In this document: piece after piece, positions 1-64,000 of the stretch | How positions within the stretch are numbered: position 1 is the stretch's first letter | How the letters are laid out: the number at the start of each line of letters is the position of its first letter | From: Chiloscyllium plagiosum | Lineage: Eukaryota | Assembly: GCF_004010195.1 (NCBI RefSeq) | Contig: NC_057752.1 | Span: forward strand, 11,554,915 to 11,618,914 | Length of the DNA stretch: 64,000 nucleotides | Reading direction: 5' to 3' | Translations under genes and position numbers: made by a program | The notes under the pieces: generated by a model | Databases searched by the model: none | Told to the model about the DNA's origin: nothing | The model's input: the letters and a program-made list of their open reading frames with translations, nothing else

Positions 1-142
1 AGAAGCGCTTCACAGGAGGCTTCCAAGCACTGAGGATGTCACCTAGACAGGGAACGAAACGTCTGCAACACAAATTCCCAGCTCGGCGAACAGAACCACA
101 ACAACGAGCACCTGAGCTACAAATCTTCTCCCAAACTTTGAA
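1..142 (+). mobile_element. Penelope-like element 3' terminal (pLTR) fragment containing a hammerhead motif
   Basis: Same sequence recurs at 13280-13465 and 49892-50008; contains CTGAGGA..GAAACGTC. Confidence 0.7.
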
Positions 143-665
143 CCCACACCATCTCTTTTTTTATAACCCACTGGCAATACAACTTGATGAAATTCTGCCA
201 TTTCTCATGTGCCTGAATATGTGATGATCTCTGTTTCCTCATCAAGCCATCACTTTTAAAATAGTAACATTCAGGAATGTGCTCAAATTCTTCTTCTGTG
301 TTTTTTTTTTGATACAACTGCTTCAGTTTTTCATTTTTCTGTTGTAACTCAGTTAATTTGTTTGAGTTATAAATATCCACTTTGTCCTCCACCTGTTCTT
401 GCTTTGTCTCAACCATTCGATTAAACATGGTCTCTGATAATTCCACTTCAAATTCCTTATCTGTATTCTTTGATTTCTCCTCCTGTTTCAACTGGTGGCT
501 TTGTGACCTTGTTATCACACAGTCAGGAAAAATCCCAGGGTACACTTACTGTAATACCTCAGTGCCTGGTTTTCCAATGGCTTTTCAACCACAGTAGGCA
601 GAACACCCCCAAGGTCACTTCTTTCACCCCCAGTAAACTCTTAGCGATTACTACACTAAGCACTG
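143..665 (-). mobile_element. Gmr1-like Gypsy pol fragment (protease-to-integrase linker)
   Basis: ORF 117-545 (YPGIFPDCVITRSQS...LTELQQKNEKLKQLY) is a paralog of ORF 52723-53232, which lies inside the larger Gypsy element. Confidence 0.7.
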
Positions 666-759
666 TTTAAACCAACTGAATACAACAGCCGGAACAAAAG
701 ACACCAACACCTATCACTTGTCACCTTTGAATCCAATAACTCTAATCCAAAATGGAATA

Positions 760-1100
760 GGAATACCATAGAAAATACCATAGAATACCTACAGTGTGGA
801 AACAGGCCAATTGGCCCAACAAGTCCACAACGACCCTCCAAAGAATATCCCGCCCAGATACCATCCCCCTATCCGATCACCCTGTATTTCTCAAATCAAA
901 TGCACCTAACCTACACATCCCTACACACTATGGGCAATTTAGCTTGGCCAATTCACTCTCACCTGCACATTAAAACTGAAGCATCCAGAGGGAACCCAGG
1001 CAAACACGGGGCGAATACTTAAACTCTCGAGACAGCCGGCTGAGGCTGGAATCAAACCTGGGTCTCTGGCGCTGTGAGGCAGCAGTGCTAACCACTCTGG
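760..1100 (-). mobile_element. HE1-like tRNA-derived SINE
   Basis: tRNA-like head (gtggttagcactgctgcctcacagcgccagagacccaggtttgattcc on the minus strand) and CR1-type tail (cctgtttccacactgtagg, followed by short repeats). Confidence 0.8.
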
Positions 1101-1138
1101 AATTCTTGAATCAATCCCAATAAAAGGAGGACCCAATT

Positions 1139-1548
1139 TGTTATGGACCAGGTCAGACCCCTCAAAATATTTTAACCATTCGAAAGCCTAACCATCCCGA
1201 CATAGTAATGGTTCCAACATGACAACATCACGTAAACACGCCCCTTAGTAAAAAAGCAAATTCAAACACAGATTCTTACAGGCAGCAGGGAGCAACATTA
1301 ACGGAGATTTCACAAGAAGGACAGAGGAATTCCTTCCTGAAACTTGCAACTCCTCTGGACTCACACATCTTGTGACTGCTGCAGTTAAAAACAAACTAGA
1401 AAATACATGAACTGGGAGAACTGGCCACTCACCTTCCATTGTTAAATTAAACACTTCCTAGTCTCCTCAACATGTCTGCCTTTACAACCTCTTCCAAAAA
1501 GTCCAGGACAATATACAATATAATCTGTTTGAAGTGACAACACCATCC
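1139..1548 (-). mobile_element. Gypsy LTR (5' LTR of the minus-strand element, internally deleted)
   Basis: Begins tgttatggaccagg; homologous to 54407-54790, 27707-28490 and 48592 onward; PBS-like TTGGG remnant follows on the minus strand. Confidence 0.65.
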
Positions 1549-2507
1549 CAGGTTTTCCAATAGTTGTTATCTTAAATTCTGCTTTATTTTGTTCATACTT
1601 GAACTTTAGGGTTTAAGTAAATTCTGTTTTGCCGACAGCAGAGTGGCTCAATGAGTAGGGTTATGAAGTTGAAGGCAGGTATTGTACATTTAAGAGAGAG
1701 TGAAAGCTGGCAAACACCTGTGATGTCACAGAGTATACTGGACAATTTGAAGATGTAACATTTGCCAGTAACTCATATACTGAGTTGTTTTCGCAGCAAT
1801 TCAAATTCAGCCAAACAGTTTAAATTATGCCCCAGGATACTAAAATCCAATCGAATTTGAATTTTGCTGTTTTGACAACATTGAACCAATGAGACGCTCC
1901 GATGTTTTGGGGCATAAAAAAGCAGGCATTTTGCACTTTTAGCCAGAGGAAGAGCACCTTCTGCCTTCGACCGACTGCCCACAAACTCTCACTCTGAAAA
2001 GTACCTTTTTCAGATGAAAAGTCTCTGCAGCAGAAGACCGATGACGACCCAGGGAGATGTACAAACATAGGAAGCTTGATGCCTGAAAATAACAACCACA
2101 GTCTGGTTTTGAAAATCGATTTGCTATAAATGTCATAAGGGCTTTATCGGGTCAGTGTATTGTTATAGAGTGGGAGGTAGATAACAAACCTTTAAGACCA
2201 CGTAGGCATCGTGTTGTAAATATTGTTGTTTAACATTGTCTTTTGGAGTTAAAGAATAAAATTGTTTTTTTTCTTTAAATAGTGGAACGTGGATAGTTCT
2301 CTGTCACTCATACTTTCACAGATTATGGGGCGAGGTGAGCTTTTCTGTGTGTTTAGTTTAATTAGCAGGAGTGTTTACCCAGTGTCATAACAGTTGCATC
2401 ACACCTGGATTACCCAATTCCCACCTGCCTTTACAATAAGAAAACATTAGGGTCTTGGTTACCTTCTTAAAATATTTTGAGGGGGCTCTGGCCTGGTTCA
2501 TAATAAC
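1549..2507 (+). mobile_element. Opposite-orientation copy of the same LTR with a nested solo LTR of a second family (about 1632-2391)
   Basis: Ends ...ggcctggttcataataaca, the reverse complement of the LTR terminus; the nested part ends gtcataaca and resembles 58619-59841. Confidence 0.5.
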
Positions 2508-3281
2508 ACTCTCTAAAACCCTTTGATGAATCGTGTGCCCCAGAACGACACAATCAACAGGATTTATACTTCCAGTGGACGTGTCTAGGGTTGTGAAGTT
2601 TCAGTTCTTCGTCTCATACATTAAAGATTGCATTTTCTTCCTTCAGACTGAACTCGAAAATTAAACCAATGGAGCGTCGAACCATTCCCTGAATTTTATT
2701 CGCTCCCGTCCATGTTCCCTTCCCTTCCAGGAATGTTCTATCCCATTCCAAGTTATAAAATCGACCATATTCAATGACTGTCATTTGTAACTTCATTTCA
2801 CTTTGTCATTCCTCCCAGGTGGACTACATCCCAGAGTTCTGAAGGAGAGAGCTGAGAAGATTGTGGAGGCATTGGTGGTGATCTTTCAGGAATCACTGGA
2901 GCCAGGGAGGGTCCCAGAGGACTGCAAAGTGACAGCGTTCTTTAAGAAGGGATGGAGGCAGAGCAGTGAAAACTACAGGCTGGGTTCATCTGACCTTGAT
3001 TATTGGTCAGATTTTAGAGTCCATTATGAACCACAGACCCACAGAAGTGATACGGCGCAGAGCAGGTCCATTGGGCCCATCTTGTTTGCACTGACCCAAA
3101 GACACCCAGATACCCTTCCTATCCCATCTTCCTGCACATGTCCCAGAGCCCGGCAGTTTACAGCACCTACAGTGCAGACTCAGGCACTTTTTAAAAGAGT
3201 TCAGGGGCTCTGCCTCCAACACTAACTCAGATGGTGAACTCCAAACACTCACCACCCACTGTGTAAAAATGTTTTCCTCTC

Positions 3282-4200
3282 CATAAGATCATAAGACATA
3301 GGAGAAGAAATTAGGCCACTCGGCCCCATGAGTCTGCTCTGTCATTCAATCATGGCTGCTAAGTTTATCAACTCAAGTCTCCTGCTTTCTCCCTGTACCA
3401 TTGATGCAGTTGCCAATCAAGAGCCTATCTATCTCAGTCTTAAATGTAGTTAATGACCTGGCCTCCACAACCATCTGAGGCAATGATATCCATAGATTCT
3501 CCACTTGCTGGCCGGAGAGATTTCTCCTTATCTCTGTCCTGAAGGGGCTTCCCTTTACTCGAAGGCTATATTCTCGTGCCCTCGTCCCTCTTACCAATGG
3601 AAACATCTTCCCAACATCCACTTTGTCCAGGCCGTTCAGTATTCTCTAAGTTTCAATTCGATCCTCCCCTCAACCTTCTAAACTCAATGGAGTACAGACC
3701 CAGAGTCCTTAAACATTCCTCACATGTTAATGCTTTCATTCCTGGGACGATTCGCATGATGCTCTTCTGAACATGCTCCAGGGCCAGTCCATTCTTCCTG
3801 AGAGATGGGACCCAAAATTGCACTCAATACACCAAATGTGGTCTGACCAGAGCTTTATAACGCCTCAGAAGTATTTCCCTGCTTTTATATTCTGGTCCTC
3901 TCGAATTAAATGCCAACATTACATTTGCCTTCCTCACTACTCACTCAAACTGCAAGTTTATCTCGAGAGAATTCGGGACTAGAACTCCTAATTCTCTTTG
4001 CACTTCAGACTTCTGAATTTTCTCCCCATTTAGAAAATAATCCATGCCCCTATTGTTCCGATCAAAATGCATGACCTCACTCCTTCCCACATTGCACTCC
4101 AGTTGCCACTTCTTTGCCAAATCTCCAAACCTGTGCAAACCCTTCTCCAGCCTCCCTGCCTCCTGCAAAGTACCTGACCCTCTTCCTATTTTTGTATCAT
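3282..4200 (-). mobile_element. CR1 LINE ORF2 3' fragment (RT C-terminus)
   Basis: Minus-strand ORFs such as KKWQLECNVGRSEVMHF and KMFPLVRGTRAREYSLRVKG; cataaga-type tail. Confidence 0.85.
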
Positions 4201-5169
4201 CCCCTCTCGTCTTTCTGCCACTTTGTTGAATCTATGAGCCCATGGTTTTGAACTCTCTGCCAAGGGAAACGGTTTCTTCCTGTCCAGTCCATCTCTACTC
4301 TTCACAGTTTTGTCCACATGGATATTTGGGATGAGATTGTGGAGTGGTTGGAAGTGCATGGTGAAATAGGGCTAAGTCAGCACGGCTTCATCAAGGGGAG
4401 GTCATGCTGGACAAACCTGTTTGACGTCTTTGAGGAAGTAATGAGCAGAGACTGTTTCTTCAATCACTGATGCACTCACACAGGTATCAAGCTCCATTTG
4501 AACATTAAACCAGACGTTTATTTTGATTGGTTCTGATTTGGATGTTGCTAAGCAATTTACCTTTTCCAATCCAGATGTGTGTCGCTTTTTTCAGGGTGTT
4601 CACTCTCCTGGATACTACCCTGTGACTTCTCTTACTCAATTCAGATCTAGAGAGATTCTTTTCTTCCCTTGAGACCGCATACCAGCAGCAACTGCAATGG
4701 TTTTCCAGCCCATATCTGGAAGCAAATGTTAGCGGTTTAGCCGAGGCTTGGCTTTGTTGTGGGGTTTTGTTGTGGGTTGACCTCGAGTCCCTCTGTTCAG
4801 AATGTGTCCTTCAAAATTTCTTCTGAGACACTCCGGGTGCAAGAGGTGGGCTGTGGTCCGGTACAAACCACCCGTACCCAAGGCTGAGTGAGAGGAACTA
4901 GACCCAGTGGGAAAACACTCTAGGAGAAGCTACAAGAGAAAGAACATCAAAATGCTGCAACATTTCATTCTATTTGATGCATCTTACAGTGTTCGCAGTG
5001 TTGGTGGTGGAAGCTGAATAGTCAGATCGACACACATTGATTACACAGAAGGATACTAAAGGAAATGTTACTTGGATTGACTGCCTGCATTCCCTGCCTG
5101 CAGGTTGTGTGCTTTTCAAACAAAATAGAATGATTTCGAACTTGGCACATACCAGTCCTTCACCGGCAC

Positions 5170-5850
5170 CTCTACATCAGTGTTGAACTACACTTAGTGT
5201 CTGTTTACTGAATAGAATGGACTGGTTGATCCCAGTGAATACACATTACTGTCGGTGTAGAACTGCACTCAGTTTGCTTCTCAGCCAGAATGGAAAACCT
5301 GCTCCCAGTGACCATGTATGACTGGGATTATCTGTCAGTGTTGAACTGCTCACAGTGTGCATTAATGATCAAAGCTGTATCCCTAAAGCCGGTTAACAAT
5401 GAGTCCTGGGATTATCTGTCAGAGCACAACTGCACTCAGATGCACTAACTGGACTAGATTATCCGATCACATATACAGATATTCTTGAAATCGTTTGTCA
5501 GTCTATAACTGCTCTCAGTGAGTGTCATTAACTGGAGCAGAGTGTGTGATCCCAGTGAACACGTACCCCCGGCATTGACTGTTGGTGTAGACGTGCACTC
5601 AGCGTGTGTCTCTGGCTTGAGTCGAATTTCCAACCTTCGTGACTCCATGTTCCTAGGGTTATCCATTTGGCAATGCACTGCGTGTCACTTAATGGCCAGA
5701 ACTGAAGCCCTGATGCCAGTGAACATTTAGTCTTGGGATTATACATTAGGGGCGAACTACACTCAGTTTTGGGTGTGACAGGACTGGAACACCTTATTCC
5801 AGTGAACATGTACTACTAGGATTATTTGCCAGTCTATAACTGCAGTGTTA
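5170..5850. repeat. Degenerate tandem repeat, unit about 75-85 bp, about 9 copies
   Basis: Recurring motifs gggattatctgtcag, aactgcactcag and cccagtgaac at roughly 80-bp spacing. Confidence 0.6.
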
Positions 5851-7214
5851 GTAACTTCACTGGATTACACAGCTATATTCTCAGGTTTTTTTTAACTGAA
5901 TGCCAATGGATAATGGGCAGTGTACATGAATATTTCTCTGTTTCTCTTTCAAACATCGATTTCAATGTGTTGAAGGAACACTAATAATGTCAATGTTTCT
6001 CTGGTGGAGTGCTTCCTCAGATACTAGTATCTTTTCTTTCAACAATACTTTACTGGCTTTTCTATGAAGGATTCACCACCCTGTAACAAGATTGCACCTA
6101 CCTGCAAGTCACTAGCATCCATCATCATTTCCAAAACCCTGGAAAGTCAAGGATGGGAAAAACTGGTCGATTCATCAGAATTGCCTTCAGCTTCAAGAAA
6201 GCTGCTTGACATTCTGACAACCATCTTTCCATCGAAAACGCTTACCCTAATGGTCAGCTATTTCCTTTTGCATTCAAATGTAGACTGTGCAACCACGTTA
6301 ATTCTTGTTAATCAAGTCCACCAGCCAAGAAGTGTCACTAGATTCGAAGCATCAACTCTGTTTTCTCTCTCCACAGAAGCTGCAAGATTTTTCCAGCACT
6401 TCCTGTTTTTTTCAACCCTTCATCAACTGCAGATCTCTGTTTCGTTATCATAATCTCTAAATGGTGATTTCCCATTTTCACTTGCACTAATTTGACAGGT
6501 CCCTTCATCTCATGGCCACATTTCATTTCAAAAAGACTCAATTCAATCGACACATTCAAAGCAACTGTCATTGAAAATGATAACAAGGGAATTCCTTTAC
6601 CTGAATCATTAAGAGAAGATATACAACAAGCTCTGATCATGAGCTTACAATGTTGATCCATTATTGTATTACAACTTGAATATTTAGGTGATGAGCTGAT
6701 GTCACAAATTATCTTATTCCTAATCTGTGCAACACTTCTTTGAGCATTTGTGGCACAATGTGTTCATTGATAGCTTCAGCATCAAGCTCATAAACATTGA
6801 ATTTTGACTTTGAAAGAATTTTATAATCTGCACATTGATCTTCTGATAAACTGGCATGCACAGAGTTAGCTCTATCTGTAAAAATACCTTACAACATTCA
6901 TGTTAAACCACTTTTTACCACTTTGTCTGTCTAGCTGCATTGTTAAAAGAGGTGACATAACATTCGAATCCATCCTTCATAAAGGTAGGTAATAAGTTCA
7001 GATTTAAGCTTCAGTTCAAACAAATCCTTCATCAGAATAAGAACATTCCTCATGCTTCTATTTCTTCTTCCCTTCTTTAATTTATTTTTGCCAGATCCTG
7101 TTCTCTACTTTCTTTATCTCTTTGGAGTTTAAGATTCTACAATCTCATTTTTCATGAAACACTATTGCTCTTTATCCTCTGTTTTCATTTCAAGTTTCCT
7201 TAACTTTTACATTT

Positions 7215-10200
7215 CGACAGTGAAGCTGAGTGGAAGCAGCCGAATTGCGCTCTGGGAAGGTGAGTGAACTGGCAATGGCTGAACCTGAGACACTCGACGT
7301 GTAGTGTCTGCCACACACCCTCCAACTCTAACCAAAAAAAAATTCTGTGGTGTGTTAGTAAGGTAAGGCTTTTCTTTTTCTTTTTCTTTTCGTGTACTGG
7401 TAAATAGTGTGAATTGTAAGCAATTTTTAAAATTTCATTTCATTTATCAATTATCTGACACTTTGGTTGGGCTAAGTGTTATTCTCCTTTTGCTCAATGT
7501 GGGAGCTCAGTGATGCGGCTGGTGTCACTGACTCCTGCACGCACAGGAAATGTGTCCAGCTGCAGCTCTTGTTAGACCACATGACGGCTCTGGAGCTGCC
7601 AATGGACTCACTTTGGAGCATCTGCAATGCTGAGGAGCTCAGGCACAGCACATTTCACGCATTGGTCACACCGCAGATTAGGATTCCTGAGGCAGAAAGG
7701 GAATGGGTGACCAAAAGGCAGAGAAAGAGTAGAAAGGCAGTGCAGGTGTCCCCTGAGGTCATCTCCCTCCAAAATAGGTATACCATTTTGGATACTGTTG
7801 AGGGAGGTGGCTCACCAGAGGAAGGCCGCAGTAGCCAGGTTCATAGCACTGTCGTTGGCTCTGTTGTACAGAATGACGGGAAAAAGAGTGCAAGGGCTAT
7901 AAGTCAGAGGGGATTCAATTGTAAGGGGAGTAGATAGACAGTTCTATGGTCAAAAACAAGACTCCCAAAGGGTATGTTGCCTCCCAGGTACACTGGTCAG
8001 GGATGTCTCAGATCAGCTACAGGACATTCTGAAAGGGAGGGTGAACAGCCAGCTGTCGTGGTGCATTTTGGCACGAATATAGAGATTAAAAAATGGGATG
8101 AGGTCCTACAAGCATAATTTACAGAGTTAGGAGCCAAGTTAAAAATTAGGACCTCAGAGGTAATAATCTCAGGATTGTTACCAGTGCCACGTGCTTGTCA
8201 GAGACAAAATGAACGAATAGTCAAGATGAATGCATAGATTGAGAGATGGTGCAGGAGAGAGGGGCTAAGATCTTTTGAGGACTTTGGGACCGGGGAGATG
8301 GGACGATGACAAATCAGACAGTCTGCACTTGGGCCCGACTGGAACCAATGTCCTTATGGGTGCTTTTGCTAACGCTGTTGGCGAGGGTTTAAACCCATGT
8401 GGCAGGGGGATAGGAACCAAATGAGGAAGTTAGTGGACAGAAAGGAGTGAGAAACTGAAGCCAATAAGGAACGAGATAATGAAGTCAGCGTGACTAAGGG
8501 AAAGAGTAGGCAGAGAGCAGATGACTAGTGGGCTGAGGTGCATTTGTTTTAATGCGAGAAGTGTAGTAGTTAGGGCAGATGAACTTAGGGCTTGGAGTAG
8601 TTCCTGGAAGTATGATATTATTGCTATTACTGAGACTTGGTTGAGGGAAGGGCAAGATTGGCAACTAAACATCTAAGGATATAGATGCTTCAGGTGGGAT
8701 AGAGAGGGATGGATAAGGGGCGGAGGAGTTGCATTGCAGGTCTGAGAGAATATCACAGCTGTGCTGAAGGAGAGCACTATGGAGGATTCGACTAGTGTGG
8801 CAATATGGGCAAAGCTCAGAAATAGAATGGTGTTGTAACAATGTTGGGGCTCCCAACAGCGAGTATGAGATAGAGGTGCAAATATGGAGACAGATTATGG
8901 AAAGATGCAGGAGCAACAGGGTGGTGTTTTGGGGAGATTTTAATTTTCCCAACATTGACTGGGATTCACTTAGTGTTAGAGGTCTAGATGGAGCAGAATT
9001 TGTCAGGAGCGTCTGGGATTTTTAATGGAACAGTGTGGAAATAGTCCAACTCGGGAAAGGGCCATACTGGACGTAATGTTGGGGAATGAGTCCAGCCAGG
9101 TGGTTGAAGTTCCAGAAGGAGATTATGTTGGGAATAGTGGTCATAATACCAGACATTTTGGAATACTCCTGGATAAAAAACGAGAGTAGGCCTAAACAAA
9201 GTGTGTTAAATTGGGGAAAGGCCGACAATAGCAAAATTTAGCAGGAGCTGGGGAATGTGGATTGGAAGCAGCTGCTTGAGGGTAAATCCAGATTTAGTAT
9301 GTGGGAGGCTTTTAAAGAGAGATTGATTACAGTGCAATGTCTCTGCAAAAATGAGGGACACAAAAGGCAACATTAGGGAACTATAGATGATAGTTGGAAT
9401 TGTGAGACCAGCTGAGAGGAGAAAGGCAGCATACATAAGGTTTAGGCAACTAAAAACAGATGAAGCTTTGAAAGGATATTGGAAAAGTAGAACCAATCTG
9501 AAATGAGGAATTAAGAGGGTGAAGAGGGGTCATGAAATATCTTTAGCGAAGAGGGTTAAAAAATTCAAAAGTATATTATTTGTAGATAAGGAGCAAGAGG
9601 ATAACTGGAGAAAGGGTTGGTCCAGTCAAGGACAAACGAAAGTTATGCATGGGTCAGAGAAAATGGGTGAGATTCTTAATGAGTACTTTGCATTGGTATT
9701 CACCGATGAGAGGGACATGACGGATGTTAAGGTTAGGGATAGATGTTTGATTACTCTAGGTCAAGTCGGCATAAGGAGGGCAGAAGTGTTGGGTATCCTA
9801 AAAGGCATTAAGGTGAACAAGTCTCCAGGTCTGCATGGGATCTATCCCAGGTTACTGAGGGAAGCGAGAGAGGAAATAGCTGGGGTCTTAACAGATATCT
9901 TTGCAGCATCCTTGAACACGGGTGAGGTCCCAGAGGACTGGAGAATTGCTCATGTTGTCCCCTTCTTTAAGAAGGGTAGCAGGGATAATCCAGGTAATTA
10001 TAGTCCGGTGAGCCTGACATCAATGGCAGAGAAGCTGCTGGAGAAGATACTGAGAGATAAGATCTCTTTACATTTGGAAGAAAATGGGCTTATCAGTGAT
10101 AGGCAGCATGGTTATGTGCAGGGTAAGTCTTGTCTTACCAACTTAATAGAATTCTTTGAGGAAGTGACAAAGTTGATTGATGAGGTTAGGACTGTAGATG

Positions 10201-11187
10201 TCAGACACATGGACTTCAGTAACGTGTTTGATAAGGTTCACCCTGGTAGCTTGATGGAGAAAGTAAAGTCAATATGGGGTTCAGGGTGTACTGGCTAGAT
10301 ACGTAGAGCACTGGCTGGGCAATTGGAGACACAGAGTTGTAGCGAAAGGGAGTTTCTCAAAATGGAGGCCTGTGACCAGTGGTGTTACACCGGGATCCGT
10401 GCTGGGACCACTGTTGTTTGTGATATACATAAATGATCTGGAGGAGGGTATATCTTGTCTAATTAGCAAGTTTGCAGATGCCACTAAGATTGGTGGAGTA
10501 GCAGATAGTGAAGAGGACTGTACGAGAATGCAGTAGATGATAGGTTGGAGAGGTGGCTGGAGAAATGGCAGATGGAGTTCAATCTGGGCAAATGCAAAGT
10601 GATGCATTTTGGAAGATCCAATTTGAGACAGTAAATGGAAAAGCACTGGGGGAAAAGTGATGTGCAGAGAGATTTGGGTGTTCTGGTCCATTGTACCCTG
10701 AGAGGGTGCAGAGGAGATTCACCAAGATGTTGCCTGGTATGGAGGGTGTGAGCTTTGAAAAGAGGTTGAGTAGATTAGGATTATTTTACAGAAAGACAAA
10801 TGTTGAGGGGGGGACCTGATTGAGTTCTACAAAATCATGAGGTATAGACAGGGTGGATAGCAAGAAGCTTTTCCCAGAGTGGGAGTCTCAATTACCAGGA
10901 GGCACAGTTCAAGGTGAGAGGGGAAGATTTAAGGGAGATATACGTTGGAAGTTCTTTACGCAGAGGGTGGTGGGTGCCTGGAACGCATTGCCAGCAGAGT
11001 TGATAGAGGCGGGCATGATCGCATCATTTAAGATGTACTTAGACAGATACACGAATGGGCAGGGAGCAGAGGGATACAGATCCTCAGAAAATAGGTGGCA
11101 GGTTTAGGTAGAGGATCTGGATCAGCGCAGGCTTAGAGGGCCGAAGGGCCTGTTCCTGTGCTGGAATGTTCTTTGTTCTTTGTTCTA
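7215..11187 (+). mobile_element. Near full-length decayed CR1 LINE (ORF1 zinc finger/esterase, ORF2 endonuclease and RT)
   Basis: ORF1 CSMWE..CRKC-type motif; EN motifs ITETWL and GDFNFPNIDW; RT region KSPGLHGIYPRLL, VPFFKKG..NYSPVSLT, FADATKIGG; tail ttctttgttctttgttct; many stops. Confidence 0.9.
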
Positions 11188-11660
11188 ACTCGGAGTCCCT
11201 TGCCATTGCAGTTTCTTCACTTCCTCTTCCCACTCAAGTCTTTTCATTCCTCTCTCTGTCTTTTTCTCCCAATTGAAGTCTCATATTAAACTTCATCTTA
11301 ACTGGGTCTCACTGTGACATCTCAATTCCAGGGTTTCCCTTCTACATGCAAAAGTTTATTCATTTCTGTAAACATCTCTTCTGGACAAGATCCTACTTCT
11401 GCTTCTGTCTCCAGTTTAGCTGTTAATTCTCTCAGGTTAGTCCGAGTGAAATAATTCTGATATTCCACTATCATATATTCCACTCTCAGAATACTCTTCA
11501 CAAGATTCCAATTCATTTTAAAACCTCTACAAGAAAATTCACCAGAGCACAGCCACTTTAATTTCAGAAACTCTTGGTACCTGTATTCATAAAAGTGACA
11601 AAGAGTTTTCTTAAAGTCAATGATTTCAGATCCCAGCAAGTGCCCCCAATGTTCTGATTG
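11188..11660 (-). mobile_element. Decayed Gypsy gag 5' region with a tRNA-Pro-like PBS (continues at about 5950-7215 across the CR1 insertion)
   Basis: Minus strand reads ACA-TTGGGGGCACTTGCTGGGATC near 11630-11652, resembling a tRNA-Pro PBS; followed by a degenerate Lys/Glu-rich gag-like frame. Confidence 0.4.
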
Positions 11661-13055
11661 CAGCTGAGGTTGAGACTGGAGAATACAGGTCCAGAATTAA
11701 TTCTGGCTCGATAGGTAGTATCTTTCATTCAGTTAACGAGCCAGTCCTTCACTGGAAGATCACAACATTAGGCTGCAATACATTCTCTACAATAAAACAG
11801 ATGTTTATTGCATGAAATAAATCAAACTAAAATAAAAAGTGATCTAAAAATAACATGGCTTGAAATAGAACATAGAAAAATACAGCGCAGTACAGGCCCT
11901 TTGACCCTCGATGTTGCGCCGATCCAAGTTCCAGTGCCTCCACATCCTTCCTATAGTATGGCGACCAAAACTGCACACAATACCCCAGATGCGTCCGCAC
12001 CAGAGTCTTATACAACTGCAACATGACATTTGCAACTGCAAATACTTCACTACACCCCTCTAATCTCCCAACAACATTATTTTCCAGTGTTCAAGATGCA
12101 GAGAAATTGTCTGTGGAATTTCCAGATTTCATTTAACTGCTTGTTTTCAGCTCCTGCCTTGTGAACTGTGAAATCTTTTTTTTTATTAGATAAGAGTAGA
12201 TTACATTACAGTGTGGAAACAGGCCCTTCGGCCCAACCGACCCGCCGAAGCGCAACCCACCCATACCCCTACATTTACCCCTTACCTAACACTATTTTCT
12301 TGCAATATTCCTAGAATGGGGTGTTTAGGTTTGGTAATTTGCAGAATTTGAGCAAACTCCTGGACTGGAATGTGCACTAACTGTACTCTTTCACTGAGGC
12401 AACCTGTCATCTTAACTGTTTTGACAAATCTCCATTATCAGAGAGCTTGCTTGCTTCTAAGCTCAGTGAGCTCTCTTTTGAACTGAACTGAAATGTTTTC
12501 CAACTAAATTGACAACCTTGTCCTTCACTCTTGTTTAAGCAAACAATGTGATTAAACTACCATGATATCAACAAACTTCTATTAAAAAGGCACTATGAAA
12601 ACTACAGTGTTTCGTAAATCATGGTCTTGAGGGGCCAAAGTAATTAATTTTTAAATCCATCTCAAAAAAAAAAGCATCCAAATGCCAATAATCTGAGAGT
12701 CAAACTCTAAAATAAATAATATTAATACATAAAAAGCACACATGTATACATAAGACAAACTGATTTTCCACTATTTAAGAAAAGAAACACCAATGTTTCT
12801 CTGAACAAAGTGTGCAACCTCACATGTATTCATATCATTTTAGAGCTGTCACACAGCCTTTCCAAAACCCTCATCATCTTCTTTTATTTTGCATTGTGAT
12901 CACTTCACAGATTTCCATCTCAGGTCCAAGCTTGGAGAGTGTCCAAATGCAAGCTGAGATAAGATTGGAAAACTGCTGAGATGTTTGATACAAAATGGTG
13001 GGCCTAATTCTGGGGAGAGACTGAAATCTGGCAGTAATGATGGAGAGGGGATTTT

Positions 13056-13465
13056 GTGTTGTGGTTCTGTTCACCGAGCTGGGAATTTGTGTTGCAGATG
13101 TTTCATCCCCTGTCTAGGTGACATCCTCAGTGCTTGGGAGCCTCCTGTGAAGCGCTTCTGTGATGTTTCCTCCAGCATTTATAGTGATTTATACCTACCG
13201 CTTCAGATTCAATCAATAAGCACATCGACCTGGACCCAATATATCGGCTACTGCAGTGGACAGCTGGAACTGACAACCGGAAGCGGCAGATTCAAACCAC
13301 TATAAATGCCGGAGGAAACATCACAGAAGCGCTTCACAGGAAGCTCCCAAGCACTGAGGATGTCACCTAGACAGGGGACGAAACGTCTGCAACACAAATT
13401 CCAAGCTCAGTGAACAGAACCACAACAACGAGCACCCGAACTACAAATCTTCTCTCAAAATTTGA
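13056..13465. mobile_element. Penelope-like insertion with inverted pLTR arms
   Basis: About 13058-13203 is the reverse complement of about 13279-13426; the spacer encodes SINKHIDLDPIYRLLQWTAGTDNRKRQ, a PLE ORF C-terminus. Confidence 0.75.
13351..13390 (+). ncRNA. Minimal type I hammerhead ribozyme (PLE-associated)
   Basis: GCA-CUGAGGA-U-[GUC A CCU AGAC AGG G GAC]-GAAAC-GUC-UGC: intact core, stem II, palindromic ACGU stem III and GCA/UGC stem I. Confidence 0.7.
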
Positions 13466-13780
13466 GGGGATTCTGTTGCAATCAGTAGCTTTAGGGATAA
13501 CCACATAATGTATAACAATCTGTCTGATTGTCCTAAAAGACTTAAACCTATTAATCAAAGCATAATTGATATCTTTGAATTTATGGAAAGGAATGTTGTT
13601 TCAGCTGGAATCCAAGATATAATGGCGGAGCAGTAAAACCTGTAAATCTCCAGCCAACCAGCCACATCCCACAGGTATTTCTGGTGAAGCCAAACTCCTT
13701 CCATCCCTTTTTTGTATGTGACACATGGGATTTTTGATCAATCCCTTTTGTTTTACTTTTGAATTCTCTCTCCCCCACAG

Positions 13781-14676
13781 TTAATTTACTTGTGATTGTT
13801 ATTCTTTCCCGTGTCAAGTGTGGTCTCTCCACCTGCACCACTTGCTACTTGGTTGCCGTGTCAACAATGGATCTGCTGTCTACTATCACTAACACCATCC
13901 TGAAGCAAATTATTCCTTTATATATTTCACAAGACTCTTGCCTGGTTCTCATCCCTGTTTGGAGATTTTTGCATGCCTTGCATTTTATGATCAGAGAGTC
14001 CTCTGTCTGGTTCACTGTCTTCTTCTCTTTTGATCGATTTGTGGCCATTTGTTGCCAGAAGCTAAAAACAAAGTATTGTACTGAGAGAACTGCAAAGGCG
14101 ATTCTAGCAACAACCTGCATTCTATTCTGCTTCAAAAATGTGCCTATCTACTTTAAATATGAACCTCGGTATCTAGTTAACAATGTGCCCTTGAAATGTA
14201 AACTGAAGAAAATCTATTTGACTGAGGCAGGATGGAGAGGGTATGACATATTTAACAAGCTTATAACCCCTTTGCTCCTATTTGTATTAATTCTGTTACT
14301 CAGCACTCTGACAGTCAAGCACATTTTAGTAACGAGTCGAGTCCGTAGGGGACTGAGGGGTCAGAATAAAGGAGAGAGTCACAGTGACCCCGAGTCAGAG
14401 AACAAAAGGAAGTCAATTATTTTGCTCTGCACCATTTCCGGCAGTTTTCTACTTCTATGGATGGGCTTCATTCTAAATTTCATACGTTACAGCATCAGAA
14501 GAGATCATCTAATTGAAGCTATCAAAATACGTAGAGACATTTCAATTATTTGGTGGAATGTTAGTTCTTGCACAAATGCCTTTATTTATTTGGCAACGCT
14601 ATCCAAGTTCAGGCAGCTGATCAAGGACACTTTGAAATCTTTGGTTGCACCAATTGCTCGATTAAAAAAGAAATAA
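13781..14676 (+). CDS. GPR139/GPR142-like class A GPCR, main coding exon (exon 2); exon 1 not located
   Basis: Acceptor tctctctcccccacag at 13780, then VNLLVIVILSRVKCGLS; SVWFTVFFSFDRFVAICC (TM3) and SSCTNAFIY (TM7); uninterrupted to TAA. Confidence 0.8.
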
Positions 14677-16494
14677 TAAAAAAAAGGAGAGAATCAGCTA
14701 AGATGCGGATTGTATTTATCCCTGACCTTGAGCTAATAAACCCTGGCAGTAAATGCGGATTGGTGAGTGAGAGCACCCCTTGAAGGGCAAGACAGAAAAC
14801 AGCGTGGGTGAAATAGTCCCCCATATGATGGATTTTCATCAATTCACATTGTCACCACTCACTTGGGAAAGTGTGCTGAGCCTTGTACCCTATTACACCG
14901 AGGGTGGGGTTGGGATCATCACAAATATTAATCCTTTAATCAAAGCACGCAAATTCCACAAACCTCCTGTTGGCTTGCATCAAGTTCACAGAAAATGCTG
15001 ACACTTTCCCTGGATTTGACAAGAATTAATATTTATTGCAGATAAGTAAATGCTAATCTCAAGTAAACAGCTATAAGCTGATAACACATGGGTGTCCTGG
15101 TAACAGTCCATTTTGATCGTAAAAAGCCTGCATGCAGATGCAGACACAAGTTCACAAACAAAAAACAACATTGGTTTATTGGTGGAGGAGAAAATAACCC
15201 TGTGAACCACAGTTTGGTAGCATCACTCCAAATGGCTTCACTAAGATGACCCTTTTGGCTGATGGTGACATTTTGTTCTGCAATGACTTTTCTCCAGTCT
15301 CACTTCCTCTCAGAGGTACGGTACCCTATCGTCAACGTTGATGACAGGGTCACTGCTTCAGGGCAGCGATCTGACAGCAAGTGATGGGAGAAAATAGATG
15401 GCCTTCTTCAGACTCCATGTATTTCAATGCACCACCTCACCCCTCCAGAGGTCCTCAGGGCTCTCCTTGTATCGTTCACATCTACAAGCTGCCAATAAAC
15501 CAACCATCGAGTTGCTTGAAGGCTCGTAAACTTTGACATCCGAGAATGGTCAGGTTGCACAAACCAATCAGCGACTTGTTGAAGGCCAAATCCCCTTCTC
15601 CATATACCTGCTGCCTGCCCTACTGAAAACTGCTCCTCCTACTGTTCAAAGTAAGCAGCAGTGTAAACAGCACTTGCAATGAGTTTCGGGAACGTGTTTT
15701 TTTTTAAAGTGAATCTTGGGAAGATATCTGGCCCTGTGAAGCATATCAAAACAGCCTTTCAAGTGGGGAATTGGGAATGAATCTGTTTTCCAGACTGTTT
15801 ACCTTTGGGGAGAATATACAGAATCAAATTGATCCAACCAGTTAGGAACTGACAGGAGTGGTGATCTCCAGTTTCAATCAAGTGATTCCCTAGCATGACA
15901 TTTGAAATGTTCTAATCACTGAAAGGTTATTTGACCATTCTTTAATTTTCCCTTAAGGAGACCTTCAAATGGTACCTTATCTGCTCCTGTCAGTGTTTCT
16001 GTAAACACAGAGATGTCATACAATTTTGAGGATTCATCCTCCTTTTTATTTGAAAAAGCTATTGTTGAGAGTGGCATTAATTTAGCGTTCCATATCTGGT
16101 GTTTCCCATGTCACATGAAACTTCATCTAACTGTGTCATATCAGTAAGTAGCCTTTTGCAAATGGAAACAAATCTCAATATCAAAACAGAGGACAGGTTA
16201 TCACAATCATCCACTTCCTTTCTTTGCTTAAGGAACGAATGTACCATTTCTCAATTAACTATCAGGAAAGTGTAACAAAATGATCACCTGCCTACATTAC
16301 GTCACTGTGATCAGGAACTCCCTAATATTACCAGCAAGATAATGCACTTTCAATCTCATTCCCATGATCACTTCAAATCAGCAAATACCAGGATATTAAT
16401 TTGGGGAATCTCGAGTAGCAGATATGAAGAAATATTATCTCTTATTCCTGCCCTGTTCTATTTCTGCCTTTCTAACAGTTTTGAGAGTTTGATG

Positions 16495-17000
16495 ACACAT
16501 AAAACATCGAACATAAAACGTAGAACAGTGCAGCCCAGTACAGGCTCTTCAGCCTTTGATGCTGTGCCAACCTTTTATCCTACTCTCAGATCAAACTACC
16601 CTACACACCCTTCACTTTACTATCTTCCATGTGCTTATCCAAAAGTCATTTAAATGTCCCTAATGTATCTGACTCCACTATCACCGCTGACAGTGCAGTC
16701 TGCGCACCCACCACTCTCTGTAACGAACCTCCCTCTGACATCTCCCCGAAACCTTCCGACAATCACCTTAAAATTATGTCTCCTTATGACAGCGATGTCC
16801 ATCCAGGAAAAAAGTCTGTGGTTATCCACTCTATCTATGCCTCTTACTGAATTGTACACCTCTATCAAATCACCTCTCATCCTTCTTCACTCCAATAAGA
16901 AAAGCCCTATCCCCCTCAATCGTTTTTAATAAGACATGCCCTCCAGTCCAGGCAGCATCCTGGTAAATCTCCAACGCACCCTCAGTCAAGCTTCACATCT
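16495..17000 (-). mobile_element. CR1 LINE 3' end
   Basis: MRGDLIEVYNSVRGIDRVD...; catagaa-type tail. Confidence 0.85.
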
Positions 17001-18945
17001 GTAAAGAGGACGTTTTACACCTGAACCACACTGGGATCAACATCCTTGCAGGTCAGTTTGCTCGTGCAGTTGTGTGGAATGTAAACTCGTCTGACAGGGG
17101 GATATTGACGAAATAGAGACACATCATGCTACAGCAAAGGAAGCAAGTCAGAGAGAGTTCAGCTATCTTTAGTGTCAAGAGAGTAAGGCAAGGCTGGATG
17201 TTCTTTACTTTAACACGTGGTGTGTAATAGTTCAGACTGATGAATTAAATGTGTGGATTGACCAATGAAATTATGATAATGTTGTCGTCAAATAAACATG
17301 GTTGAGGGAAGGGCACGACAAGCAATTAAGCATTCCACGGCATAGAATCTTTAGGCGAGACAGGGAAGTGTCAAAAGGATGGTAGGGGTGTAGCACAATT
17401 AATGAAAGAGTCTATTACTGCAAGAAGGAGAGAAGATATCTTAGATGGGTCCTCAAACGAGGTTTTGTGGATAGAACTTAGGAATGTTAAGGGGCAGCTA
17501 CTTTACTGGGAGTGTACTGTAAGCCCCCAAATAGTCAGCTGGAAGTAAAGGACTAAATATAGTGACAGTCCACAGAGATGTGTAAGAATAATAATCGGGT
17601 AATTGTACAAGGGGATTTGAACTTTCGCAACAGAAGTTGGGATAATCATCGTGTTAAGGTTTAGAGGGGGCAGATTTATTGAAATGCACTTCGAGGAGTT
17701 TTTTTCGTATCAATACGCAGAAGACCCCACAAGGGACTGTGCAGTGCTGGGTCTGGTTCTGGGGAAAGAAGCTGGACAAATATTTGATATGGCAGTGGGG
17801 GAACATTTCAGCTATAGCAACCACAACATGGTACGGTTCAAATTTACTATGGTCAAGGATAAAGATGACCTGCAAAAAATAGCTTTGGACTGGGGGAAAT
17901 CAGAGTTTATTAAAATAAAGCAGAATGTGGCCGAAACTGACTGATAACAGCTCCGTGTAGGTAAATCGATAGCAGAGCAGTGGGGGCATTCAAAAAGGAT
18001 CTGGGGATATTACAGGCCCAACATGACCCTTGCCAGGGAGATACAACAGCAGTACGTTCAGGAAACCCTGGATGTCTTGGACAATTTTGGACTGGATGAG
18101 GAAGAACAGAAAGGCTTTTAGCAAGTCCAAAGGGAGCAATTCAAATGCGGCCCAAGAGGAATACAGGAAGTGCAAGTGCAAGAGGGAATTTTAAAAAAGC
18201 AATTAGAAGATCAAAAAGGGGCATGAGAAAGGAGTGGCGGACAAGATTAGGGAGAAACTTAAGATATTTTTGAAATACAAGAAAGGGAAGAGATTAACCA
18301 GGGAAAGAGTACAGTTGATAAGGGACCAAGGGGGCAACCTGTATGTGAAGCTGCAAGATATCGGAAGGGTATTGAAAGAATACTTCTCTTCAGTCTGCAC
18401 TCTGGAAAAGTCGATCGTTGGAATGGAATTCAGGAAAAGAGATTATGAGGAACTTGCATAGTTTTACAGAGGAAATGGGGAGGTATTGTCGGATCTGTCG
18501 GTTTAAAAACAGACAAACCCTCTGGCCCAGATAAATTGCATCCCAGGCTGCTGTGGGGAGTGGAGGGAGGGGTGGGGAAGGTGAGGCATGAAATTGCAGG
18601 GGCTCTGACAAAATTTTTTAACTCCTCTGTTGCCAAAGGGGAGGTGGTACAGGACTCGAGGATGGCGGATATGGTTTCACATTTCAGGAGAGGTGGGAGA
18701 GATGAACCAGGAAATTACAGACTGGTAAGTCTCACATCTGTGGGAGGGAAGCTGTTGGAGAACGTTCTGAAGGTTAGAAGGTTGTTTGAGTGACTGGAAG
18801 CTGATATCCAGCAGTGTACCTCAATGATCAGTACGAGGAGCCATCTAGTAGGTTATGTACAGAAATGATATGGATGGAAATGTGGGGATAATGTGAAGCA
18901 CGTTTGCAGATGATACCAAGATTGGTGGAGTGGTTAAGAGTGAGT
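17001..18945 (+). mobile_element. Decayed CR1 LINE (end of ORF1, endonuclease, start of RT)
   Basis: VLGLVLGKEAGQI..VGEHF and PGNYRLVSLTSVGGKLLE; FADDTKIGG at about 18903. Confidence 0.8.
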
Positions 18946-20969
18946 GAATTTGACAGAATGAATTCACTGACTGGGTGTCTGTTGAGTGGGGATGACTCGA
19001 TCAGCCATGTTCAGTCACAGTGTGACAGCAGGAAACCAGACCCACATTGATTCAGGCAACCTCAACAATTCCAGGCATTGTTATTCAACCTGCACAGTGA
19101 TGTGAGAAACACATGGGGAACAGGGGGAGCTTGCACCAAGGCCTGCCAGGGTATGGTAAAGAGATAAAGACAAATCAAAGACTAGACACAAAGAAAACAT
19201 TGAACCCCTCTGCCCCCCTCCCCCCAGATATTCAATTGCGCATTGTCTCTGCTGACAGAAAGTGAAACATTCACCCAAACATGAAATAACAGTTCGGCAG
19301 GTCACCTCATGTCCTCTTCTGCTTTGGATACTTTAACCACAGGATATTTTAGTTTGTATTTCCATGTGAAGATAATTCTACAAAAGTCTCTCATGTGTCT
19401 TGTTTGTCTTTCTTCTGTGATAGAATGTACACGTGCGTAGATTATTTTGAGAAATACTTGAAGCTTTCAGATTAGTAATTAATCATCGATTATCCATTGA
19501 TGAAGGATAGATTTGTTACAGAAAACATTATTTCTGTTTACTTGCTGTATTATTCTAAATTTTAGTCTGCGAACCAGTTTCCTTATTTTAGATGGAGATC
19601 AGCAAGGTATTAACTATCTGTAAGTATTTCATATTTGAGGTGACTTGTGGATGAGTGTATGTTGATTCCCAGTGTAATGTTTCCATCATGTCTGGGACAC
19701 TGTCCTTAATCCATGGTTGTATATTGCCAGCAATCCCGTGCACATTCATATTGTTTCCCGTGAGGCACTTTATCAAAAGCATTCTGATAATCCCAATACA
19801 CCACATCCAATGCTTCACCACATCAACTCTGTCAGTAACATCTTCAGGAAAATATCTCAGTTCCCTTCCCTTCGCAATACAGTGCTGCCTCTGCTGAATC
19901 AGAGAATGGTTTTCTACTTATAAAATAATTGCTTGCTCTGTAATATATTAATCACCTTCCCAACGACTGAGGTCAGATGAACAGATCTGCCACTGCCATT
20001 TTTATTGTCCAACCTTTCTTAAACAATGATGGAGCGTTTTCAAAATGCTAAAGAGTTGTCCGCATTGAGATATTGATATCATTCAAAATGTGATGATCAA
20101 TGTACATGGTGAAAATCTTCATGTGATAATCACTCTCTCTGTCCACATCTTTTTCACCTCTCTCAGGCAAAGACTAATGGGTCCCCTCACGGTGTCAACT
20201 TTCAGACTCATGAATTTCTCGAATATCAATTCTCTATAACATTGAATTTCTTTCAGTTCCACACTTCACTGGATCATTGAATCGTGTTTGGTTTGGGGAG
20301 ACTTCCTGTTTCTTTCATTTTTAAGACAAAGTACTAATTTCGCTTCTTTACCATTTCTCTCTTTCCCATTATAAAAATGTCTGTCTCTTCACGGAATTGA
20401 CCCACACTAATCTTTCTTCATCTGTTTTGCTGAACATTGTGCAATCATCAGCGAACATCCACCCCTTTGACATGATGGTGGATGCAGTGTAAAATGGTTC
20501 AGCCTGAGGTAATCCTGCAGAGATGGTTTGGAGCTGAGTCACCCATTCCCCAAACAACTACAACCATCTTCCATTATCTTCCATCAGGCTCCGAACAGAG
20601 GAGAGACTGCCCCCTGGTTCACATTGACTCCAGATTTGTGGTGGCTCTTTTCCTACAAATTACCAACTGGCTCCTTGATGTCAAGGACAGTCACTCCTAC
20701 CTGTTCTCCAGTGTTTGTAATTTGTAATAATAACAGGAAATCATACCATGGTAATCCTACTTATGACTGGATCATGAAGATTTCCACCTTAATATTTTCG
20801 TGACCTTAGTGATAGAAGAGTGGGAAATCTGCTGCCTGGTAAGAATTAATGCAATTAGTAAAGCTAATTGTACCTACTGAGCCAAGACTGTATGAGGCTC
20901 ATACGCTTGAAGCTTCAGAATAGTGGGTACATAGTTAACAGAGAGCCAGGGCAAAAATGCGTTAATTTG

Positions 20970-22440
20970 TAAATGTTTATGGAGAGGCCAGCCGAGTGGA
21001 ATGTGCAGCTTGTCACAAGTGGGGAATCCTGGACACTGTCAGTGTCCGAGATGACCACATGTGCAGGAGGTGTTCCCAGCTGCAGAAGCTGGAGCTCTGG
21101 GTCTCAGAGCTGGAGCAGAAGTTGGAGACACTGTGGCACATCCACAAGGCTGAGAGTGACATGGACAGCACATTTAGAGAGGTGGTCACACTGCAGCTCA
21201 AGGGACTAGAGGGAAGAAGGGAATGGGTGACCACCATACAGTCCAGAAATCACAGGCAGGTAATGCAGGAATACCCTGGGGTCGCCCTCACTAACCGGCA
21301 TTCCATTTTGGAAGCTGATGTGGGTGCTGGTACCTCAGAGGAATGCCAAGCTTCTGGCACCACAAGCGGCTTGACTGTACAGGGGGAGGAATAAAGGAAG
21401 AGGATTAGTGATAGGGGATTCTTTAGTCAGGGGAGCAGACATCTGCACCCAAAGATGTGACTCCAGGATGGTGTGTTGCCTCCCTCGTGCCGGGGTCAGA
21501 GATGTCACTGACCCTGGCACATGGGTGCAGGGCATCCTCAAAGGATTGGGTGATTGGTTAGAGGGTGGGCAGTATATTGGTCCCAATGATCTGGGCAAAG
21601 TGAGGAATGACAGCATGCATCAAGATTTCAGGGATCTCGGCAGGAGATTAAAAAGCAGGACCTCAATGGTTGTAATCCATGGATGATTACCAGTGCAACA
21701 TACCAGTGAGTACAGAAATAGGAAAATTGGACAGATGAACACTTTGCTCATGACTCCATGCAAGAGGGAGAGTTTTAGATTCCTGGATCACTGGGACCAT
21801 TTTTGGGAAAGGTGGGACATTTGTAAAGAGGACGGTTGGCACCTGAACCACACTGGGACCAACATTCTTGCAGGTAGGTTTGCTAGTTCTGTTGGGAGGA
21901 ATTTAAATGAGTCTGGCAGGGGGAGGCGACACAGGATATTGATGAAATAGAGACACATCATGCTACAGCAAAGGAAGCAAGTCAGAGTGAGTTCAGCTAC
22001 GTTTAGTGTCAAGAGAGTAAGGCAAGGTTGGATGGTCTTAACTTTAACATGAGGAATGTAATAGGTCAGATTGACATGTTATTGGTGTGGATTGACACAT
22101 GAAAGTACGATGTTGTTATCATCACAGAAACATGGTTGCGGGAAGGGCTGGCCTGGCAATTCAACATTCCTGGGTACAGGACCTTTAGGCGAGACAAAGG
22201 AGGGTGTACAAAGGGTGGTGGTGAAACACTATTAATGAAGGAGTCAATTACTGTAAGAAGGAGAGATGTTATCTTCGATGGGTCCTCAAACAAGGCTTTG
22301 TGGGTAGAACGTCGGAATGTTAAGGGGACAGCTACTTTACTGGGAGTGTACTATTGGCCCCCAAAGCGTCAATGGGAAATAGAGGAATAAACATGTAAAT
22401 GGTTCACAGAGATGTGAAAGAATAATAATCGGTAATTGTA
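20970..22440 (+). mobile_element. CR1 LINE fragment (ORF1 and start of endonuclease)
   Basis: MECAACHKWG...HMCRRCSQL; IGDSLVRG (GDSL-esterase-like); HLNHTGTNILAGRF; paralog at 41600-43030. Confidence 0.85.
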
Positions 22441-22714
22441 CAGAAAAATATACATTAAAAAAACCTTTCCCCCGACTACATCCACTCCAAACACACTTGG
22501 GGTTGGATAACAAGGGGTTAAATAGAGTCACTCAACTCATTAGAAGTCAAAGTAAACTAAAACTCAAATCCCCTTGGGCCATCCCCATCAATCTCACTTG
22601 GGACAGGGACAACATGAATCCTTGTTTCTTTCAGAAACTCCAAAACGCAAATAGGAAAATAATTACATTGGAACAGAAACATATGAAATGGCAATACCAT
22701 TTTCCAGGCTGGTG

Positions 22715-22882
22715 ATGTACTCCAGCTCCAACAGTGCCCACCGGTCTCTAAATGCCTCGACGATGCTGGTGATGACCAGATGCTCCCTCTCTAGGGAGAC
22801 CCGAGGGCAGATGTAACCGTGAAAGAGGGGCAGACAGTCAGGAGTGACAAGCCCCTCCTATGCCTGCTGCTTGGACCTGTTA
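22715..22882 (-). mobile_element. Tx1/L1-like LINE 3' remnant, fused to GPCR copy A
   Basis: Homologous to 43320-43471 of the longer Tx1-like remnant. Confidence 0.55.
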
Positions 22883-23663
22883 CAGTTTATATCCCGGAGC
22901 ATATTTGCGACATATCTGAAGACATATTCAGAATTATTGTCTAATAATGGATCTAAGGTATTAAAATATTTCAAAAGGTACCACATCCATAGAAGGATGA
23001 AACTACTGGATATTGCGAAGAGTAAAATGATAGACTTTCTTCTGCTCTCCATCTCTGGGTCACAATGATTCTGCCCCTTGCTGTGATCCCTCAGTCTCTT
23101 ACGGGCCCGACTGGCCACTAAAATGTGCCGCACTGTCAGAGTGTTAATCAACAGAACTAAAGCAAATGGGAGCATTGGAGTTAAGACCTTTTCAAATCTA
23201 TTGAATCCTACTCGTACGGGATCACTATAATATGCTTCAGTATTGGTGCAGAACCACTCGACATTGTTAATGATTCGTTTAGCTTCGTACCTGAAGTAGG
23301 TGGGAATGTTTTTGAAACAGAGCAGAATGCCTGTTGTTGCTAGAACCACTGTCGCAGTTTTCTTGGTGCAATATTTCATTTTCAACTTCTGGCAACAAAT
23401 GGCAACAAATCGATCAAAGGTAAAAGTGACGGTGAACCAGACAGAACAATCGGTGGCAGCACGGCGCAGGGTGTAGTGAACTCTGCAGACAGTCGTCATA
23501 TCCAAGAAATTCAGAGGGAAATAATAATTATTGATCCGGTACAGTATGACCTCAAGGATAATGTAGAGCAGATCCGCTGTCACCATGGCAACCAGATAAC
23601 ATGTGGTGCATTGGGAGATTCCACATTTTCCGCTGAATAAAATCACAAGTGCTAGTAAATTCA
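22858..23663 (-). pseudogene. GPR139-like GPCR copy A, exon 2, truncated within TM7
   Basis: Acceptor ctctctcgcag, then VNLLALVILFSGKCGIS..FDRFVAICC; ends MLRDINC-NRSKQQA* at a deletion junction. Confidence 0.8.
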
Positions 23664-24139
23664 CTGCGAGAGAGTGAAGGGAAAGGGAATTAGAAATTAC
23701 AGAAAAAAAGTTTGCAGTTTCTGAGGACAGTCCATTTAACAAAACAAATCAGCCATGCCTTCAACAGGTCTCCAAGGTGGACAGATCAGGGTAAAGTTCA
23801 GGTTGAACAGGTATCAGTCAGAGGGGTGTAACGGGCTGCTCACCATATTCCAGTGGGGAATTGTGTGTCTGAAGCTGAAGAGGTGCAACTTTGGAGTAGA
23901 CCCTCTTCCCCACCGGCTGCAGCGTGTTCTATTTCCTTTTCTGTTGCAAAGTGTGTTACCTGCCAAGAAATACTCACTACCCCATTAGACTCACCCTCTG
24001 AATTGGGTGTCTGTCCTTCACACGTCATATTTTGTGGTCTTACCTCCTGTAGGTCAGCCTTACTCACCGCTATTTTTAACTCCACCCGCAACTCCCCAGC
24101 CTTGTTAACGAGCCCATCCTTTTTGGTAATTTACAAAAC

Positions 24140-24480
24140 ATTGGAGCAGCATGGTGGCTCTGTGTTGAGCACTGTTGCTTCCCAATGCTAGGGACCCGAG
24201 TTTGATTCCAGCCTTGGGTGACTGACTTTGTGGAGTTTGCACATCCTCCCTGTGTCTGCATGGGTTCGTTTGCATCCTCCAGTTTCCTCTCACAATCCAA
24301 AGATGTGCAGGTTCGGCGAATTGGCCTTGCTGCATTGCTCAAAGTGTGCAGGGATGTGTGGGTTAGTTGCGATGTTCGGGGTAAATATAGGGTGGTGAAA
24401 TGGGTCTGGGTGGGTTACATTTTGTAGGCTTGGTGTGGACATGTTGGTCTGAAGGGCCTGTTCCCACATTATAGGGTTTC
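24140..24480 (+). mobile_element. HE1-like SINE in the intron of GPCR copy A
   Basis: ggtggctctgtgttgagcactgttgcttcccaatgctagggacccgagtttgattccagcc...; absent from the paralogous intron B. Confidence 0.8.
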
Positions 24481-25719
24481 CAAAAAGGAAAGAAAAATCA
24501 AGGATTTTGTTTTCACTTTCATACTTGTTTCAGCAGTGAGTCAAGGGCTTGGACATATATTACTGTACTAGACATCGGTTAGATTTCCCTTGATTCCTTC
24601 ATACAGTTTGGCACACAACTTCCATTTGAACTGTGTCTCTGTGATGAGATGCCAGTTGATGTGAGGGTGGATGCTGGTGGAGAGATCTGTAGATCTGTTC
24701 CCACGGCTCCACATACCACCAAGTGAAATGTAACTGCACAAGAATACACCCTATCAAGTTACATTTCACACAAAACGATCTGTCAAACAGGTTCCTCAGC
24801 AAACGCAATTGCTTGTTTGCCATCAGGATAAAACATGTTCAACAAGTATGACATAGCTGATTGACACAGAATTCAGGAATTCAGGGAACTAAATGGTGAT
24901 GGCAATTAAATGTCCCAAAAAACACTCTCTCCCGCTCTCCCTCTCTCCCTGTCCTGCTTTCTCTCCCCCTCTCTCACCCACACTCTCTCTCTCTATTTTC
25001 CTGTTCCCGAAAGGAGCAAAGAACAAACAGGTTCTCCTGCAGACATGGAGAAATTCTGAAAGAACAGGCACAGTTTGACGAATGGATTATTTCTGAACAC
25101 AAAATGAAAAGGCGTTGGATGCTCCACAACATTTGTTCTGTGTTTTTACACGTGTGGTCATTCCACTCACCATGCATCTTTGCCTATGAAGTCTTGTACA
25201 TACAGATTCTTCAGAAAATATAATGTTTTGATGTTCTTCCAGTCTCGCCTTCAAAATAGGAAACTTTTTTCACTCTGAACTGATGAATGGGATTTGTTGT
25301 TTCTGAATTGGGAGAGATTATCCAGCTTCTTTACGGCAGCTTCCTCTCCAATTCGGTTTGTTCTTAGCAGCCCTTCCTCCACCTCAATTATATCCTCAGA
25401 ACCTTCCCTCCAATTTAGCGTGTTCTTACCAGGTGTTCTGCCAATTCCATATTTTTTTAAATAAGCTTCTGTGCAACTCAGCTTGTTCTCAGCAGATTCC
25501 CTCCAAATGAATCAAAGAGCTCTCCAAGACAGTCACTGTTCAAAACATATTGACTTATGCAGCCTCAACAATTCCAGACACTTGTAATCAACTTGAACAA
25601 AGATGTGAGAAACAAGTGGGGAACAGGGGGTACATGTACCCAGGCCTGCTTTAGTTCAGGGGTAGGGACACTACCACAGCACCTCAAGAGCCCGACCCTC
25701 AACAATCACAGACACTTAC

Positions 25720-25786
25720 CAGGCAAACCGAGTATAGCTATTGCAATGTAGAATATGTTCCTGACCACTTGGATTGGTCGATGCAT
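25720..25786 (-). CDS. GPCR copy A exon 1 (MHRPIQVVRNIFYIAIAILGLP)
   Basis: ATG at 25786, 67 nt, ends CCT G|gtaagt; phase 1 matches the exon-2 start TG AAT, giving ..GLPVNLL. Confidence 0.85.
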
Positions 25787-26074
25787 TTTCTGAGTGAAGA
25801 GATCAATTACTTTGAGCTGTGTACTCTCTCTGATTCAGAATGGAATGAAGCCCCTTATTTTATTCTCTGCAGTAACTGCCAGGGGAAACTGTGGTTGCAA
25901 CACTATTAGAGTTGATTATTTTCTGAAGAATTCACAAACAAGGATTACGACAGCCGAGTTAACTCCCTGGTGATAGAGATGTTTTGGACAGCTCTGCAGC
26001 TCAATTGAGAGGAAGAAATTCAATTGAGACATTCTTCGCTTCAAAGATATCTCAAAGTACTCCCGCTCAGCGTT

Positions 26075-26405
26075 TTCATTATAGAATCCCTGCAGTGTGG
26101 AAACAGGCCAGCATCTGGCCCAACAAGTCCACACTGACCCACTCAAGAGTAACCCACCCAGAACCATTCCACTATCTTATTCCTGACTAATGCACCTAAC
26201 TTACACATTGCTGAATAATATGGGCGATTTAGCATGGCCAATTCACGGACCCTGCACATCTTTGAATTGTGGGTGGAAACCAGAGCAAACCCACGCAGAA
26301 ACAGGGATGTGCAAATTCCACACACGCAGTGGCCTGAGGCTGGAATTGAAACGGGTCCCTGGTGCTCTGAGGTAGCAATGCTAACCACTGAGACACTGTG
26401 CTGCT
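26075..26405 (-). mobile_element. HE1-like SINE
   Basis: Same consensus as 760-1100; paralog at about 46960-47265. Confidence 0.75.
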
Positions 26406-26534
26406 CTAAATGATTGGGCCCGCCCCAGTGGCAGGTTTTGTCACAGGGTCTGTGCTGACTGGGTCAGCTCTCTGTAAGAGCAGCCCAGCTTGTCTCAATC
26501 AGCAACCCCACTTCAACCATCACTTCACTGTTTC

Positions 26535-27053
26535 CCTCGGCCAGATCAGGAGTAATGTGACCAGTTCTGGTCACCCTCTTATAGAAAGGATAAAATTAAG
26601 CTGGAGAGTGTTCAGAAAAGATTTACTACGATATTCCCAGGAATGGGAAGTTTCAATTGTAGGGAGAAGCTGGATAGGCTGGAACTGTTTTCACAGAATC
26701 GCAGGAGGCTTTGTAAAAGTATGAGGTGTATAAATGAGGTGAATGGAAGTTGTCTCTTTTCCCTCTGGTGGGGGATTTCCAGATTAGGGGCATATCTTTA
26801 ATGTGAAAGGAGAAAGATTGATAACAGACATGAGGGTATTATGCTTTGTGTGCAGAATGAACTCCCAGAGGAAGTGGTGGATGTGGGTACAGTTACAACA
26901 TTTAAAAGACATTTAGATAAATGGATGAATGTGAAATGTAGGGATATGGGCCAAGGGTGGGCAGATGGGATTGTTCAGTTTGGAATCATGGTCAGCATGG
27001 ACTGGTTGGACCGAAGGGTCAGTTTCCATGCTGTATGACTCTCTGACTCTATG
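26535..27053 (+). mobile_element. CR1 3' fragment
   Basis: NELPEEVVDVGTVTTFKRHLDKWM; tail gactctctgactctatga; paralog at 47395-47944. Confidence 0.8.
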
Positions 27054-27330
27054 ATTGAGCTGATTTGTCAATGCCCTTCAGATGCAATCTTTCTTACCCA
27101 CACTCCAAGACCGTTCATTTCACATCCCAACCACTACCCTGTTAAAGGAACGTTTTGCATCAGGGCACTATTTCTTTCATTGCCATTCAGTGTGTATCTG
27201 TGTCTTTGGTGAACTTTCCCCCAACTCCTTTTGCTCATTGTGGGTCTCTCTCTGCTTCTCTTATCTTTCTGAGTCTCTGCAATACAACTCTGGAAAATGG
27301 GATCTCTGTAACATTTCTCACCCTACACTC

Positions 27331-28490
27331 TGTGATGATGCTGTCACTTTAAAAGGCTATTTTGTCCTTGGATTTTTTTTGAAGAGTGTTCGTAACGGCA
27401 GAGGTCCCGAGGAGTCTGGAGAGTTCAACAGTGTAACAATGGAAAGGAAGTGGCCAGCTCTCCCAGATCAGGCTTTCTCCAGTTTTTTCTTTGCTGCAGC
27501 ATTCACAAGATGTTGGAGTCCGGAAATGTTGCAAGCTTCAGTAAAGGATTCCTCTGACTTTCTCTGAAATCTCTCTCTGGATGTTGTTCTCTCCTGCCTG
27601 TTAGAATCTGTGTTTCTATTTACCTTTCTGTGTCGGGCCGTGCTTATGGGATGTTACCGTATTGGAACAGCCAGTTAGGTAAGTTCCTGTCTCGGGTCAG
27701 TTAGGTTTGTTAAGGACCAGGCCAGACTCCCCTCAAAATATTTTAAGGAGGTAGCCTAGACCCTAACATTTTCTTATTGTAAAGGCAGATGTGAAATGGT
27801 TATTCCAGGTGTGATGCAGCTGGTCAAACCAGTCGGCTTTAAGCAAAACTTATTTAATTTAAGCACTACAGTTGAAGCACAAACTAAAGAAATCGGAATT
27901 TAGAATAAAATAACGACGGGCTAAATACTGGCAAATGAGACGAGATTGGGTTAGGAAATCTGGTCGGCATGGACGCGTTGGACCTAAAGGTGTGTTTCCG
28001 TGCTGTCCAACTCTGTGACTGTACTGGATAGCTTACCATATGTACTCGAGTAGTAGTCAGATCTCTTTGACTACTTTTTACATTTAAATCTATGGGATCG
28101 ACTGTGAAATGGATACTACTTTTGAGTGGCTGAAAACCATTCCGTATCATTAGCAGAAATCCAATTGATCGCTCAACAAATAAAGAGAAAAAATAATGAG
28201 TTACAGTAATGCTGAAAACCCAGAGATGGTGGTCTTTTCTCTGTGAAGAACTCAGGTTGACCTCTACACAAGATATATAAAAAATTCTAGATTTTTGGCC
28301 AGAAATAGGTGTCAACTTTTACATGCAATCGATTATTACCCGAGTATATATGGTAACCGACCCATTAGGGTAACTATTACTAATTAACTGTTCCAATACA
28401 GTAATATCTCATGAACACACCCCTTCGCAAAAAGGGAAATTCAAAAGTACCAAGGACAAAATAATCTTTTTAAAGTGACAGCATGGACAC
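27331..28490. mobile_element. Inverted pair of Gypsy LTR sequences; the right one is the 3' LTR of a minus-strand element whose interior runs into the gap
   Basis: tgtgatgatgctgtcactttaaaa at 27331 mirrors ttttaaagtgacagcatggacaca at about 28490; junction tgttaaggaccagg at 27707; the C-run after 28490 is a minus-strand polypurine tract. Confidence 0.65.
28036..28353. mobile_element. Tc1/mariner-superfamily (Tc2/pogo-like) MITE
   Basis: TA|ccatatgtactcgagta ... tacccgagtatatatgg|TA terminal inverted repeats with TA duplication. Confidence 0.7.
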
Positions 28491-28544
28491 ACACACCACC
28501 CCCCCCCCCCTCCTTTAAAATAATGAACCACCAAAATACAATGG

Positions 28545-29044
28545 NNNNNNNNNNNNNNNNNNNNNNNNNNNNNNNNNNNNNNNNNNNNNNNNNNNNNNNN
28601 NNNNNNNNNNNNNNNNNNNNNNNNNNNNNNNNNNNNNNNNNNNNNNNNNNNNNNNNNNNNNNNNNNNNNNNNNNNNNNNNNNNNNNNNNNNNNNNNNNNN
28701 NNNNNNNNNNNNNNNNNNNNNNNNNNNNNNNNNNNNNNNNNNNNNNNNNNNNNNNNNNNNNNNNNNNNNNNNNNNNNNNNNNNNNNNNNNNNNNNNNNNN
28801 NNNNNNNNNNNNNNNNNNNNNNNNNNNNNNNNNNNNNNNNNNNNNNNNNNNNNNNNNNNNNNNNNNNNNNNNNNNNNNNNNNNNNNNNNNNNNNNNNNNN
28901 NNNNNNNNNNNNNNNNNNNNNNNNNNNNNNNNNNNNNNNNNNNNNNNNNNNNNNNNNNNNNNNNNNNNNNNNNNNNNNNNNNNNNNNNNNNNNNNNNNNN
29001 NNNNNNNNNNNNNNNNNNNNNNNNNNNNNNNNNNNNNNNNNNNN
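28545..29044. other. Assembly gap (500 N)
   Basis: Run of N. Confidence 1.
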
Positions 29045-29059
29045 TCAGTGACTCACAGC

Positions 29060-29275
29060 CTGTGTCACCATCTCTACCACTCCATGTATCTTTCAGCCTC
29101 TCTCTCTATCTCTCTTCCTTGTCTCTCTTTGATATTCTGTCTCTCTGTCTCTCTCTCTCTACACCACAGTCTCTCTCTCTCTCTCTTTCTGTCATCCTAT
29201 CTTTCTATCCAATCTCTCTCTCATCTTGTCTTTGTCTGTGCCCCGTCTCTGCCTGTGCCTGTCTTTCCTCCTTTT
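29060..29275. repeat. Degenerate (CT)n microsatellite
   Basis: CT-rich low-complexity tract. Confidence 0.8.
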
Positions 29276-29955
29276 GCTACTGTAGTGATTGTAACAAGGT
29301 CAGTCAGTAGGATCTCAGAGAATCTGGTGGGATCAGCGGCCTCCATCTTGCCGCAGCAGCAGTGGGACTGGTGAGAGTGAGGAGGAAGGGGCTGCTGGGA
29401 AGGTCAATTAACCCTTTAATAACTTATCTCATGAATACGCGGATCACACGTTGAGCAGGAGCACACAAGGGACTGCTGAGTAAGTGAGGTAATATATTTG
29501 GGTGGTTGCTTTACCTAAAACACTACTTTGGTAGGGTCTCTCACCAATCCTACTCCTCCTCCTCTAGCCAAAAAAAAGGTTTTGTGCACCGATTCATTCA
29601 GGTAAGTAGTTGTTTCAATAGTCTGTTTGGGAATTCAGAACAATGGGAATGGATGTAAGGGCAGTTGCATGACCCTCCAGCCGGATGTGGGAAGTAAGGG
29701 TCACCACTCGTGTCCCCAATGACTTCATCTGTCAGAATTGCTCCCAGTTCCAGCTCCTCGGAAACTGTGTTAGGGAACTGGAGCTGGAGCTGGATGAACT
29801 TCGCATCATTTGGAAGGCAGAGGATTTATCATACAGGAGTTACAGGGACGTAGTCTTGAGGATCTAAAATTTGAATTTCGGCTGTTGTTAGAAGCATCGA
29901 GTGTATGCAGATTTCTATTAACGACTCCGCCGTCTCCAACCTTGCAAAGGGAGAG

Positions 29956-31753
29956 ATGATAAAGATCAAACTTGCCCTGCTGTGTGGACTTGCCATTGCC
30001 AGCATTGGTGCACAAGAAGGGACAGTTTACCTGTGCGATCCTGAGCAAACAGAGACTGTGCACCAACTATGCCAGGAAGATGTCCTTGTGTGCTGAGAGA
30101 CTGAATGTTACCAAGAATGACCATTGCAGTGATCAACTGCATCAAAAAGATTGACCAGTTCATTTACAGAACAAGTCTAAATGGTCTTTACTCTGTAAAG
30201 GTGTTGTGTGCCAGTTTGATTTCATTTGTACTATGGGCATCCCTGGTAAGCCTTGTTGCCTTTCAGATAGATCACGTAGTAAAAGAGACAAAGGGGGGTT
30301 TTATCCTTCACTAACAATTTGTTTCTAGAAACCCATAATAAAATATTTGGAGAGGATGAAATAGTTTGTTATGTCCTTACTTCAGCAACAGACTCCCTGA
30401 CCCCTTTTACCTTCTAAATCCTAGCATGGGGGTATAGAATAGTTCTAAATTATTTACAGGATTATGGACTTCCTCCAATAAATCCACGATATCCTATCCA
30501 AATTGCTACAATGGTAAGGGATGGGGGGTGCGCTATGTCAAAGTGCCTAAAATTATCCCCTGTGCTCTGGTAAAATGTATCAGTCGTCACTGCTTCCCTG
30601 AAGGATCTCGCAACTCGTGTGTATGCCTTAAGGAGGAATGTGTCTCTATTACCACTGCTATTCAAACCCTTTGTGGGGTGGGTAACAACACCCACCTTCA
30701 TTATGATACCTCTAATGGCACTAATATTTTCCCAATTATTGGATGGATAGAAACATTCTGGGATATTGGCCACGTCTCTTATCAAGAGACCCACCTCATT
30801 CGACTAAATGATTTTCAGCCTTTACGTTCGGGACCAAACTAAATAATCATGGATTACCCAGATACTCCAGGAAGTCACAAAGATAGGCCCGCTTCTTATT
30901 GGGAAGGTCCCTCCATTATCTATACTAAACCTGGATATTATTTTTTCAGTGATAATAACGCATCTAAATACCTTGTCCTGAATAGAACAAGTCCTCCTCG
31001 TGTTGTAGCTGTAGGAACACTATTTCCAACTATTGTTCCCTGTCCACTTACCTGGCAACGAGATTCAAATTCCCCTGTTAAACATTCAGTTTCTCCTGAC
31101 TTTTGTGCAGATTGGAAGAATCCAAAGGCCATATCAAGAAGTAAAACTCACTCATTGGCATATGCAGCTCTTAGTGTTCTTTCTGTAGGAGGGTCATCAG
31201 GAATTATTAGTCATCAAAACCGTAATTCCGTAATTAATCTCATTTGTGGACTCACGATTTTGGGAAATGAGACAACTGTTGTCCTAATAGAAATTAGTGA
31301 CATACTTTCAGAATTGTGCCTATTTACCCAACAAAACCGCTGTGCACTCGATTACATGCTTGTGAAAGAACGTGGAGTTTGTGCAATAGTCAAAGGAAAG
31401 TGCAACATGGAGGTCACTAATTTTATCGAAAACATTACTAGACATATAGATAATATCCGCACTTTTGTCAACCAAATGAATGAAGGTGCAGGATTGGGTT
31501 TTGGCTCATGGTACAACTGGCTAATCAATATGGCTATATATGCTGTTATTGTTTGAGTTGGTATTTTGCTGGTATTGCTATTGTTAACTGTATTATTGCT
31601 AAAATATTAGATTCTGTTGACATCATTGGTTCCACCCAGAAAATACTTCTTCTCCACTCAGCTGATGGTGAGGAAGCACCAGTGCCTGCCCCGGGTTACT
31701 CTTCGGAGGAAGAGAAAGTTTGGCAGTCATTCGCTGCCATCAAATTGGATTAA
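29956..31753 (+). pseudogene. env: Retroviral env pseudogene (signal peptide, Cys-rich SU, TM with immunosuppressive domain, anchor, tail)
   Basis: MIKIKLALLCGLAIASIGA signal peptide; ORF 30849-31556 with QQNRCALDYML..GVCAIVKGKC; W-rich pre-TM segment GSWYNWLIN; several stops and frameshifts. Confidence 0.85.
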
Positions 31754-31802
31754 TTTGATCCATGTCTTTATGATGTGGTCATGGAATGACCAAAAGGGGG
31801 AA

Positions 31803-32398
31803 TGAGGATCTAAAATTTGAATTTAGGCTGTTATCAGAAGCAACAGGTATATGTAGATTTTTATTAAGCGCAAAATGGCTTTTCAATTTAAAATAACACA
31901 ACAAAATGGCTGCAAGTAATGATTTGACTCTGTGAACATGAACCGATGCTTTGCTAAGTTGGTTGTATTTAGAGATAAGAAAGAACAATGGATTTTTCAT
32001 AATATGAATCCTAAGACAGTGATTTGGTATTCCAACTAACCTTGAACCGTTAGCATGGGATGGTGATCTACGTAAATTAAGAACCCTTTCCCAGGAAATA
32101 TCATTGGATTAACCTGCTGTACATCATGTCACCTTATTATATGTGATTGGCCTTTTCTTATAATTAAGGTTGCACTGTCTCTTTAAAAAATATGTAAATA
32201 ATGTGTAATTTTCGAATGTAATTGCGCCATTTCTCCAGGGAACACAAAAGCTTTTAACCTTCGTGTTGCTGGACAAATCTGCGTGAGGCTGCTTTAATTA
32301 ATTAAACTGGCAATTTTGCTTTAAACAGACCATTCTCCTCGTGATTCTTTTGACCGATCTCGAACCAAGAGGCCCCTGTGGAAGGGTCTAGATCTTCA
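31803..32398 (+). mobile_element. ERV 3' LTR (596 bp)
   Basis: TG..CA with a 10-bp imperfect inverted terminal repeat; preceded by the PPT; ATTAAA near 32301. Confidence 0.85.
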
Positions 32399-35300
32399 GT
32401 CTCACCTCAGGTACGAGAAAAAGGTAGATAGGTTACAGTCAAGGGGATGGAAAGGGAACAGGCAGTGAGTGCTGGGATTTGCTGTGGCCATCGCCTCTAC
32501 AGTAAATATACTATTTTGGATACTATTGCGGGGTGGGGATTATCTACCAGGGGAAAGCTATAGTGGCCAGGTTTCTGGCTCTGTGGCTCAGAAGGGAAGG
32601 GAGAGAATAGAAAAGTGCTAATCGCAGGGAACTCAATAGTGAGAGAAACGGACAGGAGATTTTGAGGTCGCGATCGGGATTCCGGGAAGGTATGTTGCTT
32701 CCCAGGTTCCAGGGTCTGGGATGTCTCTGATCGTGTCTACAAGATTCTGAAGGGGGAGGGTGAGCAGCCCAGAAATCATGGTGTGCATTGGCACCAATGA
32801 CACAGCTAGGAAAAAGAATGAGGGTCTAAAAAGTGACTTCAGGGAGTTAGGTTGGAAACTAAAAAGCAGGACAAGCAGAGTAGTAATCTCAGGATTACTA
32901 CTGGTGTCACGTGCTTGTGATGCGAGGAACAGGGAGCGACTGCAGTGAAACACGTGACGACAAGGTGGTTGCAGGAGGGAGGGCTTCAGATACATAGATC
33001 ACTGGGGTACCTTCTGGGGAATGTGGGACCTGTACATGAAGAATGGGCTACACTTAAACTAGAGGGGAACCAATGTCCTGGGTGGGAAATTTGTGAGAAC
33101 ACTTTGGGAGGGCTTAAACTAGTTTGGTAGGGTGATGGGAATCAGAGCTACAGATCAGAGGAGAGGGTAGTTGTTGAAGGGGCGCAAATAGAATGCAGAG
33201 AGTCTGTCAGGAAGGATACACAGTTGTTAGGCCAAATGGATGGGTTAAAGTGTGTCTGTTTCAATGCAAGGAGTGTCAGGAGTTAGAGTGGTGAAATTGG
33301 AGCATGGATCAGTACTTGGAACGACGGTGTTGTAGTCATAATGGAGACATGGATTTCAAAGGAACAGGAATGATTGCTGGATGTTCCAGGGCTTAGGTCT
33401 TTTATAACGAACAGGAGGGAGGAGCATTGTTAATTCGAGAGTCCGTCACAAATGCAGAAAAGGAGGTTGTTGAGGAGGGTTTGTCTTCTGAGTCAGTATG
33501 GGTGGAAGTCAGTAAAAGGAAAGAAGGAGTCACTTGATTTGGTGTTTTCTGTAGCACCACTTTCCCCCCCCCCCCACCCCAAATAGAAGCAGAGAGAAGG
33601 AAGAACAGATTGGACAGCCGATCTTGGAAGGTTGCAGATGTAACAGAGTTGTTGTTATGGGTGACTTCAACATCCCCAGTATTGATTGGAACCTCCATAA
33701 TGCAGATGGTCTGGATGGAGCCAATTTTATCAGGTGTGTCCAGGAAGGATTCCTGACTCAATATGTAGATTGGCCAGCTAAGGGGGAGGCCATATTGGTT
33801 TATGTGCTCGGTCCCGAGCCAGGCCAGGTGCCAGATCTCTCAGTCAGACAGCATTTCGGTGAAAGTGACCACAACTGCCTCACCTTTACCATAACCATGG
33901 AGAGAGTTGTGAACTGATAGCATGGGAAGGTATTTAATTCGGGGAGGGGAAATTATATTCCTATTAGACAGGAGCTGTGGATTATAAATTGGGAACAATT
34001 GTTCGATGGGAAATGCACAATAGAAATGTGGAGAATGATGGAGTACTTGTTGAACAACTTTGTCCCACTGTTACAGGCAAGGAGTGGTAAGGTGTAGAGG
34101 CCTTGGATGACAAGAGAAGAGGAGAAGGTTGAGCAAGCAAGGATCTGGAACAGCTTTACAGGATTACAGGGTAGAGAGGAAAGAACGCAAAAAAATGGAC
34201 TGAGGAGACCGAGGAGGGGGCACGAAAATGCCTGGGCAAGAAGGAGTAGGGAAAACCCAAAGGCGTTCTATACTTATGTGAGGAATAAGCGAATGATGGA
34301 GAGAGGGTAGGGCCGATCAGGGATAGTGGAGGGAACTTAAGCCTGAAGTGTGACGAGGTAGGGGAGGCCCAAATGAATTTTTTTGTTTCAGTATTCACTG
34401 GAGAGAGGGATCTTGTTGATAGCGAGAACAACATGGACCAGATTAATAGCCTTGAACAGATTGATATTAAGGAAGTGGATGTACTGGAAATTCTGTGAAG
34501 CATTAAGATAGTACCAGATATATCCAAGGTTACTTCGGGAAGCAAGGAATGAGATTGATGCACTGCTGGCGATGATCTTTGCATCCTCACTCTCCACGGG
34601 AGTAGTACTGGATGATTGGGGGGAGGTGAATATTGTTCCTCTGTTCAAGAAAGGGAATAGGGAAATCCCTGGGAATTACAGAAGAGTCAGTCTTATGTCT
34701 GTGATAAACTAGGTAGTGGAAAGAATTCTGAGAGATAGGATTTATGACCATTTGGAAAAACATAGTTTGATTAGAGATAGTCAACGTTGTATTGTGAGGG
34801 GCAGGTCATGCCTCTCAAGCCTTACTGAGTTCTTGGCGAGTATGACGAGACACGTTGACAAAGATCAAGCAATGTATGTGGTGTATATGGGTTTCAATAA
34901 TGCATTTGATAATATTCTCCACGGTAGGCTCATTCAGAAGGTGAGGAGGTATGGAATACATGGAAATTTGGCTGTCTGGATACAGAATTGGCTAGCCGCA
35001 AGAAGACAATGAGTGGTAGTGAATGGAAAGTATTCCGCCTGGAGGACAGTGACCCATGGTGTCCCGCAGATATCTGATCTTTTGGCTTCTCCTCTTTATA
35101 ATTTTTATAAATAACGTGGATAAAGAAGTGGAAGGGTGGTTTAGTACGCTTGCCGATGACACAAAGGTCGGTGCTGTCCTGGATAGTGTTGAGGACTGTT
35201 GCAGGCTACAACAAGACATTTACAGGGTGTAGAGCTAGCTTGAGAAGTGGTAGATGGAGTTCAACCTGGATAAATGCGACATGATTCATTTTGGAAGACT

Positions 35301-36009
35301 GAAATTAAAGACAGGATTCTTGACAGTGTGGAGGAATAGCATGATCTTGGGGTCCACGTGCATAGATCCCTCAAAGTTGCCACCCAATGTGATAGGGTTA
35401 TTAAGACGGCGTATGGTGTTTTGGCTTTCATTAACAGGGAGATTGAGTTTAAGAGCCGAGAGGTTTTGCTACTGCTCTATGAAACCCTGGTTAGACCTCA
35501 TTTGGAATATTGTGTCCAGTTCTGGTCACCTCATTCGAGGAAGGATGTATATGCTTTACAGAGGGTGCAGAGGAGATTTACCAGAATGCTGCTTGGACAG
35601 GAGAGCTTTTCTTATGAAGAGGGGTTGAGTGTGCTCAGGCTTTTCACACTGGAGAGAAGATAAAAGAGAGGTGATTTGCTGGAGGTGCACAAGGTAATGA
35701 GAGGCTTAGATAGAGTAGATAGCCAGAGACTTTTCCCCAGGGCATAAATGGCTGTGATGAGGCGTCATAATTTTGAGGTGTTTGGAGGAACGTAAAAGGC
35801 AGATATCAGAGGTAGGTTATTTACACAGAGAGTGGTGGGTGCGTGAAATGCACTGCCAGCAGTGGTAGTGAAGTCAGAGACAGACATTAGGGATTTAAAT
35901 AAGCGACTGCCGGACAAGTACATGGACAGCAGTAAACTGAGGGGTGTGAAGGTTAGGTTGATCTTAAATGAAGGTAAATGCTGGGCACAACATTGTGAGA
36001 TGGACCGTT

Positions 36010-36711
36010 GTGTGTTCAATACCCTGACGACCTGTGACTCCACTTTCAAGGTATTATCAATGTGCACCCCAAGGTCTCTTTATTCATCAGAACTCCCCAG
36101 GACCCCACCATTCAGTGTATAAGCCCTGCCCTGATTTGCCTTTCCAAAATGCAACACCTTACTTTTATCTAAATTAAACTACATCTGCCACTCGTCGGCC
36201 CATTGGCCCATCTTAAAAAGGCCCCATTGTACTCTGAGATAACCTTCTTCATGTTCACTATACTACCAGTTTTGGTATCATCTGCAAACTTACTAACCAT
36301 TCCTCCCATATTCATATCCAAATAACATATAGAAATTACAAAAAGCAGTGGACCCAGTACCGATCCTTGCAGCACACTGCTGGTCACAAGCCTCCAGCCT
36401 GAAAAATAAAATACCCCTCCACCACCACCCTGTGTCTCCTACTCTCGAGCCAATTGGTATCCATTCAGTTAATTCTCTCTGGATTCTAACCTTGCTAACC
36501 AGTCTAACATGTGGAACCTTGTTGAAGTCCTTGGTGAAGTCCATATAGACAACTCCCACCACTCTGCTTTCATCAATCTTCTTTGTTACATCTTAACAAA
36601 ATTCAGTAGAGTTAGTGAGACATGATTTCCCACGCACAAAACCATGATGACACTTCCTGATCAATTCTTGTCTTTCCAAATGAATTTGGATCCCGGCCCT
36701 CAGAATTCCCT
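36010..36711 (-). mobile_element. CR1 RT fragment
   Basis: VLQGSVLGPLLFVI..SKFADDTKTG and VYMDFTKDFNKVPH. Confidence 0.85.
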
Positions 36712-37440
36712 TTAAGAAACTGGGCAGGAGGTTAAAAATTGGTTTGTCAATGATACGAAACCTGGTTTACTCCAGGTGTCACGTGCTGGTGAGGGCAGGA
36801 ATAGGATGCTAGAGCATATCAATGCGAGACTGAGGGGCTGGTGCAGGGGGTAGGGATTCCCATTTTTGGATTATTGGAATCTCTTCTGGGGCAAAAGTGA
36901 TCTCTATAAGAAGGATGGTTTGCACCTGAATTGGAAAGGGCCCAATTCCTGGGCGGGGAGATTTTCTTATGCTACTCAGGAGGCGTTGAACGAGTGGGTG
37001 AAGTGGGTCTGGGGGGGGTCACAGTCAAGAAATAGTGAGAAAAGAAATAAGTCTGAGGTTGGTAGATTTGAGAAGGGGAGCAAGTCAATAGTCAAGGTAG
37101 GCAAGAGCAAGATAGAGAATGGGGTAAGATGGATGATTTAAACTGCATTTATTTCATTGCAAGAGGCATGTGAGGTTAGGCAGATGAACTCAGGACATGG
37201 TTGGGAACACGGGACTGGGATATCATAGCTATGACAGAAATGTGGCTCAGGGAAAGGCAGAACTGGCAGCTTAATGTATCAGTGTCTCAGTGATAAAGGA
37301 AGGATAGAAAGGTGGGGCAGTAAAGGACGGGGATTGGCATTTTTGGTTTGGAATAATATTACAGCTGCATTTAGGGAGGATATTCCCGGGAGTACATCTA
37401 GTGAAGTCATTTGGGTGAAACTGAGAAATAAGAAAGGGTC
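36712..37440 (+). mobile_element. CR1 fragment (end of ORF1 and start of endonuclease)
   Basis: DYWNLFWGKSDLYKKDGLHLN; IAMTEMWL. Confidence 0.75.
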
Positions 37441-37644
37441 CTATTTGTCTTCAGCATATAGAGATTGTATTGACATGATATAGCTTTGATGCTGACATTG
37501 AAAAGGAAGCTTGTAAAGTGCGTGAATGGGTGGGAACAGAAGATCATGTTAACATCGTTATACGCAGTGTACTGGGGATCATGAGATCACAGATAACAGT
37601 ATGCCGAATGTTAAGCAACTGTGCTACAAAAAAAAGACAACCTG

Positions 37645-38323
37645 CTGCGATATTATAGACCTCGGAACTTTAGTAACTGTTCATGGATTGGAAGAATCAA
37701 CAAAAGTGAAACTGTTGCATGAGAAAAGAAGCAGCAATGACTCTCTCTGGAAGAAACTGTTAAAGGACAGGGAGAAACCTATCCAGGAATTGGAAGGAGT
37801 TAGAATTGAAATCTCCCCGCCCAGGAATTGGGCCCTTTCCAATTCAGGTGCAAACCATCCTTCTTATAGAGATCACTTTTGCCCCAGAAGAGATTCCAAT
37901 AATCCAAAAATGGGAATCCCTACCCCCTGCACCAGCCCCTCAGTCTCGCATTGATATGCTCTAGCATCCTATTCCTGCCCTCACCAGCACGTGACACCTG
38001 GAGTAAACCAGGTTTCGTATCATTGACAAACCAATTTTTAACCTCCTGCCCAGTTTCTTAAAGGGAATTCTGAGGGCCGGGATCCAAATTCATTTGGAAA
38101 GACAAGAATTGACCAGGAAGTGTCAGTTCTCGATTCAACAAAATTAACAAATAAAGATGAGGGACTGTGATATTATAGACCTCAGAACTTTACTAACTGT
38201 TCATGGATTGGAAGAATCAACAAAAGTGAAACTGTTGCATGAGAAAAGAAGCAGCAATGACTCTCTCTGGAAGAAACTGTTAAAGGACAGGGAGAAACTT
38301 ATCCAGGAATTGGAAGCAGTTAG
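37645..38323. repeat. 159-bp direct repeat (37645-37803 and 38165-38323) enclosing a 317-bp inverted copy (37809-38125) of 36648-36964
   Basis: Direct sequence comparison by eye. Confidence 0.9.
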
Positions 38324-38844
38324 CCACCTCCAAAAGGAAGCAAGTCTCAAAGACTCCAGGAAAGTCATCAATATTTTGGATGCAAGGATGTTTAAAAATC
38401 AACAAAAATATCACACATGGATAGAAGGACGAAAATCTGCTTCAGAATCGTACACCAGAAATCCCACATTAACAGAAATTCAAAGAACAACATTGTGCAA
38501 GGATTGAACCCTAAACACTTCCAGACACAGACACTGTTAGTTAGAATCAAGGCCAAGTTCCACCATTAATTGCGCAACAGCCAAGTTCAGTTGTGAGGTT
38601 AGCTTGCTAACTTGAGGGGACATACTTTGTTTGCGGCATGCAATAAAGTTCAAATCACTGTTTCGGTACTTGGTTGTCTGTGAGAGTTCTTCTGAAGGAA
38701 CTAAATTAAAGGTCGCCTGTAGTGTATTACCCACCATACTGTGTGTGCAGTAATTCCCCTACAGGCAGTCCTCATGTTATAAATAGGTTTCATTCTTGAA
38801 GATGTTTCGCAGTCGACTTGCATGTGAATCGGAACACGATACTT

Positions 38845-39145
38845 TTTACTCGGATAGTGATGGCGGCACAAGAGGACATAGCTTTAAATTAATGGGTGAT
38901 CAGTATAGGATAGATGTCAGAGGTAGTTTCTTTACTCAGAGAGCAGTTGGGGCATGGAATGCACTGACTGCAGCAGTGGTAGATTTGCCAACTTTAAGGG
39001 CATTTAAATGGTCATTGGATAGACATATGGATGATAATGGAATAGTGTAGGATAGTTGGGCTTCAGATTGGTTCTACAGGTCGGTGCAACATTGAGGGCT
39101 GAAGGACCTGTACTGCGCTGTAATGTTCCATGCTCTGTGTTCTAG
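38845..39145 (+). mobile_element. CR1 3' end, inserted next to a Tigger-like terminal remnant at about 38762
   Basis: TRGHSFKLMG..FFTQRAVGAWNAL. Confidence 0.75.
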
Positions 39146-42100
39146 AACAATCTAACATAGCTGGTCATAAGTAGGACCAAACCTCCCCATGTCGTTCTGC
39201 TAAACTTATACCAACACACCCATGTACAGGATCATCTTCGTACTTACAACAATGAAATAATAGTCAGAGTGGCTGATCCCCCCAATGCTGCATAATCACT
39301 GGCCCAGAGTGTTTCACTCCAGTCAGTGACCATACTCAGACCCATCCTGTCTTGAGACATTGTCCCATAACACTCTTCCATTCTTCCCGACTTTTAGGTT
39401 TGTTAGAACAGCACACGGCATTCCAGTGATTCAATAATTTTATGATGAAGAGAAATCTCTGTGAGACGAGACCAGTTCAGGGAACAGAATCTATCCACAA
39501 CCATCGGACAGGGAATTTCAGAGAATGATTTCACTGACTGGGTGTCTGTTGAGTTGGGATGACTCAGTCAGCCATGTTCAGTCACAGTGTGACAGCAGGA
39601 AACAAGCCCCACATTGATTCAGGCAAATTCAACATTTCCATACATTTTTAATCAACTTAACAGAGATGTGAGAAACACGTGGGGAACAGGGGGAACTTGG
39701 ACCCAGGCTTGCTTTAGTTCAGTAGTAAGGACACATTAAGCTGCCAGGCTATGATAGGGGATAAATACATTTAAGGACTGGACAGAAAGAGAGAGACTAC
39801 TCCCCCAGCTATTCAGTTGTGTGTTGTCTCTGCCGACAGAACTGTGAAATATTCGCTGAAACCTGAAATAACAGTTTGGCAGGTCTCTTCATTTCTTCTT
39901 CTCCTTTGGATACTTTAACCACAGGATATTTTTGCTTGTATTTTCAAGCCGGCACTACTTCTACAAAATACTTTTACTCATGTGTCTTGTTGGTCTTTCT
40001 CCTGTGATTGAATCTGCGTGCGTGTTGATTCTTTTGGGAAATACTTGAAGTTTTCAGATCAGTAATTACTCATCGATTATCCACTTGTTAAAGGATAGTT
40101 TTGTTACAGAAAACATGATTTCTGTTTTCTTGCTATTTATTTTCAATTTTAGTCTGGGAAATGGTTTCTTTATCTTAGATGGAGATCAATGAGATATTGA
40201 CCATCTGTAAGTGTTTCATATTTGAGATGACTTGTGGATGAGTGTATCTTGATATCCAGTGCAATGTTCCCACCATGTCTGTGACACTATCCTTAATCCA
40301 TGGTGGTATATTCCCAGAAATCCCGTGCCCATTCATATTGTTTCCAGTGAGGCACTTTATCAAAATCCTTCTGATAATCCAAATACACCACATCCACTGC
40401 TTCACCACATCAACTCTGCCAGGAACATCTTCAGGAATTCCTCTCAGTTCTCTCCCCTTCACAATTCCGTGCTGCCTCTTCTGAATCAGAGAATGTTTTT
40501 CTACTTGTAAAATAATTGTTTATTGTAAAATAATTGTTTGCTTTGCAATAAATTAATCACCCTCCCAATGACTGAGGTCAGGTTTACAAATCTACCACTG
40601 CCATTTTCATTGTCCAACCTTTCTTAAACAATGATGAGCCTTTTCAAATGCTGAACACCTGTCCACATTGAGATATTGATATCATTTGAACTGTGATGAT
40701 CAGTGTATGTGGTGGAAACCTTTATGTGACAATCACTCTCTCTGTCGCCATTTTCTTTCAACTCTCTCAGGCAAATGCCAGCGGGTCCCCTCAATGTGTC
40801 AACTTTCAGTCTCATTAATTTCTCCAATATGACTTCCCTACAATATTGAATTTCTTTCAGTTCCACACTTGCCTGGATCATTGAATTGTGAATGTGTTAG
40901 GGAGAGTTCCTCTGTCTTTCATTGTTAAGGTAAACATAAATTACATCTTTCCCTTCTCTACTGCTTCTCTCTTTCCTATTATACATGCCTGTCTCTTCCC
41001 GGAATTGACCCACATTCATCTTTCCGAATCTGTTTCGCTGAACATTGTGCAACCATCAGCGAACATCCGTCCCTTTGACTTGTGGTGGATGCAGTGTAAG
41101 ATGGATAGCCTGGGATACTACACTGATGAAATCCTGCAGAGATGTCCTGGAGTTGAGTTACCCACCCCCAAAACAACTACAACCATCTTCCATTGTCTTC
41201 CACATGGCTCCAAACGGAGGAAAAACTGCTCCCTGATTCACATTGACACTGGTTTTGTGGGGGCTCTTTTCCTACAAATTGCCAAACGTCTCCTTAATGT
41301 CAAGGACAGTCACTCCTACCAGGTCTCCAGTGTTTGTAATTTGTAATACGAAGAGGAAAACATCACGTGGTAATCCTACGTAAAGATTGGAACATGAAAA
41401 TTTCCACCAGAATAGTTTCATAACCTTAGTGATAGAGGAGTAGGAAATCTGCTGTCTTTTAACAATTAATGCAGTTAGCAAAGCTAAGTGTACCTCCTGA
41501 ACCAAGACCATATACGGTCCAAGCCCTTGACATTTAAGAATATTGGGAACTTAATTTACAGAGAACCTGAGCAGAAAGGTGTTAGTTTGTAAATGTTTAA
41601 GACATGTGAGGAAAGGCCAGCCAAGTGGAATGTGGAGCTTGTCACATGTAGGGAGTCCTGGACATTGTCAGTGTCCGAGATGACCACATGTGCAGGAGGT
41701 GTTCCCAGCTGCAGAAGCTGGAGCTCTGGGTCTCAGAGCTGGAGCAGCAGTTGGAGACACTGTGGCACATCCACAAGGCTGAGAGTGACATGGACAGCAC
41801 ATTTAGAGAGGTAGTAGTCACATTGCAGCTCAAAGAACAAGAGGGAAGAAGGGAATGGGTGACCACCATACAGTCCAAAAAGAGCAAGCAGGTAGTGCAG
41901 GAGTCCCCTGGGGTCCCCCTCACTAACCGGTATTCTATTTTGGAAGCTGATATGGGTGCTGGTACCTCGGAGGAATGCAGTCAGAGCCAAGCTTCTGGCA
42001 CCACAAGCAGCTTGACTGTACAGGGGGAGGAATAAAGAAAGAGGGATTCTTTAGTCAGGGGAGCAAACATCTGCACCCAAAGATATTACTCCAGGATGGT

Positions 42101-43309
42101 ATGTTGCCTCCCTAGTGCTAGGGTCAGGAATGTCACTGAACGGCTGCAGGGCATCCTGAAAGAAGTGGGTGATGGGTTAGAGGGCGGGCAGCATATTGGT
42201 CCCGATGATATGGGCAAAGTGAGGAATGACATCTTGCATAAAGAATTCATGGAACTAGTCAGGAGATTAAAAAGCAGGACCTCAACAGTTGTCATCTCTG
42301 GATTATTACCAGTTCCACGAATCGGTGAGTATAGAAATAGGAAAATTGGTTGGATGAACACGTGGTTCAAGAGTTCATGCAAGAGGGAGGGTTTAAATTC
42401 CTGAATCACTGGGACCATGTTTGGAAAAGGTGGGACATGTGTAAAGAGGATGGTTTGCACCTGAACCACACTGGGACCGACATGCTTACGGGTAGGTTTG
42501 CTAATGCTGTTGGGAGGAATTTAAACTCATCTGGCAGGGGGAGGCGACACAGGATGTTGATGAAATAGAGCCATATCATGGTACAGCATAGGAAGCAAGT
42601 CAAATTGAGTTCAGCGATGTTTAGTGTCATGAGAGTAATGCAAGGCTGGATGGCCTTTAATGTGAGGAGTGTAATAGGTCAGACTGATGAGTTAATGGTG
42701 TGGATTGACACATGGAACTGTGATGTTGTTATCATCACAAAAACATGGTTGAGGTAAGGGCTGGCATGGCAACTCAACATTCCCAGGTACAGGATATTTA
42801 GGCGAGACAGAGGAGGGCGTATAAAGGGTGGTGATGAAACACTATTAATGAAGGATTCTATTACTGCAAGAAGGAGAGATGTTATCTTAGATGGGCCCTC
42901 AAACGAGGTTTTGTGGATAGAACGTGGGAATGTTCAGGGCGCAGCTACTTTACTGGAAGTATACTATCGGCCCCCAAAGAGTCAGCGGGAAATCGAGGAG
43001 TCAACATGAAGATGGTTCACAGAGATATGTGATAATAATTGTCGATAATTGTAAGGAAAAAAAGGGAAAAGGTCTTTCCCCCAACTATATCCCCTCCAAA
43101 CACTCTCGGAGGAGGGACAACAACGAGTCACTCAACTCAATCGAAGTCAAAGCAAACTAAAAATCAAATCCCCTAGGGCCATCCCCATCAATCTCACATG
43201 GGATAGGGACAACAAGGGTTAGAATGAATCTCTTGTTTCTCTCAGAAAGTCCAAAACGATTATGTGAAACAAAATTACACTGGAGCGAAAACATACTAAA
43301 TGATGGGTG

Positions 43310-44075
43310 GATGATTCACTCCAGCTCCTGCAGTGCCCACCAGTCTCGACCATGCTGGTGATGACCATGTGCTCCATTTCCAGTGACACCCGAGGGCTGA
43401 TGTAACCGCGAAAGAGGAGCAGCTAGTCAGGAATGACAAGGCCCTCCTTCGCCTGCTGCCTGGACCTATTAATGGCTATCTTGGCCAGGCCCAGGAGCAC
43501 AGGCATGAGAAGGCCTGTAGACTTGTCTGCCCACCCCCACACCTGGTGTCAGTAGATCAGGAGGGTGGGAGCGAATGTTAAACAACATTTTAACAGCAGC
43601 TGTTTCAAAAACCGAACAAGAGGCTACAAATGGACACACTGGACATACACATGGAAAACCTCCAGGCCACAGAACGGGCGTGTGGTCTGACACCCGGTGA
43701 ATTCCCTCAGTCTACAGTTGCTTGGGATCACTGCATGCAGCCCTCCACACACCAGATCCCCAAGGTAAGATGGGAGGACCCCTTTGTAGATGACCCTCCT
43801 ATGGGAATGTCAGCTCACAGAGGGAAAAATGTCACACCAAGGCATGGCTGGGCAGTGGGCGGAGGTGTAGCAGTGGAGAATGTGCAGCATCAGCCCGTAC
43901 ATATAACGCCACTGTGCTGTTCTAAAGGGCACCAGGAGGATTTCCCCCAGACAACTCAAATTGTGGAACACCACTTCACAGGGCAGTGTACGGGGTGTGG
44001 GATTGTTGTCGAGTTCCAGACGGACAGGGGTCAGAAATCTGCCTCCTTCCTTGCTCCAGAGGGCACTGTGTGACA
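43310..44075 (-). mobile_element. Tx1/L1-like LINE ORF2 C-terminal zinc-knuckle remnant
   Basis: Minus-strand translation includes GDLVWRGLHAVIPSN..PFCGLEVFHVYVQC..LLGLAKIAINRSRQQA. Confidence 0.6.
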
Positions 44076-44303
44076 CTGATTATTCCTCATTTATTCATGT
44101 TCATCCATTGTTCTTGATGCAGTCATCTTTGGTATGATTGAAATATGCTGTTTAATGACAGCCTTGAGTTAATGCTCTGAGTACTCTTTTTGTCATCGCT
44201 AATATTAGATAGATTTTCTCCTGCAGAACCTTTCTTTTCCTCCATTCATCCCGCTATCACTGTTATCCATTCCCCTTCACATGCTGTGGCATTACCATTT
44301 GTT

Positions 44304-45193
44304 TTATTGATGCTGACATTGAATAGTTCGCTTGAAAGGAAACATCAACGCATTTGTGAATTTTTCTCTGAACTTAGACAGTGTTGCTACATAAATAAGT
44401 GTGTTTGTGCAGCAGTTTATATCCCGGAGCATATATGCAACATATTGGAATATATATTCAGAATATATATCTAATAATGGATATAAAGTACCAAAATAAT
44501 GCAAAAGGTACCACATCCATAGAAGGATGAAACTACTGGATATCGCGAAGAGTAAAATGATAGACTTTCTTCTGCTCTCCATCTCCGAGTCACAATGATT
44601 CTGCCCCTTGCTCTGATCCCTCAGTCTCTTACGGGCTCGACTGGCCACTAAAATGTACCTGACTGTCAGAGTGTTGATCAACAGAATTAAAGCAAATGGG
44701 AGCATTGGAGTTAAGATCTTTTCAAACCTTTTGAATCGTCTCCATATGGGATCGTTATAATATGCTTCACTACTGGTGCAGTACCACTCGACATTGTTAA
44801 TGATTCGTTTAGCTTCGTACCTGAAGTAGGTGGGAATGTTTTTGAAACAGAGCAGAATGCCTGTTGTTGCTAGAACCACTGTCGCAGTTTTCTTGGTGCA
44901 ATATTTCGTTTTCAACTTCTGGCAACAAATGGCAACAAATCGATCAAAGGTAAAAGTGACAGTGAACCAGACAGAACAATCGGTGGCAGCACGGCGCAGG
45001 ATATAGTGAACTCTGCAGACAGTCGTCACATCCAAGAAATTAAGAGGGAAATAAGAATTATTGATCCGGTACAGTATGACCTCAAGGATAATGTACAGTA
45101 GATCCACTGTTGCCATGGTGACCAGGTAAGATGTGGTGCATGGGGAGATTCCACATTTTCCTCTGAATAAAATCACAAGTGCTAGTAAATTCA
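44304..45193 (-). CDS. GPR139-like GPCR copy B, exon 2 (intact)
   Basis: Acceptor cttctctcacag; VNLLALVILFRGKCGIS, VCRVHY, FDRFVAICC, WYC, NCCTNTLIY, helix 8 SKFREKF, stop at 44304. Confidence 0.85.
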
Positions 45194-46857
45194 CTGTGAG
45201 AGAAGGGAAAGGAGATTAGAAATTATAGAAAAAACATTCACAGTTTCTGAGGGCAGACCATTGAACAAAACAAATCAGCCATGCCTTCAACAGATCTCCA
45301 AGGTGGACAGATCAGGGTAAAGATCAGGTTGAACAGGTATCAGTCAGAGGGATGTAACAGACTGCTCACCGGTAGCAGCTCAGTACTTTAATATTCCAAT
45401 GAGGAATTGTGTGCCTGAAGCTGGAGAAGTGCAACTTTGGAGTAGGCTCTCTCCTCCCTCGGTTGCAATGTGTTTTATTTTATTTTGGGAAGTGCTTTAC
45501 CTGCAAAGAAATACTCACTACCCCATTGGACACCATCTCTGAGTTGAGTGTCTGTCCTTCACACATCACATTTTGTGGCCTTACCTCATGTAGATCAGCC
45601 TTACTCACCATTACTTTGAACTCCACCCACAACTCCCATCCATATTAACAAATTGTTGGGAATTTGCAAATCAGTCAGAGATTTTGCTTTCACTTCCAGA
45701 CTTGTTTCAGCAATGAGCAAAGTGTTTGTTGATGCATTAAATTCCAAGGAACCGGTAGATTTCCTTTTTTCCGTCATACTGTTTGGCATCCAGCTTCCAA
45801 TTGAACTGTGTCTCTGTGACGAGACTCCAGTTGATGTGAGGGTGGATGCAGGAAGAAAGCTCTGTAGATCTGTTCCCACTACTCCACATATCACCAAGTG
45901 AAATAAAACTCACAAGAATGCACATCATCAATTTACATTTCACACAAAATGATTTGTCAAAAACGTTCCTCAGCAAAAGCATTTTTTTTACAATGAGGAA
46001 AAAACATTCAACATGTATGGCATCTTTGATAAACATGGAATTCAGGAAGGTAGGGGAGTAAATGGTTATCGCAATTAAACGTACCAAAAGACAATCTCTC
46101 CCGCTCTGTCTCTCTCTCTCTCTCTCCCTCTCCTGCTTTCCCTCTCTTTCTCTCTCTCTCTCTCTCTCTTCCTGTTCCCGAAAGGAGCAGAGAACAAAAC
46201 AGGTTCTCTTTCAGACATGGAGAAATTCCAAAAGAACAGACACAGTCTGACTAACAGATTATTTGTGAACACAAAATGAAAAGGTTTTGGATGTTGCAAT
46301 GTAATTTGTTCTGTGTTTTTACACGTGGTTATGCCACTAACATGCACCTTTGCCACGCTGTCTTGTACATAGAGATTCTTCAGAAAATATAATGTTTTGA
46401 TGCTCTTCCAGGCATCCTTTCAAAATAAGGAATACGTTTCACTCTGAAATGATGTCATGGGATTTTTTGTTTCTGAATTGGGAGAGGTAATCTGGAGCAG
46501 CATTCTTACGGCAGCTTTCTCTCCAATTCAGCATGTTCTTAGCAGACCTTTCTCCAACTCAACTATATCCTCAGAACCTTCCCTCAACTCCAGTGTGTTC
46601 TTACCAAGCATTCTGCCAACTCAACACGTTTTAATGAGCTTCTGTGCAATTCACCTTGTCCTCAGCAGATCTCCTCCAAATGAATCCGATACAATAACTT
46701 CTCCAAGACAGTCATTGTTCAAAACATATTGACTCATGCAAACTCAACAATTTGAGACACACATGGGGAGCTTGTAACCAGGCCTGCTTTAGTTCAGGTG
46801 CAGGGACACTACCACTGCACCACAAGCACCATACCCTCAGCAATCACAGACACTTTC

Positions 46858-46908
46858 CAGGCAAACCAAGTCCAGCTATTGCAACATAGAATATCTTCTT
46901 GACCACTT
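46858..46908 (-). pseudogene. GPCR copy B exon 1 remnant (start codon deleted, donor GT>GA)
   Basis: Reads *VVKKIFYVAIAGLGLP G|gaaagtg; about 256 bp present in copy A (25771-26026) is missing. Confidence 0.8.
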
Positions 46909-48216
46909 AGACATTCTTAGGCTCAGAAATCTCTCAAAGTACTCCTACCCAGCATTTTAATCATTGAATCCCTACTGACAGGAAACATCCCAACAAGTCC
47001 AGACCAACCCTCTCAAGTATAGCCCACCCAGACCGATTTCCTTACATTTACCCTGACTCATGCACCTCACCTACACATCCCTGGACAAATTTGCATGGCC
47101 AATTCATCTAATCTACACTTCTTTGGATTGTGGGAGAAAGTCCACACTAGCACAGGGAGAATGTGCAAACTTCACACACACAGAGTGGCTTGAGGCTGGA
47201 ATCGAACCCGGGTCCCTGGTGCTTTGAGATAGCAATGCGAACCACTAAGCCAACATGCCATCCTAAATGTTTGAGACCTGGCCGGTGGGAGGGTTTGCCA
47301 CAGGGTCTGTGCTGACTGGGTTAGCTCTCTGTCAGAGCAGCTCAGCTTCTCTCAATCAGCAACCTCACTTCAACCATCTCTTCACTGTTTCCCTCAGCCA
47401 GATCAGGAGTAATGTGTCCAGTTCTGGTCGCATTCATGCAGAAAGGATAAAATTAAGCTGGGTAATGTTCAGAAAAAGTTTACCAGGATGTTTCTAGGAA
47501 TAGAAGGTTTCAGTTATAAGGAGAGGCTAGATAGGCTGGTGTTGTTTCCACTGGATCGCATGTGGTTGAGCAGTGACCTTATGAAGGTTGATAAAACCAT
47601 GAGGTGTTGCAAATGAGGTGAATAGCTGGCCTCTTTTCCCTCCGGTGGGGGATTTCCAGACTCGGGGTATATTTTTTAATGTGAAAGGAGAACGATTGAA
47701 ACAGACATGAGGGTATTTTGTTTAACACACAGAAAGCTTTGTGTGCAGAATGAACCCCCAGAGGATGTGGGTACAGTGACAACATTTAAAAGACATTTAG
47801 ATAAGTACATGAATGGGAAATGTTTGCAAAGATATGAGCCAAGGGCAGGCAGGTGGGACTAGATTATTTTGGAATTATGGTCTGCAGGGACTGGTTGGAC
47901 CGAAGGGTTTCCTTCCGAGCTGTATGACTTTCTGACTCTATGACTGAGGCGATAAATCAATGTCCTTCAGATTCAATCTTTCGTACCCACACTCCAAGAC
48001 CATTTTGTTCAGATCCGAACCACTGCCCTGGAACGTTTTGCATCAGGACACTGTTTTATTCACTGCCATTCAGTGTGTATCTGTGTCTTTGATGAACTTT
48101 CCCCCAACTCATTTTGCTCATTGTGGGTCTCTCTCTGCTTCTGTTACCTTTCTGAGTCTCTGCAACACGCCATCTCTGGAAAGTGGGGTCTCTGTAACAT
48201 TTCTCACCCCTACACC

Positions 48217-48800
48217 CTGTGATGATGCTGTCACTTTAAAAAGGCCATTTTGTCCTGGGTTGTTTTGAAGCGTGGGTGTAAAGGTATAGGTCCCGAGGAA
48301 TCTGGGGAGTTTAACAGTGTAACAATGGAAGGGGAGTGGCCAGTTCTCCCAGATCAGGTTTCCTCCAGTTTTATTTTTGATGCAGCATTCACAAGATATT
48401 GGAGTCCAGACGTGTTGCAAGCTTCAGTAAAGAATTTGTCTGACTTTCTCTGAAATCTCTCTCTGGAAGTTGTTCCTACCTGCCTGCTGAATCTGTGTTT
48501 GAATTAACCTTTCTGTCTAAGGTTGTTCTTATGGGATGTTACTGTATTGGAACAGCTCGTTAGTTAAGTTGCTGTCTCGGGTCTGTTATGTTTGTTATAG
48601 ACCAGGCCAGACACCCCTCAAAATATTTTGAGAAGGGAGCCTAGACCCTAACTTTTTCTTATTGTAAATGCAGGTGTGAAGTGGATATTCCAGGTGTGAT
48701 GCAGCTGGTCAAACCACTCGGCTTTAAGCAAAACTTATTTAATTTAAACACCACAGTTGAAGCACAAACTAAAGAAATCGGAATTTAGAATAACTTAATG
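48217..48800. mobile_element. Inverted Gypsy LTR pair (paralog of 27331 onward)
   Basis: tgtgatgatgctgtcac at about 48218; junction tgttatagaccagg at 48592. Confidence 0.65.
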
Positions 48801-49891
48801 ATGGGTCAAATACTGGCAAATGGGACGAGATTGGGTTAGGATATCTGGTAGGCATGGACGAGTTGGACAGAAGGGTCTGTTTCCATGGTGTACGCCTTTG
48901 TGACTGTACTGGAAAACCTACCATATATACCATATCTGAGTAATATTCAGATAATTTCTGACTACCTTTTAAGGTTAAATTGATGGGATCGACTATTACA
49001 TGGATACTACTTTTGAGTGGCTGAAATGCATGCCCGCCAAAATTAATTCCATATCATTAGCAGAAATCCAATTGATCTCTAAATAAATAAAGAGAAAAAA
49101 AAAATCACGGTAATGCTGAAAACCCGGAGTGGAGCGTGACAGCCTACGCACTGGAAGACCAAGACTGAAGGGTGATGACCAGCACGCTCACTCATAAATG
49201 TTGATCTCTTCTCTGTGAAGGACTAGGGTCTATTATTATACAAGATACATCGAAAATTCCAGATTTTGTTTGACAAAACATTGACAATTACGTTCTCTCA
49301 TCCTGACACATATATAATTTTCACATTGAATGGTTGCAATAATAAGTTGCATCGAAACAGTCTGGAATTTTGTCCTTAAGTTTCTCCACAAATTTTAATG
49401 GGTTATGATCAGTATATACAATTGTCTCAGACACATTACTAGCAACATAAATGTGGAAATATTTTAACATTGACTCTAAGCTCAAGGTCTCCTTCTCTGT
49501 TGTCGAATATTTCTGTTGACGAATATTCAATTTCCTGGAGAAGTACCCGATAGGTCTTTCTTTCTTTTCATCGTCTTCTTTTAAGAGTACAGCAGCGACA
49601 CCCACATCACTCGCATCGATAGCCTCTTTGAACATCTTTGCTTCATGAGGTATGGCCAATACTGGGGCAGTGGTCAACTCAGCTTTCAGGCTGTCAAATC
49701 CTGTCTAACAGTTTACCGTCCATTGAAACTTTCTGCAGTTCTTCAATAAGTCAGTGGAGTAGTACGTGGAGCAGCCACTTTCCTAAAATTTGGCACGAGT
49801 TTCCAATAAAATTCACTCAATCCCAGGAATCGTGGTACTCCTCTCTTCATTGATGGCATGGGAAACTCCTCAATATGTTTCTTCAATGTTT

Positions 49892-50008
49892 CCGGAAGAA
49901 ATATCACAGAAGGGCTTCACAGGAGGCTCCCAAGCACTGAGGATGTCACCTAGACAGGGGACGAAACGTCTGCAACACAAATTCCCAGCTCGGCGAACAG
50001 AACCACAA
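49892..50008 (+). mobile_element. Penelope-like pLTR fragment with an intact hammerhead (49934-49973), inserted in Gypsy pol
   Basis: gcactgaggatgtcacctagacaggggacgaaacgtctgc, identical to 13351-13390. Confidence 0.75.
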
Positions 50009-53000
50009 CTCCTCAATAATCTTTGTTATCACATTCCATGGGTCCATCTATCCATGTCCAATAACATGGCCCAGGAATGTGACTTGAGCTTTGACGACTT
50101 CCCTCTTAGCCAGCTTTATCACCAAGCCTGCCTCCCAATGTCAACTGAATGATTCTGATAAATGCTGTAAATATATCTTCCATGTGTGACTAAAAATTGC
50201 CAGGTCATCTTTGTAAATGACACAATTGCGTTATTCAGAAATGACTTTATTGGTTAGTCTTTGAAATGTGGATGGTGAATTTTTCATACCAAATGACATG
50301 ACTTCGAAGTGTTAAAGTCCATTTGGTGTTACAAAAGCCGAAATTGTCTTTGCTCTTTCAGATAAAGGTACCTGCCAGTCTCCTCTGAATAAGGCCAATT
50401 TAGAAATATAAGTTTCTGGCCCCACCTTCTCAAAACAGACTTCCAAACATGGAATTGAATATGAATCAGACTTTACAACTGCATTGCCTTTGTGATAATC
50501 TCGACGGAATTATTGGGTACCACGTGGTTTTGAAACCCTTAACATGGGAGGGCTCCAATCACTGCAATTCACTTTGATTATGTTGTCCTCGTGCAAGCGT
50601 TCAATCACTTTTTGAAACTGTGCCAATTTTAGAGTGTCACATCTATGAAAATGTTGCTTAATTGGAGCAATATTTCCCAAATCTACACCATGCATAATTA
50701 TATTCGTACTTCCAGTTTATTCCCACATATTTGCTTAAACAATAGGGTCATTTTCTTGTCCTGCCACATGCACAACTTTAAAATTGAATGGCTGTAACAA
50801 CAGGCTCCACACAAACAGTCTGGAATTTTTGTCCTTAAATTTCTTCACAAACTTCAATGAGTTATTATCAGTGTATATGATTGTCTCAGATACATTACTG
50901 GTACCCATAAATGTTGAAATGTTGTAACACCAATACCAAGCTCAAAGTCTCCTTCTCAAATGTCAAATATTTCTGCTGATCAATCTTCACTTACCTGATA
51001 GGTATTTCTATTTCCTTGTTGATTTTCTGTAAGAGTACAGCACTGACACCCACATCGCTCGCATCGATAGCCACCTTGAATGACTTTGTGCAATTAGGTG
51101 GGGCTAATACAAGGGCAGTGGTGAGTACAGCTTTCAGGCTGTCACATGCCTTCTGACAGTTTGCTATGCATTGAAAATTTCTTCTTTCATAATTCAGTAA
51201 GTGGAGCAGCCACGTTGTGAAAAATTGGTGTGAATTTTCAATAAAATCCACTCCGTTGCAGTACTGCTCTTTTTGTTGATGATATGGGAAACTCCCCAAT
51301 TATCTTTGCTTTTGAATTCTGTGTGGCCGTTTGTCCACGTCCAATAACATGACTCAGGTAGGTGACTTGGGCTTTGGCAAATTCACTTTTGACAAGGTTT
51401 ATCACCAAGCCTGCATCCCGAAGTCGATTGAACAAGTCTAATAAATGTTGAAAATGTTCCTTCCATGTGCGAGGAAAAATCATCAGGTCACCAATATAAA
51501 CTACAGCATTTGGGTTATCTGGAAATGACCTTATTGGCTTGTCTTCGAAATGTGGCTGGCGCATTTTTCATACCAAGTGGCATGACTTTAAACTGATACC
51601 GTCCATTCAGTGTTACTAAAGCCATAATCGTCTTCACTCTTTCAGACAAAGGTACCTGCCAATATCTTCTGAGCAAGTCCACCTTTTCAACGCGGTCTTC
51701 CAAACGCAGAATCAGATATGCATCAGTCTTTGTAACTGCATTAACTTCGCAATAGCCCACCCGTAACCATTGGGTACTATCTGATTTTGGCACCATTACT
51801 ATGGGTGAGCTCCAATCACCGTAACTTATTTTGATTATGTTGTTTTTGGAGCAGGCGTTTAATCTCCTTTGGAAGTTGTGTGCCAATTTTAGAGCGTTAT
51901 GCTGACAAGGATGTCACTTAATTGAACAGCATTACCTTTGTCAACATCATGCAGAATGAAGTTAGTACTTCCAAACTTATTTCAATATATCTCTTCATGC
52001 GATAGCAATAACTCTTTCAGGTCATTGCAATTTTCCTCTGGAATGTAACTCGCAATTTATCCCAATTTTTGACAACTTCCTTATTGTTCAATTTAATTTG
52101 AGGAATGTCCAATTCAGAATCCTCTGAACATGGTTCTTCCCGCTGTGTTGTAACCAGTAACAGCTTCTCCTCTTGCTTTCCTTCCCTGTCAAAATACATT
52201 TTGAGATTTCTTTCTGTCCGGAGTCCTTATCAAATAGGTCACCTCACTCAATCCCCTTTTGACTTGATAAGGTCCACTAAACCTTTAAAGGTTCACCTAC
52301 GACTGGAAGTATCACTAACATCTTACCTCCAATAACAAAATTGTGAGTTTTTGATTTCTTGTCTGTTCCCTGTTTCATTGCATGGTATGATACGTTTAAA
52401 TGCTGTCGAGCCAACTGCCCCGCTTTATTTAATCTTTCCCTGAAATTTAACATATACTCTTAATATATGGTCTCAGAATTCTGACACCAACTTCTCCTAA
52501 ATCAATTTTCGCATTCCTCTCACTTCATGCCCAAAAACTAATTCAAATGGACAGAATTTGGTCAATCCATTTTTTGCTTTTCTGATCGCAAAAAAGGAAA
52601 CAAATGGAATTCCTTCATCCCAAATATCCGAATACTCTTGACTGTAAGCCCTCAACATGGTCTTTAATTTCTGAAGCCACCATTCCAGCACCGCCTCTGA
52701 ATCTTGATGGTATGAAGTAGATTTAAGTTGTTTTATTCCTCATATGTCCATAACTTCCTTGAATAATTTTGATGTCAAGGTTGAGCCTTGATCTGATTGT
52801 ATGTCTGTGGATAGTCCATACCGAGTAAAACAAATTTGAGTAACTCTTCCACAATCTCCATTTCCTCATCAAGACATACTTTTTGAGATGGAAACATTCA
52901 GGAATATACTCAATTTCTTCTTCTATATAAGTTTTTTGATACAATTCTTTTAGTTTTTCATCTTTCTGTTGTAACTCAGTTAATTTCTCTGAGCTAAAAA

Positions 53001-54134
53001 TATCCACTTTGTCCTCCACCTGTTCTTGTTTCGTCTCAACTATTTGATCAAACATGGTCTCTGATAATTCAAATTCTTTACCTGTATTCTTTGATATCTC
53101 CTCCTGTTTCAAGCAGACGCTCTGCGACCTTGTTATCACACAGTCAGGAAAAGTCCCAGGGTACACTTCCTGTGATACCTCAGTTGCCTGATTTTCCACT
53201 GGCTTTTCAGCCACAGTAGGCAGCACTCCCACCTGTGACCCAGCCAGATCATTATGAATGACAAATTATATTCCTGGAGCTGAGAACTTTTCCAGTACTC
53301 CAATCATCCTTTCTCCAATTTTCACTGGACTCTAACATCTCTCTACATAATGGAGCACTTCTCTCACCATGGATTCCACATACGAGGACTTTTTCTGGTA
53401 ATAATCCTTCTGAGTTACATGTCTCCTCATCTTTCTAAGTCGAAGATTGACATGATTCCATTTTTTTTTTAATATTACAACTTATTTATCTGCTACCCCT
53501 GGCCTGGGTGAGTGAACCTTCCCTTCGCAAGTAAATAGTTTCAGCAGATCTGGCACTTCCTTCTCAACCAACCTCTGACCAGCTTGGACATTCTGGTGCA
53601 GCTTTTTAGCCTCCGCGGTACTTTCCTTTACCATTTTCACAAAATTCACTGGCTTATCCTGCTTTCTGACATCTCTCTTCCCAATACTTTTCCCAACCCA
53701 CCAACACTGTAATTTCATGTGGCCTACTTTATTGCAGCGAAAACACCTGAGCCTTTTAACTTCTCTTTCCCCTTCATGGGTTTCCTTTTTACCCTCTTTC
53801 ACAATCAATGCATGTTTGGCCCGGGTCCCTCCTGAGATTTCTGAAATATTGTCTGTAGGCTTCTGACACAAGCTCATATGTACTTAAGATGACTTTCTTC
53901 GCCTCCTCATATTCCACAGATACCTCCTCTGAGAGTGAATGCAAAACAACACTAGCGTTACCTACCAATTTTGTTTGGATCAAAAGACCTCACATGGTCA
54001 CTGGCCACTTCATTTGTTTAGCCACTTTCTCAAATGAAATGAAAACAGCTCTGAGGTCATTTTTATCCAATGTAGGCAATCCTTGGATATATTTAAACAC
54101 GTCCCCACCAGGCCTTTGGCTCTATCTTCCTGAC

Positions 54135-54396
54135 CTGGCCCAATAAGTGCACACCAACAATCCGAAGAATATCCCACCCAGACCAATCCCCCTCTCCCAT
54201 CACCCTGTATTTCCCAAGGATAATGCACCTAACCTACATATCTCTTCACACTATGGGCAATTTAACTGGCCAATCCACCCTAATCTGCACATCTTTGGAC
54301 TGTGGGAGGAAACTGGAGCCACCTGAGGGAACCTATACAGACATGGGGAAGGTCCAAACTCCACACGGACATTTGCCCAAGGCTGGAAATGAGCCT
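54135..54396 (-). mobile_element. HE1-like SINE
   Basis: Consensus match to the other copies; same position next to the LTR as 760-1100. Confidence 0.7.
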
Positions 54397-54944
54397 GGCC
54401 CCAATCTGTTATGGACCAGGTCAAATTCTTCAACATATTTTAACCATTCGAAAACATAACCATCCCCATATAGTAATTATTGCTAATTAACTGTTCGAAT
54501 ACCATAACATCCCATAAACACATCCCTTGGTAAAAATGTAAATTCAAACACAGATTCTTACAGGCAGGAGGGAAAAGCATGAAGAAAGATTTCAGAAGAA
54601 GGCCAGAGGACTTCCTTCCTGAAGCTTGCAACTCCCCTGGACTCATACATCTTGTGACTGCTACAGCTCAAAACAAACTAGAAAATATCTGAACAGGGAG
54701 AACTGGCCACTCCCCTTCCATTGTTAAATTAGACGTTTCCTAGACCCTTCAACACCTCTGCCTTTACACTTCTCTTCAAAAAGGTTCCCAGACCTGTCAA
54801 CCAGGTTCCTCAGCAAAGACAATTGTTTGTTTACAATTAGGACAAAACATATTCAACAAGTATGGCATCATTGATTAACATGGAATTCAGGAAGATCGAG
54901 GACTGAATGGTTTTCCAATTAAAACTACCAAAAGACTCTCTTGC

Positions 54945-55587
54945 TGTTATGGATTAGGCCAGACCACTCAAAACATTCTTAAACAGGTAACCCAGACCAT
55001 AACTTTGCAATTTGTTTTGGTAAATATACAGTGAAAATTACCTGGAGTAAGTTAGCGAGGTTGACCACCAGGTTTTAAAACAGACAAAAATTTATTTGTA
55101 AAATTATACAAAGAAAAACACGAAGAACTGAATAAAGAACTCCTCCTGATGTTAATCTATCCAAACTGGACTTAATTATGCTGTTCAAATATACACAACG
55201 GTCCGAATAAGCAAACCCACTTAAGAAAACAGTAAAAAATAGAACAAGTGCTTACAGGTTGAAGTAAGAAGGGCAGAAGGAGAGACAATTTTGCAAGCTA
55301 TTCACACAAAACTGAACTCCTAACTAGTTCTATACTGAACTGCACAGCTAGAGAGCTGACCACTCCCCGTTCATTATACAGGTCACTTCTAAAACTTGAC
55401 CACTTTGGCCTGACGTCTCATCTGTTTACATGGAAACAAAAAGACTTCTCAACACGCTTTAATCTCTGCACTAGAACAGTCTAATCAGAACCTGGAGATG
55501 ATAATGACCCCTCTGAAAAAAATCCAAGAACACAGTATCCTTGAGAAAAGGAACAGCTTTTAGAAAAAAGGAACCAGCTTTGTGACG
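54945..55587. mobile_element. Solo LTR inserted in the intron of GPCR copy C
   Basis: tgttatggattaggccagacc...tttgtgacg; absent from introns A and B. Confidence 0.6.
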
Positions 55588-56321
55588 CTCATGCTCTTTC
55601 TCCCGGTTCTCAAAAAGAGCAGAGAACAAATCAGGTTTTCCTGCAGAGATTGTCAAATTCCGAAGAACAGGTCCAGTTTGTGAAGACAAAATGACAAAAT
55701 GTTACATGTTGCAAAGTCATTTGTTCTGTGTTTTAACATGTGTGGTCATGTCACCAAACATGTACCTTTGCCTATGAAGTCCTGTACATACAGATTCTTT
55801 AGAAAACACAATGTTTTGAAGTTCTTCCAGTCACGCTTTCAAAATAACAAGCAGGTTTCACTCTGAAATGATGTCGTGGGTTCTTTTGTTTCAGATTTTG
55901 GAGAGACTATCTGGAGCAGCTTGATCACAGCAATTTGTCCTCCAATTCAGCATGTTCTTCGGAGACCTTCCTCCAACTCAATTATATCCTCAGAACCTTC
56001 CCTCCAATCCAGTGTGTTCTTACCAGGCGTTCTGCCAACTCAACATGTTTTTAAGTGAGCTTCTGTGCTACTCAGCTTGTTCTCAGCAGATTCCCTCCAA
56101 GTGAATCCGATACAACAACAACCTCTCCAACACAGTCATTGTTCAATACATCTGGACTCATGGAACATCAACAATTCTAAACACTTTGAATCAACTTGCA
56201 CAGAGATGTGAGAAACACATGGGGAAAGGGGGAACTTGTACCTAGGGCTGCTTTCGATCAGGGGTAGGGACACTACCACTGCACCACAAGAACCCGACCC
56301 TCAGCAATCACAGACACTTAC

Positions 56322-56388
56322 CAGGCAAACCGAGTACAGCTATTGCAACGTGAAATATGTTCCTAACAACTCGAACAGTTCGATGCAT
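56322..56388 (-). CDS. GPCR copy C exon 1 (MHRTVRVVRNIFHVAIAVLGLP), intact but lacking its own exon 2
   Basis: ATG at 56388, 67 nt, CCT G|gtaagt donor; intron homology to A and B ends at about 54790. Confidence 0.8.
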
Positions 56389-57684
56389 TTTCTGAGTGAA
56401 GAGTTCAATTACGTTGTGCTGCAAGTAATCTCTGTCTGATTCAAAATGGGACAAAGATCCTTATTTTATACCCTGCAGGAGCTGCCATGGGAATCTGTGG
56501 TTGCAAAATGTTTCCAGTTGTTTCTTTTATAAAGATGTCGCCAAGAAAAATTTCGACAAACGTGTTACATCCCTGGTGATGGAGGATATTGAGCAATCTA
56601 TTTTGGAGGGCTCTGCAGCTCTCTTGAGATGAAGAAATTCCATGGTGCCAATCTTAGCCTCAAAAGTAACATAAAATTAGTCACTGATTAGTCAATGATC
56701 TTCAGCTTCAATCTTTCTTACCCACACTCCAAGACCATTTGTTTCAAATCCTAACCACTGCCCTGTTAAAGGAACGTTTTGCATCAGGACACTATTTCAT
56801 TCACTACCATTGAGTGTGTATCTGTGTCTTTGATGAACTCTTCACCAATGTATTTGGTTCATTGTGGATCTCTCTCTGCTTCTCTTACCTTTTTGAGTCT
56901 CTCCAACACACCATCGCTGGAAAGTGGGATCGCTGTAACATTCTCCTACACACTCTCTAAAACCCTTTGATGAAACGTGTTCCCCAGAACGTGACACAAT
57001 CAGCAATATTTACGAGCCCACTGGACGTTTCAAGGGCTGTGAATTTTCAGTTTGTCATCTCACACATTGAAAATTGCATTTTCTTCCTTCACACCGAACT
57101 CAAAATTAAACCAATGGGGCGTCGAACCTCTCCCCGAATTTTGTTCGCTCCTGTCTATTGGGAATGCTTCCTTCTCTTCCAGGAATTTTCTGTCCCCTTC
57201 CAAGTTATAGAATCGTTTCCAATATGGACCATATTCAGTGACTGTCATTTGTAACTTCCTTCCACTTTCTCATCCCTTCCAGATGAACTACACCCCAGAG
57301 TTCTGAAGGAGGGAGCTGACGAGATTGTGGAGGCATTGGTGGTGATTTTTCAGGAATCGCTGGAGTCATGGAGGTCCCAGAGGACTGGAAAATGGCTAAT
57401 GTGACACCTTCCTTCAACTAGGAAGGGAGGCAGAACTCTGGAAACTACATGCTGGTTCGCCTGACCTTGATTATTGGTCAGAGTTTCGAGTCCATTATGA
57501 ACCATAGACACACAGAAATGATACAGCACAGAAGAGGTCCGTTGAGGCCATCTTGTACTGATCCAAAGTCACCCAGATACCCTTTCTAATCCCATCTTCC
57601 TATATGTGTCCCATTGCCTGACACCTTCCATCACCTCCAGTGCAGATTCAGGTACTTTTTAAAGAGTTTGCTTTCTCTGCCTTC

Positions 57685-58340
57685 TCTGGCTTCTCTGTGT
57701 TCATCCAGGGCCCCAAAGGCTCCCTCCAGGTGAGACAGACGTTCACCTGCCCCTCTTCCAACCCAGTTTACTGCCTCAGGTGCTCCCGATGTGGTCTTCT
57801 CTACATCAGGGAGACCAAATTTAAACTTAGGGAGCGGTTTGCTGAGCATTACAGCCAGGTTCGCAGGGGCTGACCGAAACTCCCAGTCACCATTCATTTC
57901 AATTACCCCAACCACTCTCTTTCGGACATGACCATCCTTGGCCTCCTCCATTGCCAAAACAAGCCACAGCTCCTATTGGAGGAACAACACCTTATCTTCC
58001 GCCTGGACAGCTTACAGCTCGGAGGACTCAACATTGAGTTCTCCAATTTCAGATAATCTTCCTCACGATCTCCTGACTCTCTTCCTAACCCCTCCCCATC
58101 CCTTCCACTGCTCCCTGCCACCAACCGGATTCATTCATCTGATTGACCAACCAGGTCGGACTCTCTACTTGTCTTCACCCATCCCCACCTCACCACCCTG
58201 CCCCTGCCACCCCCTTTATCTGCATCTCCCGCCACACCCACCTCCAATCCTGAAGAATGTTTACACCCAAAACGTTCACTTCTCCACCTCCTAATGCTTC
58301 CTGGCTTGCTGTGTTCTTCCAGTTTCCTGCTTGTTGACTT
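57685..58340 (+). mobile_element. Penelope-like element 3' part with a GIY-YIG endonuclease remnant
   Basis: FTCPSSNPVYCLRCSRCGLLYIRETK..LRERFAEH, HFN..H and EEQHLIFRL..GLNIEF; decayed hammerhead-like ctgaaga..aaaacgtt at about 58250. Confidence 0.8.
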
Positions 58341-58618
58341 TACCACAAACTGAGACAGTGAGCTCCAGACACCCACCACCCTCTGTGTAGAAAGGTTTCT
58401 TCTCACATCCTCTGTAATCTCTCTGTCCCCTCGTTGAATCTATCAGCCCTAGTTTTTGAAGTCTCGGTCAAGGGAAACTACTACCTCCTAACCACTGCAC
58501 CTCGACTCTTCACAGTTTAATACACATGGATATTAAGGATGAGATTGCTGAGTACTTGGAACAGTGTGGTAAAATAGGGCTAAGTCAGCACAGCTTCATC
58601 AAGGGGGGGTCCTGCCTG

Positions 58619-59841
58619 TGTCACAGAGATGGGGGTGAGTAAAAATGATAAAATTGAAAAATGAATTGAAAAGCAGTGCCTGGTGCCTTTGAAAGAATGT
58701 GCTTCAACTGTGCTTAAAGTTTGCAGGCATTGTGCAGACAGCCCCATAATTGGAGCAAGTGTATAAAAACACTTTTCAGCTCGTAGGCCCAAGCAGCAGC
58801 AGCATTTTTACTCAGACAACAGTTTAAATTCAGCCAATTAATGTAAAAAGGTACTTGGAGGCGAAGTATCAATTCAGTTCTAATCTGCTGGTTATAACTA
58901 CCTCGAACCAATCCGCTGGTAAAAAAAAATTAACATGATCAAAGGCATAAAACATGTGGGCATTTGGACATTAAGAGAGAGTCAACTGCCATATGAAGAA
59001 TAATTATTGGGCTTTCAGAAAATTTTCAGCTCTCTAAAAAGACCCATTAAAGGTACCACAAAATTTCCAACTCAAAATGCTCACATTCAATGAAAAAGGA
59101 CATTTGTGAATTGAGACCAACAGAAGAAAGATTGGAGATAAAGCGGAGAAGACATACAATGCACGAACTTGGAGCGACTAAGATTTAATTTATTGTTCTT
59201 ATTAATTGGGTTTTTGTAAGTGGGAATTGTGTGTATTAGAACAGCATTATTCCAGTAGAATTTAGTTCAGTTAGGGAATAGTTAGTACTCAGTGAGGAAT
59301 TGTTCAGTTTGTTGGTTATTCTAAAACATAGAACATAGAACATTACAGCCTTCGGCCCTCGATGTTGCGCCGACTTGTCATACTAATCTGAAGCCCATCC
59401 CACCTACACTATTCCATGTACGTCCACATTTCTGTCCAATGACGACTTAAATGCACTTAAACTTGGCGAATCTACTACCGTTGCAGGCAAAGCATTGCAT
59501 ACCCTTACTACTCTCTGAGTAAAGAAACTATCTCTGACATCTGTCTTATACCTATCTCCCCTCACTTTAAAGTTGTGTCCCCTCATGTTTGCCGTCACCA
59601 TTTGTTTGGTTAATTTGTTCACTGTTGGAGTTTGATAATTAATTAATCAATTGTTACTTGTTCATTGCAGAGTGAGTGAAATGGTTTCATTTAATTTAAC
59701 CAGTCTTTTATAATAGATTGAGGGTTGACAGGTAGGTTATACCCCTTGTCACGCTTCTTTATTAGATTATGAGGTGAGACGATATTCTCTGGGTGTTTCA
59801 GTTTTAATTCTCAGAGGAGTGGTGACCTCTGCTTTGTAACA
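58619..59841 (+). mobile_element. Solo LTR inserted in a CR1, with a nested minus-strand CR1 3' end at about 59325-59600
   Basis: TGTCAC...GTAACA termini; flanks cctg/ccag are a near-perfect 4-bp target duplication. Confidence 0.6.
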
Positions 59842-60875
59842 CCAGACAAATCTGTATGAAAACTGTAAGGAGGAATTGAGCAAGTTAGACAAACGAGAGC
59901 TAATGCGCGTGATCTCCAGTATTTGGATCTCCTGAAGGTCTTTGACAAGGTTCTGCATGGGAGACTGTGAAATAGGATAAAAGCCCATGGTGTTCGGGCA
60001 AGGCATTGGCATGGATGGAGGATTGGCAGACTGGCAGAGAGTGGGGATAAAGGGGTATTTTTTTCAGGATGGAAGCCAGTGACTGGTGGATTTCTTCAGG
60101 GGTCAGTGCTGAGACCACAATTATTCACGTAATACATTAATGGTAGTGAAGCAACTGAGGGCATTGTTGCCACGTTTGCAGATGGCACAAAGATAGCTGA
60201 ATGGACAGATGGTGTTGAGGAGGTGGCAACACTGCAGAAGAACTTGAACAGGCCAGGAGAGTGGGCAATGAAGTGGCAGATGGAATATCATGTGACAAAG
60301 TGCAGTTTGATAGGAAGAATAGAAGCTTAGGTTGTTATCTAAATGGGGAAAGGCTTTGGAAATCTGAAACATTAAGAAACTTGGAATCCCAGTTCAGGAT
60401 TCTCTTAAAGTTAACATGCAGATTCAGGTGGCAGTTAGGAAGGTGAATGTAAAGTTCACCTTCGTTGTGAGAGGGCGAGAATACAAAATCAGAGATGTAC
60501 TGCTGAGGCTGTATAAGGTTCTGGTCAGACTGCATTTGGAACATAACGAGCAGCTTTGGACCCTGGTTCTAAGGATGAAGGGGATCTAATTGAAACTCAC
60601 AGAATACTGAGAGGCCTGGGTAGAGTGGACATGGAGATCATGTTTCCGCTGGCGGAGGAGACTAGAACCTGAAGATACAGCCTCAGAGTGAAGAAACGAA
60701 TCTTTCAAACTGAGATATGGAGGAATTTCTTCACCCAGAGCGTGGTGAATCTGTGGAAGTCATTGCCGCAGAAGGTCAAGTCATTGAGTGCATTTAAATC
60801 AGAGATAAACAGGTTTTTGATCAGTAAATGGATCAAGGTTTACAGGGAGAAGGCAGGAGAATGTGGTTGAGAACA
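59842..60875 (+). mobile_element. CR1 RT 3' fragment
   Basis: FADGTKI; WRNFFTQSVVNLWKSLPQ. Confidence 0.8.
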
Positions 60876-61199
60876 GCAATGATATTACGTTGTGGCATTA
60901 AACGCCCTGAATAATCTCTGCAGTTTTCCTCCACAGACTCAAGTGGTAATAAAGCACTGGGCTCAGTTTTCCATGTCATTGTGTTTAGTGTAACCTTGCA
61001 TTCTCTGTCATCACCAACAGGACATGTCCTCTGAACAGAGACAGTACTTTTCCTGATTAACCCGTTCGGAGATGTTCCTCAATGCTGGAAATGCCCAGCA
61101 CATCAGTGCAAAGATAAGGCTGAGACAGAACTTGGTACAGACGGCACACACAGAGGCTGAAGGATTTCCAGAGAATTGAGTTGATTAGAAATAGTTATC

Positions 61200-61800
61200 A
61201 TGAGAATGTGGAGACACCCCCACAGGCCGGCGTGTGAAGAATTGAGGCTTGTTCATTCAGTCGTGGTACTGTCCATATAGGATAAGAATGCATTACAAGT
61301 AGCACATGAAATTCCTGTGGCAGGTCATGCAGAAATTTGGAAAACTCAAGCATCTGCGAATTGGCTTATTACATGGGCAATGATTCATAAAAACATAGTG
61401 CATTTCTGAAAAGTCTTATATCTATCAGGTAGTTGGAAAACCTCATCAGATTATTAAACCCCTGCACCTTTGATACCCACATCATATTTTGAAAACACAA
61501 TTTAGTTGGGTGTGAGTAAATTGTGGACGACCATTATCAAAAGCATCCCCTTACATTTGCTGATGGCATAAGCTAATTTCTAGAAAGTATTCCTTTAAGG
61601 ATGGCTACAGTTAACGTAGTTGCGGTAAAGTTAAGTCAGATTTGTTAGATTCTCACTCGTCACAGACTGCCAATTGATACACAGCGTGATCATAGTTCTA
61701 AGCTTGCATTTGACGTTTTCATAGACATCATCCGCAATTTGTTAAGAAACCCAATCGATGTGAACTGCAACCCATCTACAAACAGAGGGAAACTTCGAGA
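61200..61800 (+). mobile_element. Highly decayed Gypsy integrase fragment
   Basis: AHEIPVAGHAEIWKTQ...QVVGKPHQIIKP, an HHCC zinc-binding-region remnant. Confidence 0.5.
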
Positions 61801-61804
61801 CATC

Positions 61805-63957
61805 TCATATTGGATCTGGTGCTTGGCAATGAACCGGGCCAGGTTTCAGATCTCTCGGTGGGAGAGCATTTCCATGATAGTGATCACTACTCCCTAACCC
61901 TTACTATACTCATGGAGAGGGATTGGAGCAGATAGTATGGGAAAGTATTTAATTGGGGAAGGGAGAATTACAATGTTATAAGGCAGGAACTGGGGAGCAC
62001 AAATTGGGAGCAGATACTCTCAGGGAAATGCAAGACAGAAATGTGGAGGTTGTTTAGGGAGCATTTGCTGCGAGTGTTGAATAGGTTTGTCCCACTGAGG
62101 TGAGGAAGGGGTGGTAGGGTGTTGGAACCATGGATGACAAGGGCTGTGGAATATCTAGTCAAGAGGAAGAAGGAAGCTTACATAAGTCTTAGGAAGAAAG
62201 GATCAGACAGGACTATAGAGGTTTACAAGGTAGCCAGAAAGGAACCGAAGAATGGAGTTAGGAGAGCTAGAATGGGGCATTAAAAAGCCTTGAAGGGTCA
62301 GATTAGGGAAAACCTCAAGGTGTTGTCCCCTTATGTGAGGAACAAGAGGATGGCCACAGTGAGGGCAGGACTGATCAGGATAGTGGAGGAAATGTGTGTC
62401 TGGTGTCAGAGGAGGTCAGGTAGGTTCTTGAAAAATGCTATGTTTCACTGTTCACTTGTGAGAGGGACCTTGTCATTTGTGAGGACATCGTGAAAAAGGC
62501 TGATCGGCTGTGAATTTTGAAAACTTGAGGATAGATAAGTCCCCTGGACCAGATGGGATATACCCAAGGTTGACTGCAGGAAGCGAGGGAAAAGATTGCT
62601 GCACCTTTGTCGGTGATCTTTGCATCCTCACTGACCACTGGAATAGTACCAGATGATTGGAGGGTGGCAAATGCTGTGCTCTTGCTCAAGAAAATGAATA
62701 GGGGTAACCTTGTGAATTACAGACCAGTCAGTCTCAAATTGGTGAGCGGCAAATTCATGGAGAAGTTTCTGAGAGGTGAGTTTTAAGATTATTTGGAAAT
62801 GCATAGCTTGATTAGAGATCATCAGCATGGCTTTGTTAGGGGCAAGCTTCATAAGCCTTATTGAATTCATTTAGAATGTGACAAAACATATTGATGAAGG
62901 TAGGGTAGTGGATGAGATGGGATACAGGGAAATCTGACTTGGTGGTGGTAGGTGGAAAGTATTCAGTCTGGAGCTCGATGATCCACAGGGATTGCTTCCG
63001 AGACCTCTGCTGTTTGTGTTGCTTTATAAATGATTTGGATGAGTAAGTAGAAGGATGGGTTAGTAAGTTTACCAATGACACAAAGGTCTTTGGAGTTGTG
63101 GATCGTGTGGAGGGATGTGGTAGTTTGCAATGGGACATTGACAGGATACTGAGCTGGACTGAGAAGTGGCAAATGTAGTTCAACTTGGAAAAGTGTGAAG
63201 TGATTCATTTTCGAAGGTGGAATTTGAATGCAGATTACAGGGTTAAAGGCAGGATTCTTGGCAGCGTGCAGGAACAGAGGGATCTTGGGGTCCATGCCCT
63301 TAGATCCCGCATATTTGCCACCCAAGTTGAGAACATTGTTAAGAAGGCATATAGTGTTTTGGTTTTCATGAGCAGGGGAATTTAATTTAAGAGCCGCGAG
63401 GTTATGCTGCAGTTCTATAAAGCCCTGGTTAGAATACACTGGGAATATTGTGTTCAGTTCTGGTCACCTCATTACAGGAAGGATGTGAAGCTCAGAAAGT
63501 GTGCAGAGGATGTTGCCTAGACTGGAGGGCATGTCGTCTGAAGAAAGGTTGAGGGAGCTAGGGCTTTCCTCATTGCAGCAAAGAAGGATGAGAGGTGACT
63601 TGATAGAGGTGTACAAGATGATGAGAGGCATAGATATAATGGATAGCCAGAGACTTTTTCCGAGTGCAGAAATGGCTGTCACAAGGGGTCATAGTTTTAT
63701 GGTAATTGGAGGAGATGTCAGAGGTAGGTTCTTTACACAGAGAGCAGTAGGTGTGTGGAATGCACTGCTAGCAGTGATAGTGGAGTCAGATACATGAGCA
63801 ACATTTAAGTGACTCTTGGATAGGCACATGGAAGATAGTAAAATGTAGGGTATGCAGGTTAGTTTGATCTTAGAGTAAGATAAAAGGTTGGCACAACATC
63901 GAGGGCCCAAGGGCCTGTACTGTGTTGTCCTGTTCTGCATTCTGTGTTCTATGTTCA
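61805..63957 (+). mobile_element. CR1 LINE ORF2 (5' truncated) with 3' tail
   Basis: KSPGPDGIYPR, NYRPVSL, FTNDTKV and RRMRGDLIEVYKMMRG; tail gttctatgttc. Confidence 0.9.
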
Positions 63958-64000
63958 TGTATCATCAAACTCTCAAAACTGTTAGAAAGGCAGAAATAGC

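Follow-up and report, generated by a model that had tools for sequence, protein, structure and literature searches.

Does the envelope-like stretch in this part of the Chiloscyllium plagiosum genome encode a fusion protein with the internal loop of filovirus GP2, and what would that say about the source of the filovirus design? Filoviruses and reptarenaviruses are believed to have acquired their glycoproteins from retroviruses, and the identity of the nearest retroviral lineages bears on the time and hosts of that capture. Within the 64,000-nt stretch that we analysed (the window; contig NC_057752.1, positions 11,554,915 to 11,618,914), a first-pass annotation made from the sequence alone had described 31074..31560 as part of a fish endogenous retrovirus (ERV) Env whose hydrophobic fusion segment lies between two cysteines, and had placed it close to the GP2 of filoviruses and reptarenaviruses. 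Our analysis supported that interpretation: 31086..31553 very likely encodes the TM (fusion) subunit of env in a dead, internally deleted endogenous retrovirus, with a GP2-like looped design. The evolutionary inference drawn at the time, a kinship between elasmobranch ERVs and filovirus GP2, was already known, having appeared in print in 2024.

The provirus (29857-32398) lies within a LINE; from 5' to 3' it retains 65 nt of the 5' LTR, then env, a polypurine tract (PPT), and the 3' LTR. Similarity to other proviruses picks up again near 29935, just 5' of env, and we therefore conclude that gag and pol were deleted from this copy. Its features, in window coordinates, are as follows.

29853..29856, + strand: upstream copy of the target-site duplication, GTCT (direct reading; identical 4 bases at 32399-32402)
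29857..29921, + strand: 5' LTR remnant, first 65 nt, with TG start (86% identity to 31803-31867)
29956..31753, + strand: env remnant with signal peptide, SU, TM, and tail (ORF list; tblastn with the intact relative P0001; blastn to sister proviruses)
30438..30842, + strand: SU C-terminal domain, Cys-rich, closed by an in-frame TAA (alignment to P0001 from residue 247)
31074..31085, + strand: decayed SU/TM cleavage site, P-V-K-H, with K-R in most sister copies (motif matches in sister copies)
31086..31553, + strand: TM ectodomain until a premature stop (phmmer against PDB and profile matches to filovirus GP2)
31104..31247, + strand: Cys-bounded loop, with Cys codons at 31104-31106 and 31245-31247 (spacing 47) and a hydrophobic Gly-rich segment at 31152-31208
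31266..31274, + strand: N-E-T sequon for N-glycosylation where heptad repeat 1 begins (aligned to Ebola GP2 N-E-T)
31320..31403, + strand: immunosuppressive-domain-like stretch and CX6C loop (Cys codons 31380 and 31401; Asn 31404 at the third-Cys position of CX6CC proteins)
31792..31802, + strand: PPT, AAAAGGGGGAA, abutting the 3' LTR (direct reading; L033 is arranged alike)
31803..32398, + strand: 3' LTR, TG...CA (alignment to the LTRs of L033 and L039; CA end, then GTCT)
32399..32402, + strand: downstream copy of the target-site duplication, GTCT (direct reading)

The env remnant is interrupted by in-frame stops at 30094-30096, 30840-30842, 31554-31556, and 31608-31610, as well as by frameshifts, and P0001 (646 aa) aligned to the window by tblastn in two frames, at 30286-30399 and 30492-31541. 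The TM string quoted in the first-pass annotation is present within a stop-to-stop ORF at 30843..31556 (+, 237 aa). This ORF is not an intact env but one open piece of a gene that has stops at 30840, 31554, and 31608 and frameshifts. These stops and frameshifts, the His at its cleavage site, and the loss of gag and pol leave the window copy unable to work. A role as a co-opted host gene was ruled out for this copy by the stops and frameshifts.

The loop itself was read correctly from the start, with TGT codons at 31104-31106 and 31245-31247 placing the two cysteines 47 residues apart. That spacing is nevertheless private to the window copy and its duplicate, both with 3 extra residues inserted, and is not a family trait: it is 44 in other genomic copies and 40-44 in other elasmobranch relatives (40-47 overall), and 45 in five filoviruses. 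By manual count of aligned rows, the first Cys was kept at 23 of 28 other genomic places and the second at 25 of 28, and the internal Cys-bounded fusion segment is retained both in copies genome-wide and in intact relatives. The highest 15-residue mean hydropathy within the window loop was 1.61. AlphaFold2 predictions were of little use here, with a pLDDT of 44.6 (unusable) for the window TM from a 14-row alignment and values mostly below 50 across the TM of P0001 from 38 rows, too poor to judge the loop or its disulfide.

Further along the ectodomain, N-x-T forms a near-invariant column at the start of heptad repeat 1 in most aligned relatives, followed by an immunosuppressive-domain stretch (…KE-x-GVC) that we take to resemble the motif of ordinary gamma-type TM. 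The Cys loop is CX6C instead of CX6CC, as first described; a Cys following CX6C was seen in 0 of 38 aligned rows from this genome and in none of the elasmobranch relatives displayed. The corresponding residue is Asn in the window copy, Ile in most sister copies, and I, M, or T in relatives.

Filovirus GP2 was the top match of a phmmer search against 177,635 PDB sequences (E 6.7e-10, well outside what chance would give), and BLASTP against an Ebola GP2 chain (P0187) gave 32/80 identities (E 3e-14). The first-pass annotation had counted about 23 of 55 ungapped identities to Ebola GP2, and the count from LICGL against Ebola GP2 chain P0184 is exactly 23/55. The family profile matched filovirus GP2 at E 3.6e-20, compared with about 1e-3 for ASLV or MLV TM. 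For cores of similar length, it scored 51.7 bits for Ebola (2ebo), 46.8 for the reptarenavirus-type GP2 (4n21), which was second only to filoviruses among solved structures, 26.4 for syncytin-1, 21.1 for an MLV-related TM, and 20.8 for ASLV. Among solved structures, the TM core thus stands much nearer to the GP2 of filoviruses and reptarenaviruses than to TMs of ASLV or the mammalian gamma type, although PDB holds no non-mammalian retroviral TM and the filovirus-first ranking there is partly a matter of sampling. The "ASLV-type" label fits the architecture but not the sequence, which is only weakly similar to ASLV TM (E about 1e-3). Against Pfam PF22307 (Ebola-like_HR1-HR2; cut-off 27 bits), the window copy fell below the threshold at 16.6 bits (E 0.0075), while sister copy L036 reached 27.1 bits and others 16-22; precomputed matches exist for P0001-P0004. 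Against PF00429 (TLV_coat; cut-off 22.5), the window copy scored 13.4 bits and sister copies up to 31.

A word-indexed protein search returned only 5 relatives and no filovirus, and an exhaustive HMM search was used instead. With the TM-only family HMM, the best match outside the family was the Tapajos virus GP at 84.1 bits. A catshark Env, P0021, which is an ordinary gamma-type protein with CX6CC and an N-terminal fusion peptide, scored 80.7 bits. Three more such Envs scored 70-73 bits and filoviruses 64-66. Closeness to filoviruses is not exclusive.

These ordinary Envs, matching the HMM as well as or better than filoviruses do, favor a reading of the family as nothing more than a gamma-type Env of fish, its GP2 likeness reflecting general conservation of the gamma-type TM core and no special tie to filoviruses. 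We consider this unlikely, even granting the gap in PDB. The first-pass annotation had called for a TM/GP2 phylogeny, and neither of the two trees that we built settles which lineage is sister to filoviruses. In a quick tree of 132 rows, shark ERVs, filoviruses, and internal-loop reptile ERVs were split from 94 ordinary CX6CC Envs with an SH-aLRT of 97. In a careful tree of 46 rows, the ingroup/outgroup split was weak (65/93), and sharks grouped with Tapajos virus and a Mabuya ERV (91/76), not with mammalian filoviruses. A clade of sharks and mammalian filoviruses was nevertheless not rejected when constrained (AU p 0.10), so our trees neither recover nor reject it. ASLV and reptarenavirus sequences were left out of both trees, and their scores come from PDB searches only. 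The internal Cys-bounded loop with filovirus-like spacing, shared with filoviruses and absent from the ordinary Envs displayed, also argues against a purely ordinary gamma-type Env.

Independent Bayesian analysis, as presented in a 2024 study (PMC11521997, Nat Microbiol 2024), placed cartilaginous-fish ERV ectodomains as sister to the GP2 of ebola-, cueva-, marburg-, and dianloviruses with a posterior of 0.83. Two rows of its supplement give a filovirus glycoprotein as the best reciprocal viral match (E about 1e-11), and its tree groups reptarenaviruses with tarsier ERVs, not fish. The family in the window fits that study's description of elasmobranch "filovirus-like ectodomains". The terms "fusion loop", "fusion peptide", "cysteine", "CX6CC", and "disulfide" do not occur in its main text, and what we describe of the loop, of the absent third Cys, and of copy number and class I pol therefore goes beyond that text.

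Like the family, the filovirus GP2 proteins (Ebola, Sudan, Lloviu, Marburg, Mengla) have a basic site a few residues before the first Cys, an internal hydrophobic Cys-bounded loop, [LIV]-C-G/R-L…N-x-T where heptad repeat 1 begins, and a matching immunosuppressive-domain-like stretch and CX6C loop. Filoviruses differ in having CX6CC and a GP1-GP2 disulfide, against CX6C alone in the family; the loop sequences cannot be aligned, and the family sits in a retroviral genome context instead of a mononegaviral one. The internal Cys-bounded loop and the lack of CC after the Cys loop are also found in Tapajos virus and in lizard ERV Envs (Mabuya Mab2, Anolis), which show at most about 26% overall identity to P0001, have CX7C in the displayed rows, and come from squamate hosts. 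ASLV gp37, an avian gamma-type TM, differs in its sequence (E 1.2e-3, 20.8 bits), its CX6CC, and its class II pol, as opposed to class I in the family. According to a 2013 paper (PMC3758190), retroviral TMs outside birds had until then shown no Cys-flanked peptide. MLV p15E, syncytins, and many fish ERVs resemble the family in the immunosuppressive-domain stretch, Cys loop, heptad repeats, and class I pol partner, while an ordinary gamma-type Env has CX6CC and an N-terminal fusion peptide right after the furin site. The family departs from that type in its internal loop, its lack of the third Cys, and the lack of CxxC in the SU of P0001.

The position of the cleavage site bears on whether the fusion segment is internal at all. 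In copies and intact relatives alike, the first Cys is preceded by a basic cleavage site at a distance of 5-7 residues. The first-pass annotation had attributed the K-H of the window to CpG decay of K-R, and ELC to decay of ELR, and codon counts agreed in both cases (29 motif matches from 32 sources each): the codon before SVS was CGT (R) in 13, CAT (H) in 8, TGT (C) in 4, and other in 4, and the SEL-x codon was CGC (R) in 11, TGC (C) in 7, CAC (H) in 4, and other in 7. Most sister copies have basic K-R, and most in this subfamily read x-x-K-R and not the canonical R-x-K/R-R, which is found in relatives. A second basic-looking spot, …S-K-T-H, adjoins the hydrophobic segment and is Lys/Arg-rich in this subfamily; cleavage there would make the fusion peptide N-terminal and the Cys pair incidental. 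We regard this as very improbable: dibasic P2-P1 residues occur at that spot in 0 of 36 rows, and it is not basic in P0003, P0004, P0005, or P0008, whereas in every open-frame relative the canonical basic site precedes the first Cys by 5-7 residues, with no such site directly ahead of the hydrophobic segment. Both cysteines are moreover kept across elasmobranch orders, and in filoviruses at like spacing (45 versus 40-47). Nothing that the first-pass annotation had named as counting against its interpretation was seen: intact relatives keep the Cys pair and lack an N-terminal fusion peptide, and the GP2 alignment is as strong as stated there.

The ERV family to which the window copy belongs is elasmobranch, large, and old, and its pol is gammaretrovirus-like (class I). 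We found at least 157 matches to the family in the 3.56-Gb genome, with 1852 first-look candidates, and relatives in Heterodontus, Pristiophorus, Hemiscyllium, and Mobula (sharks and a ray). The Heterodontus relatives carry the name "syncytin-1-like", a label given by the sequence sources. Sister provirus L033 encodes RVT_1, RT_RNaseH, RNase_H, Integrase_H2C2, and MLVIN_C, followed by env and an LTR; L038 has zf-CCHC (the gag zinc knuckle), RVT_1, and RNase_H; and the LTR pair of L034 is 94.2% identical over 503 nt. The best PDB matches were MLV/XMRV for both the family RT (1.4e-29, versus 4e-14 for foamy virus) and RNase H (1.5e-30, versus 5e-7 for HIV). L040 was dropped as a pol-linked provirus, its RVT_1 being a LINE RT; the window at 34513-35874 matches the LINE RT also found in L040. 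A scan of IMG/VR with the family alignment gave 16 pattern matches, 0 of which were confirmed by tblastn.

The identification of env as retroviral is supported by the PPT, LTRs, and 4-bp duplication in the window and by the gag zinc knuckle, RT, RNase H, integrase, and LTR pairs of sister copies; with gag-pol upstream of env in L033 and L038 and a gamma-like pol, these are the features of a class I endogenous retrovirus. Filovirus GP2 does lead the matches among solved structures, but a filovirus GP gene inserted by a non-retroviral route can be set aside as extremely improbable, given this retroviral structure, a copy number in the hundreds, and no other filovirus gene seen.

The P0001 model contains a confident beta-rich SU domain at about 200-390, matching window 30438..30842. 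When residues 185-392 were compared with 48,161 chains, filovirus GP1 was best at Z 6.7 (rmsd 4.9, 110 aligned), 6.6, and 6.3, and syncytin-2 SU gave Z 6.1 (rmsd 2.8, 82 aligned), all below the Z 8 level of a clear match. Foldseek with the same model found no PDB match at E <= 0.001. A beta-sandwich common to orthoretrovirus SU and filovirus GP1 is described in a preprint by Hötzel (10.1101/2021.11.05.467493). Because no third Cys follows CX6C, the residue through which SU and TM are normally disulfide-linked is missing, and that bond cannot be made. P0001 has even numbers of cysteines in SU (18) and in the TM ectodomain (4), which suggests that SU and TM associate non-covalently in the family. 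CxxC is absent from the SU of P0001, and CGQC/CGHC is present in the P0003/P0005 subgroup.

By homology, we infer that the intact protein would act as a class I fusogen on the filovirus GP2 design. A proprotein convertase would split SU from TM at the basic site that precedes the first Cys by 5-7 residues. The Cys pair, 40-47 apart and presumably bonded, would present the hydrophobic, Gly-rich fusion segment as an internal loop able to enter the target membrane. Heptad repeat 1, which begins with an N-glycan, would assemble into a trimeric coiled coil; the chain would reverse through the immunosuppressive-domain stretch together with the disulfide loop of CX6C; and heptad repeat 2 and a Trp-rich membrane-proximal stretch would pack back to drive fusion.

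The window is one more, degraded, member of a kinship published in 2024. To that kinship we add that the fusion-loop architecture, and not only the helical core, is common to the shark and ray family and filoviruses, and that the family, abundant and old, lacks the subunit-linking Cys and is borne on a class I pol. A broader proposal, which is plausible but which we hold short of probable, is that the disulfide-bounded internal fusion loop is an old retroviral invention, present in shark and ray (at least four elasmobranch orders) and squamate ERVs and not an avian peculiarity. Filoviruses may have inherited the whole design from a retroviral donor, and the elasmobranch branch may be a naturally occurring form that functions with no CX6CC disulfide between the subunits. 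Within the literature searched, neither a retroviral origin of the loop nor a CX6CC-free variant was found stated in print. The added features of the family could help in selecting which natural intact members to take into structural and fusion work.

We found that the window holds a shark endogenous retrovirus (ERV) env whose transmembrane (TM) subunit, as the data support, combines a filovirus-type internal, Cys-bounded fusion loop with a GP2-like core. The TM string quoted in the first-pass annotation lies in a stop-to-stop open reading frame (ORF) of 237 aa, 30843..31556 on the + strand, and the codons of the proposed Cys pair were read on either side of the hydrophobic segment:

31104-31106 and 31245-31247, + strand: the two Cys codons of the loop, spaced by 47 residues
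31152-31208, + strand: hydrophobic Gly-rich segment, between both loop Cys codons

The 23 of 55 ungapped identities to Ebola GP2 counted in the first-pass annotation were obtained again against an Ebola GP2 chain (P0184), starting at LICGL, and a second Ebola GP2 chain matched by BLASTP (32/80 identities, E 3e-14). In a phmmer comparison of the window TM with all PDB sequences, filovirus GP2 chains topped the listing (best E 6.7e-10), with Marburg/Ravn GP2 next (~2e-7), then the reptarenavirus-type GP2 ectodomain 4n21 (1.3e-4), ASLV TM (4.8e-3), and MLV TM and syncytins (0.02-0.25). Pfam matches of the window copy were sub-threshold for both PF22307 Ebola-like_HR1-HR2 (16.6 bits) and TLV_coat (13.4 bits).

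The loop is a feature of the family. We aligned 36 locus rows by tblastn and counted Cys from the aligned rows; with the window itself and seven places fetched twice taken out, these represent 28 distinct genomic places outside the window. The first loop Cys was kept in 23/28 places, with Tyr, Ser or Phe in the remaining five, and the second in 25/28 (one Ser, two unreadable through frameshifts). The spacing of 47 is true of the window but limited to it and its duplicate, which have a private 3-residue insertion. Other copies have 44 and other elasmobranch relatives 40-44, while filoviruses (Ebola, Sudan, Lloviu, Marburg, Mengla) have 45. Two mismatches to GP2 had been ascribed to CpG decay of Arg codons. 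Among 32 sources scanned, in which a few motif hits are possibly spurious, the codon before S-V-S (n=29 motif hits) was CGT (Arg) 13 times, CAT (His) 8 times and TGT (Cys) 4 times, and that after S-E-L (n=29) was CGC (Arg) 11 times, TGC (Cys) 7 times and CAC (His) 4 times; because of these tallies in sister copies, both proposals are right. The proposed furin site is canonical in open-frame relatives (R-x-K/R-R-type, 5-7 residues upstream of the first Cys), but mostly just x-x-K-R in the window's own subfamily, with one copy reading R-F-K-R. An alternative cleavage spot right before the hydrophobic segment was dibasic in none of the aligned locus rows, and several relatives have no basic residue there.

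The reported CX6C in place of CX6CC proved uniform. A Cys directly after CX6C, which would make the disulfide between the surface (SU) and TM subunits, was found in 0/38 rows, and the elasmobranch relatives shown have I, M or T there, whereas filoviruses have CC in 5/5. P0001, a relative with an uninterrupted env of 646 aa, has 18 SU Cys and 4 TM-ectodomain Cys, and its SU lacks a CxxC. An elasmobranch subgroup of relatives, P0003 and P0005, has an SU CxxC (CGQC/CGHC; P0003 residue 174, P0005 residue 185) at a position where the window's family and P0001 have C-G-x-G; its SU Cys count is odd, and the third Cys of CX6CC is again lacking. Every checkable detail of the first-pass observation was confirmed; the small corrections concern how widely the spacing holds, how canonical the furin motif is, and whether the gene is intact.

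As for the gene, the TM ORF is open as quoted, but the surrounding env is disrupted by in-frame stops at 30094, 30840, 31554 and 31608, plus frameshifts, and the window copy is a dead fossil. Its parts and the LINE that is its host site are as follows:

29600-29856: LINE ORF1-like frame, running up to the insertion point
29857-29921, + strand: 5' LTR stump, the first 65 nt of the LTR, 86% identical to the 3' LTR start
29956 (ATG) to stop 31751-31753, + strand: env remnant, start signal-peptide-like
31792-31802, + strand: purine run (11 purines), AAAAGGGGGAA, adjoining TG at 31803
31803-32398, + strand: 3' LTR, TG...CA, alignable to LTRs of other copies
32403-33100: LINE continuation behind the provirus
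33555-33917: LINE endonuclease domain behind the LTR (Exo_endo_phos_2, E 1e-5, below its cut-off)
34513-35874: LINE RT behind the LTR, matching another LINE copy, in locus L040 of the same genome

GTCT precedes 29857 and also comes after 32398. The LTR pieces and matching flanks therefore define 29857-32398 as a single integrated provirus whose target duplication measures 4 bp, a length consistent with class I retroviruses. Since integration it has lost all sequence from LTR base 65 to the env start. A 500-N run (assembly gap, 28545-29044) lies ~800 bp upstream. The entire locus with its flanks occurs again ~4 Mb off on the same contig, as L035 (15643500-15653499). Compared with the window (26212-31747), the proviral part of L035 is 96.7% identical and its upstream flank only 88.6%, an unequal divergence.

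The 3.56-Gb genome holds at least 157 matches to the window's 160-aa TM (42-100% identity), a count drawn from 1852 first-look candidates. One locus (L033) reads LTR start, RVT_1, RT_RNaseH, RNase_H, Integrase_H2C2, MLVIN_C, env and LTR, and another (L038) gag zinc knuckle, RVT_1, RNase_H, Integrase_H2C2 and then env. The LTR pair of a third (L034), ~6.8 kb start to start, is 94.2% identical over 503 nt, which points to an old insertion. The family pol is, judged by sequence, class I (gamma/epsilon-like), because its RT and RNase H pieces are closest to the MLV/XMRV enzymes: RT matched these at 1.4e-29 (foamy virus 4e-14, Ty3 1e-12) and RNase H at 1.5e-30 (HIV 5e-7). Annotated relatives from other genomes come from Heterodontus francisci and Pristiophorus japonicus (42-49% identity), and more distant ones occur in Mobula birostris and Hemiscyllium ocellatum.

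With a family profile (alignment A2, 14 rows) run against PDB, filovirus GP2 scored 3.6e-20 (75 bits); cores of similar length gave 51.7 bits for Ebola 2ebo, 46.8 for 4n21, 26.4 for syncytin-1, 21.1 for MLV-related TM and 20.8 for ASLV, a ranking that is partly sampling because non-mammalian retroviral TM is absent from PDB. An exhaustive search of 1.84 billion representatives returned 912 proteins with E <= 1e-3, of which 151 reached <= 1e-10 and 17 reached <= 1e-30. Against a TM-only HMM, family members scored >100 bits, followed by the Tapajos virus glycoprotein (84.1), ordinary gamma-type Envs (P0021 from Scyliorhinus torazame, 80.7; three more, 70-73) and mammalian filoviruses (64-66). 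Thus, by raw score, filoviruses are no nearer to the family than some ordinary Envs. Those four Envs have an N-terminal fusion peptide and CX6CC. An internal Cys-bounded loop is also present in Tapajos virus, Anolis and Mabuya ERV Envs and further relatives.

For a quick IQ-TREE phylogeny, 161 rows were aligned to the TM HMM and 29 dropped (<80% coverage), leaving 132 rows over 96 core columns. In this tree, 38 rows separated from 94 ordinary Envs with SH-aLRT 97 and were unresolved among themselves; they comprise the shark/ray family, Tapajos and Mabuya, the Anolis group, seven rows from mammalian filoviruses and four further rows. A careful tree of 46 rows (36 ingroup, 10 outgroup), built without ASLV and reptarenaviruses, supported the ingroup/outgroup split at only 65/93, mammalian filoviruses as a clade at 100/99, and the shark family with Tapajos and Mabuya at 91/76. 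Constraining sharks with mammalian filoviruses cost 4.2 log-likelihood units and was not rejected (AU p 0.10). The trees agree with a common assemblage in which several lineages remain candidates for the filovirus sister.

AlphaFold2 gave an unusable model of the window TM (pLDDT 44.6). P0001, modelled from a 38-row alignment (mean pLDDT 61), had a poorly modelled TM and a confident beta-rich SU domain at ~residues 200-390. Foldseek with this model gave no match at E <= 0.001. When residues 185-392 were compared with 48,161 chains by VIA-align, three filovirus GP1 chains led (Z 6.7, rmsd 4.9, 110 aligned; 6.6; 6.3), and syncytin-2 SU matched at Z 6.1 (rmsd 2.8, 82 aligned), all under the tool's clear level. 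A common fold of retroviral SU and filovirus GP1 is reported in a preprint (10.1101/2021.11.05.467493), and our model hints at, rather than demonstrates, this fold in P0001 SU. Separately, P0001 residues 20-105 form an extra N-terminal beta-sandwich with CUB-type domains as best, middling neighbours (Z 5-6); the window env start (29956-30096) aligns to this region by eye only.

Three single-exon genes for receptors of the rhodopsin family form a small cluster around the provirus, each an intronless 7tm_1 open frame of ~300 aa (Pfam, E in the range 7e-16 to 4e-14):

13738-14676, + strand: 7tm_1 frame
22858-23748, - strand: 7tm_1 frame
44304-45215, - strand: 7tm_1 frame

A direct repeat of ~1.3 kb in several blocks (20038-21346 / 40641-41978, 80-96% identical) has its two copies separated by 20.6 kb. 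This spacing resembles that of two receptor ORFs, so a receptor-gene unit may have been duplicated in tandem. A 263-aa open frame at 9507-10298 (+) that matches RVT_1 weakly (E 6e-7) is probably another retroelement fragment, and two 175-nt copies (37629-37803 / 38149-38323), 520 nt apart, are 93% identical.

Part of this picture is in print. PMC3758190 (2013) makes a Cys-flanked internal fusion peptide the defining mark of avian gamma-type TM, likens that TM to filoviruses and snake arenaviruses, and states that such a peptide is unseen in retroviral TM outside birds. In PMC9967133 (2023), the GP2 proteins of filoviruses and reptarenaviruses are taken to be homologous to gamma-type Env, and the HR1 glycan site is described as common to many non-mammalian Envs. 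Preprint 10.1101/2021.11.23.469661 catalogues gamma-type Envs, with six cartilaginous fishes among the hosts, CX6CC, CXnCC and CXnC variants, three 'novel' fusion peptides, and a TM N-terminus in the new Envs unlike avian or gamma types. The evolutionary point drawn in the first-pass annotation, a fish ERV fusogen near filoviruses, is already published: PMC11521997 (Nat Microbiol 2024) reports filovirus-like ectodomains within Chiloscyllium, Scyliorhinus, Amblyraja and Leucoraja retroviral elements, sister to those of ebola-, cueva-, marburg- and dianloviruses (posterior probability 0.83), with Tapajos virus joining lizard ERVs (1.0) and reptarenaviruses tarsier ERVs (0.98), and infers three independent captures from retroviruses. 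The terms 'fusion loop', 'fusion peptide', 'cysteine', 'CX6CC' and 'disulfide' are all absent from its main text. A full-text literature search for fish or shark ERVs with a Cys-flanked internal fusion peptide, in which subscription journals and supplements were thinly covered, gave nothing beyond the cited papers. What is seemingly new is therefore descriptive: the loop architecture of elasmobranch ERVs, the uniform absence of the third Cys, its class I pol, and the abundance of the family.

Follow-up and report, generated by a model that had tools for sequence, protein, structure and literature searches.

A deletion appears, with a probability that we put at about 0.5, to have fused two tandem receptor genes of Chiloscyllium plagiosum, here denoted C and B, into one unit that worked under selection. 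Support for a working fusion within the 64,000-nucleotide stretch of DNA analysed here (the window) is moderate because the first exon of copy B has decayed much more than the second exon of the same copy, and the fused unit may since have begun to decay. That the promoter and N-terminus of C and the seven-helix body of B live today as one expressed gene is rather less probable and would rely on a predicted splice. Such a fusion would amount to a swap of promoter and N-terminus between close paralogues rather than to a novel kind of protein; compared with an ordinary B receptor, a few N-terminal residues and the promoter would differ.

Exon 1 of copy C (exon 1C; 56322..56388, minus strand) comprises an ATG, 22 codons and one additional nucleotide (67 nt), directly followed by the donor GTAAGT that is identical to the donor of copy A. 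A TATA-like box, TATAAAA (56464..56470, minus strand), lies approximately 80 nt upstream of the ATG, where copy A has AATAAAA, and the intervening leader is free of ATG; the retained box, the A-like donor and the clean leader favour the fusion. One contig from DNA run X1 spans 56311-56639 with a single differing letter. Exon 2 of copy B (exon 2B; 44304..45193, minus strand) is open down to the TAA at 44304, with AATAAA at 44308 and 44095, and its acceptor consists of a pyrimidine tract and CAG directly before 45193. The exon matches Pfam 7tm_1 over positions 2-260 of the 260 in the profile (53.4 bits against a cut-off of 30.5). When exons 1C and 2B are joined in silico, the result is 957 nt, or 318 codons, with zero internal stops, across a predicted 56322-45193 intron of 11,128 nt bounded by GT..AG. 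The length of 318 aa fits the family range of 309-325 aa, with a matching N-terminal pattern, and the hydrophobicity plot has seven peaks above 1.2, although peaks one and two overlap and TM7 has none, which makes the plot no more than a rough check. The two exons and their joined frame were described correctly in the original prediction, which also stressed the common minus strand and the compatible phase of the two exons. Both are true, but the phase is automatic between paralogues: exons 1A and 1C have the same length of 67 nt and the phase is common to all copies, so the open joined frame is uninformative beyond its parts.

Exon 2B encodes a predicted class A (rhodopsin-type) receptor that is, judging by sequence comparison, a member of a shark GPR139-like expansion. 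Its top 120 matches are all shark or ray proteins (49-77% identity), and one database search yielded 2,161 shark and ray proteins of the 'probable G-protein coupled receptor 139' type among 3,132 candidates. The nearest relatives belong to a Stegostoma tigrinum cluster (XP_059499344-355; eight proteins compared, on one 19.6-Mb contig), with 77% full-length identity to exon 2B and an N-terminal pattern like that of exons 1A and 1C. A 22-residue profile of 41 family N-termini gives scores of 47.6 for exon 1A, 40.5 for exon 1C and 9.5 for exon 1B, against a background below 1. When a profile of 28 family sequences is compared with solved structures, human GPR139 is the best of 91 matches (E 9e-15; the runner-up has 6e-9), whereas exon 2B alone does not match it at E 0.001 (14 matches, all to other receptors). 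GPR139, which responds to L-Trp or L-Phe, is a two-exon gene, like the window copies, and its true orthologues share 70% identity between human and zebrafish (PMC7318219). Because true orthologues retain this level of identity, the shark family is predicted to be a distant expanded relative of GPR139 (and GPR142), not an orthologue. We found no literature on the shark GPR139-like family, although supplementary tables of shark genome papers may list it; according to a whale shark paper, cartilaginous fishes show a 'paucity' of GPCRs (PMC8455134). An exact database look-up of five frames from the window, some with guessed start points and including those of exon 2B, returned a record for none of the five, and a weak search for longer proteins containing the exon 1C peptide produced one candidate and no scored match.

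The exon 1 that belongs to copy B (46856..46909, minus strand) is dead, as predicted. Its 5' part is deleted, with approximately 255 nt corresponding to A 25772-26026, that is, the promoter, leader and ATG, gone, and its donor is changed from GT to GA (46857-46856). The intron of copy B (45194..46855, minus strand) retains its pyrimidine tract and CAG acceptor, and the upstream DNA (46910..49267, minus strand) is common to A 26027-28295. Substitutions specific to exon 1B number 6 at 57 sites (0.105; this count omits a seventh difference, which is the deletion joint), compared to 0.068 in the B intron and two in the A exon, and exon 1B thus looks to have behaved neutrally through most of the B branch. 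The case for its early death is weakened by two observations, namely, that two of its three amino acid changes (to Lys) yield residues common in the family, and that a contig from run X1 lacks two of the six substitutions.

Copy C, in turn, has lost its exon 2. As the original prediction had it, exon 2C is absent from the window, where tblastn detects receptor exons of copies A, B and D only. The 5' part of the C intron (55588..56321, minus strand) has paralogous counterparts in A (24991-25719) and B (46162-46857); it is followed by an LTR-like repeat of approximately 640 nt inserted into the intron (54945..55587, minus strand), which has an imperfect 7-nt direct repeat on both sides and whose other genomic copies stop at 55586 (loose ends). 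The last piece of the intron (54791..54944, minus strand; A 24777-24928) terminates at the putative deletion joint. Across the joint lies a cut LTR (54405..54790) corresponding to 1137-1502 of the 1.37-kb LTR found at the start of the window (1137-2506), the other 1 kb being missing, and then two decayed Gypsy-type internal pieces (49280..54392, minus strand) with reverse transcriptase and RNase H matches, among which are a short-repeat insert (54136-54392) and a young 118-nt repeat (49892-50009). No remainder of the C intron is found beyond the element, where 46909-49267 is B upstream DNA common to A. A paralogue of 52854-58615 at 227..4407 keeps the whole LTR and no C fragment, which corresponds to the pre-deletion state, and it is this undeleted layout that points to the loss of exon 2C. 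The original explanation, a C intron cut by insertion of the Gypsy element at about 54790, does not fit: the LTR ends at 1502 of 1137-2506 and the host sequence does not continue beyond the element. Since the LTR itself is cut mid-way and its far side is B upstream DNA, the element most likely belongs to the B upstream region, and a non-homologous deletion rather than an insertion joined the cut LTR to the C intron.

The same joint would also arise if a collapse or false join in the assembly had dropped exon 2C from what is in reality a normal C gene. This is very unlikely, given that 44304-56388 is gap-free and that at the 54790/54791 joint unique intron meets an LTR piece that differs by 16% from the nearest window copy, with no near-identical repeats flanking the joint on both sides. 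X1 pieces lie on either side of the joint at similar depth, with one or two differing letters each, although X1 may be the source sample. Conversely, no contig bridging 54785-54791 is present among the 16 listed of more than 46,000 X1 and X2 pieces, the surplus depth of B-like exon 2 contigs (see below) could represent an unplaced exon 2C, and the window contains one gap (28545-29044).

The fusion can accordingly be pictured as a succession of events. Copies A, B and C arose as duplicates, as shown by their non-coding divergence of approximately 15-17%. A Gypsy-type element would have sat upstream of the A/B ancestor, the site being empty in C, as the shared flanks suggest. Subsequently, a non-homologous deletion would have run from the far LTR of the element (54790) to the C intron (54791), removing exon 2C and leaving exon 2B as the next acceptor of the family. 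With the C promoter available, the promoter, ATG and donor of B would have become spare and disappeared, with selection continuing to act on exon 2B. The putative transcript would cross the retroelement remains and be spliced into a predicted 318-aa orphan class A receptor.

Several features of exon 2B suggest constraint. It has two new changes at 111 family-conserved columns, where the neutral expectation is 14.1, 7.0 or 3.4 for the whole, half or quarter of the B branch, respectively, and it keeps 108 of the 111, the family median being 3 misses. In neutral simulations, an open exon 2 persists in 0.3% of the runs when the whole B branch is simulated, and in approximately 14% for roughly one third of it. 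In the original prediction, a dN/dS comparison was proposed for both exons: it is 0.50 for exon 2 between A and B (22 synonymous and 36 non-synonymous differences; Fisher p 0.016), whereas changes in exon 1C are at the neutral level. In particular, the 22 codons of exon 1C carry four C-derived replacements (neutral expectation 3.1-4.2), among them Tyr13 to His at a position with Tyr in 39 of the 41 family N-termini, and the exon is, by this measure, without sign of selection. The promoter is no better preserved, with C and A differing by 19-24% there against 16.5% in the intron. Counts of private residues (B 20, A 24, Stegostoma 34-36, family median 6) were discarded as a test of decay because they track subfamily distance instead.

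Mutual complementation of two half-dead duplicates is mechanically possible and agrees with the mismatch in decay between exons 1B and 2B, but the unconstrained exon 1C does not bear it out. Alternatively, C and B could be neighbours by chance within an array that is decaying, C having died by deletion of exon 2C and B separately and fairly recently by deletion of its promoter, with exon 2B open for want of time and any C transcripts being noise or ending early. All four window copies are broken or incomplete, and an intact exon 1 such as that of C survives by chance in 38-46% of neutral runs over this divergence. Copy A has an intact exon 1 (25720..25786, minus strand, 67 nt; the comparison copy), an intron of 2,056 nt and an exon 2 (22883..23663, minus strand) in which a deletion of approximately 940 nt (B 43472-44412) cuts inside TM7, leaving a predicted 290 aa. 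Despite this truncation, A looks as well preserved as B, with 11 derived residues (12 in B) and three changes at conserved columns (two in B), so an open exon 2 is commonplace here. This equal wear, the neutral rate of exon 1C and a possible refreshment of exon 2B by gene conversion all count against the fusion. A toy model places the joint death of the two B exons within the final 12-27% of the branch, which is possible; however, a second lesion (the donor) and five more changes in 57 nt would have to be accommodated within that short time. The same model, which takes account neither of gene conversion nor of the choice of the locus for its appearance, gives odds of 4 to 141 (24 settings) for an exon 2B still selected, and of 5 to 22 for one that outlived exon 1B and then died, over the joint death of both exons. 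We consider mere chance adjacency rather unlikely.

Less likely still, B might be long dead, with gene conversion having copied a working paralogue over its exon 2, in which case the open frame and low dN/dS would be borrowed. A hint of conversion comes from a stretch of 68 codons in which A and B show no synonymous difference (p 0.025), and the exon 2 dS of 0.128 is slightly under the non-coding distance of 0.15-0.17. Potential donors seem to exist, in that B-like exon 2 contigs in DNA runs X1 and X2 have a depth of approximately 56-61 and carry differing letters at 44730, 44738 and 44754, while X1 flanking pieces have a depth of 15-22; at about three times the flanking depth in X1, additional B-like exon 2 copies appear to be located outside the window, and these reduce the need for a rescue of exon 2B. 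However, the tract covers only about a quarter of the exon, and 21 synonymous differences lie outside it.

Under the fusion reading, transcription from C would have to traverse the 11.1 kb between the two exons. One simple rule identifies a single other acceptor-like site there, against 1.4 expected by chance, at 49078 in the B upstream DNA; splicing of exon 1C to it yields a short dead-end peptide. Poly(A) signals (nine against 6.3 expected) are not informative. The LTR-like insert carries AATAAA at 55096, 1,226 nt past the exon 1C donor, which counts against the fusion, and selection is reported to act against LTR-type inserts within introns (PMC1794541). A run search with 44080-45200 listed no RNA run containing it, a blank that carries no weight. 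Four of the 24 listed runs (X1, X2, X21 and X22) were compared with 43800-57400. Approximately 2/100 of RNA run X21 was sampled; it gave 300 reads, 298 of them partial fits, mostly to repeats, and none of the joints listed is 56322-45193, with a mean depth in the exon 2B bins of at most 0.14 and hence almost no power. Run X22 yielded 0 reads and thus bears on neither side.

Hybrid genes within tandem arrays are already well known, haemoglobin Lepore being a deletion-type hybrid of this kind. The sirenian Hba-T2/Hbq pseudogene is another (PMC6526914), and the olfactory receptor OR8U1 is a hybrid of OR8U8 and OR8U9 (PMC2570968). Like these, the C/B unit would join 5' sequence of the upstream paralogue to 3' sequence of the downstream paralogue, with intervening DNA lost and a product of normal family length. 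In contrast to these hybrids, in which crossing-over in matching sequence produced a seamless gene, the C/B joint connects an LTR to an intron, and unlike in Lepore-type genes, B upstream DNA and the dead exon 1B remain inside the predicted 11-kb intron, and fusion would occur solely at splicing. Secondary joining of partial duplicates has been proposed as the origin of many chimeras (Katju 2012; PMC3449122); in examples given there, different genes were joined or new sequence recruited, whereas C/B would rebuild the ancestral structure within one family. If expressed, the unit would show cleanly how tandem duplicates in nature can lose complementary parts, and it would caution that 'partial' models in the GPR139-like family may be pieces of working genes; if such cases are common, gene models would underestimate the working receptors and promoter swaps in shark GPR139-like arrays. 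The larger matter is the family itself, with its more than 2,000 shark and ray proteins from one database search.

Whether C/B would be the only intact receptor in the window, as originally claimed, depends on copy D (13781..14676, plus strand), which has an open exon 2 with 49% identity to exon 2B. The claim holds in that A is cut in TM7 and D has no exon 1 within the window, but exon 1 of D could precede base 1. Two further segments, 19043-19146 and 39610-39734, match only the short repeat at the intron start and were rejected as gene copies.

The arrangement of exon 1C and exon 2B is real. Exon 1C, the start exon of copy C (56388-56322, minus strand; 67 nt), has an ATG and the canonical donor GTAAGT, and the seven-TM body exon of copy B, exon 2B (45193-44304, minus strand), is open and joins its frame; with 11,128 nt skipped, the two make 957 nt, or 318 codons without a stop, as proposed in the original prediction of a chimeric receptor. 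The compatible phase noted there does hold but is automatic because exons 1A and 1C are equal in length. The exon 2 copies in the window are those of A, B and D and the exon 1 copies those of A, C and a remnant in B, which confirms that the window contains no exon 2 of copy C. The first exon of copy B is indeed dead, having lost about 255 nt including the promoter and the ATG, with a donor that reads GA. Copy A has a good exon 1 and is missing about 940 nt from inside TM7. Exon 2 of copy D (13781-14676, plus strand) is open, with a good acceptor, and is 49% identical to exon 2B; 23 of its 111 conserved columns are altered and no exon 1 was found for it in the window, that is, in the 13.7 kb upstream. 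Copy D is a divergent or decaying member of the family. Copies A and B are each part of a block, roughly 9-10 kb long, that is present twice (18943-28295 and 39510-49267; 85% identity at aligned sites), with a different deletion in each, and an assembly gap (28545-29044; 500 N) is immediately upstream of copy A.

Exon 2B is most closely related to proteins of sharks and rays that carry the name 'probable G-protein coupled receptor 139' (2,161 family proteins among 3,132 candidates in the search), headed by a Stegostoma tigrinum cluster at 77%, which makes a carpet shark the most likely source of the window. Among solved structures, human GPR139 is the best match of the family profile (E 9e-15) but is not matched by exon 2B as a lone query, so that the name denotes a distant relationship only. 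In Stegostoma, one contig encodes eight near-identical models of the same subfamily; this subfamily, in decay in the window, has expanded there, and several models have long N-terminal extensions resembling translated leader. No paper on a shark GPR139-like expansion was found in the literature covered, the main texts of mostly open-access papers. GPR139 itself is the subject of PMC7318219; the passages covered of PMC6504862, also on GPR139, do not name sharks, and those of PMC11979771 and PMC8455134 do not mention such a family.

The loss of exon 2C had been attributed to a Gypsy element cutting the intron of copy C at about 54790. Had an element inserted there, the LTR at the joint should be complete and the C intron should resume past the element; the LTR is instead cut, no further C intron follows, and the DNA beyond is the upstream region of copy B, common to A (46909-49267 versus 26027-28295), so we reject the insertion. 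The labels 'Gypsy-type', 'LTR' and 'env-like' are based on Pfam RT and RNase H matches, terminal repeats and characteristic motifs. The start of the window (227-4407) is a paralogue of 52854-58615, with a difference of 13-16%, as deep as the duplications that gave A, B and C. The same Gypsy piece and short repeat are found in it, together with a complete 1.37-kb LTR; at the point where this LTR stops, copy C has ordinary upstream DNA (about 56950), and copies A and B have LTR sequence. We infer that a Gypsy-type element inserted upstream of the A/B ancestor, that copy C never carried it, and that a single deletion ran from the middle of the far LTR of B into the intron of C. The whole LTR, with inverted ends of about 40 nt, is located at 1137-2506, and pieces of it at 27330-27908 and 48216-48800; the LTR halves adjoining A and B are swapped in order and opposite in direction relative to the window-start copy.

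Under the reading that we favor, at roughly even odds (about 0.5), deletion of exon 2C would have placed exon 2B under two promoters, the promoter of B, then spare, would have decayed, and the fusion of exons 1C and 2B would have been favored by selection for some period at least. Over 659 sites of the shared intron, A, B and C have lineage-specific change of 0.067, 0.068 and 0.091, respectively, and the exon 1B remnant with its donor has 6 B-specific changes in 57 sites, where A has 2 and C has 5. Of 111 columns with a conservation of 90% or more among 106 family proteins, 2 carry new changes in exon 2B, versus neutral expectations of 14, 7 and 3.4 for the whole, half and a quarter of the branch. 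In simulations, an open frame lasts through the entire branch in 0.3% of cases when indels are included and in 18% when they are not, and A-B dN/dS is 0.50. Together, these values indicate that selection acted on exon 2B through most of its history. Relative to exons 1B and 2B having died together, a toy model favors continuing selection on exon 2B by odds of 4 to 141, and an exon 2B that persisted beyond exon 1B before dying itself by 5 to 22; both ranges are based on very few changes and ignore conversion and the picking of the locus.

Other results count against a working fusion. In exon 1C, 4 amino acid changes are derived, and 3.1-4.2 would be expected in the absence of selection. One falls on a Tyr that 39 of 41 family N-termini conserve; the others say little because family members vary at positions 4-6. 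The promoters of C and A are no closer than their introns, the TATA-like box of C is better than that of A, and an LTR-like insert 1.2 kb past the donor of C carries AATAAA on both strands, which leaves its orientation unsettled. Truncated A is as well preserved as B: A has 11 derived residues and B has 12 (9 unpolarised), with 3 and 2 conserved-column changes, respectively. This fits independent deaths of B and C with a chance geometry of exons 1C and 2B, a reading that we consider less likely than the fusion and that the toy-model odds disfavor. A 68-codon stretch of A and B without a synonymous difference (p 0.025) suggests some gene conversion; that conversion refreshed an already dead exon 2B is improbable in our estimate. 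Indirect support for a working fusion is moderate, and its functioning today is less likely than not. All these weights are judgements from the observed counts.

Besides the window and the family proteins, the analysis used one mapping of reads, from 4 of the 24 listed public runs. In the DNA run X1, which may be the source sample, exon 1C, the introns of C and B, the upstream DNA of B and the Gypsy pieces are covered 15-22 deep and differ from the window by 1-2 letters per 330-710 nt. The exon 1B contig differs from the window at 46872 and 46886, in both cases reverting to the ancestral letter; the differences listed for it include none at the dead donor. In X1 and a second run, X2, contigs inside exon 2B reach depth 56-61 and depart from the window at three sites within 44730-44754, one of the changes restoring a conserved Gly; we interpret these contigs as additional B-like copies or as alleles. 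No contig bridging 54785-54791 is among those listed, as misassembly of the locus would allow, and the pieces on both sides are present in X1; we regard misassembly as very unlikely.

Established deletion hybrids in tandem arrays include haemoglobin Lepore, the sirenian globin chimera (PMC6526914) and OR8U1 (PMC2570968); PMC3449122 treats the fusion of partial duplicates. In all three hybrids the breakpoint is in matching sequence, whereas the C-B joint is not, and the C-B unit, unlike Lepore-type hybrids, retains a dead exon within its new intron. For these two reasons, the C-B unit, if expressed, would act like Lepore-type hybrids but is not one of them.

Several further features are present in the window. 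An inverted repeat of 317 nt (36648-36964 and 37809-38125; 99.7% identity) adjoins a direct repeat of 159 nt (37645-37803 and 38165-38323; 97%), and the two point either to a rearrangement of very recent date or to an artefact of the assembly. Broken frames at 30438-31556 (plus strand), without a Pfam match, are similar to the transmembrane portion of a retroviral envelope gene, with an immunosuppressive-like motif and a Cys pair. Finally, a young repeat (1-141, 13057-13465 and 49892-50009; 93-97% between copies) has very high depth in the DNA runs and is present in the RNA run X21; its two copies at 13057-13465 are mutually inverted.
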